From positions 32,001 to 96,000 of IMG/VR virus record IMGVR_UViG_3300049846_002130: 64,000 nt of DNA, one strand, 5' to 3'. Both the position numbers and the translations under genes were made by a program. Below the pieces are notes generated by a model. It saw nothing but the letters and a program-made list of their open reading frames with translations. It did no database searches and had not been told where the DNA came from. Origin of the DNA: a virus. Positions 1-64,000 of this stretch are shown in pieces. Numbering within the stretch: the stretch's first letter is position 1; every line of letters starts with the position of its first letter.

Positions 1-1512
1 CAGAGTACAGATCAATGGGTATGTATGAGTTGTGGTAATGACTGGCAAGCTGGTGCTATCTGCGACCATCGCCCAGGTGAAAAAGATGAAGACGGAAACA
101 CTGTTTTGTTCCTTTGTGGCAATATGCACGGAAAAGAAATTTCTGTAGAGCATGAACCAGCAAACGATACGAGTGTTGTTCTAAATATGGAATTTCAAGA
201 TAATGATGGTAATGATGCGCAGATAGTATTAAATCTTACTGATGCTACAGAACCAGTAACAAAACTAGAAGTTAACTTTGAATTGGAGTCAGATATGAAT
301 CTTAATGATCTAGCTATTCTAGAGATTAAGACTGTTATTGAGCTGCTTTCTGATGATGCTAAACTTCAAGAGTTTAAAGATGCCTTAAGTGGAGACTCTG
401 CTTTTGAGGTATCTTGGCTTATTAAGATGCATGATGCTCTTCACAGTCAATATGATTATGAGCTTAAGTGGAGAGATCCTAAAGACCTAAGTGTCCCTGT
501 TGGAGTATTCAAACTTCACGGACTACTACATGATCTCGCTATGGAGAAAAATTTTCGGGATGCGGTATCTAATGGTCAATTAGACTTTTATGGACCCGAT
601 GGGACTAAGTCTGAAGAGTATCTAATTAAGATGCCTAGTGAGCAAACTGAAGATAAGTTTGACGAAGATAGTTTAGTCTCAAAGATAGTTGATCGGCTAA
701 AATCTGAGGTGATTGGTGCGAAAGAAGAAGAAAAAGATGAAGTCGAGGTACTAGATGAGGAGTGTCCATCTGTAGAAGATGAAGATATTGATTGGGTTCT
801 GATGGATCTTGCTCTTGATACTGAGGTTGGAGATGCAAAACTTTCCACAGAGAAAAGAAATGATTTGCCCAAGGGAAGTTTTTGTGGTCCAGATAGATCC
901 TTTCCTGTACCAGACTGCGCTCATGTAACAGCTGCTCGTCGTTTGGTTGGCAGAGCCAAACTTACTGCTGATCAAAAGGCAAAAGTACTAGCCTGTGTTA
1001 ACAAAAAAGCAAAGAGCCTTGGGTGTGATTCTGAAGACTCTTCTGCGACTCCCGCTATTAAAGATTGCGAGTGTAAAGATTATGATAAGGTAGTTGCCGA
1101 TCATAATAATTTAAAGAATGATTATACCAAGGCACTTCAAGATATTGAGCAACTAACGGCACACTTAAATGCTTTTGGTAAGGCCCTTGCTCAAAAAGTT
1201 GAGCCATCTAAAAATATAGATGGAATAAAACTTGACGAATTGCTTGATTGGTTTAGTAATATTGTGGTATCTGACAATACTATAGAGAGTAAAGAGGAAG
1301 AAGTTCTTGAGCATCCTGCAAAAGAACTAAAGCCTCTAGACGATTCAAAACCACAAAAGAAGTCTTTGGACACTCTGGGTGGTTACGAAAAGAGAGTAGT
1401 AAGTTTCTATCGTAGAATACAACAAGACGAAAGTGCAGCAATTGCCGATAGGTATTTAGCTCAATGTCGTCAGTACCTACCAGATAATTTTAATCCAGAA
1501 GATTATGAGTAA
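1..1512 (+). CDS. Prohead protease/scaffold fusion, 5'-truncated by the window edge
   Basis: Frame is open from base 1. CMSCGNDW...CDH..G...G...EISVEHEPA resembles the CxxC/CxH-containing C-terminal part of phage prohead proteases. An acidic and coiled-coil scaffold-like tail follows. It lies two genes upstream of the capsid gene. Confidence 0.7.
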   Translation, partial: QSTDQWVCMSCGNDWQAGAICDHRPGEKDEDGNTVLFLCGNMHGKEISVEHEPANDTSVVLNMEFQDNDGNDAQIVLNLTDATEPVTKLEVNFELESDMNLNDLAILEIKTVIELLSDDAKLQEFKDALSGDSAFEVSWLIKMHDALHSQYDYELKWRDPKDLSVPVGVFKLHGLLHDLAMEKNFRDAVSNGQLDFYGPDGTKSEEYLIKMPSEQTEDKFDEDSLVSKIVDRLKSEVIGAKEEEKDEVEVLDEECPSVEDEDIDWVLMDLALDTEVGDAKLSTEKRNDLPKGSFCGPDRSFPVPDCAHVTAARRLVGRAKLTADQKAKVLACVNKKAKSLGCDSEDSSATPAIKDCECKDYDKVVADHNNLKNDYTKALQDIEQLTAHLNAFGKALAQKVEPSKNIDGIKLDELLDWFSNIVVSDNTIESKEEEVLEHPAKELKPLDDSKPQKKSLDTLGGYEKRVVSFYRRIQQDESAAIADRYLAQCRQYLPDNFNPEDYE

Positions 1513-1524
1513 AAGGAGTAATTA

Positions 1525-2895
1525 ATGGCTCAAACTAGATATTCGGCCCAATTTAAAGTTCGGGAAGATATCCTTGATAGCATTACCCCTCTTAACATGG
1601 TCCAGGATGACGCTCAGCGTCCATCTGGACCATGGAGAGTAGCTGCATGGCTGCCAGTTCAGTTTACTAAGAGCAATACTAGTGCTGGTACTGATGCGTT
1701 TGTTATCTCGGCTTTCAAACCCGTTGCTTTTAGCACAGAGGGCCACGTTGTTCCAGCAGGTATGCGTACTGCACTTGGTGGAAATTCTTCGTCTGGCGTT
1801 TTTGCCGGTGATGTTCTGACATACACATCTGATGATGTTTCCTATGGTGTTATTGACCTTACAACTGGCGAGGCCGTAACAGCTCCCATTGCATATAGCG
1901 GTGAGGAAGTTTGTGATGCGCTAATAACTCGTGGACTTGTTCTAGAGTCTGATGCTACTGGTGCTGGTGCTACTGTTCCCGTTGCTGCAGACGCGGATGT
2001 CAACAAAGTAATCGATCTCTTTGTATCGGAAGCAATAGGGTTTGTTCTACAGGATGTTTATGTTTGGTCGGGTCGTCCAGAAGATGGTGATCAGGTCTTC
2101 TTAAACTACAGTATGCAAGATCGCATTATGTTCTACACTGAAGGTCAGTTGCGTCTTCCACAGCGTGTGGCGGGAAGTACCTCTAGCGATAGCTTTACTG
2201 TAGCTACACTAGATGGTGGTGGCTCTACTGTGTTCGCAGCTGGATCGATGATTGCAGCTGGTGAATACTGGGATGCATCAAACTTTACACAGCTAACACG
2301 TTATTCGGCGGTAGATTCTGCTGTTGATGTAGTCGCATTAGGTCTAGCACAGCGGCCAGTTGCCAAGATTACAGATCGTACACCAATGAGCTGCAATCGT
2401 TCTGGTGTGTTGGTTCGTGAACGGTCTAGCGTAACAGCGGTTACCAAAGAAGGTGACTTCTTCCTTGACGCTGAAGTTGGAGTATTGTTCCTACATCAGG
2501 ATACTTGGGATACCCTCGTTGCCCTAGGTGTTGTTGCTACAACATTTACATATAAGTACTACACTGATACTGGTCTTGCTACCGGTCAACGGTTCCCTCA
2601 CTTTGATGGTCCTTGCCGTCCTGGTGACTTCGTAACCGTAGATGCTCAGAGTAACTTTACAAAAGCGAGCAGTGCTGTAGTCAGTGCTGGTCTATCCTGT
2701 GGACGCGTTCTAGAGGTTCGTACAGAGCCATATGCAAATATGGACCTTGTTAAGAGTGCCTGGACCCAGACTGGGTTTAGCAAAACTTCTAAGATGCCCG
2801 GTTCAGCTACAAAAGGCTTTAGCGATCTCATTACTCTAAGTGATGAAGTAGTTGCTGACAAAGTAGTTGTAATTAACTTCAAGGCCCCTCACTAA
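1525..2895 (+). CDS. Head decoration/cement-like virion protein
   Basis: 456 aa with AAGGAG RBS. Rich in Ala, Gly, Val and Thr, likely beta-rich. Sits between protease and capsid genes, so the function is inferred from position. Confidence 0.55.
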   Translation: MAQTRYSAQFKVREDILDSITPLNMVQDDAQRPSGPWRVAAWLPVQFTKSNTSAGTDAFVISAFKPVAFSTEGHVVPAGMRTALGGNSSSGVFAGDVLTYTSDDVSYGVIDLTTGEAVTAPIAYSGEEVCDALITRGLVLESDATGAGATVPVAADADVNKVIDLFVSEAIGFVLQDVYVWSGRPEDGDQVFLNYSMQDRIMFYTEGQLRLPQRVAGSTSSDSFTVATLDGGGSTVFAAGSMIAAGEYWDASNFTQLTRYSAVDSAVDVVALGLAQRPVAKITDRTPMSCNRSGVLVRERSSVTAVTKEGDFFLDAEVGVLFLHQDTWDTLVALGVVATTFTYKYYTDTGLATGQRFPHFDGPCRPGDFVTVDAQSNFTKASSAVVSAGLSCGRVLEVRTEPYANMDLVKSAWTQTGFSKTSKMPGSATKGFSDLITLSDEVVADKVVVINFKAPH

Positions 2896-2913
2896 AAAAG
2901 GAGATTCTAAAAA

Positions 2914-4224
2914 ATGTTTAATCTTAAATTAGTAGATGGCCAAGAATTTCCACTTCCTACAGATGAGAAGAAAGCTAGTAAGGCTTTAGCTCATGCTCTT
3001 TTGAATAAGGGTCGCGTTCCCGGTGCTGAGGTTTCTCTAGACTGGAAAGATTTTGCAAATAAAGTCTTTACAAGAGATACAGTTTCCGCATCGCATCTTC
3101 GCCCCCTTCTTCAGGTTTCTACCCAGGAGGCTATGAGAGAGCCGCTAGAGCCAATTCAGGTTCTAACTGGACTCTTTAATAGAGTTGCTGTTCAGGGTAT
3201 GGAAGTTCGAGTAATTCAAGGCGCTATTGGTGCAGCACTTTATGCTGATGATATTCCAGAAGCTGGTACATATCCTCAGGGCAATATTCAGGTTGGTGGC
3301 GGCATGCAGACTGCTGCTATCGGTAAGGCAGGTCTTCAGGTCTCCTTTACTGCTGAAGCTCTAAAGTACTGCACATGGGATATAATGAGCCTAAACCTTC
3401 GCTATATGAGAGATGCCCTTGTTCGTCACAAGGAGCGGAAGGCCTCTGCTATTCTTCGTGAGCTAGGAACCGAACTATTCAATAACACTTCTCCCAGCAC
3501 AAGCCTTTTTGGTACCTGTACTGGTCGTGGTTTGGATATGGCGGCTAATGGTTCTGCTACAGCTGATGATATCTTCCGTGCTGCCTCTCACATGGCAGAG
3601 GAAGGTTTCTGGCCAGATCTTTTGATCGTTCATCCTCAGACTGCATTTATGTGGCTACAAGACCCAGTTCTTCGTAACCTCTTTATGGTTGGTCAAGGTA
3701 GTGAGTGGTTTAATAGATGGCAGGGTGTTATCGGTCCAACCGATCCATGGAGCAATGGTTCTATGGGTATCTCTGGTCCTTCGCATGGTAATGCGATTAC
3801 ACCTGTTGGTGCTGTCTCTGGTGGCACTCCCAATGGTATTGCTGGTCGTGAATGGGGTATGAACTCTACTCCAACAATGCCAGGCTACTTTGGTTGGCCA
3901 ATGAGAGTAGTAGCATCTCCATTGATGCCTTACGATGTTGAAAGCGGGCTAACAGATATCTTCCTCGCTTCCAGTGGTAACATTGGTATTCTAATGCAGG
4001 AAGAGGACCCTGTTACAGCTAGCTGGACACAAGAAAGCAATGATGTTGTATACACAAAGATTATGGAGCGTTATGCATTCCATATTGGTAACGAAGGTCA
4101 GGCAGTCGGTCTAATCAAGAATGTACCTGCTCGGTCTCGTAACTACTGGGATGGTACAATTACTGCCCAGACTCTTGGTATTACTTCTGAAATTGATCAG
4201 ACAGTTGCTGTACCTGGTCTCTAA
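2914..4224 (+). CDS. Major capsid protein (HK97-like fold)
   Basis: 436 aa with strong RBS. GKAGLQVSFTAEAL..WDIMSLNLRYMRDALVRHKE and ERYAFHIGNEGQAV match the large-phage capsid pattern. Followed by a terminator. Confidence 0.85.
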   Translation: MFNLKLVDGQEFPLPTDEKKASKALAHALLNKGRVPGAEVSLDWKDFANKVFTRDTVSASHLRPLLQVSTQEAMREPLEPIQVLTGLFNRVAVQGMEVRVIQGAIGAALYADDIPEAGTYPQGNIQVGGGMQTAAIGKAGLQVSFTAEALKYCTWDIMSLNLRYMRDALVRHKERKASAILRELGTELFNNTSPSTSLFGTCTGRGLDMAANGSATADDIFRAASHMAEEGFWPDLLIVHPQTAFMWLQDPVLRNLFMVGQGSEWFNRWQGVIGPTDPWSNGSMGISGPSHGNAITPVGAVSGGTPNGIAGREWGMNSTPTMPGYFGWPMRVVASPLMPYDVESGLTDIFLASSGNIGILMQEEDPVTASWTQESNDVVYTKIMERYAFHIGNEGQAVGLIKNVPARSRNYWDGTITAQTLGITSEIDQTVAVPGL

Positions 4225-4243
4225 GCTAAGTAAGTAAATCTTT

Positions 4244-4279
4244 AAGGGGGCCCGACTATTAAGTTGTGGCCCCCTTTTT
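4244..4279 (+). terminator. Intrinsic terminator after the capsid gene
   Basis: AAGGGGGCC / GGCCCCCTT form a perfect 9-bp stem that can be extended by CGAC/GTTG, ending in a T run. Confidence 0.85.
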
Positions 4280-4301
4280 GTATTATAGGTTAGGAGACAG
4301 A

Positions 4302-4487
4302 ATGAGTTGGTTCGTATTTGATGACTCGATATCTAAAGAAAATATAAATGATTTTGAATTAGAGCCAGAAGGCGGATTAATTTTTCGAGATATCAAGGTT
4401 GAGGAAGAGTTCTCTATTATCTTTTTAAAGCTTGAGGATGAACAACAAGATGGCAGCTCCGACACTACTAAGCACGTACCCAGCTGA
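4302..4487 (+). CDS. Small acidic hypothetical protein (61 aa)
   Basis: TAGGAGA RBS before the ATG at 4302, which is preferred over the track's 4266 start. Overlaps the next gene. Confidence 0.5.
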   Translation: MSWFVFDDSISKENINDFELEPEGGLIFRDIKVEEEFSIIFLKLEDEQQDGSSDTTKHVPS

Positions 4488-5577
4488 TGGAGACTCTGGC
4501 ATTCCTACCGGCACCCCTATTGTTTTACAGTTTGATCGGGGTGTTGATTTACTTAGTATTAAAGACTATATAGTTCTATATGGCCCTGATTTTGATCAGA
4601 CCAGTGGAGCTGATAGTGTTTTATTTGTAGATCAAGATACCGGAGATAACCCGTTTTTCCTTCGCTCTCCCGGATTTAAAGGTCTTGTTGATATCAGAAT
4701 TATAGCAGAGTATCTAGATTTAGATACCCAAACTGTTGTTAATCAAGTCATTACTAGCGAGGTTGATGAGACTAGCTATGGGGCTGCTGGGATAGGACAT
4801 AAGATTTCAATCTTACCGGTAACTGGATTGTTTGCTCCTGATACCACTTATGTTTTGCATATTCTTGGTGATCCAGATTCTCAAGGAACTGGTGTTAGTT
4901 CAAGAACAGTCTTCGATGTTGTTCCTAATGGTGGAAATCTTTCGGATACCGGAAAGGTATATATTGATGGTTCCTATACTGGTCCAGACGTAGACACTCT
5001 TAATATTCAAATAACTACTGCTGGTGATATTGGTATAGCTAAGTATAAGTATTGGTTTACTTCTGAGGGGGAGCCAAGTTCAGTTTATGATAAGTTAACA
5101 AATCGGAGAAACCGATCACTATCTAAAGGGCTACAGGTTCGATTTGGTGGTGAAGGTTTTGCTTTGGGAGATACATTTGAGATCAATGTTGAGCCCGCGC
5201 AAAGACTAGCAACTAATACTCAAGTAACCTTTACTACCAATGACGGTAGTTATACTGCTGCTCCAAGTAGCCCAAGTACACCAGCTACAAGTGAGCCTCC
5301 AAGTACAGTACTTCCTCCCGCACCAGGAGAAGAGACTACAAGCAGCCGGCTTCAGATAGAGGAGATGATACCTGCTGATGGTGCCTTTAATGTCTCAACA
5401 AATACCAGACAAATTATTGTTATTTTTAGCGAGCCATTAGATTCATCAACTGTAAGTGGACAAAGTATTAGATTGTGGAGGTATCCAGTTTTGGGTTATT
5501 TTGAAGGTGAAAATGAACCAGTTGAGTTACAGAAAAAAGTTACTGTTAGTAGCAATATCTTAACTATTGATTTCTAG
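4450..5577 (+). CDS. Ig-like (Big_5-type) domain virion protein
   Basis: Two Big_5-like segments (STYPADGDSGIPTGTPIVLQFDRGVD; MIPADGAFNVSTNTRQIIVIFSEPLD) and a Pro/Ser/Thr linker. The start could be 4432, 4438 or 4450. Confidence 0.7.
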   Translation: MAAPTLLSTYPADGDSGIPTGTPIVLQFDRGVDLLSIKDYIVLYGPDFDQTSGADSVLFVDQDTGDNPFFLRSPGFKGLVDIRIIAEYLDLDTQTVVNQVITSEVDETSYGAAGIGHKISILPVTGLFAPDTTYVLHILGDPDSQGTGVSSRTVFDVVPNGGNLSDTGKVYIDGSYTGPDVDTLNIQITTAGDIGIAKYKYWFTSEGEPSSVYDKLTNRRNRSLSKGLQVRFGGEGFALGDTFEINVEPAQRLATNTQVTFTTNDGSYTAAPSSPSTPATSEPPSTVLPPAPGEETTSSRLQIEEMIPADGAFNVSTNTRQIIVIFSEPLDSSTVSGQSIRLWRYPVLGYFEGENEPVELQKKVTVSSNILTIDF

Positions 5578-5588
5578 GAGATTAAGCA

Positions 5589-6650
5589 ATGGCTTACTAT
5601 GGGCGATATGGAACCTTAGATGGTAATACCGTAACTCTAAGGGCAGTATTTACTGATGATACTGGAGCATTCGTTACTCCTAGTTCTCCGGTAGTCTATA
5701 TTTATGACTCTACTGTAGACTCAGATCTTATTGATCAGGAGGCTGAAGCTTCTACTTTTACTTCTGCTTATGCAGGCCCCCTCACACCAACTCAGATGGC
5801 GCTTGGACTATACCAACTACAATACGATATCCCAGTTGATGCTGAGGCTGGCACCTGGCATGATGTTTGGGTCGGGTCTATAAATAGTACAACAGAATAC
5901 TCAATCTTAAATTTCTCTGTTATTAATGGAGCTATTCCAAGTGAACAAAAGATTGTAGAAAATGACTTTGTCATTGTTGAGTTTGATGAGACTGTTGCTA
6001 GTTATACTGGATTGACTCTTGGAGAGGATATTCAGATGGGGTTTACCACCAGACTAACTCCCTACTATGCATCTATCGATCTTGTTCGTATGGAAGTTGG
6101 CCCCTGGATAGATTTTATTCCAGATATTACACTGGCAATGATGATTCACTGGGCCAGTAAAGAAGCCGATTTTACAGTTTGCAAATCCCCAAATGATTCC
6201 GAAAGATTAAGATTTGCTCTTGCTAAGTTTGTAATCTTTGATACTGCTTTAAGAACATTGTTCTTACCTGGAGCCAGTAACTATCAGCCAACTGCGGGCT
6301 CTGGAGCCACAAAGTGGCTTGGAGATCTTCGTATTGTTGCTGGTGCTGGAAGTCAGCTAGCTAAAACAGCAAGTGGTATAGATATGGAGACTATTGGACA
6401 TATGCGCAAAGAGCGTAGCGAGTGGTTCCGGGTTATTAATGCTGGTGCAAATATTACTTACGGGCAATCTTATGGTTATTCTACTCCTGTAAAAGGTGAG
6501 TGGAATCCAGATAAAAGGCTTACTGGAAGGCTTTGGCTGGACCCTGATTGCTATACATATAGTAAGCCTGGTATTAATACGAAGGTATTACCATATGGTT
6601 CGAAGAAGGGTAAATTCTATTATCAAAATAGATCTACAATGGTAGGGTAG
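5589..6650 (+). CDS. Head completion/neck (adaptor-like) protein
   Basis: 353 aa with AGGAG RBS. Beta-rich N-terminus and helical C-terminus. Located between head and tail genes, so the function is positional inference. Confidence 0.5.
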   Translation: MAYYGRYGTLDGNTVTLRAVFTDDTGAFVTPSSPVVYIYDSTVDSDLIDQEAEASTFTSAYAGPLTPTQMALGLYQLQYDIPVDAEAGTWHDVWVGSINSTTEYSILNFSVINGAIPSEQKIVENDFVIVEFDETVASYTGLTLGEDIQMGFTTRLTPYYASIDLVRMEVGPWIDFIPDITLAMMIHWASKEADFTVCKSPNDSERLRFALAKFVIFDTALRTLFLPGASNYQPTAGSGATKWLGDLRIVAGAGSQLAKTASGIDMETIGHMRKERSEWFRVINAGANITYGQSYGYSTPVKGEWNPDKRLTGRLWLDPDCYTYSKPGINTKVLPYGSKKGKFYYQNRSTMVG

Positions 6651-6652
6651 TT

Positions 6653-7282
6653 ATGTTTCAGAGCAAGCGGTCTTTATTCCCAACAACTACTAATGATCCT
6701 GGTCGACTATGGCAGCAACCTTATTCACAAGCAGGGGGTAACTCTCCCAGCACCCCTACTAGTGCAGAGATAGATCTTCGTGCGGAACTAGATGAGTTAT
6801 TCTTTGGATATAAAAGTGGGATTCGGCATGGCTATCCATGTTTAATTAGACACCTTCGCCGCGATGCTAATAACAAGCCCATTGCTTGCACATGCTTGAA
6901 TTCTTTAACCAGAGAGGCTGATCCTGATTGTAGTTACTGTTATGGGGAAGGATATCTTTTTGATGAAGAGTGGCATTGGACCTACAGTACCTATGGTGGA
7001 GCTGATGGTGGATTAATTAATCGTAATACTTGGATGCCTCCTGGAGCGGTAAGGGTAGACTTTAAGGTTTTCTACTTTCGCTACGATACGTCTATCTTTT
7101 ATGGGGATAAGGTAGTTGAGGTAAAGATGGACGAAGAAGGAAATATCTTACAGCCAGTAGTTCGTTCAATTATCTATAGTCCACAGACAATTAATAAATT
7201 AAGAGCAGACAATTCTCGTATAGAGTTTATTACTGTATACTGTAGAGAAGAGTCTGCACTGAGGCTAGATGATGTCGATTAG
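6653..7282 (+). CDS. Neck/head-closure protein with Cys cluster
   Basis: CTC...DPDCSYCYGEGY motif typical of large-myophage neck proteins, plus position. Confidence 0.6.
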   Translation: MFQSKRSLFPTTTNDPGRLWQQPYSQAGGNSPSTPTSAEIDLRAELDELFFGYKSGIRHGYPCLIRHLRRDANNKPIACTCLNSLTREADPDCSYCYGEGYLFDEEWHWTYSTYGGADGGLINRNTWMPPGAVRVDFKVFYFRYDTSIFYGDKVVEVKMDEEGNILQPVVRSIIYSPQTINKLRADNSRIEFITVYCREESALRLDDVD

Positions 7283-8021
7283 AGAAGACTCTGTTCTTAG
7301 TGAAAGTGTCCGACCAGATCTACTCGAAGAGGTAGATAATAACTTTTTAGTTGCTATCGCAGACGGTGGTAGCTTCAATTTTATTGAAGCTAGTGAGCTT
7401 AGTGATCCGTACTCCTTAGACATTAGCAGATATATTCCAAACCCACCAATTACTTATGAGGGATTTATAGACTTAGCTACACAGGTTATTGAGAATGCTC
7501 AGGAGCGAGCACAGATAAAGGTAGCTGAGCGTATAAAACTTGTCAAAGAATTTAACCCTGAGCAGTTTGGTGAGGGAGATGAGGTAGTTACTGTTAAACT
7601 TATGAATCGTGCACCGGCAAAAATGAGTGCAGATGGGACTAAGTTTAAGACCTCTACCTTTCGTCCTTATGATCAATTAATGGACCCTCGTTATCCTAAT
7701 AAGGTTCTTGAGATTCAGTCTCGTCCGCTAGATCATAAAGTTCAGTTTGCAGTGTGGGCTAAAACATCTACCCTTGCTGATGCTAGGGCATTATGGCTAG
7801 AAAGACTTTTTATTCAGGAAACTTGGGTTTTCAAAAGTAAAGGTGCTAGTCTATTTCTCTGGGAAGATAGAAGCACAGATACATTCTGGCAACATGCTGG
7901 AGCTAGACTTCAGCAAAGAATTCTAAACTTCAAAGTAAGACTTCATGAATATCTTGTAGTTTTACATCCAACAATCAAACAGTTTAAACTTCAAATATCT
8001 AATAACATTAATTCCGATTAG
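7269..8021 (+). CDS. Tail completion/terminator-like protein
   Basis: 250 aa immediately upstream of the sheath gene. The segment VQFAVWAKTSTLADARALWLE fits the pattern of tail-terminator folds. Confidence 0.5.
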   Translation: MMSIREDSVLSESVRPDLLEEVDNNFLVAIADGGSFNFIEASELSDPYSLDISRYIPNPPITYEGFIDLATQVIENAQERAQIKVAERIKLVKEFNPEQFGEGDEVVTVKLMNRAPAKMSADGTKFKTSTFRPYDQLMDPRYPNKVLEIQSRPLDHKVQFAVWAKTSTLADARALWLERLFIQETWVFKSKGASLFLWEDRSTDTFWQHAGARLQQRILNFKVRLHEYLVVLHPTIKQFKLQISNNINSD

Positions 8022-8030
8022 GAGGAATAA

Positions 8031-10346
8031 ATGCTTTTTAAAAATTCTCCTGGAGTACCAGCTGCATATTTAGATGGCAATCTAAAGCAAGTCGGTACAA
8101 CTACCCAGCCAAAGATTCTTGTCTTGGGTTCCGGTACTAGTGGTATTTCATACGATGTGTATGATGTAACCAGTGCTGGTGCAGCCGAGAAAGAATTCGG
8201 AGCAAGTACCGAGCTTGCAAAAGGCATGCACGAGCTTCTAGGGCAGGATGCTAACAATATCTCTTTAATGAGAATTGGTGGCAAACAGGGTAGTTTTGTC
8301 TTTACTGACTCGGGTGCCAAAACATTAACAATTGTTCCAGAGAGTAGAGATAATACTATTCTTGATAGCTATGCTCTAATTATAGAGACAGTTGATGATG
8401 AGAATAGATATCTTATCTGGGATATCGATAATGAAGAGTGGGTTTTCGACAGTCTAGAAATTTTCTGTCTAAATGGTGATACTTTATCTGTAGTAGATAC
8501 GGGTATTGATCTATTTACCATTGGTGACAAGACCGCACCAAGAGATGCAATCTCTCTTGGAGATGTACTTAGTGGTGACTTTACTCCTGCTGGAGTAGCT
8601 ACTGTAACCTCTGTGGTTAAAGTAGATGGCACAGACGGTACATCTATGACTCTAGTTGAAAGATATGCCGCACTATCTCATGCTTATTTTAATCTAGACT
8701 ACGAGGATGCCGATATGGTTGTAGCCAAAGGTGTCTATGTAGATGATCAAAATAAAGCTGATGGTGACACCGCAGATTACTTTAAGGGTGTCCCACCTGT
8801 TGGTAGTACAATCGATACTCTTGGCTATGTTTGGCAGTATGTCCATCAGGGCAAGGTCTACACATACTTTGTGGACCGTTCAGACTTTTTCTCTGCTGTA
8901 GATGCAGCTGCGACTGTTACTGTCAATACAAACTTAACAGTCACCGCAGATAAGACAGGTACTGGCGGGAATAAGATTTATGTCCAGATCAATGCTGCTG
9001 GGGCGGCTGGTCCAACTGTAACTATAAGTGAACCAGCTGTCGATCAGCTTAAGATTCTAGTTACTGATGATGGTACAAGTACAACCTCTGCAGCGGTAAC
9101 AGCAATCAATGCTGCCCTTGCTCTCTACACAACAAATACAGGTGTTCTTGCTAGCACCCTAGCTACAGCATCTGGTGGATCGGGTACCTTCCTTGTTACC
9201 GTAGCTTCGACTCCTCTTGCTGGGGGAACTGGTGGCCACGTTCTTACTCACGAAGATCTGACTGGAGATGATATTCCTTCTGTGGTTAGCACTGCTTTTG
9301 CAGCCGGATCTGATAGCCAGCTACGTGAGGTTAATTTTGGACATCAGCTTGCTACATTCCTACATCAGGCATCTACTACCTGGAAGTCGATGCAGGGAAG
9401 CATTTCTGTAAAGGCTCCAACAGACTTTAGCCGCACTGGTATCGCTTCTTGGGTTGGCGTTCCTCCTGTTGAGACAGCCTTTGGTTCTGATCTCGGTATT
9501 GACGCTCCCGCTGATAATGGTACTGGGTTATTCAGTATTAAGCTTATGACAGGCCTATCTGTTTCTTCGAACGGATACCGCTCTGCAATGCTAGAAGATG
9601 CTACCTCTACAGATTCTTATCTGTATGGTGGATTCATTGCTACTACTGGAGCTTCTCTACCAAATGGCGTGGAAGAATATGCCTATGGTGTTGATGATGG
9701 AGATGAGCTTTTGGACGAAGGGGGTCAGCCAGTAGATATTGGTAAACACCTTTGGGTTACTATAGATTGGCCAATTCATCGGAATGCCTTTAATGGTAGT
9801 ACTCAGTATCGTGGGTCGATTGAGACAGTTATGCTTGGTAGACTTGCTACTGTTCCAATTAATGAAGAGCCTATTGGTCAAGATTTTCCTCTAAAGAAAA
9901 TTACTTCTCTCCCAAGAATACATAGTTCTCAACGTGATTCGCTTTCTAAGTTTAGGTTCGCAAACCTAAGGTTTGAAGATGGGGTTGGCTATGTCTTTAA
10001 TACAGTTAAGACTGCCGCCCATAAAGTAGATAGTGACTATACCCGTGGTTCTACTATTCGGTGCAGCAATAGAATGCTTACTGGATTGCGTACAATAGGG
10101 AAGGCCTATATTGGTAAACCATTTAGTCCAACTCGGCTTGCGGCACTTCAATCAGAAGTTGATAAGTATATTGCTGCAGAAAGAAGCAATGGAATACACG
10201 AGGGTGCTGGGGCTCGGTTAAGTTACACAAGAGCTGGTAAAATTCTTGGAAATCTAGATATACTCTTCCAGATGGTACCGCCCTTTACTGTTGAGCGAAT
10301 CACAACCAAACTTTCGCTAGCAGCTGATGAAACTGAGTTAACATAA
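8031..10346 (+). CDS. Tail sheath protein
   Basis: 771 aa. N-terminal SPGVPAAYLDG...KILVLGSG and C-terminal sheath-like segment (STIRCSNRM..IGKAYIGKP..LDILFQMVPPFTVERI). Precedes the tube gene. Confidence 0.9.
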   Translation: MLFKNSPGVPAAYLDGNLKQVGTTTQPKILVLGSGTSGISYDVYDVTSAGAAEKEFGASTELAKGMHELLGQDANNISLMRIGGKQGSFVFTDSGAKTLTIVPESRDNTILDSYALIIETVDDENRYLIWDIDNEEWVFDSLEIFCLNGDTLSVVDTGIDLFTIGDKTAPRDAISLGDVLSGDFTPAGVATVTSVVKVDGTDGTSMTLVERYAALSHAYFNLDYEDADMVVAKGVYVDDQNKADGDTADYFKGVPPVGSTIDTLGYVWQYVHQGKVYTYFVDRSDFFSAVDAAATVTVNTNLTVTADKTGTGGNKIYVQINAAGAAGPTVTISEPAVDQLKILVTDDGTSTTSAAVTAINAALALYTTNTGVLASTLATASGGSGTFLVTVASTPLAGGTGGHVLTHEDLTGDDIPSVVSTAFAAGSDSQLREVNFGHQLATFLHQASTTWKSMQGSISVKAPTDFSRTGIASWVGVPPVETAFGSDLGIDAPADNGTGLFSIKLMTGLSVSSNGYRSAMLEDATSTDSYLYGGFIATTGASLPNGVEEYAYGVDDGDELLDEGGQPVDIGKHLWVTIDWPIHRNAFNGSTQYRGSIETVMLGRLATVPINEEPIGQDFPLKKITSLPRIHSSQRDSLSKFRFANLRFEDGVGYVFNTVKTAAHKVDSDYTRGSTIRCSNRMLTGLRTIGKAYIGKPFSPTRLAALQSEVDKYIAAERSNGIHEGAGARLSYTRAGKILGNLDILFQMVPPFTVERITTKLSLAADETELT

Positions 10347-10362
10347 GGAGTGAGATAAGAAA

Positions 10363-10992
10363 ATGGCTACATCTTCTGTAGAACTTAGTAGACAATTCAC
10401 TAGCTTTTCTGGGGTCGACTGTAGAGTAGTCATCGCCGGCGAAACCATTGCTTCTATTCAAGCTCTTTCTTACGCAGTTCAGCGCGAGAAGGGACCTGTT
10501 TATGTAATGGGCCACGTTGATCCTAGAAGCTTTAGTAGAGGTAAGCGTGGTATTGCTGGTACTATGATTACCCTTATGCTTGATAGACATCCTCTATATA
10601 CAGAGCCATTCGTTAGCATGCAGTTTCTTGCTGATAATGATGAGCTTATTGCTCGTAATGGTAATATTCAGGATGCAACAAATACTGTCGATCTAGAGAC
10701 AGTTGGTCCGACCAACTTCTTTGCTGGCGACATTAGTGATAACTACACAGTTACTAGTGCATGGTATTTTGATCAGTTGCCTCCAATGGACTTTGTTGTT
10801 GTTGCTGCTAATGAATATGGGCAGGCTGCAACAATGAGAATATATGGTGGTGAAATTCTTAATGAGGGCTCCGGCTTTAGTGTTGATGATATGGTTATCG
10901 AAAACCAAACAACCTACATAGCTTTAACCTTACTTCCTTGGCAGAAGCTTGGGGAATGGGATTTGGGGTCGGGACTATTTACTGCTGCTTAA
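10363..10992 (+). CDS. Major tail tube protein
   Basis: FTSFSGVD...IQALSYAVQREKGPVYVMG..PRSFSRGKRGIAGT is the tube pattern. Directly follows the sheath gene and is followed by a terminator. Confidence 0.85.
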   Translation: MATSSVELSRQFTSFSGVDCRVVIAGETIASIQALSYAVQREKGPVYVMGHVDPRSFSRGKRGIAGTMITLMLDRHPLYTEPFVSMQFLADNDELIARNGNIQDATNTVDLETVGPTNFFAGDISDNYTVTSAWYFDQLPPMDFVVVAANEYGQAATMRIYGGEILNEGSGFSVDDMVIENQTTYIALTLLPWQKLGEWDLGSGLFTAA

Positions 10993-11011
10993 GTCTCCGA
11001 GTAGCAGTTCT

Positions 11012-11050
11012 AAGGGAGGTGGACTTTTGTTTCCACCTCCCTTTATACTT
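11012..11050 (+). terminator. Intrinsic terminator after the tube gene
   Basis: AAGGGAGGTGGA / TCCACCTCCCTT form a perfect 12-bp stem with an 8-nt loop and a T-rich tail. Confidence 0.85.
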
Positions 11051-11066
11051 TATGGGTGAGAATTAA

Positions 11067-11939
11067 ATGGCACTTTTTTCAACTAGTCCACAACCAATAG
11101 GATCCTCAGCATACTATGGTAAGTACTCTTATAGTGGTGCTGATGTTCGTGCATATGGATACTTTCCAGGGCATGGTGAACTAATTTCCTGGTTAGATTC
11201 AATGCACACTATTAGTTATTCCATCCATGAATCAAAGGGAGATGCTAGATCTTTTGGATTTCGTGGGGTTAAGGGGTTTACTAGAGGGATCCGTTTAATA
11301 GCGGGTTCCTTAATAATGGTTGTCGTCCAAGACAACCCCTTTTCTCCCTTAATGAACCAACTTCAAGAGCTTGGTCGACCAACACCTGGGTGGAGCTTTG
11401 ATAGAGATATCAATGGGGTGGGTAGAGCTTTAAATGAACTGGACTTTACAAGACGGATAACAACCTCATTGCCACCTTTTAATATTTTGCTTCAACTTGC
11501 AGGAGAGGTTAATAACTGGCAAATCTTTAAAGAGGAGAAACCGTTTGCAACTGAAGAAGCTAATCAGCAATTTGGTTCTAACAATATTTCGACAAAGACA
11601 GTTGTTGATGGTGCAGCTGTATTGCTTACGGGTATTGATATTGTTGATGAAGGTACAGTAGTTTCTGTGAATGATGCTTATATGGAAGTTAGTTATACCT
11701 TTAAAGCTCTTGACTGCAAGCCTATTAGTTTGCAGCAATTTATTAATAATGGTATTAGAGAGCCATTGGCAGAACAGGATCCCGCTGCTCTTGCAGATAT
11801 TGAGTTAGCTGCAGAGTTGTGGAGACTGGAAAATCCAGGACGCGCTCCTGGTCCACTAGAGATACCTGATCCATTTGTCCGTACAAGTCCGATAGAGGCC
11901 ACCGCTATACTATACCCAGAACCTGAACCCAAAGAGTAA
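11067..11939 (+). CDS. Tail tube-fold paralog 2 (tube initiator/baseplate-proximal)
   Basis: YSYSGADV...HTISYSIHESKG..RSFGFRGVKGFTRGIRLIAGSL aligns by eye with the tube protein. Confidence 0.7.
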   Translation: MALFSTSPQPIGSSAYYGKYSYSGADVRAYGYFPGHGELISWLDSMHTISYSIHESKGDARSFGFRGVKGFTRGIRLIAGSLIMVVVQDNPFSPLMNQLQELGRPTPGWSFDRDINGVGRALNELDFTRRITTSLPPFNILLQLAGEVNNWQIFKEEKPFATEEANQQFGSNNISTKTVVDGAAVLLTGIDIVDEGTVVSVNDAYMEVSYTFKALDCKPISLQQFINNGIREPLAEQDPAALADIELAAELWRLENPGRAPGPLEIPDPFVRTSPIEATAILYPEPEPKE

Positions 11940-11943
11940 ATTA

Positions 11944-12669
11944 ATGCCAACTGACTATGGTTACGAATATTTTTGTGGCGCCAACATTCTTCTTGAAATT
12001 GAAAGTATGCCAATTTTAGAGTGTGCTGGACTAAGTTATAGCTTGAATGAAAGTAAACGTCCTTTATATGGTTATAGTAGTCGACATTTTGATGCTGTTT
12101 CTGCCGGACAGGTTCTTATTTCTGGAACTATATTAATCAACTATGTTAGTCACAATTATTTATTTCAAGCTATTAAAATGGGTCTTTCTAGAAATACTGC
12201 CCCAACCTCTCCTACACTATCTGCTCAATCTAATGAGTTAAGAGACTTTTTGAATAATCCAGATCAAACAGATGCTGCTCTTCAGGAGTTTTTACAAGAT
12301 CCCAATAATGCTAGTTTATTGCCACCTGCTCTTAAAGAAAAACATTATGATCTATTTAAGGTCCAACCACCAGAACAATTAATGTTGAATCCTCATGATA
12401 GTTATGGTGGCTTGGATATAAAGATTTCTTTTGGTAATAGAGCACCTGAAAATCTTTATAGTGGTTCCACTGGGTATACAATTAATGATGTTCACTTTAC
12501 TGGTAGGTGTATGCAGATAACTGTTAGCGAAGATGCTATAGTAGAGGAGTATCCATTCTTTGCTAGGAATATAAGTCAAAGAGCGGTGCCCTATAGGGCT
12601 TTATATACTCCGGTCTATACCGTTAGTGGTATCGAGACCCAGACAACAATCGTTAAAGGAGACCAATAA
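11944..12669 (+). CDS. Tail tube-fold paralog 3
   Basis: YFCGAN...GLSYSLNESKRPLYGYSSRHFDAVSAGQVLISGT aligns by eye with the tube protein. Confidence 0.7.
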   Translation: MPTDYGYEYFCGANILLEIESMPILECAGLSYSLNESKRPLYGYSSRHFDAVSAGQVLISGTILINYVSHNYLFQAIKMGLSRNTAPTSPTLSAQSNELRDFLNNPDQTDAALQEFLQDPNNASLLPPALKEKHYDLFKVQPPEQLMLNPHDSYGGLDIKISFGNRAPENLYSGSTGYTINDVHFTGRCMQITVSEDAIVEEYPFFARNISQRAVPYRALYTPVYTVSGIETQTTIVKGDQ

Positions 12670-13187
12670 TGCACAATCATGAAGAGGTACTTTTTTCATT
12701 AGATCAAGAGTTAGAAAAAGAACTAGAAACCTTAGACAAAGTAGTTGAAGAGCAAGCTCCCGCTCCTGCTCCCTCAATCGAGGACAGTATGAGAGATGAG
12801 ATCCTTAGACATTTACAGCAACATCCCAAGGCCCCATCTGAATCAGATATTAAAGGCTGGAAGGCCAAGTATGGAGAGTCTGGTATACAAGTAAGTGCTT
12901 TCGACTCAGAGAATGTGTTTGTTTACACCCACTTAACTTTAGCACAATGGGAAAAAATTGATGCGCTTCGTAAGAAGATGGCTACTACATCTGGAGCTGA
13001 ACAAGATGCTACTGAAAAGCGAGTTCGTGAAGCTGTGTTAAAGGGTTGTGTTCTTTGGCCTAAGTTAGATGAACAATTCTTTCAAACATGTCGAGCAGGG
13101 CTTCCTACAACTTTGTTTGATTTAGTTATGATTAATAGCTATTTCTTGACTCCACAACAGGCATTAACTTTAACTACAAAGTTATAA
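12669..13187 (+). CDS. Tail assembly chaperone
   Basis: 172 aa, acidic N-terminus, WKAKYG and GCVLWP segments. Lies between tube genes and the tape-measure slot. Confidence 0.6.
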   Translation: MHNHEEVLFSLDQELEKELETLDKVVEEQAPAPAPSIEDSMRDEILRHLQQHPKAPSESDIKGWKAKYGESGIQVSAFDSENVFVYTHLTLAQWEKIDALRKKMATTSGAEQDATEKRVREAVLKGCVLWPKLDEQFFQTCRAGLPTTLFDLVMINSYFLTPQQALTLTTKL

Positions 13188-13188
13188 G

Positions 13189-13869
13189 ATGGTTGAGATA
13201 TCTACTCTCTTAAAGCATGAGGATCTGTTCTTAACAGAGTTTCCTAATGGAACTAGTTTCTATTGGAGACTACTCTCTTTAAGAGAGTATTATCTTTTTA
13301 AAACTCTGCTTAATAGTGATCCCTATGCTTTTGATATTTATATGCAAATATTTAAGCAGGCGGTCCTATTAGAGGCTGAGTTAATCAACCCAAGGCTACC
13401 CCTGGGATATTTTGTTAGCGTTGCTAAAGCAATAATGTATCTATCTGGTGATGGTTCTCAGGAGACATTACAAGATGAAGTGGTGCTAGCTAAACAGCTC
13501 TACCCTAGTAATTCAATAGATGAGATTATGAAGGGAAGGATCTATACTGCTTTCCCTACCTATACTCCTAAAGATTTAATGAATATGAGTCGTTCACAAA
13601 TAATACGACTCTTTGCTCAGGCCGAGAATGTTCTAGCTACACGCATACAAGGTTTCCAGCCTGTAGATTTTTCTCAAGTAAAGTACAAGGATGATAATTC
13701 TTCTAGGACTTCTGAAACTCCTATCTCAATAGATTTTGATCAAGATGCGGCCCTACAAAGACAACAGCTTCATCCATGGGAGGCTTTTGAGGAGCCCAGT
13801 GAGAGTCCCGTTGGTATTAGTAGATCTGTGGCCCGAAAGCTGGATGCTAGAAGAAATCTTCAGTCATAA
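13189..13869 (+). CDS. Second tail assembly chaperone-like protein
   Basis: 226 aa directly before the tape-measure slot, so the function is positional inference. Confidence 0.5.
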   Translation: MVEISTLLKHEDLFLTEFPNGTSFYWRLLSLREYYLFKTLLNSDPYAFDIYMQIFKQAVLLEAELINPRLPLGYFVSVAKAIMYLSGDGSQETLQDEVVLAKQLYPSNSIDEIMKGRIYTAFPTYTPKDLMNMSRSQIIRLFAQAENVLATRIQGFQPVDFSQVKYKDDNSSRTSETPISIDFDQDAALQRQQLHPWEAFEEPSESPVGISRSVARKLDARRNLQS

Positions 13870-13885
13870 TAATATAGGAGGGTAA

Positions 13886-16800
13886 ATGTTCGAACCATAT
13901 GGCTCGATGGTTTGGAGTAATCAGCCTACTCAGCCCTCTGAAAATCGTCCTAATCGGTATCTAAATTTAGGCTTAGCATCTGTTGCTATGGGTGGTGCTT
14001 TTGCTTATGGCTTACACTCACGTCCTGACGATACTCGGCCGATAGATGCTCTTATTAGTGTAGCTAGGAATGTAGGCAATCTTACACCTTATCAGATTGG
14101 GAATACTTTTCGTGTTCCTGAGTTCTTAAGTCCCTTTGCTTCTCCTAAGTATCACAGACTTACTGCAAAGGGTGGGCAGTATACTCATACTTGGGATGCT
14201 GCTAGTCTATCTAATTCTAGTACCTATAGTTACCTTAAAGAATTAACTGGACTATCTGATAGCCAATTACATTCTTTTGGTATAGGTTCTAGATCATCTA
14301 AAGCTAATTTAGTATTCAAGAAAGATGCTACTGCTGTTCATGGACAGCTATATAGTGTCTTAAACGGTAAGGAGAGCCTGCTTCGTTCCAATGTTATGCT
14401 TATGCAGTATACTGGTGAGCGGAATGAAGTTCTAACATCACTAGGTAAGGCTCCTGAGTTTACTCCTGTTAATAAAGCGATCAAGTCTGTTTTTGCTGCT
14501 ATGGATATGTGGCGGTATAAGGACTTTAAAGAAGGCAATGTCTTGCTTTCTGGGAAGAACAGACCGTCGTTAATACCTGTGCCTGGTATTGAAGCCAGTT
14601 ATTCTGGCACAACATATCTTAGGTCTATTGGTGCTTTTCAAATGGAGAGGTTTAACCATCTACTGGGTAATATTGGTGGTGAACTATTTGGCTCTTCACT
14701 TGATAAAGTTTTTAAGCGGATACTGGGTACGGGAGTTGGAGTGGCTTCTGGGCCAGCTTCGAGTATGTTCTTTCGATTTGGTGGTAAGGCTGCTCTAGCT
14801 GGAGCAATAGGTATTGGAGCAGTAGCAGAGACAGATTGGATTAGGCGTAGGTTTGGAACTCCGGGACATATGATTGCAAGCACAGCAATTGCTGGTGGGC
14901 TTGGAGTGTTAGCTACTAGGGCTGGGTTTAAAGGTAAGACTGGGGCATTAATCGCTGGGGGAGCTTTTATTGGCCAAATGCTTTTACCTGGGTTTAATAA
15001 AGGTGTCGTGCCAGGACTTGCTACGTCGTATACTAATCTTCAGCTAGCAAGAGCCAGTAGCTTAAATCCCTTTAATTATTATCGTAGAACGGTAGAGGGT
15101 TTCTTACCCGGTATTAGTGGATTTGGTGTAGCAGCTGGTATTGGTATTGCTATGGCGACAGCTCCACATCTAAAGATTCCTGGTACAGGCAGACGAGTGC
15201 CTCAAATTCTTTTAGATCAACTTGGTCGCACTACTCTTGGGTTTAAACCAAAGACTCTCAGTGGTCTTTCTGTTGAAGTCCCCAAAACAGTACGTGATAT
15301 TTTTTGGGACAAAATGATGTCTCATGGTCTTCAAGAACTAAATGGTCCTAAGTTTGCAAAGATATATCAGCAGTATGCTGCTAATGGCCACTACTCTACC
15401 ATGAGTATGAGAAATAGGTTAATGAGAGAATTCTATACTCAACGACCAGTTGAAGAAACGAGTCGAGCTATGGAGCATCTCTTTGCTGCTGCAGAAACAG
15501 AGTATGACGAGTTAGCAAAAAGAAATCCGATTAATCACCATATGGTTGATGAGCTAACAGCTATTGCTACTAGATATTCTGGTAAAGGTGACTTTATATC
15601 TCGTGCCACAATGCAGGCAGAGGGTTTGGTTAGCCAGCTTAAGCATAGCTTTTTTGGAGCTGTACTTCACGAAGAAAGTACAGCTAAAGCCATGGCTTCC
15701 CTTGGGTTCAAATCTCCTCTTGGCTCTTTCGGATTATTGTTTGCAGCTGGAGCAACTGCCTTTGGTATAGCAAGTGGTGGTCTCTTGGGTTCAATGCGAA
15801 CAAAAGAAGAGCTTGAAGATATTTATTCTGGCAGACAACTTGTTGAAGTTAAGAAGGGTAGATTTTGGGAAGCGGGTGGTACCCCGTGGGAAGGTGGACT
15901 AACTTCTCAGTTAAGGCCTCATTGGTATCCAATAATGATGTCTCGGGCTCAACAAGCCGGAACATGGGGATCTGATGAAGACAATCTAGATCCTATTAGC
16001 AAGTGGGCTCTTTCTAATTTTACATATGAGCTAGAAAGAAGAAACTATTATGATCGACCCTATCCCATTAGTGGGGCAGCTTTTGCTAATGTTCCTATCA
16101 TTGGAGGACTATTAAGTTCTACGATTGGACGATTAATTAAGCCTCCAAAGATTATGCATGCTAATGAGTGGGCTCGTATGGGGGCTGGGGGTGCAGAGTA
16201 TGCTTCTTTGTATGAGGGTTGGAAGCGTGAACCATCATATGCAATGGGCGCATCTATGCCTGGTATACCTATAAGTCCATATAGTGCAGCACATGCTTTG
16301 AGTCAAGTTAACTATCAGGCTCAAGAGTTAGCAGGTTTGACTGGGTGGGTTGGCTCTCTAATTCAGGAGGGTTTAACCGGTAAACCATATTGGCATGGGG
16401 ACTCACCTGTCTTGGCAGATGCTTCGATACTCTCTAGTGCCAGAAGGACATTATGGGATGCACAGTTGGGCGGTATGGGTCCTTTAGGTGAAATAATTCG
16501 ACGGGTTCTTCCAAGCTATCCAAAAGATGTTGAGAGAACCAATCCCCTACTAAACACGATGCCCAGCTGGCTACCAGATCAATTTGCATATGGTGACCCA
16601 TATGCGCAGATCCCATATGGAGAGGCTGTTTTACCAGGACCTGGTTATGCAGCTTTACATCCAGAACTTAGAGGCGTAAGCCCAGAAGATTATCCCTTGT
16701 TACACAGATATAATATTCTGTCGCAGGTATCACCTTTAAGTAAAGAATTTAGAAGTACAAAAGATAAGGTCTATCGAGCACGAGCTGCTGGTTTATTAAC

Positions 16801-17905
16801 TTCTGAACAAGAAGCATATGTAGATAGATTGGATTATCTAACTAATAAGCGGTGGGCTGGATATGTTGATCAAGAGTTTGATCCAAATGCTATTCGTCTT
16901 CCTGGAAGTTCTTTTATTGCGGAGGGCAAGAGAGAAATCTTTAAGATGGCTAGGAAGGGTTTGGGGCCATTAGAATATCTAACACCATTCCGTCCACTAC
17001 AAAAACTTCTTGGCGATAGAGATCCAATTGAACAGTATGAATATGAAAGACTATATGGTAGCTCTGTTGCTTTCTGGGACAAACCATTTAGAGATTTCTT
17101 AAGACCAGCTATGTACTCCTTAGCTAACTATATGGGTTTTAGTGGTAAGCCCATATGGAGGCATGATGCTGATGCGACTAATGAACTATTTGATAAGGCA
17201 GAGTTTTACAAATGGATGTCTCTTGCAGAGCAGGCAGCAGCTCAAGGAGATACTCGAGATAAAATTCGATATGAGTATTTAGCAAGTAATACTCGTATGG
17301 GGGTAAACCCATACGGCAACCCATTAAGTATATACTGGTCTCTTCCTAATGAAGACCGAACTTATTTTAGTGCTTTTGCAACAGCAACTGGTAAGGACCG
17401 AGAACGTATTTTACAGATGGTTCCGGCAGACCAGGTACACCTTTATAAAGCTATGTGGTCTAGAGAAGATGCTGAAGATCCTAGTTTATGGACTGGGCTT
17501 AATACATCTCCCGACCAACAATACTTGTTTTCACAATACAATCAGTTAGATCGGAGTCAGTTGCCCGCCGATGATTGGATAGGCTATAACCAAGATGTCG
17601 ATATGCGGGACATCAAAGTTAGGTATGTTAATCAACAAGGTAAGGAGCTGCGTGACTTTGGTTTATGGGAGCAGGAACTTAAAAAAGCATATTCTCAACC
17701 ATACCTAGAAGGTTCTGAAACAGCAATTAGTTCTACGGAAATCAAAAGAGGCTGGTTAATGCATAGTATGAATAAGGTTTTTGATACTAGCGATATAAGC
17801 TTAATTAGTGGTAGTTCTCGCTATGGCACGATGGATTTAAATTATAATGATGATCGCCAAGTAGATATCGATAGGGCATTATTAGGGCAAATGAATGGCT
17901 ACTGA
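13886..17905 (+). CDS. Tape-measure-like/ejected virion protein with multiple hydrophobic helices
   Basis: 1339 aa with AGGAGG RBS, following the chaperones. Contains about seven Gly/Ala-rich hydrophobic stretches, e.g. LGSFGLLFAAGATAFGIASGGLLG. Confidence 0.6.
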   Translation: MFEPYGSMVWSNQPTQPSENRPNRYLNLGLASVAMGGAFAYGLHSRPDDTRPIDALISVARNVGNLTPYQIGNTFRVPEFLSPFASPKYHRLTAKGGQYTHTWDAASLSNSSTYSYLKELTGLSDSQLHSFGIGSRSSKANLVFKKDATAVHGQLYSVLNGKESLLRSNVMLMQYTGERNEVLTSLGKAPEFTPVNKAIKSVFAAMDMWRYKDFKEGNVLLSGKNRPSLIPVPGIEASYSGTTYLRSIGAFQMERFNHLLGNIGGELFGSSLDKVFKRILGTGVGVASGPASSMFFRFGGKAALAGAIGIGAVAETDWIRRRFGTPGHMIASTAIAGGLGVLATRAGFKGKTGALIAGGAFIGQMLLPGFNKGVVPGLATSYTNLQLARASSLNPFNYYRRTVEGFLPGISGFGVAAGIGIAMATAPHLKIPGTGRRVPQILLDQLGRTTLGFKPKTLSGLSVEVPKTVRDIFWDKMMSHGLQELNGPKFAKIYQQYAANGHYSTMSMRNRLMREFYTQRPVEETSRAMEHLFAAAETEYDELAKRNPINHHMVDELTAIATRYSGKGDFISRATMQAEGLVSQLKHSFFGAVLHEESTAKAMASLGFKSPLGSFGLLFAAGATAFGIASGGLLGSMRTKEELEDIYSGRQLVEVKKGRFWEAGGTPWEGGLTSQLRPHWYPIMMSRAQQAGTWGSDEDNLDPISKWALSNFTYELERRNYYDRPYPISGAAFANVPIIGGLLSSTIGRLIKPPKIMHANEWARMGAGGAEYASLYEGWKREPSYAMGASMPGIPISPYSAAHALSQVNYQAQELAGLTGWVGSLIQEGLTGKPYWHGDSPVLADASILSSARRTLWDAQLGGMGPLGEIIRRVLPSYPKDVERTNPLLNTMPSWLPDQFAYGDPYAQIPYGEAVLPGPGYAALHPELRGVSPEDYPLLHRYNILSQVSPLSKEFRSTKDKVYRARAAGLLTSEQEAYVDRLDYLTNKRWAGYVDQEFDPNAIRLPGSSFIAEGKREIFKMARKGLGPLEYLTPFRPLQKLLGDRDPIEQYEYERLYGSSVAFWDKPFRDFLRPAMYSLANYMGFSGKPIWRHDADATNELFDKAEFYKWMSLAEQAAAQGDTRDKIRYEYLASNTRMGVNPYGNPLSIYWSLPNEDRTYFSAFATATGKDRERILQMVPADQVHLYKAMWSREDAEDPSLWTGLNTSPDQQYLFSQYNQLDRSQLPADDWIGYNQDVDMRDIKVRYVNQQGKELRDFGLWEQELKKAYSQPYLEGSETAISSTEIKRGWLMHSMNKVFDTSDISLISGSSRYGTMDLNYNDDRQVDIDRALLGQMNGY

Positions 17906-20900
17906 ATCTTTAGAGAACCAGGGTAATCCATACGGAAATATTATTAAAACAGCTATTGGTTTAGCTCCCTTAGCTGTAGGAGGCTATATTGCTTTCAATA
18001 AAATTAAAGGTAATACAGCTCTAAACCCAGCTATACCTTTGGGGGTTGGAGGTTCCGGTAATCTTATTTCGGTTGCATCTGAACTTGGTAAAGAAATTAA
18101 AGTTAATGTTGGGAAATCTAGAGCTGCAGATCTATCTCGTATAGATAAAGTTTCTAAAGAAATAATGAAAGCTGATGGACTAAAAAAGTTGTTCTCCACA
18201 GTAGAAGAACAGCGAGTTCTTGTCCAAAGTCTACTAGATACACTTTCAGATCCCACTAGTGGTGTAAGCCAAGATGTGCTTCTCTCTTACAGAGAGAAGC
18301 TTTTAAACTTAGCTACCAATGCACCAGATTCTGACGATATGAGGGAGTCCATAAAGGCTGTTGTTAAGGCTATTGATACCCAAGGGACTGATAATGCTAA
18401 GGTTCGGTTAGCTAAGAATCTTAGAGAATATAAGAAATTAGGACCAAGCTTAGTCCCACCGGGACAGGCATTAACTCCTGAGCGAGGCTATATTGATCTT
18501 AACTTTTCTGGTCTTAAAGGTCATGTGTCTGATTCGAATACATACAAAGCTATTAAGAGAAGATATAAGGCATTAGAGAATGCCTTAGGTGGTGGAGGTA
18601 GGCAACGTATTCAACTAGTTGGTAAAGAGTTTGATGGAGCCTTTTCTGTATACGCTCGTGTTTCAACAGGTAGTAGGTTTACTGCAACAGTACCCCTTCA
18701 TGTTGGTACTAGTACTTCAGGGGTTAGAGGGTTGTTCTTAAATGAAGGTATGACCACTGGCTATGCAGCACCTAGACAGTTTTTAAGCGCACAAAAACTT
18801 CATAGTCTCGGACCTGGGTTAAAGGCCGGTGCCGGGACTGCTGAAGTTGCTATGGAAGATGTGTTCTTAAATGAATTCGTTTCTCGCTTAAAAAATGTTA
18901 ATGGCAGGACTATGCTTGAAAATACAAATGCATATGGGGCTTGGCAGCGACAGTTTTTAACTGTTATGCCAAGAGGGGCATATTCTGCTGATCGTTCAGG
19001 CCATTTACTAGGTACCATAGCTCAGGCTCAAAATTATGCAACTGTTGTTGGTTGGCAAGGTCTTGGTAAAGAAGCTCAATATGACATTATGACTAGATTA
19101 GGTGCTGCTGCTGGTTATGAGGCCAATGCACCTGGCTACCAGATGATTGTTCGGGGTATTGATGATGAAACTATTGGCCGAATGGGTATGGCTAGTGGGA
19201 GCGCATTGCATTCTTTAATGCCATCTCAGTCAGCTGATAGATTTTACTTTCCAGTAGAATCTCGTATTGAGCAGATGATTGGTCGGACAGCACAGTTTGT
19301 AGACGATAAGCCTATGAGAATGGGAAGAGGAGGAGTTTTTTCTGCTGGAGCTATGCATGCTGGTGGATTAAGTGCCACCAATATGGTCGGTCAAAATATC
19401 GAATGGGCGAATAATTTGACAGGAGCAACTAATAAGGCTGTCGTTATGGTCTTTAACAAAGACAATCCAATCTATAAAACTATGGAGGGTAGTGGTGCTG
19501 CACTCTATGCTGGTAGAGATAAAGTTGTAGACTTTATCTCTAAACCAGTCCTAGACCCCACGGCGACAAAACAAATGAGTAGCAAACTATTTCAGCATCT
19601 AACTACTACTTATAAGCCAGGTGAAGAGTTTACTATCTCTAGGGAAATGCTAAAGGAGCATGGAGCCTTTCTTGGATTTAGTGGTAATGGCCCCCAGCAT
19701 CTACGGCTAGATCCCCGAACCGATAGTATGCAGGCTATCTATAATGTCACTGAAACAAATGGTAAAAGAAATATTAACTTTATGATTAAGCATCAGCGAG
19801 ATATGGAGACATGGAAAGCATTTTCTCTTTCCCATAAAGGTATGTTACAGCAGATTGGAGGGCGGCGATTTATTCAGCACCTTGAAGATCTTGGTTTGTC
19901 AAAAGCCCGTCGTCAGTCTCTTGGTATACCAACAAGACATACTGTTATAGCTACACCAGATATGCTCAAGAAGGGAGCTGGATTATTAGACCTTCAAATG
20001 TCTGGTGCTTATGCTATGGTAACTGGTGATACTAATTATTTGTCTAGTATTCGTAAAGCTGGTATGGCCTTTGGTCAAGGTCTAGACGATTCTCGATTAG
20101 CTAGAACATTTGGTGGAGTAACAAGTCTACTCTCTAAGCAATTTCAAGCAGGAAAAGTTTCTGCTGAAGATATTGGTTTGGTGCTTTCTGGGGCTTGGTT
20201 TATGGGGGACAAGCATAAACGTTTTGGACTGACTCAAGATCTTCAGAAAGGTTTGATAGAGAAGCATTTTGGTAATGATTCTGGACAGGTGCTAGCTGCG
20301 ATACAGAAAGGTGTTGGTCTGTCACCAACTTCTATGGTACAGGGCATGGGGCCTGGAGACTATGGATTGGGAAGAGGTTCAATAGAGCCAAGATTTCTTC
20401 AAATGCTTCAGCAACAGTTACAGAATATGGGTATGACATCTGTACAGTCAGCTAAAGTATTAGCTGATATATATGGTCGAAAGCTTGGCGGAGCCAATGC
20501 TATAAAAGCTTCACAGGGAATGATGAAGTTCTTAGAGAGTGTTGGTGGACATCAAGGCCTAGCAACTGGTATCGAGCAACTTGTTAAAGGTGTTCCTGAA
20601 TATACACTTGCCGATCTAGGAAAAATAACCTCACAGGATTTTGCTAACTTCTTATCTGAACATAAGAATGGCTTTACTCTTAATCTAACTTCTGGTGTTG
20701 ATAGTGTCGCAAAGTCTGCAATTGCGGCAGCTGCTACCGATGTACTTGGACAGGGAAATGTTTATTTTCCTGGCTTGGAAATGACCGAAGCAATGAGAGA
20801 TGTCTTTATCAAAAATTCTGGTGAGATGGATACTGTTGTTCATGGCGAGTGGATGCGGAACTCAGAGAATTTCTTAAAGTCTATTCATGGTATTAGTACC

Positions 20901-22901
20901 CAGACTGTTGGAGCTTCTGATGCAGCTCGTGGAGCGATTGAGGGATTTGTTAAGCGAGGCAGAAAGATGGCGGCTGATACTATCCACAATATCCATCGTG
21001 GGAAGATTCGTGGCATGCAGGCAATGATAGCCGCTCCATTTGCTCTTGAATCTAATGTTGGTTTTGCTAAATCTTCACAGTTTAAGTTTGCTCGCAATAT
21101 TATGAGAAAGACTCGTGGCCAAGCTGTATTCTTTGACTCTACAGCTTTTATTAGTCAGCTTGCTGACTACATGGGCACCAAAGATGGTAATGTCGGTCAT
21201 GCTGCCCGCCAGGCTGAAATGTTTTTCTTGAGCCCAGAACTAGCTATGTCTAGTGGAAAGATGGGCAAGGTTAAGGGATTGGCACAAATTGGTCAGCGCC
21301 ACCCGACAGCATCTCTTGGTAATATATTTGTTACTCAAGTTTATCGAGATCCTAGAGAATTGGGAAAGAGTAACGATTATCTTAATACCTTTCTTGAGAC
21401 AGAGGTTGGTAAAGGATGGGCGGCCAAAAAGATTCGTCGATTCAAAGATCTAGAACAGCTAAGTGCTGGTAAGCGTCGGGCCTTTTTCACTGACTTTGTT
21501 AGAGAAATTGATTCGTTTGCTCCAGAGGGTGGGGGCATTGCATATCTTCCTGTAGCTAAAGCAAAAGTAAATCTTATTGGTGCCAATGAGCCATCTATGA
21601 ATGTTGATATAGGATTTTCTGCTGCAGCCATTGGTGACTTCGACGGAGATACATTTATGTTCACCCCTGTAAATAGTGATACAGGTAAGTTACTTCTTGG
21701 GCGAATGGGCAAGAAGTCTATGGACGAATGGGCTGCTAGTAATGCACTGTACAAGATTAAATCAGAACTCTTTACGAAGGAAGCCAAGGCAGGGTTAGAT
21801 AGACAAGCAGGGTCTGTAGTAGATATTGATGAGGCTATCAAGCAGGGGCTACTAAAAGAACAGGCAGCTAAGGCTGCTGTTGGAAGTCTAGATACTAGAC
21901 TTAATAAACTTAGGTTATCCTTGGTTGATATGCACCTTTCAGGACAAGCTAGCAGAGATCAGGTTTCTGAAGCATTGAGCTTACTAAAGGTCTTACAAGA
22001 GCACACAACTATTAAGGGTAAAAAGCTTCCTGTTTACAAACCATTTGCAGAAAGTTTAACAGCTGCCGTAGATAGAGTATTCGATTCTGGTGACTGGGGT
22101 TCGTTTGAACGAGTGCTCAATGAAGATATTTTTAAAGGAAGCCAACTACTTGAAGGCGGAGTTACTATAGATAGTGTAAGTTCTGATGGGTTTGGCTTTT
22201 TCGGTCGCGGAGTTCAAAAGCAACAAGTAAGTCTTGCGCAGACAGTGGCTACGATGAAGCAAGCTGTTAGTCGATCGCAGGTAACTGGTATAGCTAATGC
22301 CCCATCAGCAAACTGGATGGTAAAAGGTTTAGCTTCACAAGACCCAGTAGAAGCTGAGCGAATGATGACGCTAATGACTAGTGGGCAGCTTCAAGCTACA
22401 GCTACTTTGATGTCAGCTACGGAGGATGCTGGCCAGATAACAAAGACAGCTCTTGCTCGGGGCCAGTCTATATTACAAAATATAGGCCATTATATTTCTG
22501 GTTTAGACAATAAGACTACGGGTATTATTGCTGGAGGTATATTGGCGGCAACTGCCACGATGGCAATGATTGGTAATAGAGGGTATAGTAGTCAAGCTCT
22601 TACAATGCCTGGAGAGATTGCTGGTAACGATATAGATAAACAAATTTCTAGCGGACAGCTTTTGGGGCCGCCGCGAAAGAATTATCCTACAGCAACCCCA
22701 CAACAAATTGGAACCACCTATGTACAAGGTAGAAGTACATATTCGGTTCGTGGTATTTTACATGGAATTGGTGACGTAGCTAACGCAACTAACTATCTAA
22801 GTACTATTAGTGGTGGGAATATGAGAGGCTCTGTAAGTATCAATGATAATCGTAGACCCATCAGTGGCAGTTATGTAGATCGTTTCTTTGGAGTATACTA
22901 G
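17895..22901 (+). CDS. Tape-measure-slot protein containing a putative single-chain two-barrel (beta/beta'-like) RNA polymerase
   Basis: 1668 aa. Ordered motifs: E531, K641-x6-K648G, R1035GK, R1135HP, G-D1248FDGD1252, Q1368..K1374. Hydrophobic segments at both termini. Confidence 0.75.
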   Translation: MATESLENQGNPYGNIIKTAIGLAPLAVGGYIAFNKIKGNTALNPAIPLGVGGSGNLISVASELGKEIKVNVGKSRAADLSRIDKVSKEIMKADGLKKLFSTVEEQRVLVQSLLDTLSDPTSGVSQDVLLSYREKLLNLATNAPDSDDMRESIKAVVKAIDTQGTDNAKVRLAKNLREYKKLGPSLVPPGQALTPERGYIDLNFSGLKGHVSDSNTYKAIKRRYKALENALGGGGRQRIQLVGKEFDGAFSVYARVSTGSRFTATVPLHVGTSTSGVRGLFLNEGMTTGYAAPRQFLSAQKLHSLGPGLKAGAGTAEVAMEDVFLNEFVSRLKNVNGRTMLENTNAYGAWQRQFLTVMPRGAYSADRSGHLLGTIAQAQNYATVVGWQGLGKEAQYDIMTRLGAAAGYEANAPGYQMIVRGIDDETIGRMGMASGSALHSLMPSQSADRFYFPVESRIEQMIGRTAQFVDDKPMRMGRGGVFSAGAMHAGGLSATNMVGQNIEWANNLTGATNKAVVMVFNKDNPIYKTMEGSGAALYAGRDKVVDFISKPVLDPTATKQMSSKLFQHLTTTYKPGEEFTISREMLKEHGAFLGFSGNGPQHLRLDPRTDSMQAIYNVTETNGKRNINFMIKHQRDMETWKAFSLSHKGMLQQIGGRRFIQHLEDLGLSKARRQSLGIPTRHTVIATPDMLKKGAGLLDLQMSGAYAMVTGDTNYLSSIRKAGMAFGQGLDDSRLARTFGGVTSLLSKQFQAGKVSAEDIGLVLSGAWFMGDKHKRFGLTQDLQKGLIEKHFGNDSGQVLAAIQKGVGLSPTSMVQGMGPGDYGLGRGSIEPRFLQMLQQQLQNMGMTSVQSAKVLADIYGRKLGGANAIKASQGMMKFLESVGGHQGLATGIEQLVKGVPEYTLADLGKITSQDFANFLSEHKNGFTLNLTSGVDSVAKSAIAAAATDVLGQGNVYFPGLEMTEAMRDVFIKNSGEMDTVVHGEWMRNSENFLKSIHGISTQTVGASDAARGAIEGFVKRGRKMAADTIHNIHRGKIRGMQAMIAAPFALESNVGFAKSSQFKFARNIMRKTRGQAVFFDSTAFISQLADYMGTKDGNVGHAARQAEMFFLSPELAMSSGKMGKVKGLAQIGQRHPTASLGNIFVTQVYRDPRELGKSNDYLNTFLETEVGKGWAAKKIRRFKDLEQLSAGKRRAFFTDFVREIDSFAPEGGGIAYLPVAKAKVNLIGANEPSMNVDIGFSAAAIGDFDGDTFMFTPVNSDTGKLLLGRMGKKSMDEWAASNALYKIKSELFTKEAKAGLDRQAGSVVDIDEAIKQGLLKEQAAKAAVGSLDTRLNKLRLSLVDMHLSGQASRDQVSEALSLLKVLQEHTTIKGKKLPVYKPFAESLTAAVDRVFDSGDWGSFERVLNEDIFKGSQLLEGGVTIDSVSSDGFGFFGRGVQKQQVSLAQTVATMKQAVSRSQVTGIANAPSANWMVKGLASQDPVEAERMMTLMTSGQLQATATLMSATEDAGQITKTALARGQSILQNIGHYISGLDNKTTGIIAGGILAATATMAMIGNRGYSSQALTMPGEIAGNDIDKQISSGQLLGPPRKNYPTATPQQIGTTYVQGRSTYSVRGILHGIGDVANATNYLSTISGGNMRGSVSINDNRRPISGSYVDRFFGVY

Positions 22902-25900
22902 TGACAATTAGTGTAAGGTCCCCCACTGATATTGGTGGTAAGAATGTCTTTGTTCTTAATGATATAGATCTTAATATTCCTCCCACACAGATAGAGGTTC
23001 GAAATGAAAACCTTATCTATCAGTACAAGACTTTAAGAACAAAGGTAAGCACTAAGGTACCTACTGGACATGGGCAGGCTGTTATTACAGCCCGCATACC
23101 TTTTACTCCCAGTACACTATTAGACCTACATAGATTAATAGTTCAGTTTAGATATAGCCCGTTCTTTTATCTAGATAACAGATATGTAAGAGAGACATTG
23201 GTACCAGATTGGCCATGGTCTCAAAACATGGCTGTAACAATTACTGGACTTAATGTTTCTAGTATGCCCGGCAGTTCAGATACACTTGTAGCTGATCTTG
23301 ATATGTTGTGGTTTAATTACTTCCCGTATCTTCACAACTTCTACTTTAGGGAAGATTGGCAGACGAATTGGATTCGAGATGAAAAGAATCCGGCAAAGTC
23401 TCATACCTTTTCAGTAGGCTGGACCTTAGATAAAGATAGCTATAAGCGGAACCATGCTCCTTCTATCTTGGCTTCTCGTGATTTCGAAGAAACATCTAAT
23501 GCTTTGGTAAGTTCTGATATCTATACTGCTAAGAAGCCAACCTGGAGCATCTCTGAAGGTAGTTATAAGTCTAGTACTAATAGGACTATCTTTGAGATGG
23601 AAGCAGCTCATCCTGGTATAGAGTTTGATCTGCTGCCAGTTCCAGGCAATATGCAGCCAGCCCGTATAGTTACTCAACCAAGAAATAGTTATATCTTTGT
23701 TAGATTTATGAATCTCTTACAAAGAGATTCATTATTTAAGAATTTTGGTATCGACGTCGATCAGGATTTGCGAGATTACGAGCGTAACCATAACCTAACT
23801 GGACTCTGGGATAGATTCTTTTCTATAGGTAAAGATCTTGAAGGTAATCCATTTGTAGCTGGTTTACATAGTATTTCTGTACCACTAGAGTTGAGAAATA
23901 AATGGATTTCTCAAATGCGTCAGTTCAATCATAGAATTAAATTTCTTTACAATGGTTATAAAGAGATACGATTACCGCAAAAGTTTGTAGAGGCTACTCA
24001 AAATAGACGTAACAATGCTGTTATTAGCCTTGCTCAAAGGGCTAGCTATTGGTCTAAGTATGGTACGGGTAACTACATCCCCACCGTTCAAGATGATCCT
24101 GTTACCACCGTTCTTGTAGGAAGGCCAGCAAGGATTACAGACGTGTTTGGTTCGACTGGCAGCGTAAATGGCAAGCCTAGGCCTAGACCACATGGTGGCT
24201 TGGATATTGGTGTCCCAGTAACCACCCCTCTATATGCTCCTATAAATGGAACTATTTCCAGTGTTAAAACCAGTGCTGATGGATCTGGTGGAAGGCAAAT
24301 AGTACTAAGGGGAGACGATGGGAGTATGTGGTGGTTCTTACACTTGGAATTAATTCAGGCTGGTAAGAATCAGTCTGTCCAGGCTGGCCAGCGAATTGGG
24401 TTTACTGGTGCGACAGGGGAAGGTATTAGTGGCCCGCACCTTCATGTAGAATACATTGCTCCTGGGTCTAGTACAAAGTCAGATCCGTATTTAGTCCTTC
24501 AACGTATTTATGAGAGTCAGCAATATGGCTTACAGACTCAGTCTGAAGATATTTATGAGTTCTTACCAAATACAGAACAACAATCAACAGCACAAGAAGA
24601 TTTTATTAATGCAGCTAAGTATGAAGCTCAGGCTGCATTAAAGGCGACTGATGAGGAGGCGGAGGCCCTAGTTGAACTCTTTCAGCTTCTAAGTGAAGAG
24701 GGCTGGTACTTTTACGATAAAGATTCAAGTGTTACAAATGTTTGGCAGAAGACAATTGTTTTAGATATAAATCATTCTGGTTTAGACCGAGTAACTGGAA
24801 TAGCTCAAGAGCCCGAAGTGTTTAGACAGGCCGGCATTATCTGTACAGCTATTAATGGTAGTATCTCACATATTGTATCAAAGATACCTATTCTTTCTCA
24901 TGAATGGCCTACCCATCAGCATCTTGGCTCAATTGAGCCTAAGTATGAGCTAGAGTTTATGGTACTAGATGACCAAACCGATCTTGAAGGCATCGGCTCT
25001 ATGGCACAACTTGTTCAGGGAATGCGTAGTGTGGCCCAGTCTAATAGCCGTAAGTTTCGGCCCATTATTGATGGTCACTGCATTGCTACAGACACTTTTA
25101 TCACAAGGTTACTTGGTACATATCAAAATAATGATCTAAAGGTCTTGGAAGCTCTTAATGAAATTGCAGATATAGACCTAAAGAAAAAGACAGTTATTAG
25201 TAGCTCCTACTCTGGAACAGTAGATGGAAATCCTGGTCTTAGTGTAATTAATTACACTTTAGAAGAAACAAATCCTTATGAGCCAGAGAAGCTTTTTAGT
25301 ACTGCCCCATCTCTACAAGATAAAGAAACCAGTAGAAAGCAGGTGCTGCAAAAGATCTACGACCTAGATGTCGTTGCACAGTATAAGCCCATTGTTGTTG
25401 GATTGTTTGTTGGCTCAAAGATTAATCCGAACTTGATAGATCCAAGATCTGATTCCTTTGGAAAGTTTCTTCTAAAAAAGAATCCCGCAGAGAACTTTAA
25501 TCAACCATACTTATATGTTGATACTGTATCTGATGAGCGACTTGCTGAGAATATTATTGTCTTCCCTTATGGTAGTCCTTCAGAGTTAGATTGGTTGAAT
25601 ACACTTGGTATAGATTATGATGATACAAGTTGGGGTCAAGGATGGGCCTCTATACCAAGCACCTATTTAGACACGGCTAGTACTCAATCTAATTATCAGC
25701 TTCCTGGATATGTTGCTGGTATGTCTGGTTATGCTTACGTAGCACCAGATGATATTACATTACCACCATTAGAGGAATCAGTTAGCTATAACCTCCTCGA
25801 TATGGCCAAGATAAATAATAATTCTGATATCGACTTTGCAGCTTTTCAAAGATTTGCTGATTACTATGTTGCTATAAAGCAAACCTTGGAAACAGGCGAA

Positions 25901-28900
25901 CGTATTATGGCAGAGGCAGAAGCTGGAGGCCTTACCAAAGAGTTTATTAGCAGCTTCCTTTATGATCTTCCTATTAAGAACAATATGTGGAAGATTTGGG
26001 AAATGTTTTTAGAAGAGTTTGTTCAAGAGCGAGCACTCTATCCAGACTCTACTGTTAAGGCCGGTGCTTTAGAGCAATTACATGAAAACTCTGCTTGGCC
26101 CTATGTAGGTAAAGCAACTTGGGCAGACCCTGTCCCCGAACAATATCGACCAGCACTAAGAACAAATATCCAAACTACACTCATTCAACATGGGTGGAAT
26201 ATTCTTGGTTATTTAGATGAACCACTAATTAAGGCTGGTTATAATGTTGGAGCGGCACTTAGTAGCTCTATAGATCTTGCCACCTATCAAAGAGAAAAAA
26301 GAAAAACTGCTATTAGCAGATTGGTAAATTACTATCTTTGGACTTTGCCCATAAGTTTTTCTTTGCCTGACTGGGTCAAAGCAACATATGGCACTTATAT
26401 TGGTGAAGTGATTAGCAGTGATAACTTAGATTCTCCTTCTGCTACTGCGCCAGCACTACGTTCTACGTATCAATCATTTTTTGACAATGCAGATAGCTGT
26501 GGAAATATAACCCAGAACTATTTCTCTGCTACACCTGAGCCTGTCTGGGTTGTAACTAATGAATCTATTGGACAGAGAGGTGGGGTACTAGGTCACAACC
26601 TAGATAGTCTTTTGGCACCAGCTACAACACAAGCCGATATATTTTTACAGGGTCCCTATTATCTATTTGGTTCTAGTAGGAAAATAGACACTTATAAATA
26701 TGCTGACAGTCTAGTTAGTAAACCTTTGCAACTTACTGGAACAGAAGAGTTTTTAAGACCTTATCAGCAGATAGGCAATACTCCTGGTAGTCCATTTGTG
26801 TACCACACCGACCAAGCTACCGAGCAACAAAAGGCTTACTATCTTAAAAATATTTTTGCTACTTTTGCAGATGGTATTCTTGCTGACTATGCTGTATTAA
26901 AAATAATAGGACTTGAAAGCTTAATGTTTCTGGATCCTGCCGCCATCGAAGGTAAGGAATGCTATCCAGATATAGATTTGCCAGCTCACCCCTACTATGG
27001 AAGCACTAAACTAGTTTCTCCTGACTTTTTTATGTGGAACATATACGAAGATGCAGATGCTTTAAATATAGAGCAGCAAGAAAAGATTCAGGTTCAGGTT
27101 GATGCTGTAATTCTTAACTCTTATCAGAGTATGAAGCGTTTGGAACAGGGAGATACTTTTGATACAAATTCAGATACAGTCTTATCTGAAAATAGTATTA
27201 ATAGTGACTTTAAGATAGATACTAAGCTTTCTGCTGAAGGTACTGATGGCAATGCACAGAACGGTGTAAGTACCACACCGTTCTATCCGGTCCAAGCAGC
27301 TGCGAAAGATACAGAAGATTGGGTGAGTGCTTTAACCCAAGCCAAGGGTGGATCGGGAAATATTAGACAAATTGGTAATGGTATTAGACCAATAGGTTTT
27401 AATAGTAGCAAGAAAGATTACTATAGTACGAAGCCTTCTGATTTTCTTCATGGGCTTCGAGTATCAAATGCTGAAAGTGTATTTGGTGGTGGACAGACTG
27501 GATTCCAATATCCAGCTAGACTTAGTAATGAACAGTATGCTCAGCTTAAGGTAGAGTTTGAAGCAACAACTCAGATGTTTGGTTCTGTTGAAGGTTATAT
27601 GAATCAACAGCTTAACGAAACAAACTTCCCAACAGTAGCTAGTGAACTAACAGGTACAAGCCTAGAGCGGCCTTTTGAAATAGCTCATACATTCGATATC
27701 AAGTCTTTACAAAAGTTAAGCAAAGATAGTGCCAAGGATCTAATATCTCATAAGATGACTCTTCGTGGAGCATTTCCAACATATAAGCTTTTCTTTATTG
27801 AAGAAGATGAATTCGAAACTAGGTTTATCAACTTTGATGATTTTTATAGCTATAATGCTGTAAAGAGTTTTTCTGTTGTTTTGAGCCGGAAGATACCAGC
27901 TGATACTGCAATTATTTCTTTACAGAACGTTCAAGGTTCTCTTGATGGAACACGAAGAAGTACTGTTACTGATCTAGATTACTTTTCTGGTGACACTGTT
28001 AAGAAAAAACTCCAAGCCAATGGTGATACTGATGCTAGTTTATTGTCTGGAGAGCCAGTAACAACTGGTACTAGTTCAGAGCAGCCTTTCTCTGCTGTAG
28101 TGCTTAGACCGGGGTTAAATGTTCAGTTACGAGCTGGCTACTCTAATGATCCTGATAATCTTCATGTTCTTTTGAGTGGAAGAATTGTTGATGTTACATA
28201 TAACCAAACTGGTGACCTTGCAGAAATAATGGTTCAAAGTTTTGGAACAGAGCTTGCTCAAGTCCTAAAGGGAACTTCTAGAGACTCTAATATAGTCACC
28301 TACACCACAACACATCAGTTACTGGCGTCTATGATGTTGGAGCCAGAGGTTACCCACTTCGGTAGATGGGAGTTCGGACAAACTTACTTTATTGGTGAAG
28401 CTAAAGATCATAAATTAGATTTCGTAGATTACTCTAGAGCTGGCTATCTTGGAAGATTTAAGAATACAGAAGGTATAACTCGTTGGATAATTGACCATCC
28501 AAAGACTGTGTTGGCTATAGGCGTTGGTGTAACAGCTTTGAGCTTTTTGCCCTTGGGCGCGGTAGGTAAAGTTCTCGGGAAGAGTAAGATAGGAAGGTCT
28601 TTGTTTGGAGTGGGTGGTAATACAGCTCTTTGGGAGTCTGGCTATCGTGCAATTTGGGGTGGTGCGCCCCAGGGAGTAGTAACTGGTGCCGAGGCTATCT
28701 CGCAGGGTGTGGCTAGAACAGGTCTTGCTAGAGCTATAGATCAAAGCCTTGATAAACTCGGTGCTGCTGCTGTTAAAGCAGCAGCCGATGCTCCAGAGAT
28801 GGCCTTGCTTGTAGCTCAAAGAACTGCAGCAACTAAAGGAGAAATTGTTGGCAAGCTTTTAGCAGGTCAAGCTGATGATGCAATTGCTATTGCGGCCAGC

Positions 28901-31261
28901 ACAGAGAAATATTTGCAAGGTCTTGCGTTTAAGTCTAGGTGGATGACTAAGCCATGGGTAAGTGCTGGTGAAGCTGGTTTTATTTCTGCTATTGGTTCCA
29001 AACCATTTACGACAGGGTTAAATGTTTTTCTAGGCACACAAGCCAAACTAATCGCAGCCGGTATTGCAGCTGGAGCCGCTCTTGATATAGGGAGTCTAAT
29101 TAGTGATTGGTATGGCCCAGGGTTAATTGGACGGTGGGTCAAGAACTTCTTTGGTCGTAAACAAGCTACAATGTTCCTGACTCCACAAGATGATAACTTG
29201 TTTCCACCACATCCAAAAGACTATATGAATCTAGACCAAGGTATTGCCGAGACTGTATTTAAATTTACCACTCGTAGTTTAGGTGCAATTGGATTCAGTG
29301 ATCCGGATGCATTTGATAATGCCTATCGAATGGTTTTCCCAGATTCATTGTTAAGTAAGAAGGCGTCGCCAGCAGCCTATAGGTATCAACCAGTTACAAG
29401 TACGATCTGGGATATTTTTGAAGAGATGAGTATACGTCACCCAGGCTGGATCTTTGGAACTAGACCTTATGGCAATGCATTTAGATACACAATGTTCTTT
29501 GGATTACCAGCCCAAAGATACTGGGCTCGGCCCGCTACAAATGGCTTTATATATAGAGCTAATCAGCTACGAAAGGTTCTTGATGATAGTAACAACCTTA
29601 TGATTAGTGAAGCTCAGTTCAAACAGCTTTATGGCGAGACTGTTTTAAATGAAATACTTTTGAATCTTGAAGCAAATTCAGTAGCTCCAATAGATTCTAA
29701 TATGTCTGTTGATCTCTCACTTGTCGAAGAAGTAGAACGTATTCGTAGAGAACAAATATTTGGGTCCTATGCAATCAAGGAATATCTCAGAGCACTAGAG
29801 GTTCGATTTGAACCGTTTCGCCGCTATCACTTACTTACTAGTGATAGAGATATTGTTTGGAATGGAATTATGGGTACAGAAAATGCTGTATCGAATGCTG
29901 TAGATGTTACTTATTTCGCAGATGAAAATATTAAAGACATCTATGATTTTGGTGCTGTTGTTCAAACTGCAGTGTTCAAAGCTCATGCTTTTATTCCAGA
30001 AGACCAACTACGTATAGCTCCTGTGCGCTGGCCCAACTGTAAAGGCTATGCGTTGGCTATGCGCTATGGTATGGGTGAGCTTTTAGCGCGAATCAAAGAC
30101 ATGTATCGTGGGGAGATTATTCTTAGAGGTAACCCTAGAATCCGTCCTTGGGATATAGCTATTCTTGTAGATAACTACAACGATATGGTTGGCCCTGTTG
30201 AGATTGAACAAGTTGTTCATACCTTTAGCCACGAGACAGGATTTATTACAGAAATTAAACCTTCGGCTGTTGCATTTGCTAATGAGATTAGTGGTTGGCC
30301 TCTTATTGAGGGCATGAAATTATTTGCTATGGCTATCGAGGATATTCACAGTAGATACCAGGGGCTCTCAGCTAGTACTGCAGATCGAGGCTTAGGTGAT
30401 CCTGGGATTCTTAGTGCTATTGCAAACCAAATAGCTACTGCTGGCAGCTTGCCTAGAGATACCTTAATAGCAGCTACTGATAATATTGAAGAGAGTATTA
30501 CGGGCCGGTCTATTTCGGATCACCACTCTAAACTTGACTCATTCTTAAAAGAAAAGTATAGCCGTATCTTTGGTACTCAGGGCGCTACTGTTAAGAGTGT
30601 CTTCGGGGACACAGCCCCTCCAAACCTGAATATGTTAGATGGTATGGGAACGGACATCTTCCAAGATCTTGGAATTGGTGTCGGTATTGCTGGAAGTGTC
30701 TTGGCACTTGGAGGAGCTGTAGCAACATTTAGTCAACTTGAAGCTACAGCTGCAGCCGCAACAAATGCTACCGGTCTGTTACAAACAATAAAGGCAGCTA
30801 AAGCAGCACCAGGAACTGTAGCAAAGGCTTTTATTAAAAATCCGTATGGCTTAGCTGCTGTTGCTGCTACTGTTGCTGCTGGGGCTGCTGCGGTAGCCGG
30901 ATTTGGTTCTGCTGTAGCTGTCAGTAAGATGGGGCTTCCTTCTATTGGTTGGCTAATGGGCTCTAGTGTATTGTTCCTACAATGTTTAAGAACTGATGCA
31001 ATAATGTTAGTACCTTTAATTAAAGGTGGAACTCCTATAGTTGCTGGGCTAGCTACAAATGATCCTGCTATGATTTGGAAAACTTTTAGAGGTCGGATTG
31101 AAAGAGTTGCTCAGGAAACTATTAAAGGTACGACCGATATGCTTACTTTGTACAGTCGGTATGGTTCGGCTCTTTGGGAGCAAGCAAAAAATGATGGGAT
31201 TTGGGACACAGATGCCCCACCCAACCTAACTGGTGAGCAGCAGGGGATAGTGTCTCAATGA
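22901..31261 (+). CDS. Giant baseplate hub protein with M23 peptidase domain
   Basis: 2786 aa, GTG start overlapping the upstream TAG. M23 motifs HGGLD (24191) and HLH (24437). gp27/gpD-like hub segments LRPGLNVQLRAGY..SGRIVDV and YRGEIILRGNPRIRPWD..EQVVHTFSHETGFITEIKP. Confidence 0.8.
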   Translation: MTISVRSPTDIGGKNVFVLNDIDLNIPPTQIEVRNENLIYQYKTLRTKVSTKVPTGHGQAVITARIPFTPSTLLDLHRLIVQFRYSPFFYLDNRYVRETLVPDWPWSQNMAVTITGLNVSSMPGSSDTLVADLDMLWFNYFPYLHNFYFREDWQTNWIRDEKNPAKSHTFSVGWTLDKDSYKRNHAPSILASRDFEETSNALVSSDIYTAKKPTWSISEGSYKSSTNRTIFEMEAAHPGIEFDLLPVPGNMQPARIVTQPRNSYIFVRFMNLLQRDSLFKNFGIDVDQDLRDYERNHNLTGLWDRFFSIGKDLEGNPFVAGLHSISVPLELRNKWISQMRQFNHRIKFLYNGYKEIRLPQKFVEATQNRRNNAVISLAQRASYWSKYGTGNYIPTVQDDPVTTVLVGRPARITDVFGSTGSVNGKPRPRPHGGLDIGVPVTTPLYAPINGTISSVKTSADGSGGRQIVLRGDDGSMWWFLHLELIQAGKNQSVQAGQRIGFTGATGEGISGPHLHVEYIAPGSSTKSDPYLVLQRIYESQQYGLQTQSEDIYEFLPNTEQQSTAQEDFINAAKYEAQAALKATDEEAEALVELFQLLSEEGWYFYDKDSSVTNVWQKTIVLDINHSGLDRVTGIAQEPEVFRQAGIICTAINGSISHIVSKIPILSHEWPTHQHLGSIEPKYELEFMVLDDQTDLEGIGSMAQLVQGMRSVAQSNSRKFRPIIDGHCIATDTFITRLLGTYQNNDLKVLEALNEIADIDLKKKTVISSSYSGTVDGNPGLSVINYTLEETNPYEPEKLFSTAPSLQDKETSRKQVLQKIYDLDVVAQYKPIVVGLFVGSKINPNLIDPRSDSFGKFLLKKNPAENFNQPYLYVDTVSDERLAENIIVFPYGSPSELDWLNTLGIDYDDTSWGQGWASIPSTYLDTASTQSNYQLPGYVAGMSGYAYVAPDDITLPPLEESVSYNLLDMAKINNNSDIDFAAFQRFADYYVAIKQTLETGERIMAEAEAGGLTKEFISSFLYDLPIKNNMWKIWEMFLEEFVQERALYPDSTVKAGALEQLHENSAWPYVGKATWADPVPEQYRPALRTNIQTTLIQHGWNILGYLDEPLIKAGYNVGAALSSSIDLATYQREKRKTAISRLVNYYLWTLPISFSLPDWVKATYGTYIGEVISSDNLDSPSATAPALRSTYQSFFDNADSCGNITQNYFSATPEPVWVVTNESIGQRGGVLGHNLDSLLAPATTQADIFLQGPYYLFGSSRKIDTYKYADSLVSKPLQLTGTEEFLRPYQQIGNTPGSPFVYHTDQATEQQKAYYLKNIFATFADGILADYAVLKIIGLESLMFLDPAAIEGKECYPDIDLPAHPYYGSTKLVSPDFFMWNIYEDADALNIEQQEKIQVQVDAVILNSYQSMKRLEQGDTFDTNSDTVLSENSINSDFKIDTKLSAEGTDGNAQNGVSTTPFYPVQAAAKDTEDWVSALTQAKGGSGNIRQIGNGIRPIGFNSSKKDYYSTKPSDFLHGLRVSNAESVFGGGQTGFQYPARLSNEQYAQLKVEFEATTQMFGSVEGYMNQQLNETNFPTVASELTGTSLERPFEIAHTFDIKSLQKLSKDSAKDLISHKMTLRGAFPTYKLFFIEEDEFETRFINFDDFYSYNAVKSFSVVLSRKIPADTAIISLQNVQGSLDGTRRSTVTDLDYFSGDTVKKKLQANGDTDASLLSGEPVTTGTSSEQPFSAVVLRPGLNVQLRAGYSNDPDNLHVLLSGRIVDVTYNQTGDLAEIMVQSFGTELAQVLKGTSRDSNIVTYTTTHQLLASMMLEPEVTHFGRWEFGQTYFIGEAKDHKLDFVDYSRAGYLGRFKNTEGITRWIIDHPKTVLAIGVGVTALSFLPLGAVGKVLGKSKIGRSLFGVGGNTALWESGYRAIWGGAPQGVVTGAEAISQGVARTGLARAIDQSLDKLGAAAVKAAADAPEMALLVAQRTAATKGEIVGKLLAGQADDAIAIAASTEKYLQGLAFKSRWMTKPWVSAGEAGFISAIGSKPFTTGLNVFLGTQAKLIAAGIAAGAALDIGSLISDWYGPGLIGRWVKNFFGRKQATMFLTPQDDNLFPPHPKDYMNLDQGIAETVFKFTTRSLGAIGFSDPDAFDNAYRMVFPDSLLSKKASPAAYRYQPVTSTIWDIFEEMSIRHPGWIFGTRPYGNAFRYTMFFGLPAQRYWARPATNGFIYRANQLRKVLDDSNNLMISEAQFKQLYGETVLNEILLNLEANSVAPIDSNMSVDLSLVEEVERIRREQIFGSYAIKEYLRALEVRFEPFRRYHLLTSDRDIVWNGIMGTENAVSNAVDVTYFADENIKDIYDFGAVVQTAVFKAHAFIPEDQLRIAPVRWPNCKGYALAMRYGMGELLARIKDMYRGEIILRGNPRIRPWDIAILVDNYNDMVGPVEIEQVVHTFSHETGFITEIKPSAVAFANEISGWPLIEGMKLFAMAIEDIHSRYQGLSASTADRGLGDPGILSAIANQIATAGSLPRDTLIAATDNIEESITGRSISDHHSKLDSFLKEKYSRIFGTQGATVKSVFGDTAPPNLNMLDGMGTDIFQDLGIGVGIAGSVLALGGAVATFSQLEATAAAATNATGLLQTIKAAKAAPGTVAKAFIKNPYGLAAVAATVAAGAAAVAGFGSAVAVSKMGLPSIGWLMGSSVLFLQCLRTDAIMLVPLIKGGTPIVAGLATNDPAMIWKTFRGRIERVAQETIKGTTDMLTLYSRYGSALWEQAKNDGIWDTDAPPNLTGEQQGIVSQ

Positions 31262-31680
31262 TGATTCCAAATAGTAAGTGGCAGCGTAGCCAACAATCCG
31301 TAGAGCGCCAACGGTTTAAGCCAGGTGCGGGTGAGAGACATGTAGCCATTGGACTCCTTCTAGAGGTTTGGGATCGAGAAAAGTTAGCCTTAACAGACCC
31401 TCCAGAAGATTTATTAACCAGAATACAGCTTTCCCCGGGTATACTATTTGGCCTTGTTCAAGTTGGGCAGACTCAAATGTATTTGGGTTTTAATGATACT
31501 GAAGATCTTGTGTATTTAGTTTACGGAAATCATTCTCAGCTTGAGGGTAGAAAGGTTAGAATAGAATACGAAAACACCAGTATTGAAAATGGTAGAATCT
31601 TTTTGCATAAGGTTATTGAACAACCACACTTAAATCTTGATACGGATCTAAAAATTCTTGATATTGGGGGAATTATTTAA
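31258..31680 (+). CDS. Hypothetical baseplate protein (possible spike N-terminal part)
   Basis: 140 aa, ATGA-coupled to the hub gene. Occupies the usual spike position. Confidence 0.4.
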   Translation: MMIPNSKWQRSQQSVERQRFKPGAGERHVAIGLLLEVWDREKLALTDPPEDLLTRIQLSPGILFGLVQVGQTQMYLGFNDTEDLVYLVYGNHSQLEGRKVRIEYENTSIENGRIFLHKVIEQPHLNLDTDLKILDIGGII

Positions 31681-32042
31681 TGGTAAGACCAAGTAAGACA
31701 CTGAGATTGAATTACTGGAAACTAGATCCAACTATGGCAGCTAATATTCAGATCTTGGGCAAGCCTGCTGAGGTAAAGCTGTCTTCTAGTGATAAAACAT
31801 TTTTATCTGTTAGGCAAAGTGGAATCACTCTCAGCCCCGGTATAGGAAACAATATTAACCTTCAAGCCTTACCTCAAAATCTAAGATATGGTGGCATGTT
31901 AAGTGATCTTCCGTTTCCCTTAAGTATCTTGCCAACAACTCCCTTTACGCCTTTCCCTAAACAAATATTTAATCCACCTCTAGCTAAGATAGTTCCCTTT
32001 CTTGTAGACATGAGTGCAATAGCCAGTAGCTTGGTTATATAG
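31680..32042 (+). CDS. Hypothetical baseplate protein (possible spike beta-strand part)
   Basis: 120 aa with short beta-repeat-like stretch (AEVKLSSSDKTFLSVRQSGITLSPG), directly before the gp25-like gene. Confidence 0.4.
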   Translation: MVRPSKTLRLNYWKLDPTMAANIQILGKPAEVKLSSSDKTFLSVRQSGITLSPGIGNNINLQALPQNLRYGGMLSDLPFPLSILPTTPFTPFPKQIFNPPLAKIVPFLVDMSAIASSLVI

Positions 32043-32049
32043 GTGATAT

Positions 32050-32475
32050 ATGGCCAATTATTCAAAGATTGTTGATTTATATTTTACTGAAAGTGGCGAC
32101 TACTTTCTTGGTCAGGATGGAGATATAGCTGATACCAAAGATGAGCTATACCGTGGATTTATCCAGATGGCTCATACAATTATTTCTTCTAGTACCAATG
32201 ATTGGAAGTTAGAGCAGATAGGAGCCAACCTGACTTCATTTTTGGGCAAGCCCAATAATCCAGACCTAGCAAGAAGAATACAAGATAGTATATATACTGA
32301 AATAGCCAGACATAAGCTGGTTCGTTCTGCGGAACTTAAAGTTGAAGTTCTTCCTATTTCTGAGTCTGCAATAGCTATTGCTATTTTCTTTACACCTTCC
32401 GGAACCACCAAGAGAATTACATTAACGTATACCTATGATGTCCGGGATAATAAAATAATGATTAGGAATGTCTGA
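32050..32475 (+). CDS. Baseplate wedge protein, gp25/GPW-like
   Basis: 141 aa. SSTNDWKLEQIGANLTSFLGKPN..LARRIQDSIYTEI pattern. Directly upstream of the baseplate-J gene. Confidence 0.8.
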   Translation: MANYSKIVDLYFTESGDYFLGQDGDIADTKDELYRGFIQMAHTIISSSTNDWKLEQIGANLTSFLGKPNNPDLARRIQDSIYTEIARHKLVRSAELKVEVLPISESAIAIAIFFTPSGTTKRITLTYTYDVRDNKIMIRNV

Positions 32476-33698
32476 TGCCAGCACTAGCTCATAAAAACCC
32501 AATAGAACTTTTAAGAAGATTCAGAGATGAGTTTTTAACAAAAACAGCTATTACTAATTTTGATAGGCTAAGTAAAACACGGGCTCATTCTGATGCTGTT
32601 ACTGATGGGTTCTTAACACTTAGAGAAGAGGCTATTCGAGTAACTCGAAGCCAGGATCCTCTTTTTGCTAAAGGCAGAGATCTTGATGTTTTAGGTGAGC
32701 GACTAGGAGTGCTTCGTTTAAAGGCAACATTTGCACAGTCGCAAAGTAGCGAACGTTGTTTTGCGTTCTATGTTTCTAGTGGAACCTTTGGAAATATTAA
32801 TTCAAACAATCCTATTTCTATTCCTGCTGGGGAAATAGTATTTACAGATCCAAATCAAAACGAACTTGGCGCATATGTTCAATATGCTTTAACTGAATCG
32901 ATTGTGCTTCCTGTTGATACTGCTATAGCTTATATCTCTGTTAAAGCTACGGTTATTGGAGCTGGGTCCAACATTGGAAGTAAAGTTATTAGAAACCATA
33001 ACTTTACCAGCTATACAGATTCTGCTGCCCGGTCACTAAAGATTATTAACTTCTATCCTGTTCTTAATGGTTCAAATGATGAACCTGATGATATCTATAG
33101 GTTTCGAATAGTTAATTTTTACACATCACTTTTGCAGGTTAACGAACAGAAGATAAGGCTTTTGGGTCTAGAAGTTCCTGGTGTTTTAAATGTTAGAGTT
33201 GAACCAGCCTACTATGGAATAGGTACCGCTGGTGCCTTAGTGCTGGGAGCTGAAAACCAAAGTAACCCAAGCTTGGTAGCAGCAGTGCAAAGTAAGATTG
33301 GACAATGGCAGATGCCGGGTGCAGTTATAATAGCTACTGCTGCAACAGAGGTATTCTTTGATTTTAGTATTCGTGTAAGGCCTCACAAGACTCTTACTAC
33401 AAATGAAACTGCCAGGGTTAGAGCCGAACTCAACAAAGCATTTTTAGCATATTTTAAAACTATTAGTTTAGGTGGAACTATAGACCTTGGACTTATTCTA
33501 AAGTATATTCAGAAGAACATCCAGCAGTTTGCTGCTGTCAATCTAAAGGACAGAGAACAAACACTTCGCAAAGTGTTTGTTCGTAAAGGCTATTCTGGAA
33601 GCACAACAGATGAAAGGTCAAAAGTAGTAGGCACAACTTATACACTGGATAGTAATGAGTTCCCTCGGCTAGGTACCTTTGAAGTTGAGATAGCTTAA
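32475..33698 (+). CDS. Baseplate J-like wedge protein
   Basis: AKGRDLDVLGERLGVLRLKAT, GSNDEPDDIYRFRI and VPGVLNVRVEPAYYGIGT are baseplate-J-type motifs. Confidence 0.85.
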   Translation: MPALAHKNPIELLRRFRDEFLTKTAITNFDRLSKTRAHSDAVTDGFLTLREEAIRVTRSQDPLFAKGRDLDVLGERLGVLRLKATFAQSQSSERCFAFYVSSGTFGNINSNNPISIPAGEIVFTDPNQNELGAYVQYALTESIVLPVDTAIAYISVKATVIGAGSNIGSKVIRNHNFTSYTDSAARSLKIINFYPVLNGSNDEPDDIYRFRIVNFYTSLLQVNEQKIRLLGLEVPGVLNVRVEPAYYGIGTAGALVLGAENQSNPSLVAAVQSKIGQWQMPGAVIIATAATEVFFDFSIRVRPHKTLTTNETARVRAELNKAFLAYFKTISLGGTIDLGLILKYIQKNIQQFAAVNLKDREQTLRKVFVRKGYSGSTTDERSKVVGTTYTLDSNEFPRLGTFEVEIA

Positions 33699-35290
33699 TG
33701 ATTACTCAACGATTAGTAAATACCTATCCTTCTTGGTCTAAGATTCGTAAAGATCCAAGTAGCTTTGGATTTAGATACAGCTCTGTGGCTGGAGAACACT
33801 TTGATTTTGTTTATTCAGAGTTAAAACAAAACTATCTTTCATTCCAGCTTTTAAAAGAGGGTCTTGGACTTGAGGCTCTCTGGCAGATAGACTTAAGTAA
33901 AGACGATTACATACTCTCAACTTCAACAACTGGTGGAAGTTTGAGTTGGGCTTATCCTCAAGTAGTCGGGGATCTCATTGCTCTTGAGAGAATAGAATCT
34001 TTAGAAGAGCTTTACTGGAGTTTACCAACAAGAATCGGACAGCAAGAGGTCTTTACATCTGATTTTATAATTGCGACAAAAACTTATCTAGAACCACCTG
34101 TAATAAACACTATGTCTGTTAGTAGCCGGCTACGCGTAAGGATAACCAATTCTACAAATTGGTTTAAGAGAACAAGCTTTCTTAATAGGCTTGAGCCTGG
34201 CATTCATCGGGTAGTAATTGAGGGCTACGATATTAATGGTGATCTAGTAAGAGAACATCTAGACGTTCTTGATGATGGAGATTACTTTACAAGAAATATA
34301 TTCAGCGAGATTCTTGATGTAGACAGTCAGGGCTTTGATGGCGACATTACACTAGATATGTATAGCGATAAAGTAACCTTGGAGGATCCGTTTCATTTTG
34401 GTATTAGTGACTCTGGCCTCGAAGGGCCACTCTATCTTGAACTAAGCAATAACCTTATTTCTAATACTGGAGAGATAGCTTATTATACTACCTTGGTAAA
34501 ACAAGGAGAAAATTATAAAGATGGAATGAGTGAGATTCCATATAATAGAGAAGACCTGTGGGTACAGGCTCTGTTTGATTCTAGTGGAGATGAGATAGAA
34601 GTTGTGGATATAACAATTAATCCAAACACAACTCGCCTTTATGCTCTTGATAGTAGTGGGAACATACATATTTACGAATATGGTCTTCAACGGTTTACAC
34701 CTCCTACTCAACAAGACTCCTTAACAAAAGCTACGTATATTGATATAGATGCAACACAGCCCTGGGCATCATATGGGCAAACATTAATGATGTTTACCAG
34801 ATTTAATCGTCCAAGATTTCCCGTAAGTAGTGTTCAAATAAAAAGGATTAGTCCAAGTGGTATAATAAATTATCTGCAAGCGGATAAAACATGGTCTGTA
34901 AGTAATTACAGTTTTCCAGGAGACCCAAATGCTAAAGGACTTTTTGAAAATACTTTTAAAGATATCACCTTTGATAATGAGTTTGATGAGTATGGTCAGT
35001 GGGAATTCTATTGCACTACAAATACTGTCCATGACACTACCGTATCTTATACCGGGGTAATGGTTGATTCATTAACAGCTCTTACTACTCTTAGTACTGG
35101 ATTAGATGAGGTAGTATCTATAAATTACTCACACGATAACTATCTTGTTGTAGCTGTTGAGCCATTAATAATTAATGATCCCTATACTCTTTATAAATAT
35201 AAAGAGTACTCTGATGTTTTTCTTGCTGATGAAGAAAATCAATCTTTGTTCTTTAGAGAAGAGTATGCCAATATAGAGGTAAGTTATTAA
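33698..35290 (+). CDS. Baseplate/virion structural protein
   Basis: 530 aa, acidic and beta-rich, translationally coupled within the baseplate module. Confidence 0.55.
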   Translation: MITQRLVNTYPSWSKIRKDPSSFGFRYSSVAGEHFDFVYSELKQNYLSFQLLKEGLGLEALWQIDLSKDDYILSTSTTGGSLSWAYPQVVGDLIALERIESLEELYWSLPTRIGQQEVFTSDFIIATKTYLEPPVINTMSVSSRLRVRITNSTNWFKRTSFLNRLEPGIHRVVIEGYDINGDLVREHLDVLDDGDYFTRNIFSEILDVDSQGFDGDITLDMYSDKVTLEDPFHFGISDSGLEGPLYLELSNNLISNTGEIAYYTTLVKQGENYKDGMSEIPYNREDLWVQALFDSSGDEIEVVDITINPNTTRLYALDSSGNIHIYEYGLQRFTPPTQQDSLTKATYIDIDATQPWASYGQTLMMFTRFNRPRFPVSSVQIKRISPSGIINYLQADKTWSVSNYSFPGDPNAKGLFENTFKDITFDNEFDEYGQWEFYCTTNTVHDTTVSYTGVMVDSLTALTTLSTGLDEVVSINYSHDNYLVVAVEPLIINDPYTLYKYKEYSDVFLADEENQSLFFREEYANIEVSY

Positions 35291-36162
35291 TGTCTTATAC
35301 CCCTATTAAACAACAGCCAAGAAACGATTTGGATATTCTAGGAACCTATCTAGGTTTTAATAGACTAAAAGATGAGTCACTTTCTGATTACCGTCGACGG
35401 CTTCTGGGCGAAACAGTAGATCGTTCGGGCGCCACTCAGAAAGAGCTAGTCAGCACACTTTCACGACGAGTTGGAAAGTTTGATCTCCCTGTGTTTGATA
35501 TTGACTTATTAACAGACGGAGATGGTGTTCCTTTAGCTTCAAATCCTATGATTGAAGTTACAAGCAGTCATATTCGAGCTTATCCAGTAGTTGGTGAAGA
35601 TCCTGAAATCGAATTAAACTTCTATAACCCATCTGATGGTAAATTTTTAATAGACATACTAACAGCCTTTTCGGGTAGTAGCTATTTTTCCATTACTTCT
35701 TTGGCTAATTATGAGCCATGGTTAGTCTCGAGAAACCTACAGTTTGGGTCAAGTGTTAACTATGTAGATAGAGAAATCTTATTAGACTCTGTTGAAAATA
35801 AGTTAAAATATAATTTTATTCTTAATCTATATCCTACTAATCCTCAGATATTTGTTACTGAAGTAATGTCTTTAAATGAGGTTACCGAATTAGGTAAATA
35901 CTATGTCGACTATCAGAATGGTGTCATATTTACTTACAGTACTATGGGTGGGATTGTAAGTTATTTTTACAATCAGTTTCCCTATAGGCTATTCTGGCAA
36001 CCCATAAAGATATATCCATATACCGATGTAGACAAAAAGTATTTTCACAGAAATACCGTTATTGATGATGATGGTAATCTTGCATATCAAAGTCTCAACT
36101 CTAAAGGTGTCGAGGTAGCTAATTTGGTATACTCTGCTCATCCACTTACATGGGGTAAATAA
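35290..36162 (+). CDS. Baseplate wedge protein (gpI-like N-terminus)
   Basis: DLDILGTYLGFNRLKDESLSDYRRRL resembles the P2 gpI/tail-I wedge motif. Confidence 0.6.
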   Translation: MSYTPIKQQPRNDLDILGTYLGFNRLKDESLSDYRRRLLGETVDRSGATQKELVSTLSRRVGKFDLPVFDIDLLTDGDGVPLASNPMIEVTSSHIRAYPVVGEDPEIELNFYNPSDGKFLIDILTAFSGSSYFSITSLANYEPWLVSRNLQFGSSVNYVDREILLDSVENKLKYNFILNLYPTNPQIFVTEVMSLNEVTELGKYYVDYQNGVIFTYSTMGGIVSYFYNQFPYRLFWQPIKIYPYTDVDKKYFHRNTVIDDDGNLAYQSLNSKGVEVANLVYSAHPLTWGK

Positions 36163-39100
36163 TGGCAATAAGTATTTCTGGAGCAGCTAACACTCTTGTA
36201 ACCGATCAGCGGATGCCTCTATCTGTTTTTCTTTCAGGCACCTTTCCTTTAGCTGAAGAGCCTATGGAGGTAGAGGTCACGAGTGAGGACCTTAGCTATT
36301 CTGATACTTTTTCAGTTACAGTTGTTGGTGAAGCTTTAGCTTTTAACGCTACAACTATTCCAACTGTTCCTGGTGGTAGGTATAGTGCTAAGGTCTATGA
36401 GGTTGGAAATCCAAGTAACTTCGATACCTTTCAGTGGTATATTGTTACTGATAGTTTCTCAGATTCTGATCCAGCCGATATAACTTTTATTGGCTTCGAA
36501 CACAAGGAAGCTCAGCGAGATCCCAGTGACCCTCAAAATCCTCCAGGAGATTGGCTTTGGCCATATGACCAGCCAGGGACTTACTACGATAACTATGAGT
36601 TCCACGATGGAGACTACAAGTCTGTTCTTAGATTCAGCAGTGATTGGTCGCATAAGAGTCCGGGAGGGTTTGGCGGAGACTACTCATTAAAAGTTGGCGG
36701 AGGCGTATATGCACCTTACTATCCATCTTATAGTGGTAATACATATATGTCTTTCTTCCTTTGTCGAGGAGATACATCTTCTAGAGAAGTTAGATATATT
36801 TGGCGGCCAGATCCCTTTTTCGGTGCAGGGTTTATAGAAATAGACTTTATGTCTCATGGGTCTGATAGTCTTGGTGGCTACCTATATTTGTTTCAAGATG
36901 GAGCTGTTGAGCTTTATGATAGTGACTCAAATGTTTGGTATGGGTCGGTAGATCCTACCAATGGTGTTGAGAGTGAGTGGAAGTGGACCATTACTTTTGA
37001 TAACCCAGGTAGTATCAAGTTAGAAGTAGGCGGTGTAACTATTGTAGAAGGCACTGGAAACTTTGACAATAATACAGGTGAGGGTCTTGGAAGTATGCTT
37101 ATCGCCCTCCAGGGAGACTTAAGTGCCGACGCTCAGTATTATATAGACGATCTTTTATGTTTTCCGGCGGGTACTTTATCTTCGACACCTAAGTATGTGC
37201 TAGGTGTAAGTCCATCGTCTGATGCTTCAGTTGTTTCAACTCCAAGCTCAGGTTCTATTCGAAACGCAATGGTTAATGAAGATGGAGCTGCATTTGATGA
37301 TGGTGACTACGTTACTTTTACCACCGCTAACTCGACTGATCTTTATGGGATTGAATTTCCTTGGGATGGGATAGTTTGGGGGGTTGTCGCCTTAGGCAAG
37401 CAACAAAGTGATACTACTGACTATCAAGCTACTTTTAGACATACGCTAAGTGATGGTACTAACACTATTTATGGCATGCTCAAAGCTAATAGTATAGGTA
37501 CAGCTGATTATAGAACCTTAAGTAGTGCATTCGACCTGTCACCAAGTGGCGAAACTTGGACAGGGGAAGCTGTTAGTAACCTACTAGTTGGTATCAAAAC
37601 AATAGATATGGTGAGTAGTAATACTCGCTTATCTTGGTACGGTATTGAAGTTTTATGTGATGAGTTAACAGCAGCTATACCAGAAGAGCCAGAACCGGAA
37701 CCAACACCTGCCGAGTACACAGATATCTTAGTGTCACTAAATATATTTAATACAGATTTATCCTCTCTTACCTTAGACCACTCTGGTTTCCTTTGGGATC
37801 GTAGACGCTTAGAAGACTCTTTAGATATAAAGACTAAGTATGAAACTACTTTTGGAGCAGAGGAGTCTGGTATTCGAGATGGTATTCATTTTGACTGGTT
37901 CTCTTCTGGTGTAACAGCAGGATGCAAATACAAGCAGCTGACAAACAAGTATGTGGGAGATTATAAGACTTGGACGCCTGTTGTAGAAAGAGGAATCTAC
38001 AACACTTCTTATCACTTAAAACCTTTGTTTAGTGATTATAGCTATACCTCTAAGTTTGCTACAGATATTCTTGAAGAAGACTCTATGTATCATGTGTTAC
38101 ATAATGATGTAGTCTACTCAACAATAAGAGTTGCTATCTACAAGCGCGATAAAAACCTTATTAATCCATTTTGGGTCTTCAGTCAAGTTGAAGAATTTGA
38201 TGGAGATATTGTTGATGGTGAGCGGACAACCAGAGGTCTTAGTGGATGGGAAACTAATGGGAATCAACGTAAAAAACAATTTAAAGTTGTAGACAATAAA
38301 GTCTATCTAAATGGTAGTCATTATGTTGATCGTCAAATTAACTCCTCCGCCTTGCCAGACACCTATCCTCAGTTTGTAACTGAATATCTTGGACAGAGTA
38401 CGGGACAAGGGACAGTTTTGTTTACTCAATTTCTTCCTGTCCAGCCAGACAGTGTCAGGCTTTGGGTTAAGTTTGGAGACCAATATACAGAGCTAGAAGA
38501 GATTGAAATCTTAGACTACCAGACTGCTCAAGTGCAGGGTTATCAATTTGATCATGATCTCGGTCAGTTTATTTTGACTGGCTATCAAGCTCCACCAGCT
38601 TATTTAACTCAAGATCTCTTAATTACAGATACAACTGTTCATATGAAGACAGAAAATCTATACCTTGATAATTATCCTAAACGAGGTGTAATCCAAGTAG
38701 GTACCGAACGTATTCTTTATACGGATAGAACAAGAACAGAGCTTGTTGATTGTATTCGTGGATATGATAATACCTCTCCTGGTACATATAGTTCTGGATA
38801 CCCTATATCTCATGTAAAGCAAGGAGCTGATGTTGTTGGCCATCTTTATGTGGAATATAAAGCGGTTCCCAGAATAGACTACGAGATAACTAACCATGAT
38901 CTAAGAACAGCTAATAGAGTTGGCTGGTTAGATATTAGGCCCATAAAGAATGTAAATACTAATAGTCTTCTTCAGATATATCCTGGTCAACAGAATATTG
39001 ACCATATTGATCTGTCTACAACTGCACCTCTGTTGGGCGGAGATCTTTACGGTCCTATATATTTGGGAACCAATACTGCACAGTTAACTGCTACAGTCTA

Positions 39101-40124
39101 TGATAGTTTTGGTCTTCCCGTAGATGACCAATTTGTAACTATAAGACTTTTAGAGGGTGCAGGTTATTTAAATGGTATTGAGTCTGCGTATAAAGGACTT
39201 ACAAATAGTAATGGTCAGATTTTTGCAGATTATTCTATTCCCTATGAAAGTCGATTTGTTGAATCTTATCCAATTGAGATTAGTCATTCTGGGGCCGATA
39301 CCTTAATGACATTGCGTCAAATTGATGGTCAACTAACACCAGAAGATGTTTGGATTTTCCAAATTCTCAAACACGATAAGCTTATTGGTTCGGTTGGATT
39401 AGAGTTATCGGTAACAGATGAAGGCTCTGCTAGTTTACCTTATGGGCAGTATTTCTATACTGTTGACGGATATCTGGATGACAGCTATCTTGGTGGACTT
39501 GTCCGGACAGAGATTTCTAATGTAATCGAATGGAGAGAAATTGTTTGGCTTGAACAGATATTTGATACAACGAACAAAACAAAAGTTTATGTTGATGCTG
39601 GTGGAGCTGTTGGTCCTACAAGTATAAAGGTCTTCAAAAAAGATGAAATAATCTGGAACCCTGTTTTATTAAATGGTGTCCGCCGAATACTTTATACTTA
39701 TGACCCATCTGCAAAGCATCCACTTACGGGTTTGCTAGGGGCCTATTTTCCTGTTCATCCAGATGAAATAGATGGTAATGTTCTTATTTTCAACAACAAA
39801 TTATTACCTCTACCTGATTCAACTGATGATACTAACAATCTTGGGGGATATGTTGTAGTTACTGGACATGAAGCTTTGGCTCGAGCAGAGACAACAGACC
39901 CCCTAACAGGGTGGCTTAAGACATCAAACTCTCTACGATTTTCTGTTCGTATTCCTAGCTTTCTTGTTGGAGTTAGTAATGAGGATGGAATTTATGTTCC
40001 TCATGGGTTTAAACTTATAAGCGAAAGCTTTAACCAGGGAAGTGGACTAGGTCTTCCAAACTTTATAACTATAAATCCTGCTGCATCTGGTATTAACCAG
40101 CTAAACATTCAATTAAGTATATGA
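36162..40124 (+). CDS. Large baseplate/receptor-binding protein with Ig-like domain
   Basis: 1320 aa. Aromatic and Gly-rich N-terminal beta module, PEEPEPEPTP linker, and a Big_1-like segment (AQLTATVYDSFGLPVDDQFVTIRL). Confidence 0.55.
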   Translation: MAISISGAANTLVTDQRMPLSVFLSGTFPLAEEPMEVEVTSEDLSYSDTFSVTVVGEALAFNATTIPTVPGGRYSAKVYEVGNPSNFDTFQWYIVTDSFSDSDPADITFIGFEHKEAQRDPSDPQNPPGDWLWPYDQPGTYYDNYEFHDGDYKSVLRFSSDWSHKSPGGFGGDYSLKVGGGVYAPYYPSYSGNTYMSFFLCRGDTSSREVRYIWRPDPFFGAGFIEIDFMSHGSDSLGGYLYLFQDGAVELYDSDSNVWYGSVDPTNGVESEWKWTITFDNPGSIKLEVGGVTIVEGTGNFDNNTGEGLGSMLIALQGDLSADAQYYIDDLLCFPAGTLSSTPKYVLGVSPSSDASVVSTPSSGSIRNAMVNEDGAAFDDGDYVTFTTANSTDLYGIEFPWDGIVWGVVALGKQQSDTTDYQATFRHTLSDGTNTIYGMLKANSIGTADYRTLSSAFDLSPSGETWTGEAVSNLLVGIKTIDMVSSNTRLSWYGIEVLCDELTAAIPEEPEPEPTPAEYTDILVSLNIFNTDLSSLTLDHSGFLWDRRRLEDSLDIKTKYETTFGAEESGIRDGIHFDWFSSGVTAGCKYKQLTNKYVGDYKTWTPVVERGIYNTSYHLKPLFSDYSYTSKFATDILEEDSMYHVLHNDVVYSTIRVAIYKRDKNLINPFWVFSQVEEFDGDIVDGERTTRGLSGWETNGNQRKKQFKVVDNKVYLNGSHYVDRQINSSALPDTYPQFVTEYLGQSTGQGTVLFTQFLPVQPDSVRLWVKFGDQYTELEEIEILDYQTAQVQGYQFDHDLGQFILTGYQAPPAYLTQDLLITDTTVHMKTENLYLDNYPKRGVIQVGTERILYTDRTRTELVDCIRGYDNTSPGTYSSGYPISHVKQGADVVGHLYVEYKAVPRIDYEITNHDLRTANRVGWLDIRPIKNVNTNSLLQIYPGQQNIDHIDLSTTAPLLGGDLYGPIYLGTNTAQLTATVYDSFGLPVDDQFVTIRLLEGAGYLNGIESAYKGLTNSNGQIFADYSIPYESRFVESYPIEISHSGADTLMTLRQIDGQLTPEDVWIFQILKHDKLIGSVGLELSVTDEGSASLPYGQYFYTVDGYLDDSYLGGLVRTEISNVIEWREIVWLEQIFDTTNKTKVYVDAGGAVGPTSIKVFKKDEIIWNPVLLNGVRRILYTYDPSAKHPLTGLLGAYFPVHPDEIDGNVLIFNNKLLPLPDSTDDTNNLGGYVVVTGHEALARAETTDPLTGWLKTSNSLRFSVRIPSFLVGVSNEDGIYVPHGFKLISESFNQGSGLGLPNFITINPAASGINQLNIQLSI

Positions 40125-40131
40125 GGAATTA

Positions 40132-41895
40132 ATGTCTGATAAGTTATCTCCTACTATGTCTGTAGAAGTTTCGTTTATAGATTCAGAGGCTCCTACTGGG
40201 CGGAAGTTAAGTGCAATTAGCTCTCAGTTAAAGAGAGTATCTACATTGCTTGAGCAATCAGTTGGTGATATCCATTCTCAGAGCTGGCCATATAGTTCTA
40301 GTAATACTAGTACACTATCTGTTAAGTGGGGGCTAAGGGGTACAACTGGAGCACCTTTAAGTTCATCGGATTATCGGTTTCTCGACATAGCTAATATTGC
40401 TCGTCTTATAGGTCCAAGCTCAAATCTAAACCCACGCTTTTTAGGCGGCGAACAAACAATAACCGAGGATATTCCTGCTGACGTACATGAGTTTTTGCTT
40501 TCTCATCCTGTTACCGTAAGGAATTCTAGCAATCCTATAATCACGGACCCTGGACTTACCAATTGGGTTAGTGGTCCATCTAATATTACTTCTGCGGGTG
40601 ACTACTGGGTTAGTGCCAATGGTAGGGTATTCAGTCATACGGCTACAACTGGTGGAACCATTACCTATACATTGAATCCCAATAAATGGAACGGTGGTAA
40701 GAATTATGCTCAGGCGAAGTTTAATGTAATTCCAGATCCCAATCAGCTAACTGCTGGTGGAGATGGTTGTGCTATAGGAGCCCTAACGCCCCAAAGCCGC
40801 TATCCGGTTACCCTTCCAATATGTACTCATCAACAGTCTAATCTTGCTATTACTTCAGTTGTTTTAAATACGGCTGATATAAACTATAGCCAACAGCTAG
40901 AGTTGCCGGTAGTGTTGGTCAACAACTTTACTTCTGGGGACTCGATACCTAGTGGGTTCTTATACCTTAAGAATTGGACAACTAATGAAATGTATGAAGA
41001 TGCTACCTACTTCTACGACACAGAATCTTCTATAGAAGTTGGCAATGTCGATCTTTCAGACGCTATAGCATCTGGGGATAAATTCTGTATTGTTACTGTT
41101 GGTACTGATATAACAACATCTATAGATGATCTTCGTAATAAAATGTTTCATAATCACGATAGAACTCATGGAGAGCCTTTCGTCGTTGCAGAAGGTATTG
41201 CTGGTCAAGTAGCTCAAGAGGGGGAGTCTGGGCCATTTACTTATTCGAATAGGCCTGGAAATTACTTCCCACAGTATCTACATAGAGATGGTTATACTGA
41301 TACCTATGACAACAATATCAATGCCCGAAATGCTATGCGGGGCGATATTATGTTTGGTTTGTCGCCAGCTACTCTTGGAGCTTATCTTGGTAGTACTGGT
41401 GAAACATATGGGCTAAGATTTGGTGGTATCTCCAATGAGGCCCGGATCTATAGAAACTCTGATGATGATTTACAGTTTACTACTGGCTCTTCAGCTCGGG
41501 CTCATAAGTTTACCGGTGGTCGAGTAGTCTCTACTGTTGGTTTTGCTGGGGACGAAGTTGGATTAATTGGTCCTGTACCATATGCTAGTTATGCTACTTT
41601 CACTCCTAGTGGAACCTGGGCAACTGCTGCTGTGGACAGTCCTCATCAGTTTGTTTTAACAGCTGGGTTAGAGTCAAAGAGTTGGTACCATGTAACTATT
41701 GCCTTTAATCCTACTGGAGATAAGTGGATTCCTCCACATCAAGATATTATTGTTGGAGAGTGGGCATATAATATCTACTGGGAAGAGACGGCAGGGGTTA
41801 GCAGTCTATTCGTTAATTTTACAGCAGCTGAGTGGGCAGGGTTAGCTGGAGCTGTTCCCGTACCTTATAGAATTTTTGTCCAGTATGAAGCTTAA
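40132..41895 (+). CDS. Tail fibre/baseplate-associated structural protein
   Basis: 587 aa. Helical N-terminal anchor, HNHD and QYLHRDG fibre-like motifs, beta-rich C-terminus. Confidence 0.5.
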   Translation: MSDKLSPTMSVEVSFIDSEAPTGRKLSAISSQLKRVSTLLEQSVGDIHSQSWPYSSSNTSTLSVKWGLRGTTGAPLSSSDYRFLDIANIARLIGPSSNLNPRFLGGEQTITEDIPADVHEFLLSHPVTVRNSSNPIITDPGLTNWVSGPSNITSAGDYWVSANGRVFSHTATTGGTITYTLNPNKWNGGKNYAQAKFNVIPDPNQLTAGGDGCAIGALTPQSRYPVTLPICTHQQSNLAITSVVLNTADINYSQQLELPVVLVNNFTSGDSIPSGFLYLKNWTTNEMYEDATYFYDTESSIEVGNVDLSDAIASGDKFCIVTVGTDITTSIDDLRNKMFHNHDRTHGEPFVVAEGIAGQVAQEGESGPFTYSNRPGNYFPQYLHRDGYTDTYDNNINARNAMRGDIMFGLSPATLGAYLGSTGETYGLRFGGISNEARIYRNSDDDLQFTTGSSARAHKFTGGRVVSTVGFAGDEVGLIGPVPYASYATFTPSGTWATAAVDSPHQFVLTAGLESKSWYHVTIAFNPTGDKWIPPHQDIIVGEWAYNIYWEETAGVSSLFVNFTAAEWAGLAGAVPVPYRIFVQYEA

Positions 41896-41906
41896 GGGGC
41901 ATTAAT

Positions 41907-44108
41907 ATGCCAAGTATTCATCTTGAACTTATAGTTGAGACAGATAGCAATTATGGTAATTCAGAACATATTGACTTACCAGTAGCCATCCATGTCCATA
42001 AAAGATTAGAGCAGTTTATCTATACTTCAGCACATAAAGATCCAACTACTGTAATTGCCTATATAGAAAACCCTCCTGTGGATAGTAAGAACTTAAGAAT
42101 AGTTAACAAGACTTCTACTGTTCCTGAAAACAATCATCGATTGGTAAAGGCACAGAATACTAGGTTTGTTAGTGCTAAATCTGTGACTGTAGAATACAGT
42201 CACATACTGGCTACTAATATTTCTACTATGGATAGTAATGGAAAAGAGGCCCCTCTATTTTGGAAGCATTTGCTTCCGGTTGGGGTAACTGGTGTTACCT
42301 TACGAAAGGTGGAAGACGGAATAGATAGTGTTGTAGATACTGGTTTTCTTGTAGATCTTTCAGCAAGATCCCTATATACCAACTATACAAATGAGTTTGA
42401 TGAAAGTACTGGTAAAGTTACTGTTTATTATGTCTATCCAGAATACGATTCGTTTACTACACCGGAAACTGAGAGTGATAGATTTTTATCTTCAACATCA
42501 GAAGATGAGGACCTTGGTGGTTCTGGAGATGTAACTGATTTTCAACCCTCTACAATTACTAGTTCATCCGAAGAAAGGACCAAGCAGCTTTTATCTCTTA
42601 GACCTGTTGTCACAGAAGCAACCTGGGAAGATATAGATGTTTCGACAGGAAACCTATATCCAGACAGACAGGTCTATGTAAAAACCACTACGCCAAGTGG
42701 AACATCATTTGCTTTTAATAAAGGTGATAAGTGGTGGGTCAGGCCATATGAAGAGGGTATGATTCAGCCAATCGCTCCGATTAATACCACTCCAGATTAT
42801 GGATGGTATCTGCATTTTACTAATGGAGATTTTAGAGCTTTAGTAAATTCTAAAGTACGCAGGTTTTATGTACCTGAATTCAACTACCAAAACTTTGTGC
42901 CCTATAAACCGATAAGATATACTACTTATGATTTAGCAAAGATTGCTACAAAGAACCTTCTATTTACTAATAGAAAATCTTTGATGATTGATCCTAGTTT
43001 AGGCCTCAATCTTACGCTTTTTATATATGATGAATCTGACATACTACTTCGTGTATTAACTACTGATAGTAATCTTTCAGGTACTCGCTATAGAGACTCT
43101 GTCTTCTATGAGGGAGGCTTAATAGATGGGTACGATAATACTACTGGCTGTATTGCTGTTGGTCTCGATATTTTTAGCAACCACAAGGTAGTTGCTAGTT
43201 ATTACTATAAAGCCAATGCTTTTGAATATAAGCTTGTTAATGTCAACCCTCTAATCAACTCTTTGATTAGAGATAAGTTGATAGTATTTTATTGTGTGCC
43301 CGATGTTGACGAGGCAGACAGAGCAATTCATTATTTATTGGTTGATACTGCAGGTAAGATCAATTATTGTTCTCAGGGCCTAGGGGTTGGTCATTCTAAC
43401 CTACAGTTAAAGAATCTGGATGGTACTTTTAATATAGATTCAGTAATTGGGATGAAGTATTTTTCTGAGATAGATGCAGATAATTTTATTAATCTATTTA
43501 CTGCCGGATACAATAACACATATGGCTATATGCTTATATGTGAGCTTACTATTAGTGATTATATCCTTGAAGAGAATCAAGAAGTAATTGAGATTCTCGA
43601 ACCAGGAGCGCAGATAAAGGCTGCACTTACGGATACAGCCATCTTGGCAAATCCCAAGATACAAAACTCAGCCTTGTGCAACGCCCCATTTGGATTACAA
43701 ATACCAGAAGAGAATGTAATAGTTGTAGAGCCGCCATACTCTCTCCTAGAAGAGTATGGCGGTGTGCTCAGCAGAGCCCAAGCTGAAAGCTTATTAAGGA
43801 CCCTTATGCCAGTCACAGGATATATGGCAATGAATTGGACCTACCCAAAATCTACTGTAACTGGATACTATAACGATGAAGGAGTTGTTATAGATATTAG
43901 CTTTGAGGGTCTGTACGATTATAAGATTTTTAGAAGCTCACAATCTGAGGAGAAAACCCTTTTAACTACATTCTCTCCAATAAATAGAACTGAGTTAACG
44001 TATACGGACACATCGGTACAGCCAACAACCACCTATACCTACTATATATCTTTAACTGAAAATGATATAACCTATCCTGAAACTGTAGTTAAAGTAAGGG
44101 TGCCATAA
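41907..44108 (+). CDS. Virion structural protein with C-terminal FN3-like domain
   Basis: 733 aa. C-terminal YKIFRS...YTDTSVQPTTTYTYYISL matches the FN3 pattern. Confidence 0.55.
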   Translation: MPSIHLELIVETDSNYGNSEHIDLPVAIHVHKRLEQFIYTSAHKDPTTVIAYIENPPVDSKNLRIVNKTSTVPENNHRLVKAQNTRFVSAKSVTVEYSHILATNISTMDSNGKEAPLFWKHLLPVGVTGVTLRKVEDGIDSVVDTGFLVDLSARSLYTNYTNEFDESTGKVTVYYVYPEYDSFTTPETESDRFLSSTSEDEDLGGSGDVTDFQPSTITSSSEERTKQLLSLRPVVTEATWEDIDVSTGNLYPDRQVYVKTTTPSGTSFAFNKGDKWWVRPYEEGMIQPIAPINTTPDYGWYLHFTNGDFRALVNSKVRRFYVPEFNYQNFVPYKPIRYTTYDLAKIATKNLLFTNRKSLMIDPSLGLNLTLFIYDESDILLRVLTTDSNLSGTRYRDSVFYEGGLIDGYDNTTGCIAVGLDIFSNHKVVASYYYKANAFEYKLVNVNPLINSLIRDKLIVFYCVPDVDEADRAIHYLLVDTAGKINYCSQGLGVGHSNLQLKNLDGTFNIDSVIGMKYFSEIDADNFINLFTAGYNNTYGYMLICELTISDYILEENQEVIEILEPGAQIKAALTDTAILANPKIQNSALCNAPFGLQIPEENVIVVEPPYSLLEEYGGVLSRAQAESLLRTLMPVTGYMAMNWTYPKSTVTGYYNDEGVVIDISFEGLYDYKIFRSSQSEEKTLLTTFSPINRTELTYTDTSVQPTTTYTYYISLTENDITYPETVVKVRVP

Positions 44109-44557
44109 TGGGAAGAGAAAATCTTGTTTTTAAAGTTTCTCAAGAAGTCGTTTATGATCCTCTTGGAGTAACAGCTGGAATCAGCAAGACCATTACGATT
44201 ACTAATATGGGCACTGAAAGCCTTGTGGATCTTGGCCTTTATATTAAACCAGCTACTGGACTTGGTGAATTAGATTATCCTTCTGACTATCCCCCAGACA
44301 CAGACTATCAAGATTTATTAACTTGGGGCGAGAATAGTAACCAAGGCGTTGCCATCAGTGGTGGAATCTATATAACCGTAACTCAAAACTCTGGGATATT
44401 TCAGGGTTATGTAACTAGAATTGCAGGAAGTACCTTAGCAAATAAAATTGCTATTAAGGATCTTGCTGCAGCGGAAGAACTTGAAATTGTTATAGATTTA
44501 GAGACACCACCTTCGGGCTCTCCTCGTCGGCTGTATATCGATCTGGTTGTTGACTAA
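44108..44557 (+). CDS. Small Ig-like virion protein
   Basis: 149 aa. KTITITNMGTESL..LGLYIKP beta-sandwich pattern. Coupled on both sides. Confidence 0.45.
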   Translation: MGRENLVFKVSQEVVYDPLGVTAGISKTITITNMGTESLVDLGLYIKPATGLGELDYPSDYPPDTDYQDLLTWGENSNQGVAISGGIYITVTQNSGIFQGYVTRIAGSTLANKIAIKDLAAAEELEIVIDLETPPSGSPRRLYIDLVVD

Positions 44558-46623
44558 TGCTTAAGCTAAAGACAAGAATATCAAGCATAAACAATTTATA
44601 TTCTGCAGCACAGTATCGAGTCCAAGATTATTTCTTTCTTGATTTAAGTACTAAAGAAATTGACTCTGGTGTTGCCAGCTATTTAAAGCGAGATCGATTT
44701 TTCTTCGAGCAACCTTTAAGGCCAGCAGTTCCAATGAGTTCTGCTACGTGGCGCGAGTATCTTCGCGACCTTAGATTCTTAATTGTATTTTCTAATTTAG
44801 AAATTAATTCTTTAGAAAAAGATATTTTTGCTTTAGCAAAACGCAACTATAAAAAGATTAAAACTGTTCAAAGAGAGCTAAATATTCTTGAATCAGAGGT
44901 GATTGAAGAAGAACTTAAGTTTTATAGAGATTTCGACTTTGTTCATCATAATAACTTTTCAAAGAAAAAGGATAGGAATACAGTAGAAGTTAAAGATTGG
45001 AACTATGACTTCAAGACAGGACTGTCTTTAGCCAATGATAATCTTAGTGAAGTCTATCCGTTTGCTGGCGCAATACTACCTGTAATAGAAGCGCTATCAA
45101 TTCCAGTATCTAATTGTATTGTGGTCGGCGAAGAAACTGATGTTGGGGACACTCAGCAACCTTTAATAAAGACTAATCCCAATTTCTGTGTAATGGATAA
45201 TGAGATATTCAGATACGTTATTATTCGTCGAGAGTTTGATGAGACAAAAAGAAAGTATTCTTATACAGAAAGCTTTCTAACCTTACTTTTAGATTTTGGT
45301 AATATTCAAACAGTAAACTTTTTTGAGGTCGTTCCGGCAGGAGCCAATAGCCTTCAAATTGCTTCAGTTACTTACCTTAATGAAAGTAACGAAGAGGTTC
45401 CTATTGGAACCGAAGTACTTGATGTCCCTAGTGGGCTTAAGATCTTTATGGAGCCGATTAGAGTTAGATATCTTAAACTTAAATTTAAACAATCTGCTCC
45501 GGTTAACAAACAGTCACTTCTTAATAATAATGGCAATGGTGACCTTAATGTTATTCTTCGAGGCTTAGATTGGTCATCTAAGTTTAGAGAAGACAGCTTT
45601 TCTCAAATAGAGGGCAGGGTCTATGACTTTAGTATAAAGGATATTAAAGTCTGGCTAAATAAGTATAATTCTCTTGGCTATTATTGTAGTGATGTTAAAG
45701 AAATTAAACATATGGCTACAGCAAAAGTAGATTCTAGTTTAGAAGAGATTCCTGTTGTTACGGGTGTCAGTTTTTCTGACTTGCTATATAGCTATACAAC
45801 AGGTAGTACTTCGGCAGAATTTTACTTAGGTATTAAATCGAAGCAGCTTAAGAAGAATAAAAACTTCTTTGAAGACCTGATTCCGCTGCAAGATAGTTTT
45901 CCTATTCAAACAGAGACGCTCGTTATTAATGGTGGCTATGCTAAGTTAAAACTATATCCAAATCTTACTTTTGAGGTGCCTAAACTATTGGTGAATTCTA
46001 TTGAGCACCTTTCTGGTGTTCGATATCTGATTACTACTAGTTTGCCCCATGAACTTGTTGAGGACGAAGAATTCTTTATGATAGGTCCGATGGGGAAGGA
46101 TGTAACAGATACTTTCACAGTTTTCTCAGTGGTTAACGATTATACTATTGAGATTAGACCTACCGTAGCTTCGAATTTAGTCATTGATGAAGAGACAAAA
46201 CCAAATACCTATCTTTTCAAATCTAATGTAGTCCCTACGTTTACATTAACCAAAAGTGGAGCGGATCAGGTTATTGGTACTAATTACCAGGTCAGTTTTG
46301 GTGACGGTATCTATTATGACACCTGGGATTATAGTAAGTACACAGAATGGCTTGTTCGTGGACCAAGGGCTGGGGATTTTAGCTTAAGGATTAAAGATCC
46401 GAGTTATATAGAAACTTATTCTATAGATTATCGACCTCTTAAGAATCAGTGGCTTGGTCAGACAAACCTTGTTAGACTAAAGCATGGAGCAGCTGTATTT
46501 GATCCAAAGTTTAAGGATAGTTTATCAGAAGTACAAACTATTGCTTTATTAAGATCTTCTACTCCAAACTACTATACGACCTCAGTTCTTACTTCCTATA
46601 CTCTTGGTATCAAGAGGTTCTAA
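44557..46623 (+). CDS. Baseplate/virion structural protein (paralog 1 of 3)
   Basis: 688 aa, coiled coil followed by jelly-roll-like beta region. Similar layout to the next two genes. Confidence 0.5.
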   Translation: MLKLKTRISSINNLYSAAQYRVQDYFFLDLSTKEIDSGVASYLKRDRFFFEQPLRPAVPMSSATWREYLRDLRFLIVFSNLEINSLEKDIFALAKRNYKKIKTVQRELNILESEVIEEELKFYRDFDFVHHNNFSKKKDRNTVEVKDWNYDFKTGLSLANDNLSEVYPFAGAILPVIEALSIPVSNCIVVGEETDVGDTQQPLIKTNPNFCVMDNEIFRYVIIRREFDETKRKYSYTESFLTLLLDFGNIQTVNFFEVVPAGANSLQIASVTYLNESNEEVPIGTEVLDVPSGLKIFMEPIRVRYLKLKFKQSAPVNKQSLLNNNGNGDLNVILRGLDWSSKFREDSFSQIEGRVYDFSIKDIKVWLNKYNSLGYYCSDVKEIKHMATAKVDSSLEEIPVVTGVSFSDLLYSYTTGSTSAEFYLGIKSKQLKKNKNFFEDLIPLQDSFPIQTETLVINGGYAKLKLYPNLTFEVPKLLVNSIEHLSGVRYLITTSLPHELVEDEEFFMIGPMGKDVTDTFTVFSVVNDYTIEIRPTVASNLVIDEETKPNTYLFKSNVVPTFTLTKSGADQVIGTNYQVSFGDGIYYDTWDYSKYTEWLVRGPRAGDFSLRIKDPSYIETYSIDYRPLKNQWLGQTNLVRLKHGAAVFDPKFKDSLSEVQTIALLRSSTPNYYTTSVLTSYTLGIKRF

Positions 46624-49538
46624 TGTCAACATCAAAACTACTTCCTAAAGATTTATTTAAGGTAGCTTCTTTTAAAGCTGTTCTTGCTCGCAATCAGGAT
46701 GCTTGGAGAAGTTCATCAACACTAGAAGATCGGCTTGTGAAAGAGGCTAAAGCTTTAGATTACTTTTTTGATGTCGAAGACAACCATATTGATTACTCCC
46801 CGATAACCCAGTTTGAGTCACCAGATATACAATATCTATCGTCTGTATACGATATGCTTGCTAATTTCAGTGTTAGTAATCGTGCGAAGTACTCTGTGTT
46901 GGCTGACTTATATCTAAATAAATATAACAACAATACTTTGCTTCTTCAGGATCTTCTCAATCAGGTTCGACGCATAAAACAAAAGCATGCTGTAATTAGT
47001 TTGGGTAACAGTAATTTTAGAAAATATGTTGTTGGTGATAGTTTTCTTTCGTTGACTAATCTAGATTATGGGTTCTGCGGTGGAACAAATGCAGAGTTAG
47101 ATCCTATAGCGGGGGCAGCCCACCTACCTGTAACTTTAAGACAACAGCAAACACCAACTAATGTTTTGCTGGGTAGTGAGTCTAATGGGGCAGCTGGAAG
47201 CTCAGACCCAGAAGTAGACTCTACAAACCAAAAGCTTGATAACCTACTAAGCTCAAATAATACTCAGTCTTTCTTTTACGAGCGTTTACAGCAGGGGCCA
47301 TGTAAGCTAGCTCTAACCTTCCAGTTCAATAGACCAACACTTATAAACCAGTTTATTATTAATTTAAACAACATTGATGATGGTGTTGTCCCAGAATTAG
47401 CTAAGGTAAGTTTTGTTACCGCTGACAATCAAAACATAAACTTTAAAGACTTAACAGAACAGAGTATTAAAAGTATTACTCGTGCTGACAATGAGATTGG
47501 GGCTTTATTCCCTCCGATAGAAGTTGTATCGGTTAGCTTCTTGTTAACTCAAAGTAGTGCTGTGTCCTTATTAAATGCTGCGGGCAAGACTATAAAGCAA
47601 TTTGCCATTGTTGTAGACAGTGTTGAGTTTTGGTTAAACCAATATTCGGCTACAGGCTTAATTAATAGTCAACCTGTAGAACTTCCAGCAGGGCTTTTTG
47701 CTTTTGAGCCAGTAATCGAATACTATCCTTCTACTCAAGAATTCTTTGACTTAATTTTAGATGTATCTTTTGATGGGGGAGTTACCTGGACCAAAGTAGC
47801 GGATGAGAACAAAGTGGATATCTCTTTGGTAGAAAGCAGAAACTTTTTGTGGAGATTACGAATAGATCGGATCGATAGTGCTTTTTCTTCTTACTCTTCG
47901 TTTTTAGCAACTGCATTTGACTCAGTTAAACGTAAGTTTATACAAAAGTCTGTTATACCAAATGTTAGTCCTTATAGCTTATCTTTAACTTCAAAGCCTA
48001 AAGGTGAAGAGGATATCTATGTCTGGCAGCCAAAACTTCTTCCTCGTAATGATATTAGCAATGGATTTAAGATTGGGGTTGCCTCTTCTGTTCAGACAAA
48101 AGTAAAGCTACCTTTTGATACTGCGTTCATAGAACCTACTGATTTGAAGATATCTATTGGATCAAATGAGTTGGTATATGTTACACCTGGTAATACTCCA
48201 ACTGGAGAAGAGTGGACATATACAGACGACTTTAAGTCTATTGTTTTAGGTAGTGATGTGGTCTCTGGAGCAATAATTTATGCATCACTTGAGCCAGAAC
48301 AAATACAATTGGTCGATACTTCTGAAGGCTATTTGGCTACTCCTAGCTATCCATTTGATACTGATAAGTCTTGTATCAAGCTCAAAGCTTTTGAACCAAA
48401 GCTTACCCGGAGTACCCTGGTATTACCAAAGTTTAAAACTGTTATCCGACTTGGTAATAGAAATATTAAGCCTAGTAGCTTTGAGTTAATCAGTGCTGCT
48501 GGAGATACCTGGACAGAAGGAATTGATAGGCCAGATATAGACGGTGAGACCGATCAATATTACTTAGATGCTCCTAATGGTGTTCTATACCTAAGTAATA
48601 TTGTTGGAGAGGACAGTGTTAGTGTTAGTTATCAACACTATCAAGATAAAATCTTGTCTGATGAAGACTATGATATCTACTACTCTGGAGCAGTACCTGT
48701 TGGATTTTTGATTCAGAAGAAAGCTCTTCCTGTACAAACAGTAGCAGAAAGAATTGGTAGTTCTCTGATATCAACACTCAATCCTATAACAGGTACCCAC
48801 GAACAAAGACCAACCTATATCGCTTCTTCTTCAACAAGTAAACAATTAGGCTATAAAAATATTATCAAGGGCTCACTACACCATAAGAAAGATCTACTTG
48901 CAAATAATCTTTTAGTAGAAGAAGTAGACTATGTTGATGGTAAGTCAGAGTTTCTAGGTTTGATTAAAGTAGATAAAGAGCTAACAAATGAACAGGAGGC
49001 TGACGGCAGCGGATTGGTATCGTTTTACTTAGGGGCTCGGAGTTTATGGTATAGAGATTTTGGCGTAAGCTTTTCTAGCTCTTATTTCACAACTATGCTT
49101 TCTCCAGGAAGCTCTTTGTCTACAGGTGAATACTATATCCAAAAGAGTGGTCTAGTTGTTGTGAAGGTAGGTGTTGGGAATACCTTGCCCGGGGATATAG
49201 CTTATAGCTACTATTATCGTTCTGAAGAGGCTGACCCTGATAATAAGATATCTGTTGACTACACAAATGGAATTCTTTACTCATACTCTGATCTAAACGA
49301 AGATAGCCAGATTAGTTATTCGGTTTGCCCAACATTGGCCTACTACGATATAGTAAAGCCACTTGCATTTGAATATGATAAGACCAGTAACCAGTTACAG
49401 TTTAGTACCCTTGGTATGGACCCAACAAATAGTTTTGTTAAGGTCTCGTGGATTGAGGCTCCTTTCGATTTAAGTCCAAGTCAGATTAAAGAAAACTTTA
49501 CACCCGTTGTTTCGAGAGTAGGATTTAGGTTTAATTAA
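46623..49538 (+). CDS. Baseplate/virion structural protein (paralog 2 of 3)
   Basis: 971 aa with the same layout plus several YxxDxxxG beta modules. Confidence 0.5.
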   Translation: MSTSKLLPKDLFKVASFKAVLARNQDAWRSSSTLEDRLVKEAKALDYFFDVEDNHIDYSPITQFESPDIQYLSSVYDMLANFSVSNRAKYSVLADLYLNKYNNNTLLLQDLLNQVRRIKQKHAVISLGNSNFRKYVVGDSFLSLTNLDYGFCGGTNAELDPIAGAAHLPVTLRQQQTPTNVLLGSESNGAAGSSDPEVDSTNQKLDNLLSSNNTQSFFYERLQQGPCKLALTFQFNRPTLINQFIINLNNIDDGVVPELAKVSFVTADNQNINFKDLTEQSIKSITRADNEIGALFPPIEVVSVSFLLTQSSAVSLLNAAGKTIKQFAIVVDSVEFWLNQYSATGLINSQPVELPAGLFAFEPVIEYYPSTQEFFDLILDVSFDGGVTWTKVADENKVDISLVESRNFLWRLRIDRIDSAFSSYSSFLATAFDSVKRKFIQKSVIPNVSPYSLSLTSKPKGEEDIYVWQPKLLPRNDISNGFKIGVASSVQTKVKLPFDTAFIEPTDLKISIGSNELVYVTPGNTPTGEEWTYTDDFKSIVLGSDVVSGAIIYASLEPEQIQLVDTSEGYLATPSYPFDTDKSCIKLKAFEPKLTRSTLVLPKFKTVIRLGNRNIKPSSFELISAAGDTWTEGIDRPDIDGETDQYYLDAPNGVLYLSNIVGEDSVSVSYQHYQDKILSDEDYDIYYSGAVPVGFLIQKKALPVQTVAERIGSSLISTLNPITGTHEQRPTYIASSSTSKQLGYKNIIKGSLHHKKDLLANNLLVEEVDYVDGKSEFLGLIKVDKELTNEQEADGSGLVSFYLGARSLWYRDFGVSFSSSYFTTMLSPGSSLSTGEYYIQKSGLVVVKVGVGNTLPGDIAYSYYYRSEEADPDNKISVDYTNGILYSYSDLNEDSQISYSVCPTLAYYDIVKPLAFEYDKTSNQLQFSTLGMDPTNSFVKVSWIEAPFDLSPSQIKENFTPVVSRVGFRFN

Positions 49539-51502
49539 TGAATTACGAGTCTCAAATAAAAGAACTAGTAATCAAAGAGTTTGTATCTGAGAATAATAGG
49601 GTACCCACTCTTCTTGAACTAAAGCAACTTATAGCTGACCACAAAACAAAGTATCCAAATCTCTCTGTTGTTGGTAGGTCTGGGTATGAGGTTGTAAAAC
49701 CAAGTTTTATGTCGGTATCTAGTAGTACCGATGAAAATCAAAATACCGACTCTCTTACTAGTGACTTTATTTTAGCTAGTAAACGAATAGACTACTTAGC
49801 TGAACAACTTGTTTCTACTGATATTGGTTTGAGTTCCACTGTACGTAAGTTGCAGCGAGAGCTTAATACACTAGAGGGCCGACTTGATAATATCTTACTT
49901 TTTACTCAAGAGGACAATCCGTTCTTAATTGGTATCGAGGAGAACTTTGCCAATGGAGATAAGTTTGATTTTAGTAGGAGCACAGCTTCTCTTGAGAGTT
50001 TTGGACTCACCTCTGGTCGTAGAAGTCTTACTCCGCTTAATTTAAAAAACACTAATATTACTTATAGTACAAGTTCAAATAAGGGTTACTTATCTTTCTT
50101 TAATAATTCAACTACTGATTCTTTAAAGGAAGACGATGGCATTACTTGGACTCATCAGGTTTATACTAACTACTCTTCAGGCAGAGTTACATTACAACTA
50201 AATGTTAATTTAAATTCTGAAGAATATGTTTCTAATATAAGGTTAGTGTTTGCTTCATTTAGTAAAGATAGCAACATGCAGGTTTCTACATCATATAGTG
50301 TTGATGGTAAGACCTATTTAACTCTTGAGCCAGCAGAGGTTTCAGTTACTAATCATGAGTACTCTGTAGATGTCGGAATTGGCGGTGTACAAAAGATAAG
50401 ATTTTTAATTAGTAAAGAGTTTGCTGATGCTAAAACAAGTGTTGGTCAACAGCATGTATATCATTTTTCGATTGATAGTTTAAAAATCTATACCAGTGAT
50501 TATTCTGCTGGAGATTCTATTGCTTATCTTGGGCCGTATGAAATGCTTGACGACAGGCTTAATGAATATAATTTTACAAAAGCAACTTGTGAGTTATGTC
50601 TTACTTCTGGTGATAATACAGCTGCAAATGTTTTTCTAAGTAAAGATAATATAACTTATTTCCCATTAAAGAATTCTAACGATTATGTAATTTTTGGAAG
50701 TAGTATAAGTGACTCTAGTGGAAGTCAGATTTCGGAAACAAGTGCCCGCTATTTATTAGTTGATGATAGTGAGTGCGAATACAACTCTTCTAAAGAAGGT
50801 ATCTTAAACTTCTATATACCAACTACATATACTGATCGAGTAATTCCCAAAACACTTTTAGTTAAAAGAAACATAGTCGTTTCTGATAGCTTGGATTTTA
50901 TTGATGGCGTTGATCCTGGTTGGGTTATCAAAGATAGTCTCTATAGAACAACTATATTTGTAGACAATCCTGGTGGGACTGTTATTGATTTGGGACCGAC
51001 AACTGCATATCTAAATGATATAGAGGTTACCGGTAAGGTTTCTTTACCTTATGGTTATTCTGTTTTTGCTACTGGTGCTAATAATTGGCGAGAGATAGAT
51101 ACTGGTGCTTTGTCTCTTGGGGACCTGAAAAACAAAGACAAGCTTTATCCCTATAACCACAAATTAATTATTGAAGGTTATTCTTATCCAAAGGCTTTTA
51201 ATGGCGAGAAAGTTTACTTTGGTTATCAACATTTTGGGCACTATATGAAGTATGTGCCTGCTAGTTATTTTGATTCAGTTGGATATGATCCAACTATATT
51301 TACTTATGAGGAAGTTCCAAGTGGTTGGAAGTTTAAAGTAAAAGTTGATAAGAGTAGAAATAACTGGGCACTAGAAAAGTTTAGTGGAGAGTGGCGACTT
51401 CAAGATACAAGTGGAAATGATTTATGGGTAAAGATTCTTTTAAGGGGAAAAACAAAAGCAAGATCTGCTATTGTTAACTCATTCAAGTTGAGGGTTATTT
51501 AA
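49538..51502 (+). CDS. Baseplate/virion structural protein (paralog 3 of 3)
   Basis: 654 aa, coiled coil (VRKLQRELNTLEGRLDN) followed by a discoidin-like segment (SYSVDGKTY). Confidence 0.5.
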   Translation: MNYESQIKELVIKEFVSENNRVPTLLELKQLIADHKTKYPNLSVVGRSGYEVVKPSFMSVSSSTDENQNTDSLTSDFILASKRIDYLAEQLVSTDIGLSSTVRKLQRELNTLEGRLDNILLFTQEDNPFLIGIEENFANGDKFDFSRSTASLESFGLTSGRRSLTPLNLKNTNITYSTSSNKGYLSFFNNSTTDSLKEDDGITWTHQVYTNYSSGRVTLQLNVNLNSEEYVSNIRLVFASFSKDSNMQVSTSYSVDGKTYLTLEPAEVSVTNHEYSVDVGIGGVQKIRFLISKEFADAKTSVGQQHVYHFSIDSLKIYTSDYSAGDSIAYLGPYEMLDDRLNEYNFTKATCELCLTSGDNTAANVFLSKDNITYFPLKNSNDYVIFGSSISDSSGSQISETSARYLLVDDSECEYNSSKEGILNFYIPTTYTDRVIPKTLLVKRNIVVSDSLDFIDGVDPGWVIKDSLYRTTIFVDNPGGTVIDLGPTTAYLNDIEVTGKVSLPYGYSVFATGANNWREIDTGALSLGDLKNKDKLYPYNHKLIIEGYSYPKAFNGEKVYFGYQHFGHYMKYVPASYFDSVGYDPTIFTYEEVPSGWKFKVKVDKSRNNWALEKFSGEWRLQDTSGNDLWVKILLRGKTKARSAIVNSFKLRVI

Positions 51503-52773
51503 TGTCTAATGTAAGTGATATTGCTTCCACTTTAGTTCAACGATCGGGTATGACTGTAGCTTGGACAAGTACAGCATCGTTAAATAGATTTCAGAATGCT
51601 ATTCAAACAGACATTGCTGGTCTAATAGGACAAATTAATACAGTTTACTACCCTTTAATTTCTAGTTTAGTAACAGATAATGTAGATGTCTTTGATCTTG
51701 GCCTTTCTGGAAATACACTGTATTCTGATGTCGAGGCAACTACTGGTAGTGGGCGCTATCTTTATAGTGCTGATCTTAATAGAAAGCTTTCTATTAAAGA
51801 GTCTATAGATGCTTTAGGTACAGCAATTGACTCTGTGGCGGCAACCACATTGGCTACAGCTACAACAGATTGGCCAGGAGATACGTTCTTAGAGTCTCTA
51901 GATGCCTTTCAGTCTAGCATTGATACTCAGCAAGCCAATCTAGTTCAACTTAAAGTGGATACTTTTGGTAGTGAATATTCTTTAAATGGAGATGGTATTG
52001 GGATATTAAGTTATCCGCTATCTCAATATGTAGATGCTTTGGGTGTCTTCTTTAGTGGGTTTCCTGTTACAGGTAATACCTATACTTCTACTTTTCCAAC
52101 CTTAACATTTTCTGTACCGATAAGTAGTTTAACCTTTGATGTAACTATAGCTCAAAGTTCCATAACAGATTTGTCTACAGATTTAGGTAGTATTCGTAGC
52201 TTTGTTGGAATGGCGACAGTTTCGGAGACCCCAACATATAGTGATCATGGAGATATTACATATGTCTCTGATGGCCAGTCTTTAGAAGAAGCTATTCAGG
52301 TACTTGATGAACAGATAAGCTCTGTAGTGTCTGATCTTTTGGTAACTAAAAATGCTTTTACTGACACTAGTTACTATACCCTTACAACAGATGGGGCTGC
52401 TGTAACTTCTAGTAATATTCTTGTTCTTCCCCAACATAGTGCGGGTTGGCTTAATATTGATTGGGTTACTATGTATTCTGATGGTGGCGGCACACAGAGA
52501 ACAGCGGGGGGCACTCTATATGCTTTAGCTTATAGAACTACAGGCGCTGTTACCGTGGTGGATTATTCTCGCTCGGAAATGACAGATAGTGCAGCTAATG
52601 CGGGCGAACTAACAATAGCTACTGCCGCTACGGTGGCGGCACCAAAACTAATAACTAGTGGTACTGTAACTGGTGGTGTTGAATTTCAATTAGCTTTGAC
52701 TACTGGTGCTGGTAATCCAACTAAAGCTGTCGCTCGTATCAGATATACTACAGTTACCAATACTGGCCCCTAA
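51502..52773 (+). CDS. Fibre/collar-like structural protein
   Basis: 423 aa, Thr/Ser/Ala-rich. YVSDGQSLEEAIQVLDEQI resembles short coiled-coil motifs seen in phage fibres. Confidence 0.45.
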   Translation: MSNVSDIASTLVQRSGMTVAWTSTASLNRFQNAIQTDIAGLIGQINTVYYPLISSLVTDNVDVFDLGLSGNTLYSDVEATTGSGRYLYSADLNRKLSIKESIDALGTAIDSVAATTLATATTDWPGDTFLESLDAFQSSIDTQQANLVQLKVDTFGSEYSLNGDGIGILSYPLSQYVDALGVFFSGFPVTGNTYTSTFPTLTFSVPISSLTFDVTIAQSSITDLSTDLGSIRSFVGMATVSETPTYSDHGDITYVSDGQSLEEAIQVLDEQISSVVSDLLVTKNAFTDTSYYTLTTDGAAVTSSNILVLPQHSAGWLNIDWVTMYSDGGGTQRTAGGTLYALAYRTTGAVTVVDYSRSEMTDSAANAGELTIATAATVAAPKLITSGTVTGGVEFQLALTTGAGNPTKAVARIRYTTVTNTGP

Positions 52774-53759
52774 TGCGTAGGAACCAGCGGGTATTGTTAG
52801 CTAAGCAGCCACACCAAGTCCTAGCTGCCAGGAAAGCCAGCTCGGCAGCAACTAGGGAGAATGTTTGGTCTTTCCTAAAAGAAAGACCAAACGCTAACAT
52901 CTTGGTGATTAGAGCCCTTGGTGGGATTGGAGATGTCTTAATGACAACCCCAGCTGTCCGCCAACTTAAAGAAGATTATCCCGGCTGTAGCATAACCTAT
53001 GCCACTGATAGAGATCCGGGTTCGGGCAATGTATATTATGATATCCTAAAGAACGCAGGATTCATAAATAACATTGTTGATGCCAAGCTAATCAATAGAG
53101 ATAGATTTGATAAGTATATTGACATAAGTTCTGTTTGCCTTAAATATGAACATTCTGATTTACCCATAATAAACCGTATTGATATCTTTTCTAAATCAAT
53201 AGGAAACCCTAGGCTTAAAAATCCTTTACCATTCTATAAGGTAGAGGAGTCAGAGCGAGCGGCTGCTCAACATAGAGTGCCACAGAATACAAGCTTAGTG
53301 TTTTATCATACAGCTTCGTTTGATTCTAAACGGACCTGGCCAGTGTTAAATCAACTACAGTTTCTTAAGTTAATGAATCAGCGGATGCCTAATATAAAAA
53401 TTCTTTTGTCTGATTTCAATAATCTAATTAAGAACAAGCAAGAATATCCTAATTGTTTAGACATATCATCATTACCTATTCGTGAAAAGGCTGCTCTAAT
53501 TGAGAGAAGTAATCTCTTTGTTGGGCCAGACTCAGGACTTCTGCATCTTGCGGGTGCGCTTAAAAAGAAAGGACTTGCCTTGTTCGGTAGCATTCCCCCA
53601 CAAGCGCGGATTAATTACTATCAAGGTATTTCTGCACTAACTGTAAATCCAAAGTTGTCTTGTCAATATTGTATTTATAAACCATGTTCTATAAACTTTA
53701 AGTGTATGTCGGATATACGTCCAGAGCACTTGGTCAATAAGATTCAAGAATTGATTTAG
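52773..53759 (+). CDS. Glycosyltransferase family 9 (heptosyltransferase-like)
   Basis: ILVIRALGGIGDVLMTTPAVRQLK and LFVGPDSGLLHLAGAL..LALFG motifs, plus C-terminal CxxC...C...CM Cys cluster. Confidence 0.9.
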   Translation: MRRNQRVLLAKQPHQVLAARKASSAATRENVWSFLKERPNANILVIRALGGIGDVLMTTPAVRQLKEDYPGCSITYATDRDPGSGNVYYDILKNAGFINNIVDAKLINRDRFDKYIDISSVCLKYEHSDLPIINRIDIFSKSIGNPRLKNPLPFYKVEESERAAAQHRVPQNTSLVFYHTASFDSKRTWPVLNQLQFLKLMNQRMPNIKILLSDFNNLIKNKQEYPNCLDISSLPIREKAALIERSNLFVGPDSGLLHLAGALKKKGLALFGSIPPQARINYYQGISALTVNPKLSCQYCIYKPCSINFKCMSDIRPEHLVNKIQELI

Positions 53760-53767
53760 GAGATATA

Positions 53768-54511
53768 ATGAAGAGTCTTAACGTAAGAGGTATCCCTTTC
53801 TTCGCTCGCGAAGGTACAGTAGATGAGGGAGTTATTCATGAAGTAGTTGAAGGTGATGTATATCAGCTAGACAAGATAACTCTTCGACCTAATCCCAATA
53901 TTGTAGATGTTGGGGGACACATAGGATCCTTTACTAAGCTAGCTGCATGGAAATGGCCTCATGGAACTTTCTTCGTGTATGAGGCCAATCCTAGAAATTG
54001 GGAAGTCTTAGATGCAAACCTACAGGACATTTCTAATAAGACTTCTATTTTTCATGGGGCCTGTGTTGGTGAAATACCAGTGAACAAACGAATTGTAATT
54101 AGTAAGGATGAGGCCGATAGGATTACTGGGGGCTGGGGAATAGTCTTTACTTCAACTGCATATGAAGAATCTTCTGATTCGGCAACAGAAACAATTGACA
54201 ACTTCTATTCTTTATCGGATTTACTTCCAGCTTTAGATAAAGTGGATATCCTCAAATTAGATTGTGAGGGGAGTGAGTTTAGTATTATTGGAGCTTTAAC
54301 AAAAGAAGAGCTTTATAATATTGATTATATTGTTGCTGAGGTTCATGTCGGAGCCACAAGTCATACGCCAATAAAATATCCAGAGTTTAGGGCAAAAATT
54401 TTACGTCAGTTTGTATGCCCTCAACTTGAGGCCCGTAGGGTTGTCGCTCCTAATGATATCTTTAATATTGTTGCCTGTAATCGCAAGTTAATACCTTCGA
54501 GACAGCAATGA
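53768..54511 (+). CDS. FkbM-family SAM-dependent methyltransferase
   Basis: IVDVGGHIGSF, YEANPRN and ILKLDCEGSE motifs. Confidence 0.9.
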   Translation: MKSLNVRGIPFFAREGTVDEGVIHEVVEGDVYQLDKITLRPNPNIVDVGGHIGSFTKLAAWKWPHGTFFVYEANPRNWEVLDANLQDISNKTSIFHGACVGEIPVNKRIVISKDEADRITGGWGIVFTSTAYEESSDSATETIDNFYSLSDLLPALDKVDILKLDCEGSEFSIIGALTKEELYNIDYIVAEVHVGATSHTPIKYPEFRAKILRQFVCPQLEARRVVAPNDIFNIVACNRKLIPSRQQ

Positions 54512-54846
54512 GATTCTGTTTTGATCTAGATGGTACCCTGTGCAAAGGTTTACCATACGAAGGAGCAGAGCCCCTTCCCGGAGCAAGAGAACTGTTGCTT
54601 CGATTGAAAGAAAAGGGACATACTATAATTATACAAACTGCTAGAGGTATGGGGACCTCTGCTGGAAATCAGGGTACTGCATTAAGTAAGATAGGACTGT
54701 TAACATTTGAACAGCTCCAAAGATGGGGCTTTGTTTATGATGAGTTATGGTTTGGTAAACCAGCAGCCGATAAGTATATTGATGACAAATCTTGTCAATC
54801 AATTCTTGACTTACTTGAGGATCCAGCCCTATGTCAGATCATTTAG
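54508..54846 (+). CDS. HAD-family phosphatase (capsule-biosynthesis type)
   Basis: FCFDLDGTL, QTARG and GKPAADKYIDDK motifs. No cap domain, 112 aa. Confidence 0.85.
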   Translation: MRFCFDLDGTLCKGLPYEGAEPLPGARELLLRLKEKGHTIIIQTARGMGTSAGNQGTALSKIGLLTFEQLQRWGFVYDELWFGKPAADKYIDDKSCQSILDLLEDPALCQII

Positions 54847-55145
54847 TAGTAGAGTATAGATTACAAGTTCTTGAGGAAAACCTTGAGAAGAGCCACGATC
54901 GTCTTTCTGATAAACTAGATACAACAATTGAAAAGCTTGGTCAGGCCACAACAGCTCTTGCTGTGCTAGACGGAAGACTCGAAGCTTTAGAAACAATGAG
55001 CCATGAACTAATTCCACTTAAGGATAGTGTAGCTAATCTTAGTTATAAAATGAAGTACCAGCTGGCACCTGGGGCATTAGGTGGAGGTATAATGACTGCG
55101 GTTATTGAATTAATTCGGGTACTTATGGATAAGCTATGGCAATAA
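54831..55145 (+). CDS. Holin-like protein (coiled coil plus one C-terminal hydrophobic helix)
   Basis: 104 aa with heptad repeats followed by LAPGALGGGIMTAVIELIRVL. Lies at the end of the late operon. Confidence 0.45.
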   Translation: MSDHLVVEYRLQVLEENLEKSHDRLSDKLDTTIEKLGQATTALAVLDGRLEALETMSHELIPLKDSVANLSYKMKYQLAPGALGGGIMTAVIELIRVLMDKLWQ

Positions 55146-55354
55146 CTGATGATCAGTATGATAGGTTAGTAAATCGTATTACTAGATTAGAAGAGACTTG
55201 TAATAACCTAATCGTTGCACAGTCTAGACTGATAAGTCTTACACAAGTAAATCAATTACTTACTTTAATACAAACACAAGTACAAGACCTTTCTGAACAA
55301 GTAGAAGCTCTTGAGGATAGGGTAAGTAGCATAGAAGAAGAGCCCCTCTCCTAG
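55136..55354 (+). CDS. Small coiled-coil hypothetical protein
   Basis: 72 aa with heptad repeats. Last gene on the + strand. Confidence 0.6.
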   Translation: MAITDDQYDRLVNRITRLEETCNNLIVAQSRLISLTQVNQLLTLIQTQVQDLSEQVEALEDRVSSIEEEPLS

Positions 55355-55377
55355 TCTCTAAGACTGTGAGGGGGCTC
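55340..55377. terminator. Composite hairpin at the convergence of the two gene blocks
   Basis: GAGCCCC(T)CTC pairs with GAGGGGGCTC around an inner AGTCT-CTA-AGACT stem. No U tract on either strand. Confidence 0.35.
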
Positions 55378-55557
55378 GCTAGTGGTGGGTAGGAGCCTTA
55401 AAGATAAAGCTTCTACTCTTTTTTCCATTGAGGCTATTTGCTTAAGTTGTTCTTCTATTTTTGATAGGACGACTGTTAGCAGATCAAGCTTGATAGTTAA
55501 GCTTTTACTCTGTTCTTCTAATTGGTTTAGTCTGCTTTCTAATTGGTGTGATTCCAT
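55351..55557 (-). CDS. Small coiled-coil hypothetical protein
   Basis: 68 aa with GGAG RBS and heptad repeats. Its TAG shares the CTAG palindrome with the opposing gene's TAG. Confidence 0.5.
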   Translation of the reverse strand: MESHQLESRLNQLEEQSKSLTIKLDLLTVVLSKIEEQLKQIASMEKRVEALSLRLLPTTSEPPHSLRD

Positions 55558-56080
55558 ACCAAGGCTCCCAATCTGTAGAAGTAACTTTATCCCCAGGAGA
55601 TTTACCAGCGTAAAGACCAGCAGCTAAATCTTCTGCTGTAACAGTTGTTGTCCTGGAAAACTTTTTGGTCTTATCATTAGTTATATAAATACCATCTGGC
55701 TTTACTCTAATACTAACAAGCTTTTCAGTAGAGATGATATTTGCTAGCTGGTCAGCTAATGTAAATCTTCCATTTGGTGTACTGTGCCAAATAGGCTTTG
55801 GTTCTGTTTTTTGAAAGATTTCTTTTCTTATCTCTGGACCGGCAAACCTGTCTGGGTCTTTAGCAAAAGATAAGATGAATTCTGAGAACTCTGCTTTTGC
55901 TCTAAGCCAAGTGTAAATAGCATTCCGTAAGGTCTCCTTTGAGGAGATAACTGAAATTAATTCTTTACCTCCAGGAATGACATGCTTTTCCATTTCTGTT
56001 TTTCTTTTTGTTAATAGGCCAACGATAGCTCCCTGATCAGAGAGACTTGGATCGTTGAATACCTCATACCTTGTTTTCAT
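55505..56080 (-). CDS. Hypothetical protein
   Basis: 191 aa with AAGGAG RBS. No recognised motif. Confidence 0.7.
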   Translation of the reverse strand: MKTRYEVFNDPSLSDQGAIVGLLTKRKTEMEKHVIPGGKELISVISSKETLRNAIYTWLRAKAEFSEFILSFAKDPDRFAGPEIRKEIFQKTEPKPIWHSTPNGRFTLADQLANIISTEKLVSIRVKPDGIYITNDKTKKFSRTTTVTAEDLAAGLYAGKSPGDKVTSTDWEPWYGITPIRKQTKPIRRTE

Positions 56081-56646
56081 TTAATATTCTCCTTAATGTA
56101 TCTGTAAGGTACTTCCGTGGTAGTAATAGCTTTCAGTCTGGGAAAACTAAATTCTACTAAAGCAATACTATAAACATATCTTTGATATGGGTCCATTCTT
56201 TCAAGTTCAATTTTATTTGAGATACCTTCTTCATCTATATAATGATACTCAAGAGGGGGAGGTATAAAGACTTTACGCTCGGATACCGATGCAATGTAAT
56301 TAGAGACATGGATCACAATCTGTCTTTTTAGAAGTAGGGCGGGAATAGATGGTGTCGAGTGGTTAAATACTTTAAATCCTCTAATTTGTTTTAAGTAAAT
56401 AATTGCTATGTCCTGCCAGGCATCCTCAGAATCTATATTGGTTTTGAACTTACTGAAATCTGCACGATTAAAAAACTCAGCCATTCGATATGAGATATTT
56501 TTTGCTATAGGGTTATATAGCATATCTATCCAATGATCAATATCAGGAATCAGTAGTTGAAATATTTTTTCTACTTCTTTTTGGTTTAGAAGATTTACTA
56601 GTTCCTGATGGGTTATCTGCAGGTTTCTGAAGATTGGCTCTCTCAT
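56077..56646 (-). CDS. Putative sigma-70/ECF-like phage sigma factor (divergent)
   Basis: DSEDAWQDIAIIYLKQIRGF resembles region 2 (EDLxQE). LERMDPYQRYVYSIALVEFSF resembles region 4.1. Confidence 0.5.
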   Translation of the reverse strand: MREPIFRNLQITHQELVNLLNQKEVEKIFQLLIPDIDHWIDMLYNPIAKNISYRMAEFFNRADFSKFKTNIDSEDAWQDIAIIYLKQIRGFKVFNHSTPSIPALLLKRQIVIHVSNYIASVSERKVFIPPPLEYHYIDEEGISNKIELERMDPYQRYVYSIALVEFSFPRLKAITTTEVPYRYIKENIK

Positions 56647-57094
56647 GTATATAAGTATATCCTAATGCCAGAGCATCTGCTTCATTATCATCTTTTGCTT
56701 CGAAGGAAAAGGTTTTGTTAGCCCACAAAATCATTTCTTCTTTTTGCGCGCGCCCATTACCAGTACAAAATTTCTTAGCTTGAGTCGGGGCAATACCATA
56801 TATGGGAATGTCTTGAAGATATGTCGTGGCCTGGAGCATTGAGACAATTCCGCCATACACTAAGGCAGCTTGTGAACTACTCCAGCGTTTAACAGCCTCG
56901 TATACAACTGTGTCTGGTTTATAGTAAACCAGGAGATTTTTGAATGCCTCAAGAGCATTATTAAATCTTTGTCCAGAATGCTGATTCTTTATTGTAGAAA
57001 AATTAAGAACCCCGCTAGAAACCCTTTGAGAGTCTTCAAAGAAAGCCCAGCCACAAGTGGTTGCTGGGTCTATTGATAATACTCTACTACTCAT
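56543..57094 (-). CDS. ruvC: Holliday junction resolvase, RuvC-like
   Basis: VLSIDPA, YEAV, KKFCTGNGRAQKEEM and DDNEADALA motifs. Confidence 0.9.
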   Translation of the reverse strand: MSSRVLSIDPATTCGWAFFEDSQRVSSGVLNFSTIKNQHSGQRFNNALEAFKNLLVYYKPDTVVYEAVKRWSSSQAALVYGGIVSMLQATTYLQDIPIYGIAPTQAKKFCTGNGRAQKEEMILWANKTFSFEAKDDNEADALALGYTYIHERANLQKPADNPSGTSKSSKPKRSRKNISTTDS

Positions 57095-57672
57095 TGAATA
57101 CTCCTATATGGAATAATCTTGTCTACAAGTTTATGCTTTTTGGCTTCACGAGCTGTAATGTAATTATGTGTTGTGCTTGTTCCAAATATATCTGCAAAGT
57201 TTTGTTTGTTTATATTTAAACGTTTGGAGATAAGTTCCTGCATTTGGGTATTGCACCATTTATAGTGTTTATAAAGTTCTTCGCCAGCATTGGCACTTTC
57301 TACTATGTTCCAGCTAATCACGTTGTGGTAGAAGAACGTAGTGGCAGGAGTGCACTGTCTAATATCTCCCGCCATATAAACAAGTAGTGCAGCTGATCCG
57401 ACAAATCCAACACCAAAGGCCAATATTGGATTAGGAACTGTTCTTAAGATATCAAATATTGCAAGACCAGCATAGAAGCTGCCTCCAGGAGAATTAATAA
57501 TAACCTGTATGGGGGCAGTTTTATCCAGGGTCTGCAGGGTTAGTATTTGGCCGATTGCCTTGGAAGCTCCTTCGTCTGTTATTTCTCCTGTAATTTCTAC
57601 AGAACGAGTAGTGGGTCCAAAGTAGGAATTTTCTTTTGGCCAAAGTTGAAATTCAGGTTGAGATTGACTCAT
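57091..57672 (-). CDS. clpP: ClpP-like protease subunit
   Basis: IINSPGGSFYAGLAIFD, GSAA (S93), FYH (H116) and ITAREAKKHKLVD motifs. Confidence 0.85.
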   Translation of the reverse strand: MSQSQPEFQLWPKENSYFGPTTRSVEITGEITDEGASKAIGQILTLQTLDKTAPIQVIINSPGGSFYAGLAIFDILRTVPNPILAFGVGFVGSAALLVYMAGDIRQCTPATTFFYHNVISWNIVESANAGEELYKHYKWCNTQMQELISKRLNINKQNFADIFGTSTTHNYITAREAKKHKLVDKIIPYRSIQ

Positions 57673-58120
57673 TAATTAACTCCAGGAGTAGATTGGCAGA
57701 TAGACTTTCTTTTAATTTATATGGAATTTCCAAATAGTTAAATCCATTTTGTAGAGCAATTCCTTTTTTAGCTGTGTCTCTAAATTTAAGAAGATTGTAA
57801 TTAATTAATTTTTCTCTAATTGAGATAGTGCCAAAGCTAGTTGCTTTATAATGCTGATTACCGTGTAGTTCTATAATTAGCATCAGCTCTTTAATATACC
57901 AATCATAATGATGATTGGTATATTCATATTCAGGAAATAGATCACATACATTAACTTCTTGATAACAAGTTAATTTTGCAAATGGTAGTTCTGTACAAAG
58001 AACTGTTCTTAGGGCTTCGTGAAATTGGCTTTTGTTTGATAGTTGTTCATACTGTGTATGGTATTTTGCCAAAGACAGACAGTCCTTCTTTTCCTGCTTT
58101 AATTTCTCGTCTACTTCCAA
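57653..58120 (-). CDS. DUF559/very-short-patch-like PD-(D/E)XK endonuclease
   Basis: HYDWYIKELMLIIELHGNQHY...RDTAKK...GFNYLEIPY. The TTG start is uncertain. Confidence 0.7.
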   Translation of the reverse strand: MEVDEKLKQEKKDCLSLAKYHTQYEQLSNKSQFHEALRTVLCTELPFAKLTCYQEVNVCDLFPEYEYTNHHYDWYIKELMLIIELHGNQHYKATSFGTISIREKLINYNLLKFRDTAKKGIALQNGFNYLEIPYKLKESLSANLLLELINESIST

Positions 58121-58397
58121 TTTCTAAAAGCCTATGTTCATGTAGGAAGGCTATTAAGTCGTAGAACTCTTGGTTATCAGATATTTTTTTAAAGAGACCG
58201 GGACTAGTTGGGTCTACTTCTTCTACCCACATCTTATTAGCCTCTATATCTGCATAGGCACAATATTCTTTAAGCCCACGATGAACCGTAGCTAAATGTA
58301 TATATGGTTGGCCTTTACTATTGCAACCAAAGATTTTCTTATCTAGTGGTTGATAAACATCATTAGTAATAGTAAATCCTGTACCAAAACTTTTCAT
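58047..58397 (-). CDS. Hypothetical protein
   Basis: AAGGAG RBS and an ATGA overlap favour the ATG at 58397 over the track's 58421. Confidence 0.7.
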   Translation of the reverse strand: MKSFGTGFTITNDVYQPLDKKIFGCNSKGQPYIHLATVHRGLKEYCAYADIEANKMWVEEVDPTSPGLFKKISDNQEFYDLIAFLHEHRLLEIGSRREIKAGKEGLSVFGKIPYTV

Positions 58398-59158
58398 TTT
58401 AGTCTCCTTGCTGGAAAGCATATAGGTTTAAACTCGCATGAATGTGCGCATGGTGTTAATGGAAAGTGATACTTTGTTTCTAGCAATTTAACTGGTTGCT
58501 CAAGAAACTCAAGCCAGGTTCTTTTTTCCATTGATTTGTCATATTGCAACGAAGTGTAAGCTACATCTTCATTACTATTATTAGTACTAAATAGATGTAG
58601 CTTAGCTTCGGTTGAGGTGGTTGAGAGTGGGGTGTTAGCTCCCAATGTTTGTACCTTAAGTAAACTGATTAGATCAGATTCCATATCTCTTATTGTGTTG
58701 TAAGGTACAAAGCTTATAGCATGTAATGTTTTTGCTCGACTAACCTTTTGGGTTCCCCATACTCTCGGAGATACTAGCTGTAAGGAATTTATATTAAGTC
58801 TTAAGCTCGAGTGGCTTATGTTAACAAAGTAATCAAATGGACCGAATATTGGTATATAGATACTAGGATTTAGGATTTCTAAGACTTGGTTAACTGCTAA
58901 AACAGCATGACGAATATCTTCTTGAATTTCAATAATATTGTTTTTATTTTGTTTTAATAACTTAGTTTCCAAATAGCGACTATGAAAATAAAGGCTTTGT
59001 TTATAATCAAAGTTTATGTCTTTTAAAAGATCTTGAACCAACCTGTTATATAGGTTCTCTACATATTGAAGTTTTTTAGAAGCAGTAAGGTTGCCCCCTT
59101 TGTGATGAAATTCCGAACATTTGATATAGGCTCGGAGTTCAGACTCTTCTATTCTCAT
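58394..59158 (-). CDS. PD-(D/E)XK (RecB/Cas4-like) fold protein, apparently degenerate
   Basis: N-terminal SELRAYIKCSE and C-terminal CAHSCEFKPIC give the 1+3 Cys layout. The catalytic D/ExK residues are not recognisable. Confidence 0.5.
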   Translation of the reverse strand: MRIEESELRAYIKCSEFHHKGGNLTASKKLQYVENLYNRLVQDLLKDINFDYKQSLYFHSRYLETKLLKQNKNNIIEIQEDIRHAVLAVNQVLEILNPSIYIPIFGPFDYFVNISHSSLRLNINSLQLVSPRVWGTQKVSRAKTLHAISFVPYNTIRDMESDLISLLKVQTLGANTPLSTTSTEAKLHLFSTNNSNEDVAYTSLQYDKSMEKRTWLEFLEQPVKLLETKYHFPLTPCAHSCEFKPICFPARRLK

Positions 59159-59661
59159 ACAGCAGTAAAGTAGGCTAAACTATAATTATCAGGGTCTTGT
59201 GTGTACCAGTATCCTGCTGAGGTTATTGGACAATTATAACTGTTGTCATAATTAATCTTAATATCAGTATTAGGAGTTTTAGACCAATTGCCTGGAGCTA
59301 AATAGTGAGACTCAAGCTGAGTTGATCCAACCTTATTGACTTCTACAATTTTGCGAATGTTTTCAATAACTTCTTTAGATAGAGTTTCTGCTTCTTTTAC
59401 TTTAGGATCTAGTTTAGCAGCAGGAGTTATTTGATCGAAGAGTGGAGATAGAACAATGTCACTTAGAGCCTCTTCGTCAATTTCTCGTATATCAGTATTA
59501 GTTGAAACAAAATTATAAGTTGTTTCATCTTCATCTAGATTATCTTTTATTTCAAAATAAAAGAAATCACTATCATATTCGAAGTTTACTAAGGACAAAG
59601 ACATTTCTTCTAAAAGCTCTAGGGTTTTAAGGTAAAGCTTATCTATTAGGAGGTCATTCAT
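59155..59661 (-). CDS. Acidic hypothetical protein
   Basis: 168 aa, coupled to its neighbours. No recognised motif. Confidence 0.65.
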   Translation of the reverse strand: MNDLLIDKLYLKTLELLEEMSLSLVNFEYDSDFFYFEIKDNLDEDETTYNFVSTNTDIREIDEEALSDIVLSPLFDQITPAAKLDPKVKEAETLSKEVIENIRKIVEVNKVGSTQLESHYLAPGNWSKTPNTDIKINYDNSYNCPITSAGYWYTQDPDNYSLAYFTAV

Positions 59662-59662
59662 T

Positions 59663-59857
59663 TTAACCTATTCTCCATGCGTTTACTGTATGATGGCGGC
59701 CTTGTGACCAATTAGGTGTAAGTACTTTAACTAATGTGCTCTTGCAAGAGTCACACTCTGGTATTTCATCTGAGGTATGCATTAGCTCTATAAGCATGTC
59801 GTACTTAGCGCATAAAGTATTCTTACATTTAAAATCATTAATTTTCCAGTTGCTCAT
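59663..59857 (-). CDS. FmdB-like zinc-ribbon protein
   Basis: FKCKNTLC...PECDSCKSTLVKVLT, two Cys pairs in 64 aa. Confidence 0.7.
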   Translation of the reverse strand: MSNWKINDFKCKNTLCAKYDMLIELMHTSDEIPECDSCKSTLVKVLTPNWSQGRHHTVNAWRIG

Positions 59858-59882
59858 AATTTCTAGCCTTTAGAAAATATAA

Positions 59883-59905
59883 AGTCTTGCTTTTAAAGCA
59901 AGACT
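59883..59905. promoter_or_regulatory. Near-perfect 23-bp palindrome (terminator on - strand or operator)
   Basis: AGTCTTGCTT-TTA-AAGCAAGACT in a 120-nt intergenic gap. On the - strand it is followed by TTATATTTT. Confidence 0.55.
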
Positions 59906-59977
59906 CCAGTTTGATAAAGTACTTGAGATATTCTTGACCCAAGGATTAGGTATTTTATTAACACTGATTTAATCTTG

Positions 59978-60277
59978 TTAATCATCATTGTCCCAAACAT
60001 TTGGAACCTCTACTTCGGGGCTTGAGCTATGAAGTCTCTTAATATGCTCATTTAGAAATATTGGACAGCTTTCTATATTTTTTAGCTTAGCTTCTTTCCA
60101 TTCCATAACAGCAACTGTTCCATCTACGATATCATTGGTTTTAAGTAAGCCTTTAATTACCAAGGTCTGTCTGAGCCTGGGTACTGGATTGCCTAAATAG
60201 ACAATTTTACCGGTCTCTAGAAAATAAAATTTTCTGTCTCTATAGGAAAGAAATCCCTTAGTCTTATCGTTTAACAT
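59978..60277 (-). CDS. Hypothetical protein
   Basis: 99 aa with a GAGG RBS. No recognised motif. Confidence 0.65.
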   Translation of the reverse strand: MLNDKTKGFLSYRDRKFYFLETGKIVYLGNPVPRLRQTLVIKGLLKTNDIVDGTVAVMEWKEAKLKNIESCPIFLNEHIKRLHSSSPEVEVPNVWDNDD

Positions 60278-60283
60278 TTAACC

Positions 60284-60670
60284 TCACATATGAACTCTAA
60301 TAGAATCTTTAGAATTATCGTATGTACTTGCTTCAACTAAAAGTACATCACTGGTTAGAGCGCATAGCTGGTGTAAAAATCCAGGGGGCACGACTACAGC
60401 TTCTAAAGGGTTAACTAAGTATTCTTCTGGTTCTGTTGTTACCGGATGAATTGTTTTTAAAAGTAGGGCACCACTTATTACAAGTAATGTTTCATGTTTA
60501 TCAATATGAAAATGCATGGAGCCACAGGAACTAGATTTGATGGTTAGGGTTTTTAGGCAATACTTTTCATTCATATAAGTATTTTCCTCGCCCCATCGCT
60601 TTTCAGTTGTTAGGATACCCTTTTTAAGTATCTTTGCTACCGATTCACTAGCTCCTATTTTATATTCCAT
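60284..60670 (-). CDS. Cupin-fold protein (sugar isomerase-like)
   Basis: KRWGEE..., SMHFHIDKHETLLVISG and VPPGFLHQL...LVEAST are the two cupin motifs. Confidence 0.8.
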   Translation of the reverse strand: MEYKIGASESVAKILKKGILTTEKRWGEENTYMNEKYCLKTLTIKSSSCGSMHFHIDKHETLLVISGALLLKTIHPVTTEPEEYLVNPLEAVVVPPGFLHQLCALTSDVLLVEASTYDNSKDSIRVHM

Positions 60671-61677
60671 TATACCCCTAATAATCTTTTAATCTTTCTA
60701 ATAAAGTCTTTTCTTTCTGTTTTGCTTGTTAGTTTAGCCTGTCCTAGAATTTTTGCTCTAGTTTCTGGATCTTTATTCCAAGAATCTAACTTGTTATTAA
60801 ACTCATACCTAGCAGCTGCAGTAGTAAGAAGATTAAGTGCTTCTTGTTCTGGAGCAGAGAGACTAATTGTATCACGTTTGAAATCACACCAAGCCATGTA
60901 AGCATATGGGCACCACGCTTCCACTATCTTACCAATAAGGTTAGCTATTTCTCTAATCTCTTGTTGGGCATGTGGGTCTGTTCTTAGCCACATGAAGTGT
61001 AGCAAATTGTGGAGGTCTTGTTTATAATACACCTCCGTATAGGTACTCATTGGTAGATCCTTACGGGCCTGCTCTCTAGCCACACCCAGAGCAAGACGCT
61101 CTAGATATACCTCTCTGGCAAGGTCCTGAAGTTGCTGCTCTCTACTTGAGAGGTACTGGTTTATATCTAAGCCAAGCTGCTCAGCCTCGGTCCACAAGTC
61201 AAAGAGAATATTAGCTTTGCTCCCAAGCAAAGCTAATAGCTCGACCTCTCGTTCAGGACTGATTGGAAAAGGCCAGGCTGTTATAGCTTCGCCAGAGCCT
61301 TGTTTATTGTCTTTGGATTGGGAGCGCCAGGTTTGTGCTGTCATCATATCGTCAATAGCTATGGAATATCGGGTGCTATACTCGTTCACGTTTGCCGTGC
61401 GGTGTCGCACCATTTGGCGCCATGTATCTATGCTTAGCCTAATATGTAATTTAATTTCACATTGCTCTAGTGGCGAAGTGTGGTGATGATTGACCAGGTA
61501 ACGGATAAGCTGCTTATCTTCAGTTACTGACTTGGTCCCGGCACCATAAGATATACGAGCTGCTTGACAGATAGCTTGGTCGTCACCCATGGTGTCAACT
61601 AGGTAAAGCCAGCCTCCAGATCCAAACTTTTGAGGATTGTTAGCTCCAAACTGTTCTAATAGCTCCTGCTTTGTCAT
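60670..61677 (-). CDS. thyX: Flavin-dependent thymidylate synthase
   Basis: AARISY, HTSPLE, RQMVRHRTANVNEYSTRYS (RHRx7SxR signature) and HAQQEIR motifs. Confidence 0.95.
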   Translation of the reverse strand: MTKQELLEQFGANNPQKFGSGGWLYLVDTMGDDQAICQAARISYGAGTKSVTEDKQLIRYLVNHHHTSPLEQCEIKLHIRLSIDTWRQMVRHRTANVNEYSTRYSIAIDDMMTAQTWRSQSKDNKQGSGEAITAWPFPISPEREVELLALLGSKANILFDLWTEAEQLGLDINQYLSSREQQLQDLAREVYLERLALGVAREQARKDLPMSTYTEVYYKQDLHNLLHFMWLRTDPHAQQEIREIANLIGKIVEAWCPYAYMAWCDFKRDTISLSAPEQEALNLLTTAAARYEFNNKLDSWNKDPETRAKILGQAKLTSKTERKDFIRKIKRLLGV

Positions 61678-61976
61678 TCTGGTATCTCACTACACTGCAG
61701 GAGTACCTCGTGCATTATTTGTTTCTGACATAGTTCGAATACAATTTTGATTAATCTTTTGGGATCCGATTGAAACTGGTAAGTAAGCATATACTTCGAT
61801 ATAGGTGTTTTTATTCTTGCTTCTGTTGCTTTTTTACCACTACGGTATTTGAATGCTACTTCAAGATAATATGTTTCATTAAGTAGGTCTTCTGTTATAG
61901 AGTATCTAAGTCTATTTTTAAGGATATATTTGAACTTAAATGTCTTTAGATATTCTTGAATTTCTTCTAGTGTCAT
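61674..61976 (-). CDS. Hypothetical protein
   Basis: 100 aa with GGAG RBS and an ATGA overlap with thyX. Confidence 0.65.
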   Translation of the reverse strand: MTLEEIQEYLKTFKFKYILKNRLRYSITEDLLNETYYLEVAFKYRSGKKATEARIKTPISKYMLTYQFQSDPKRLIKIVFELCQKQIMHEVLLQCSEIPE

Positions 61977-61984
61977 ATGTCTCC

Positions 61985-62019
61985 ATAAAATAGGCCACCA
62001 GTGTTACTGGTGGCCTATT
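61985..62019 (-). terminator. Probable intrinsic terminator or RNA hairpin
   Basis: AATAGGCCACCAGT-GTT-ACTGGTGGCCTATT is a perfect 14-bp stem. On the - strand it ends in TATTTTAT. Confidence 0.7.
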
Positions 62020-62037
62020 AGCACATCTGTTAGTAGA

Positions 62038-62409
62038 TTATTCTCTAACTTTTAGAACCTCAGTTTCATCAATCGCTACTTTGTTGGCAGCCATTAGCTT
62101 AAAGAGCCCCTTAAGAGCCTCTCTTTCACCTAAGTACTTTTCCGATACACTTTCTAGAAGGGTTTCTAGAGTATCGTGGCCGGCTTTAATGTCTTCAAGA
62201 AGTAGCTCTTGAACTTCTTTAGCTAGCTCAAGCTCCTCTGCCTTAGCTGCAATTGGTAAACCTAGAAAGCTATTAGGAGCTACAAGAATATAAACAGTTG
62301 ATTCTTGAGTAATAGAGATCTCAACTACTTCTAGTTTAGGTATTCTGCAGATAGATTTATCTTTGAAAGAAACAACATCTCCAATTTTAAAGTCGGTTGT
62401 ATATGTCAT
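62038..62409 (-). CDS. Hypothetical protein with SH3/KOW-like N-terminus
   Basis: FKIGDVVSFK...LEVVEI...YIL pattern, with a strong AGGAGGAG RBS. Confidence 0.7.
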   Translation of the reverse strand: MTYTTDFKIGDVVSFKDKSICRIPKLEVVEISITQESTVYILVAPNSFLGLPIAAKAEELELAKEVQELLLEDIKAGHDTLETLLESVSEKYLGEREALKGLFKLMAANKVAIDETEVLKVRE

Positions 62410-62458
62410 TGATCTCCTCCTTATTGTTTTGTGACAATGGGTTTAGCTTAGTTTTTAT

Positions 62459-62668
62459 CTAAGCTCCATCGTCTTCTCTATCATTATTAATAAATTGTAT
62501 TTCTTCTGGTAGGTCTATATCAATAAGTTGACCTGACAAATAAGCCAAAAAGAATTTAGCAACCCTTTTTGAATCCGGGGTTAATGTGTTCTTAAGTGAT
62601 ACAAGTTCTTGTTTATAAAACCTTGCGAGACGTCGAGCTAGATATAGCTCTGTTTCTGTGAGTGTCAT
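62459..62668 (-). CDS. Hypothetical protein
   Basis: 69 aa, ATGA-type coupling to the upstream gene. Confidence 0.55.
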   Translation of the reverse strand: MTLTETELYLARRLARFYKQELVSLKNTLTPDSKRVAKFFLAYLSGQLIDIDLPEEIQFINNDREDDGA

Positions 62669-62874
62669 CTTTTTCCTGTAATAAATTGTATTGGCGATAT
62701 TTGAAAAAAGAATTCGGGATCTTCTTTAATTTGTAAATCTTTTTTAGACGGGAAGGTCCAGTGTTGGGTAATTGGATCCCAGGAGCAGCCCACCATCTTG
62801 TTGTTAAAGATGGTGGGCCATCGACCAATACCGCTAATAGCTATATCTTTAGAAATCTTTATCATCTTCGTCAT
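62665..62874 (-). CDS. Hypothetical protein
   Basis: 69 aa, overlapping the helicase 3' end. Confidence 0.5.
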   Translation of the reverse strand: MTKMIKISKDIAISGIGRWPTIFNNKMVGCSWDPITQHWTFPSKKDLQIKEDPEFFFQISPIQFITGKR

Positions 62875-63994
62875 TATAGTCAGTATCTATTTCTAGACCT
62901 GAACTTATAGCTCTGGGTATAAAGCTACGACTGGGTTCTGTGCTAGGTGCACCATACTCAATTTCTCTAATTGCTTGCTGCATAGTGATTTGTTTTAGGG
63001 TGGTGGTGTCCGGATCTAGATCAACAGCCAATTTATCTTTGAAGGAACTAATCTTGTTCTTAGATATATCAAGAGCAAGTCTTGGTAGCTTCTTTTCTGG
63101 ATGCATTGGGTTAGACCAGAAAATTTCACAATTCTCTTTTCTATCGTTATGATCGTTATAAACATGAATGATTACATCGGCTTTATATTTTAGGCCTCTG
63201 GAATCAGCAATGTCATCATTGGATGGCCATTTAATCTTGCCAGTATCTAGTCCCTGACTGTTCTTTCTATACTCTACGGTAGCCCACATAGCACATTTAT
63301 ATTTAATACCTAGATTCTTTTGAGTCAAAGAAATTAGTTTCATGCGCTGTGTTTGGTCTAGATTAGGATGGTCGGTATAGTCATGAGTATTATCTGCGAC
63401 ACAAAGTAACTTTTTATTTGGATACTTCATTCTCAGATAACGTAATTGCTTTTCAATTACAGATAGGGTTGTCCCATCTTCGCCATCCATAACAATTATT
63501 TTCTCACTAGCTATTAGATTCCTCATGACTAAAGCAGCTGTTTTGTATAGAGCAGATATCTCTGGGTCAGTAATTAGCGTAGGATTGTTAGCATCATAAA
63601 TAGAAAGCTTTTGTTTTTGATGTTGTAAGAAAGCAAAGTTGGTTAAGAATCTACCTTCTAGTTTCTTATAATTATCATCAATAAAATGAAAGAGAACAAC
63701 TACGTCTGGATCACTAAATGCGATATCACAAGCTAGTGCAATCATGGTCGCGGTCTTACCAGCATTTTCGCGCCCACCAAAATAGAAGAGTGAGCCTTCT
63801 GTCCACGGTAGGCCCTTAGCAAATGCATCGGCAAAGAATGTGTAATATCCAAATTGGAATGCATTAAACTTAGCGTTGGCTTCAGTCTTAGCATTTTGTA
63901 ATGCTTCGAACCTTTGAAGTTGATAATTAACACCCATTGTAGACTTAGCGTATTCAAGTTCTATTTGTTGAACTTCTTTCTCGTGGATAGACAT
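62849..63994 (-). CDS. dnaB: DnaB-like (SF4) replicative helicase, possibly 5'-truncated
   Basis: Walker A GGRENAGKT, VADN (H2), SNDDIADSRGLKYKADVII (H4) and ISKNK. The frame stays open to base 64000, so the true start may lie outside the window. Confidence 0.8.
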   Translation of the reverse strand: MSIHEKEVQQIELEYAKSTMGVNYQLQRFEALQNAKTEANAKFNAFQFGYYTFFADAFAKGLPWTEGSLFYFGGRENAGKTATMIALACDIAFSDPDVVVLFHFIDDNYKKLEGRFLTNFAFLQHQKQKLSIYDANNPTLITDPEISALYKTAALVMRNLIASEKIIVMDGEDGTTLSVIEKQLRYLRMKYPNKKLLCVADNTHDYTDHPNLDQTQRMKLISLTQKNLGIKYKCAMWATVEYRKNSQGLDTGKIKWPSNDDIADSRGLKYKADVIIHVYNDHNDRKENCEIFWSNPMHPEKKLPRLALDISKNKISSFKDKLAVDLDPDTTTLKQITMQQAIREIEYGAPSTEPSRSFIPRAISSGLEIDTDYNDEDDKDF

Positions 63995-64000
63995 AAGAGC

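What the first reader, a model, noticed from the sequence alone, without database searches (positions are those of the whole stretch)
17895..22901. Candidate single-chain virion RNA polymerase in the tape-measure slot of a contractile-tailed phage
Seen: the protein lies between the tail chaperones and the baseplate hub and has, in order, TNKAVVMVF..ME531GSG, WK641AFSLSHK648GM, VIATPDMLKKG, HR1035GKIRG, GQR1135HPT, EGGGIAYLP...AIGD1248FDGD1252TFMF (nt 21636-21650) and LQEHTTIKGKK. Established: cellular beta has N-x-x-VA..QEDS, K-x7-KG and DIVLNP in its double-psi barrel, and beta' has GKRV, NRxP and NADFDGD. Single-chain versions exist (SPbeta YonO, crAss-like virion RNAP, and the RNAP fused to the tape measure of Thermus siphophage P23-45). 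Inference: this is a packaged, ejected two-barrel RNAP for host-independent early transcription. Unlike P23-45, it is in a myophage, sits centrally in its own gene, and is flanked by hydrophobic segments at about 17940-17996 and 22521-22574. I do not recognise this arrangement as described.
Basis: partly seen in the sequence, partly recalled or inferred. Interest (0 to 1): 0.93.

Follow-up and report, generated by a model that had tools for sequence, protein, structure and literature searches.

The report
Tail-module RNA polymerase in a myophage
A 1,668-residue gene in the "tape-measure" position of a 183-kb contractile-tailed phage folds as a single-chain version of the cellular RNA polymerase core with every catalytic residue conserved, so this phage probably carries its own transcription enzyme in its tail; that was known before only for one unrelated long-tailed Thermus phage group.

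Summary
In detail: ORF 17895-22901 (+) carries every listed motif and both hydrophobic segments at the stated coordinates.

**Fold.** A 53-sequence AlphaFold2 model of residues 470-1440 (pLDDT 90, pTM 0.88) matches two-barrel RNA polymerases almost exclusively. The N half matches beta/Rpb2 and the C half beta'/Rpb1. Whole-length matches are QDE-1, RDR2, P74-26 gp62 and P23-45 gp96.

**Conservation.** Across 53 relatives (19-68% identity) only K641, K648, P1137, D1248, D1250, D1252, E1369 and K1376 are invariant. The family has at least 165 clusters, no annotation, and no detectable sequence match to any known family.

**Context.** The tail module is collinear with Bacillus phage 0305phi8-36. 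The target sits where that phage has gp146, its "hypothetical tape measure protein", found in virions by mass spectrometry. The hub giant with the M23 peptidase is the next gene.

**Second polymerase.** An RdRP/YonO-like polymerase lies in the early region and co-occurs in distant relatives.

**Not shown.** Packaging, ejection, template and promoters are inferred. Convergence of the catalytic residues in 3D could not be measured.

**Verdict.** It is a new variant of the P23-45-type tail-associated virion RNAP, here in myophages. The scan has flagged relatives on other DNA before.

The parts
17895..22901 (+). Gene for the 1668-aa protein (P0001): a single-chain two-barrel RNA polymerase core with N- and C-terminal extensions. 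It sits in the slot that corresponds to 0305phi8-36 gp146.
   Evidence: ORF list and translation. At least 165 homolog clusters. Synteny.
17940..17996 (+). N-terminal hydrophobic helix (aa 16-34), preceded by a conserved N-P-(F/Y)-G motif. The same type of N-terminus occurs in the upstream giant protein.
   Evidence: Hydropathy scan. Alignments.
19347..20369 (+). Beta/Rpb2-like module containing the first double-psi barrel (aa about 485-825; model residues 16-356).
   Evidence: VIA-align: vaccinia Rpo132 6rfl_B Z 8.2 and 6ric_B Z 8.2 over model 16-353/356; Pol I, Pol III and plastid beta-type chains. Most Foldseek top rows are beta-type chains.
19815..19838 (+). K641-x6-K648-G, the pair of basic residues of the beta-type barrel. 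Both lysines are invariant in 53/53 sequences.
   Evidence: In the model both lie in beta strands 171-174 and 179-184.
20547..22151 (+). Beta'/Rpb1-like module (aa about 885-1419; model residues 416-950).
   Evidence: VIA-align Z about 8 to Rpb1, A', and E. coli and M. tuberculosis beta' chains over model 416-950. Atlas rows carry PF00623/PF04997.
21012..21671 (+). Second double-psi barrel (aa about 1040-1259; model residues 571-790).
   Evidence: It aligns to isolated DPBB domains: designed DPBB 7dww_A Z 5.8 (85 of 86 residues) and 7dbo_B, and the N-terminal domains of CDC48 and PEX1.
21297..21305 (+). R1135-H-P1137, the counterpart of the beta' N-R-x-P motif. R is present in 52/53 and P in 53/53 sequences.
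21636..21650 (+). D1248-F-D1250-G-D1252, the candidate Mg-binding loop. All three Asp are invariant in 53/53; G1251 is present in 49/53.
   Evidence: In the model it is a loop between helix 772-775 and strand 784-789.
21825..22025 (+). Long helix (aa 1311-1348, with K1321-E1322) followed by the Q-E1369-H-T-T-I-K-G-K1376-K segment. These are candidate counterparts of the bridge helix and trigger-loop region.
   Evidence: Secondary structure of the model. E1369 and K1376 are invariant. The functional assignment is inferred only.
22515..22577 (+). C-terminal hydrophobic segment (aa 1541-1561).
   Evidence: Hydropathy scan. It is conserved in homologs.
22830..22898 (+). Extreme C-terminal motif S-x-x-I-N-D-x-R-R-P-I-x-x-x-Y-x-D-R-x-x-G-x-Y. 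It is at least 90% conserved in the family and resembles the C-termini of the upstream giant and of 0305phi8-36 gp145 and gp146.
   Evidence: hhalign to the gp146 C-terminus gives E 0.068. The literature notes that only the last 60 residues of gp146 are conserved.
13886..17905 (+). Upstream giant (1339 aa, no Cys), a homolog of 0305phi8-36 gp145 (virion protein by mass spectrometry) and ME3_35. It overlaps the target by 11 nt.
   Evidence: BLASTP E 7e-18 and 1e-59. Record annotation. Junction sequence.
22901..31261 (+). Downstream giant (2786 aa), a homolog of the 0305phi8-36 gp147 baseplate hub and of ME3_37. It has an M23 peptidase at aa 430-520 (nt 24188-24460) and several hydrophobic segments. 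Its GTG start overlaps the target's TAG stop.
   Evidence: Pfam PF01551 E 8.5e-16. BLASTP E 7e-17..
12669..13869 (+). Two small genes in the tail-chaperonin position. The first is similar to ME3_33 and to 0305phi8-36 gp143.
   Evidence: BLASTP E 1.9e-12 and 8e-5.
8031..12669 (+). Tail sheath, tail tube, a tube paralog and a gp142-like gene, which show that the phage has a contractile tail.
   Evidence: PHROG tail sheath E 3e-31. BLASTP to 0305phi8-36 gp139-gp142.

Best explanation
The gene encodes a catalytically competent single-chain two-barrel RNA polymerase. A beta-like barrel module is followed by a beta'-like barrel module at about aa 485-1420. This core is embedded between terminal modules: an N-terminal hydrophobic helix plus a helical region, and a C-terminal hydrophobic segment plus a conserved terminal motif. 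Those modules are the kind that mark the two giant tail-lumen or ejection proteins of 0305phi8-36-like myophages.

Proposed mechanism:
1. The protein is made late together with the tail genes.
2. It is built into the virion at the tape-measure position, probably anchored to the gp27-like hub giant by its conserved C-terminus.
3. It is expelled at sheath contraction, together with the upstream giant.
4. The hub's M23 peptidase opens the cell wall and the hydrophobic segments engage the membrane.
5. The polymerase core then transcribes the first phage genes without host RNA polymerase.
6. Among the early genes is a second, RdRP/YonO-like polymerase that takes over later transcription, as in the P23-45 cascade.

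Shown: the fold, the conservation of catalytic residues, the synteny, and the co-occurrence of the two polymerases. Inferred: packaging, location in the tail, ejection, a DNA template, promoter choice and the cascade order.
For: FOLD.
- The AF2 model of aa 470-1440 has pLDDT 90.1 and pTM 0.88.
- VIA-align against 48,161 chains puts two-barrel polymerases in all of the top 16 rows: QDE-1 Z 9.8 (323 aligned residues, model 36-933), RDR2 Z 9.5, P74-26 gp62 Z 8.7, vaccinia Rpo132 Z 8.2 (model 16-356), Rpb1 Z 7.9 (model 416-950) and P23-45 gp96 Z 6.5/6.3.
- In the second look, 512 of 998 chains reach Z of at least 5; all 50 rows shown are RNAP large subunits.
- About 45 of the top 50 Foldseek PDB rows are RNAP chains, though all at E of at least 0.0099.
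- All 10 ESM Atlas rows are polymerases. The best has TM 0.50/0.53 over 601 residues and is a phage cluster that carries PF00562 and PF00623 in one chain.

CATALYTIC RESIDUES. The only invariant columns among 53 sequences are K641, K648, P1137, D1248, D1250, D1252, E1369 and K1376. R1135 is present in 52/53.

VIRION AND TAIL.
- The gene lies in the + strand structural block and is translationally coupled on both sides.
- The module is collinear with 0305phi8-36 (gp139-gp145, gp147, gp150 and gp151 all matched), which places the target in the gp146 slot.
- gp145 and gp146 are virion proteins by mass spectrometry in the GenBank record. gp146 was assigned as the tape measure.
- The target and the gp145 homolog share N- and C-terminal motifs, and all ten such proteins in five phages have no Cys.
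- The same three-giant order is conserved in relatives at 27-44% identity.

CASCADE.
- The genome at 10840-13884 (-) encodes a protein with invariant TDGSG, QFR, KG, RFP and QGDDDGD motifs.
- That protein resembles RdRP (PF05183) clusters by features (0.95) and by structure (TM 0.45-0.62).
- Homologs of it occur in a 99%-complete relative (E 1e-100) and in one fragment.

PRECEDENT. P23-45 gp96 is a tape-measure-fused virion RNAP, paired with the non-virion RNAP gp64.
Against: - There is no direct evidence that this protein is in virions. There is no proteome and no isolate of this phage.
- 0305phi8-36 gp146, the positional counterpart with mass-spectrometry evidence, has no DxDxD motif. It resembles the target only weakly, at the extreme C-terminus (hhalign E 0.068).
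- A folded core of about 105 kDa should not fit a tail-tube lumen, so an unfolded or extended stored state has to be assumed.
- Foldseek E-values against the PDB are all above 0.001, and Z scores of 8-10 are in the range the tool calls middling. The case rests on how uniform the hits are and how they split into two halves, not on any single score.
- 3D convergence of the Asp triad and the lysines was not measured.
- No sequence-level link to any characterised RNAP was found.
- Which polymerase reads which promoter is unknown.
Confidence: 0.6

Rival explanations
1. It is an active two-barrel RNAP carried in the virion, but stored in the capsid as an ejection or cargo protein (like N4 vRNAP, the crAss-like gp66 cargo or the phiKZ inner body) rather than in the tail lumen. 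A different protein measures the tail.
For: A folded core of about 950 residues cannot sit in a tube lumen. Known virion RNAPs other than P23-45 gp96 are capsid cargo (papers listed). Two other giants flank it that could act as the tape measure or hub.
Against: The gene lies between the tail chaperonin genes and the hub, not in the head module. Its conserved extreme C-terminus behaves like that of gp146, the assigned tape measure. P23-45 shows that a tail-tape-linked RNAP is possible.
Confidence: 0.15
2. It is an active RNAP that is not packaged: a non-virion, middle or late polymerase whose gene merely sits in the tail operon.
For: No proteome exists for this phage. The phage family already has a second polymerase, so two intracellular polymerases are conceivable.
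Against: The slot is conserved between virion-protein genes across relatives at 25-68% identity, with translational coupling. The hydrophobic helices, the terminal motifs shared with the gp145 homolog and the Cys-free composition have no role in a cytoplasmic enzyme. A polymerase first made with late tail genes would be too late to serve the current infection.
Confidence: 0.1
3. It is a virion protein whose polymerase acts mainly as a DNA-translocation motor or primer-maker during genome entry, not as the enzyme that produces early mRNAs. Alternatively, it uses RNA templates, like QDE-1 and RDR2.
For: The best whole-length structural matches are RdRPs (QDE-1 Z 9.8, RDR2 Z 9.5). Transcription-driven genome entry is established for T7 and was discussed for 0305phi8-36 gp99.
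Against: The Atlas best match and the split of hits into two halves point to DNA-dependent beta/beta' enzymes. QDE-1 itself also uses DNA templates (abstract listed). P23-45 gp96 makes pre-early mRNAs.
Confidence: 0.1
4. It is a structural tape-measure or ejection protein that keeps only an inactive relic of a polymerase fold.
For: 0305phi8-36 gp146 fills the same slot without a DxDxD motif.
Against: The only invariant residues across 53 sequences, down to 19% identity, are exactly the predicted catalytic ones. That pattern indicates selection for catalysis.
Confidence: 0.03

Closest known systems
Thermus phage P23-45 gp96 (also P74-26, G20c, TSP4): virion two-barrel RNAP fused to the tape measure protein (Chaban et al. 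2024, PMC10770324)
   Same: Both are single-chain two-barrel RNAPs with a DFDGD loop at the tape-measure locus. In both, an M23 metallopeptidase and hydrophobic segments belong to the same tail-lumen gene set. Both phages also encode a second, non-virion single-chain RNAP. The gp96 structures are structural matches (8h2m_A Z 6.5, 8h2n_A Z 6.3, across model residues 35-953).
   Different: There is no detectable sequence or profile similarity (hhalign probability 0.3%). The phage here has a contractile tail and belongs to the 0305phi8-36-like lineage. The polymerase sits centrally in its own 1668-aa gene rather than at the N-terminus of a 5002-aa fusion. The M23 peptidase is in the next gene, which is a gp27-type hub. 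Virion presence and activity are not shown here.
P74-26 gp62 / P23-45 gp64 non-virion RNAP, Neurospora QDE-1, maize RDR2 (single-chain two-barrel polymerases with solved structures)
   Same: These are the best whole-length structural matches (Z 8.7, 9.8 and 9.5), with 282-324 residues aligned across both barrels.
   Different: Sequence identity is 11-12%, and the target has no Pfam RdRP hit. None of these is a virion or tail-module protein.
Bacillus phage 0305phi8-36 gp146, 'hypothetical tape measure protein' (Hardies et al. 2007, PMC2147016)
   Same: It occupies the same slot in a collinear tail module, between the gp145 homolog and the gp147 hub homolog. It is Cys-free and has a similar extreme C-terminal motif. 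It is a virion protein by mass spectrometry.
   Different: gp146 is 2537 aa, has no DxDxD motif, and shows no detectable similarity to the polymerase core.
Acinetobacter phage vB_AbaM_ME3 gp36 (ME3_36, 1603 aa, annotated hypothetical protein)
   Same: It occupies the same slot between the same two giants. It is Cys-free. It carries R-E-P at 1174 and D-H-D-Q-D at 1217. Its BFVD model matches the target model (Foldseek E 5e-6, probability 1.0).
   Different: No sequence-level similarity to the target family was found. The loop is DHDQD rather than DFDGD. It was not annotated as a polymerase in the record or in the jumbo-phage survey I read.
crAss-like phage phi14:2 gp66 virion RNAP and SPbeta YonO
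   Same: Both are single-chain two-barrel phage RNAPs. gp66 is carried in the virion (papers listed).
   Different: gp66 has a DFDID motif and belongs to a podovirus cargo block. YonO is a non-virion enzyme of the RdRP-like clade. Neither appeared among the listed structural matches, which does not exclude relatedness. In this genome the YonO/RdRP-like enzyme is a different gene.

Membership tests
Two-barrel (double-psi beta-barrel) RNA polymerase superfamily | Two DPBB domains, a beta/Rpb2-type one and a beta'/Rpb1-type one, forming one core | tested here: met
   Model residues 16-356 align to Rpb2-type chains (Z 8.2). Residues 416-950 align to Rpb1/beta' chains (Z about 8). Residues 571-790 align to isolated DPBB domains. 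Whole-length matches are single-chain two-barrel enzymes. The Atlas best match carries PF00562 and PF00623.
Two-barrel (double-psi beta-barrel) RNA polymerase superfamily | DxDxD metal-binding loop in the beta'-type barrel | tested here: met
   D1248, D1250 and D1252 are invariant in 53/53 sequences. In the model they sit in a loop inside the second barrel.
Two-barrel (double-psi beta-barrel) RNA polymerase superfamily | Two conserved basic residues in the beta-type barrel | tested here: met
   K641 and K648 are invariant in 53/53 sequences and lie on adjacent strands of the first barrel module.
Two-barrel (double-psi beta-barrel) RNA polymerase superfamily | Asp triad and basic residues converge on one active site at the barrel interface | not testable with these tools
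   Model coordinates are not exposed to scripts, so no distances could be measured.
Two-barrel (double-psi beta-barrel) RNA polymerase superfamily | Template-dependent RNA synthesis | not testable with these tools
   This needs a biochemical assay.
P23-45 gp96-type tape-measure-fused virion RNAP | Sequence homology to the gp96 polymerase region | tested here: not met
   hhalign of the 53-sequence profile against gp96 aa 327-1201 gives probability 0.3%. A PDB sequence search with the protein and with the profile finds nothing.
P23-45 gp96-type tape-measure-fused virion RNAP | Polymerase, metallopeptidase and membrane segments in one tape-measure polypeptide | tested here: not met
   The polymerase is a separate 1668-aa gene. 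The M23 peptidase is in the next gene, a hub homolog. The arrangement is comparable in function but not fused.
P23-45 gp96-type tape-measure-fused virion RNAP | Presence in virions and transcription of pre-early genes | not testable with these tools
   Only positional counterparts (0305phi8-36 gp145 and gp146) have mass-spectrometry evidence.
RdRP / YonO-like clade (Pfam PF05183) | Match to the PF05183 profile | tested here: not met
   The target has no Pfam hit. Structural similarity to QDE-1 and RDR2 (Z 9.8 and 9.5) shows only the shared superfamily fold. The genome's other polymerase, P0156, is the RdRP-like one.
Myophage tape measure protein | Gene between the tail chaperone genes and the baseplate hub gene | tested here: met
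   Synteny with 0305phi8-36 and ME3 places it in the gp146 slot, one gene after the chaperonin-like genes.
Myophage tape measure protein | Homology to an assigned tape measure, and length proportional to tail length | tested here: inconclusive
   The only match is weak and limited to the C-terminus of gp146 (hhalign E 0.068). The tail length of this uncultured phage is unknown.

The most novel reading that the evidence does not exclude
A large, ancient lineage of contractile-tailed phages (0305phi8-36-like, including the cultured Acinetobacter phage ME3) delivers a pair of Cys-free giant proteins through the tail tube. One of them is a complete single-chain RNA polymerase that is stored unfolded or extended in the tape-measure position. 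It would refold at the cell membrane and start a two-polymerase cascade, with an RdRP/YonO-like enzyme second, that is independent of host RNA polymerase. It would read the phage-specific hairpin-flanked CTTTTAYGG cassettes of the early region. If so, tape measure and virion polymerase have been combined repeatedly and independently in sipho- and myophages.
Probability: 0.4. Interest if true: 0.85.

Novelty: new variant of a known kind. Interest (0 to 1): 0.78.

Why it matters
**Generality.** Tail-tape-linked virion RNA polymerases are documented only for the P23-45 group of Thermus siphophages. This finding extends the principle to contractile-tailed phages. The family has no sequence link to any known polymerase and is widespread: at least 165 clusters at 50% identity, with lengths from about 1,650 to 3,265 aa.

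**The storage problem.** It sharpens an open mechanistic question: how a polymerase core of about 105 kDa is stored in, and passes through, a tail.

**Annotation.** Many "hypothetical tape measure" or "minor tail" proteins may hide polymerases.

**Testability.** A cultured relative with the same three-giant layout exists (Acinetobacter phage ME3), so virion proteomics and rifampicin-resistant early transcription can be tested directly.

**Evolution of two-barrel polymerases.** The family adds a very divergent branch that still keeps the beta-then-beta' order in one chain.

Tried and rejected
SEQUENCE SEARCHES WITH NO RESULT
- Pfam and PHROGs scans of the target gave no real hit.
- PDB sequence searches with the protein and with an 8-sequence profile gave only chance hits.
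- tblastn against 50,697 phage records found no match for the target or for the second polymerase.
- The ESM Atlas feature search for the target gave no usable hit, and the Atlas holds no model of it.
- hhalign of the family profile against P23-45 gp96, 0305phi8-36 gp146, ME3_36 and the second-polymerase family found nothing beyond the weak C-terminal match to gp146.
- HMM searches of the ME3 and Ma-LMM01 records found only a marginal hit at the DFDGD loop of the LMM01 3562-aa ORF.

TECHNICAL FAILURES AND DEAD ENDS
- The first AF2 run with 8 sequences was unusable (pLDDT 60). It was superseded by the 53-sequence run.
- A 91-sequence alignment failed in the tool.
- The genome search cannot reach the Logan contigs behind L001 and L003.

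IDEAS TESTED AND REJECTED
- That the 3221-aa relative (P0125) is a fusion of the upstream giant with the polymerase. It shows no similarity to the upstream giant. It shares the polymerase protein's termini and DFDGD region, so it is an expanded form of the same protein.
- That the early-region CTTTTAYGG cassette is conserved in a distant complete relative (G002). It is not; that phage has its own repeated CCTTGAGRGA-type word.

OTHER
- The antisense ORFs inside the gene (for example 21377-21841, minus strand) were taken as spurious shadows of the long, conserved + frame.

Full report
**1. Observation**

Window 17895-22901 (+) is one 1668-codon ORF. The DFDGD codons lie at nt 21636-21650. A hydropathy scan finds exactly two hydrophobic segments: aa 16-34 (nt 17940-17996) and aa 1541-1561 (nt 22515-22577). 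The protein has no Pfam or PHROG family, no sequence match in the PDB, and no tblastn match in 50,697 phage records.

**2. Family and conservation**

- A word-indexed search found eight full-length homologs at 25-68% identity.
- An exhaustive profile search of 1.84 billion cluster representatives found 165 proteins at E of 0.001 or better, 122 of them at 1e-30 or better. Most are 1,650-1,830 aa and some reach 3,265 aa.
- In a 53-sequence alignment (down to 19% identity) the only invariant columns of the 971-residue core are K641, K648, P1137, D1248, D1250, D1252, E1369 and K1376.
- Also conserved are R1135 (52/53), G1036, G1040, K693, E831, R833 and K1374 (51-52/53), and K1321 and E1322 (49-50/53).

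From established knowledge of multisubunit RNAPs, this is the expected pattern: two basic residues in the beta barrel, and N-R-x-P plus N-A-D-F-D-G-D in the beta' barrel. The pattern is a lead, and the fold below tests it.

**3. Fold**

- An AlphaFold2 run with 8 sequences failed (pLDDT 60). With 53 sequences the model of aa 470-1440 reached pLDDT 90.1 and pTM 0.88.
- Foldseek against the PDB gave no row at E of 0.001 or better. About 45 of the top 50 rows were still RNAP large subunits: phage AR9 and phiKZ non-virion RNAPs, Thermus beta, and poxvirus, archaeal and eukaryotic Rpb2.
- VIA-align against 48,161 representative chains placed two-barrel polymerases in the top 16 rows:
  - QDE-1, Z 9.8
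  - maize RDR2, Z 9.5
  - P74-26 gp62, Z 8.7
  - vaccinia Rpo132, Z 8.2 (model 16-356)
  - Rpb1, Z 7.9 (model 416-950)
  - archaeal A', Z 7.7
  - M. tuberculosis beta', Z 6.8
  - P23-45 gp96, Z 6.5 and 6.3
- Isolated DPBB domains align to model 571-790.
- The second-look run gave 512 of 998 chains at Z of 5 or more. The split was the same: beta-type chains on model 16-353 and beta'-type chains on model 416-950.
- All ten ESM Atlas rows are polymerases. The best (TM 0.50/0.53, 601 residues) is a phage cluster with PF00562 and PF00623 in one chain.

No single score is overwhelming, and the tools warn that Z of 8-10 is middling. The argument rests on three things: the hits are uniform, they divide cleanly into a beta half and a beta' half, and the invariant residues fall in both barrels.

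**4. Genomic context**

- The window lies in a complete 183,528-bp IMG/VR virus record with 127-bp direct terminal repeats.
- Upstream on the same strand are the major capsid, sheath and tube genes. Downstream are a Baseplate_J gene and other tail genes.
- BLASTP shows gene-for-gene collinearity with Bacillus phage 0305phi8-36 and Acinetobacter phage ME3: sheath (gp139), tube (gp140), tube paralog (gp141), gp142, chaperonin gp143, then three giants, then gp150 and the P2 gpJ-like gp151.
- Giant 1 (13886-17905) is homologous to gp145 (E 7e-18) and ME3_35 (E 1e-59).
- Giant 3 (22901-31261) carries an M23 peptidase. It is homologous to the gp147 hub (E 7e-17) and ME3_37.
- The target is therefore the counterpart by position of gp146. 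The GenBank record calls gp146 a "hypothetical tape measure protein", identified in virions by mass spectrometry. Hardies et al. assigned it as the tape measure from tail length and noted that only its last 60 residues are conserved.
- The same three-giant order holds around homologs at 27-44% identity on contigs of 103 and 151 kb.
- The target overlaps giant 1 by 11 nt, and its TAG stop overlaps the GTG start of giant 3.

**5. Terminal modules**

Giants 1 and 2 share two features:
- an N-terminal P-x-G motif followed by a hydrophobic helix;
- an extreme C-terminal I-N-D-x-R-R ... D-R ... G-x-Y type motif.

The C-terminal motif is at least 90% conserved in the target family. The C-terminus of gp146 aligns weakly to it (hhalign E 0.068). 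All ten giant-1 and giant-2 proteins from five phages contain no cysteine, whereas the hub giants do. The 3221-aa relative keeps both termini and the DFDGD region, so it is an expanded form of the same protein and not a fusion with giant 1. These features make little sense for a cytoplasmic enzyme. They fit proteins that are assembled into a virion and expelled from it.

**6. A second polymerase and candidate promoters (outside the window)**

- Its family has invariant TDGSG, QFR, KG, RFP and QGDDDGD motifs.
- The ESM Atlas places it next to RdRP (PF05183) clusters by features (0.95) and by structure (TM 0.45-0.62).
- 0305phi8-36 also has an RdRP-family polymerase, orf99.
- Homologs occur in a 99%-complete relative whose tail-slot polymerase is only 26% identical (E 1e-100) and in one fragment. 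They are missing only from two fragments that are 41-52% complete.
- The gene lies in a minus-strand early region that holds ten copies (at most one mismatch) of CTTTTAYGG between genome 13785 and 18294. The background is 1-3 copies per 10 kb per strand. Each of the seven exact copies follows a GC hairpin and a T run, and in most an RBS and ATG follow within about 20-40 nt. The one-mismatch copy at 13785 sits just upstream of the polymerase gene.
- Which enzyme reads these cassettes is unknown. The word is not conserved in the distant relative.

**7. Mechanism and rivals**

The best explanation is a tail-associated virion RNAP that starts a two-polymerase cascade, analogous to P23-45.
- Shown computationally: enzyme identity (about 0.9).
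- Inferred: virion location, ejection, DNA template and promoter choice. With these included, overall confidence is about 0.6.
- Rivals: capsid rather than tail storage (0.15); a non-packaged polymerase (0.1); a translocation, priming or RNA-templated role (0.1); an inactive relic (0.03).

**8. Comparison and novelty**

The closest known system is P23-45 gp96. It shares the fold class, the DFDGD loop, the tape-measure locus, the association with an M23 peptidase and hydrophobic segments, and a partner non-virion RNAP. It differs in four ways: no sequence or profile similarity, a contractile tail, a separate gene with a central core, and the peptidase on a gp27-type hub.

BFVD matches suggest that ME3_36 (Foldseek E 5e-6; R-E-P and D-H-D-Q-D motifs) is a cultured-phage analogue in the same slot. 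Giant Microcystis-phage proteins may be further analogues. [quoted passage not shown]

Full-text searches found no description of this family. This scan has flagged relatives on other DNA before: giants of 1463, 3221 and 3562 aa.

I class it as a new variant of a known kind.

Noticed in passing
outside the window: genome G000:C1:10840-13884, minus strand (L010:10840-13884:-; P0156/P0157): This is a second single-chain two-barrel polymerase candidate of the RdRP/YonO-like kind. It has invariant TDGSG, QFR, KG, RFP and QGDDDGD motifs, and Atlas neighbours carry PF05183. It co-occurs with the tail-slot polymerase in a 99%-complete distant relative.
   Followed up: partly
outside the window: genome G000:C1:13785-18294, minus strand (in L010): Ten copies (at most one mismatch) of CTTTTAYGG lie here. 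Each of the seven exact copies follows a GC-rich hairpin and a T run, and in most an RBS and ATG follow within about 20-40 nt. They look like terminator-promoter cassettes between small early genes. The copy at 13785 lies directly upstream of the RdRP-like polymerase gene. The word is not conserved in relative G002.
   Followed up: partly
window 13886-17905 and 17895-22901; L001, L003, L043, L045: The two giants upstream of the hub share an N-terminal P-x-G motif plus hydrophobic helix and an extreme C-terminal I-N-D-x-R-R...G-x-Y type motif. All ten such proteins in five phages (about 16,000 residues) contain no cysteine, whereas the hub giants have 6-10.
   Followed up: partly
L043:24173-28984 (+), Acinetobacter phage vB_AbaM_ME3 gene ME3_36: This cultured jumbo myophage has a 1603-aa 'hypothetical protein' in the same slot. 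It carries R-E-P (1174) and D-H-D-Q-D (1217), and its BFVD model matches the target model (E 5e-6). It is a likely unannotated tail-slot RNAP and an experimentally tractable analogue.
   Followed up: partly
L042:17701-28389 (-) and L042:3812-8833 (-), Microcystis phage Ma-LMM01: ORF80 (3562 aa) carries R-S-P and then G-D-F-D-G-D-T-F at residue 2537. ORF64 (1673 aa) carries R-T-P and then G-D-A-D-G-D at residue 1348. So there are two polymerase-like giants in this myophage, and neither lies between the tube and baseplate genes.
   Followed up: partly
P0125 (3221 aa) and other hits of 2000-3265 aa: These are expanded members of the same family. They keep the N-terminal helix, the DFDGD region and the C-terminal motif but carry about 1,500 extra residues.
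   Followed up: partly
window 22901-31261: The hub giant (2786 aa) combines an M23 peptidase (aa 430-520), regions homologous to the 0305phi8-36 gp147 hub, and about six hydrophobic segments. It was hit by tape-measure PHROGs only through the M23 domain.
   Followed up: partly
G002:C1 (L056-L063): The 147-kb relative has its own over-represented inverted word, CCTTGAGRGA / TCYCTCAAGG, with 8-9 copies per strand.
   Followed up: no
genome G000:C1:102091-104538, 126476-128245, 154936-157161 (L012, L013, L015): The phage encodes a DnaE-type Pol III alpha subunit, a class I ribonucleotide reductase, a ClpB-like double AAA ATPase and a subtilase. A 1477-aa protein at 146474-150907 has no family hit.
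   Followed up: no
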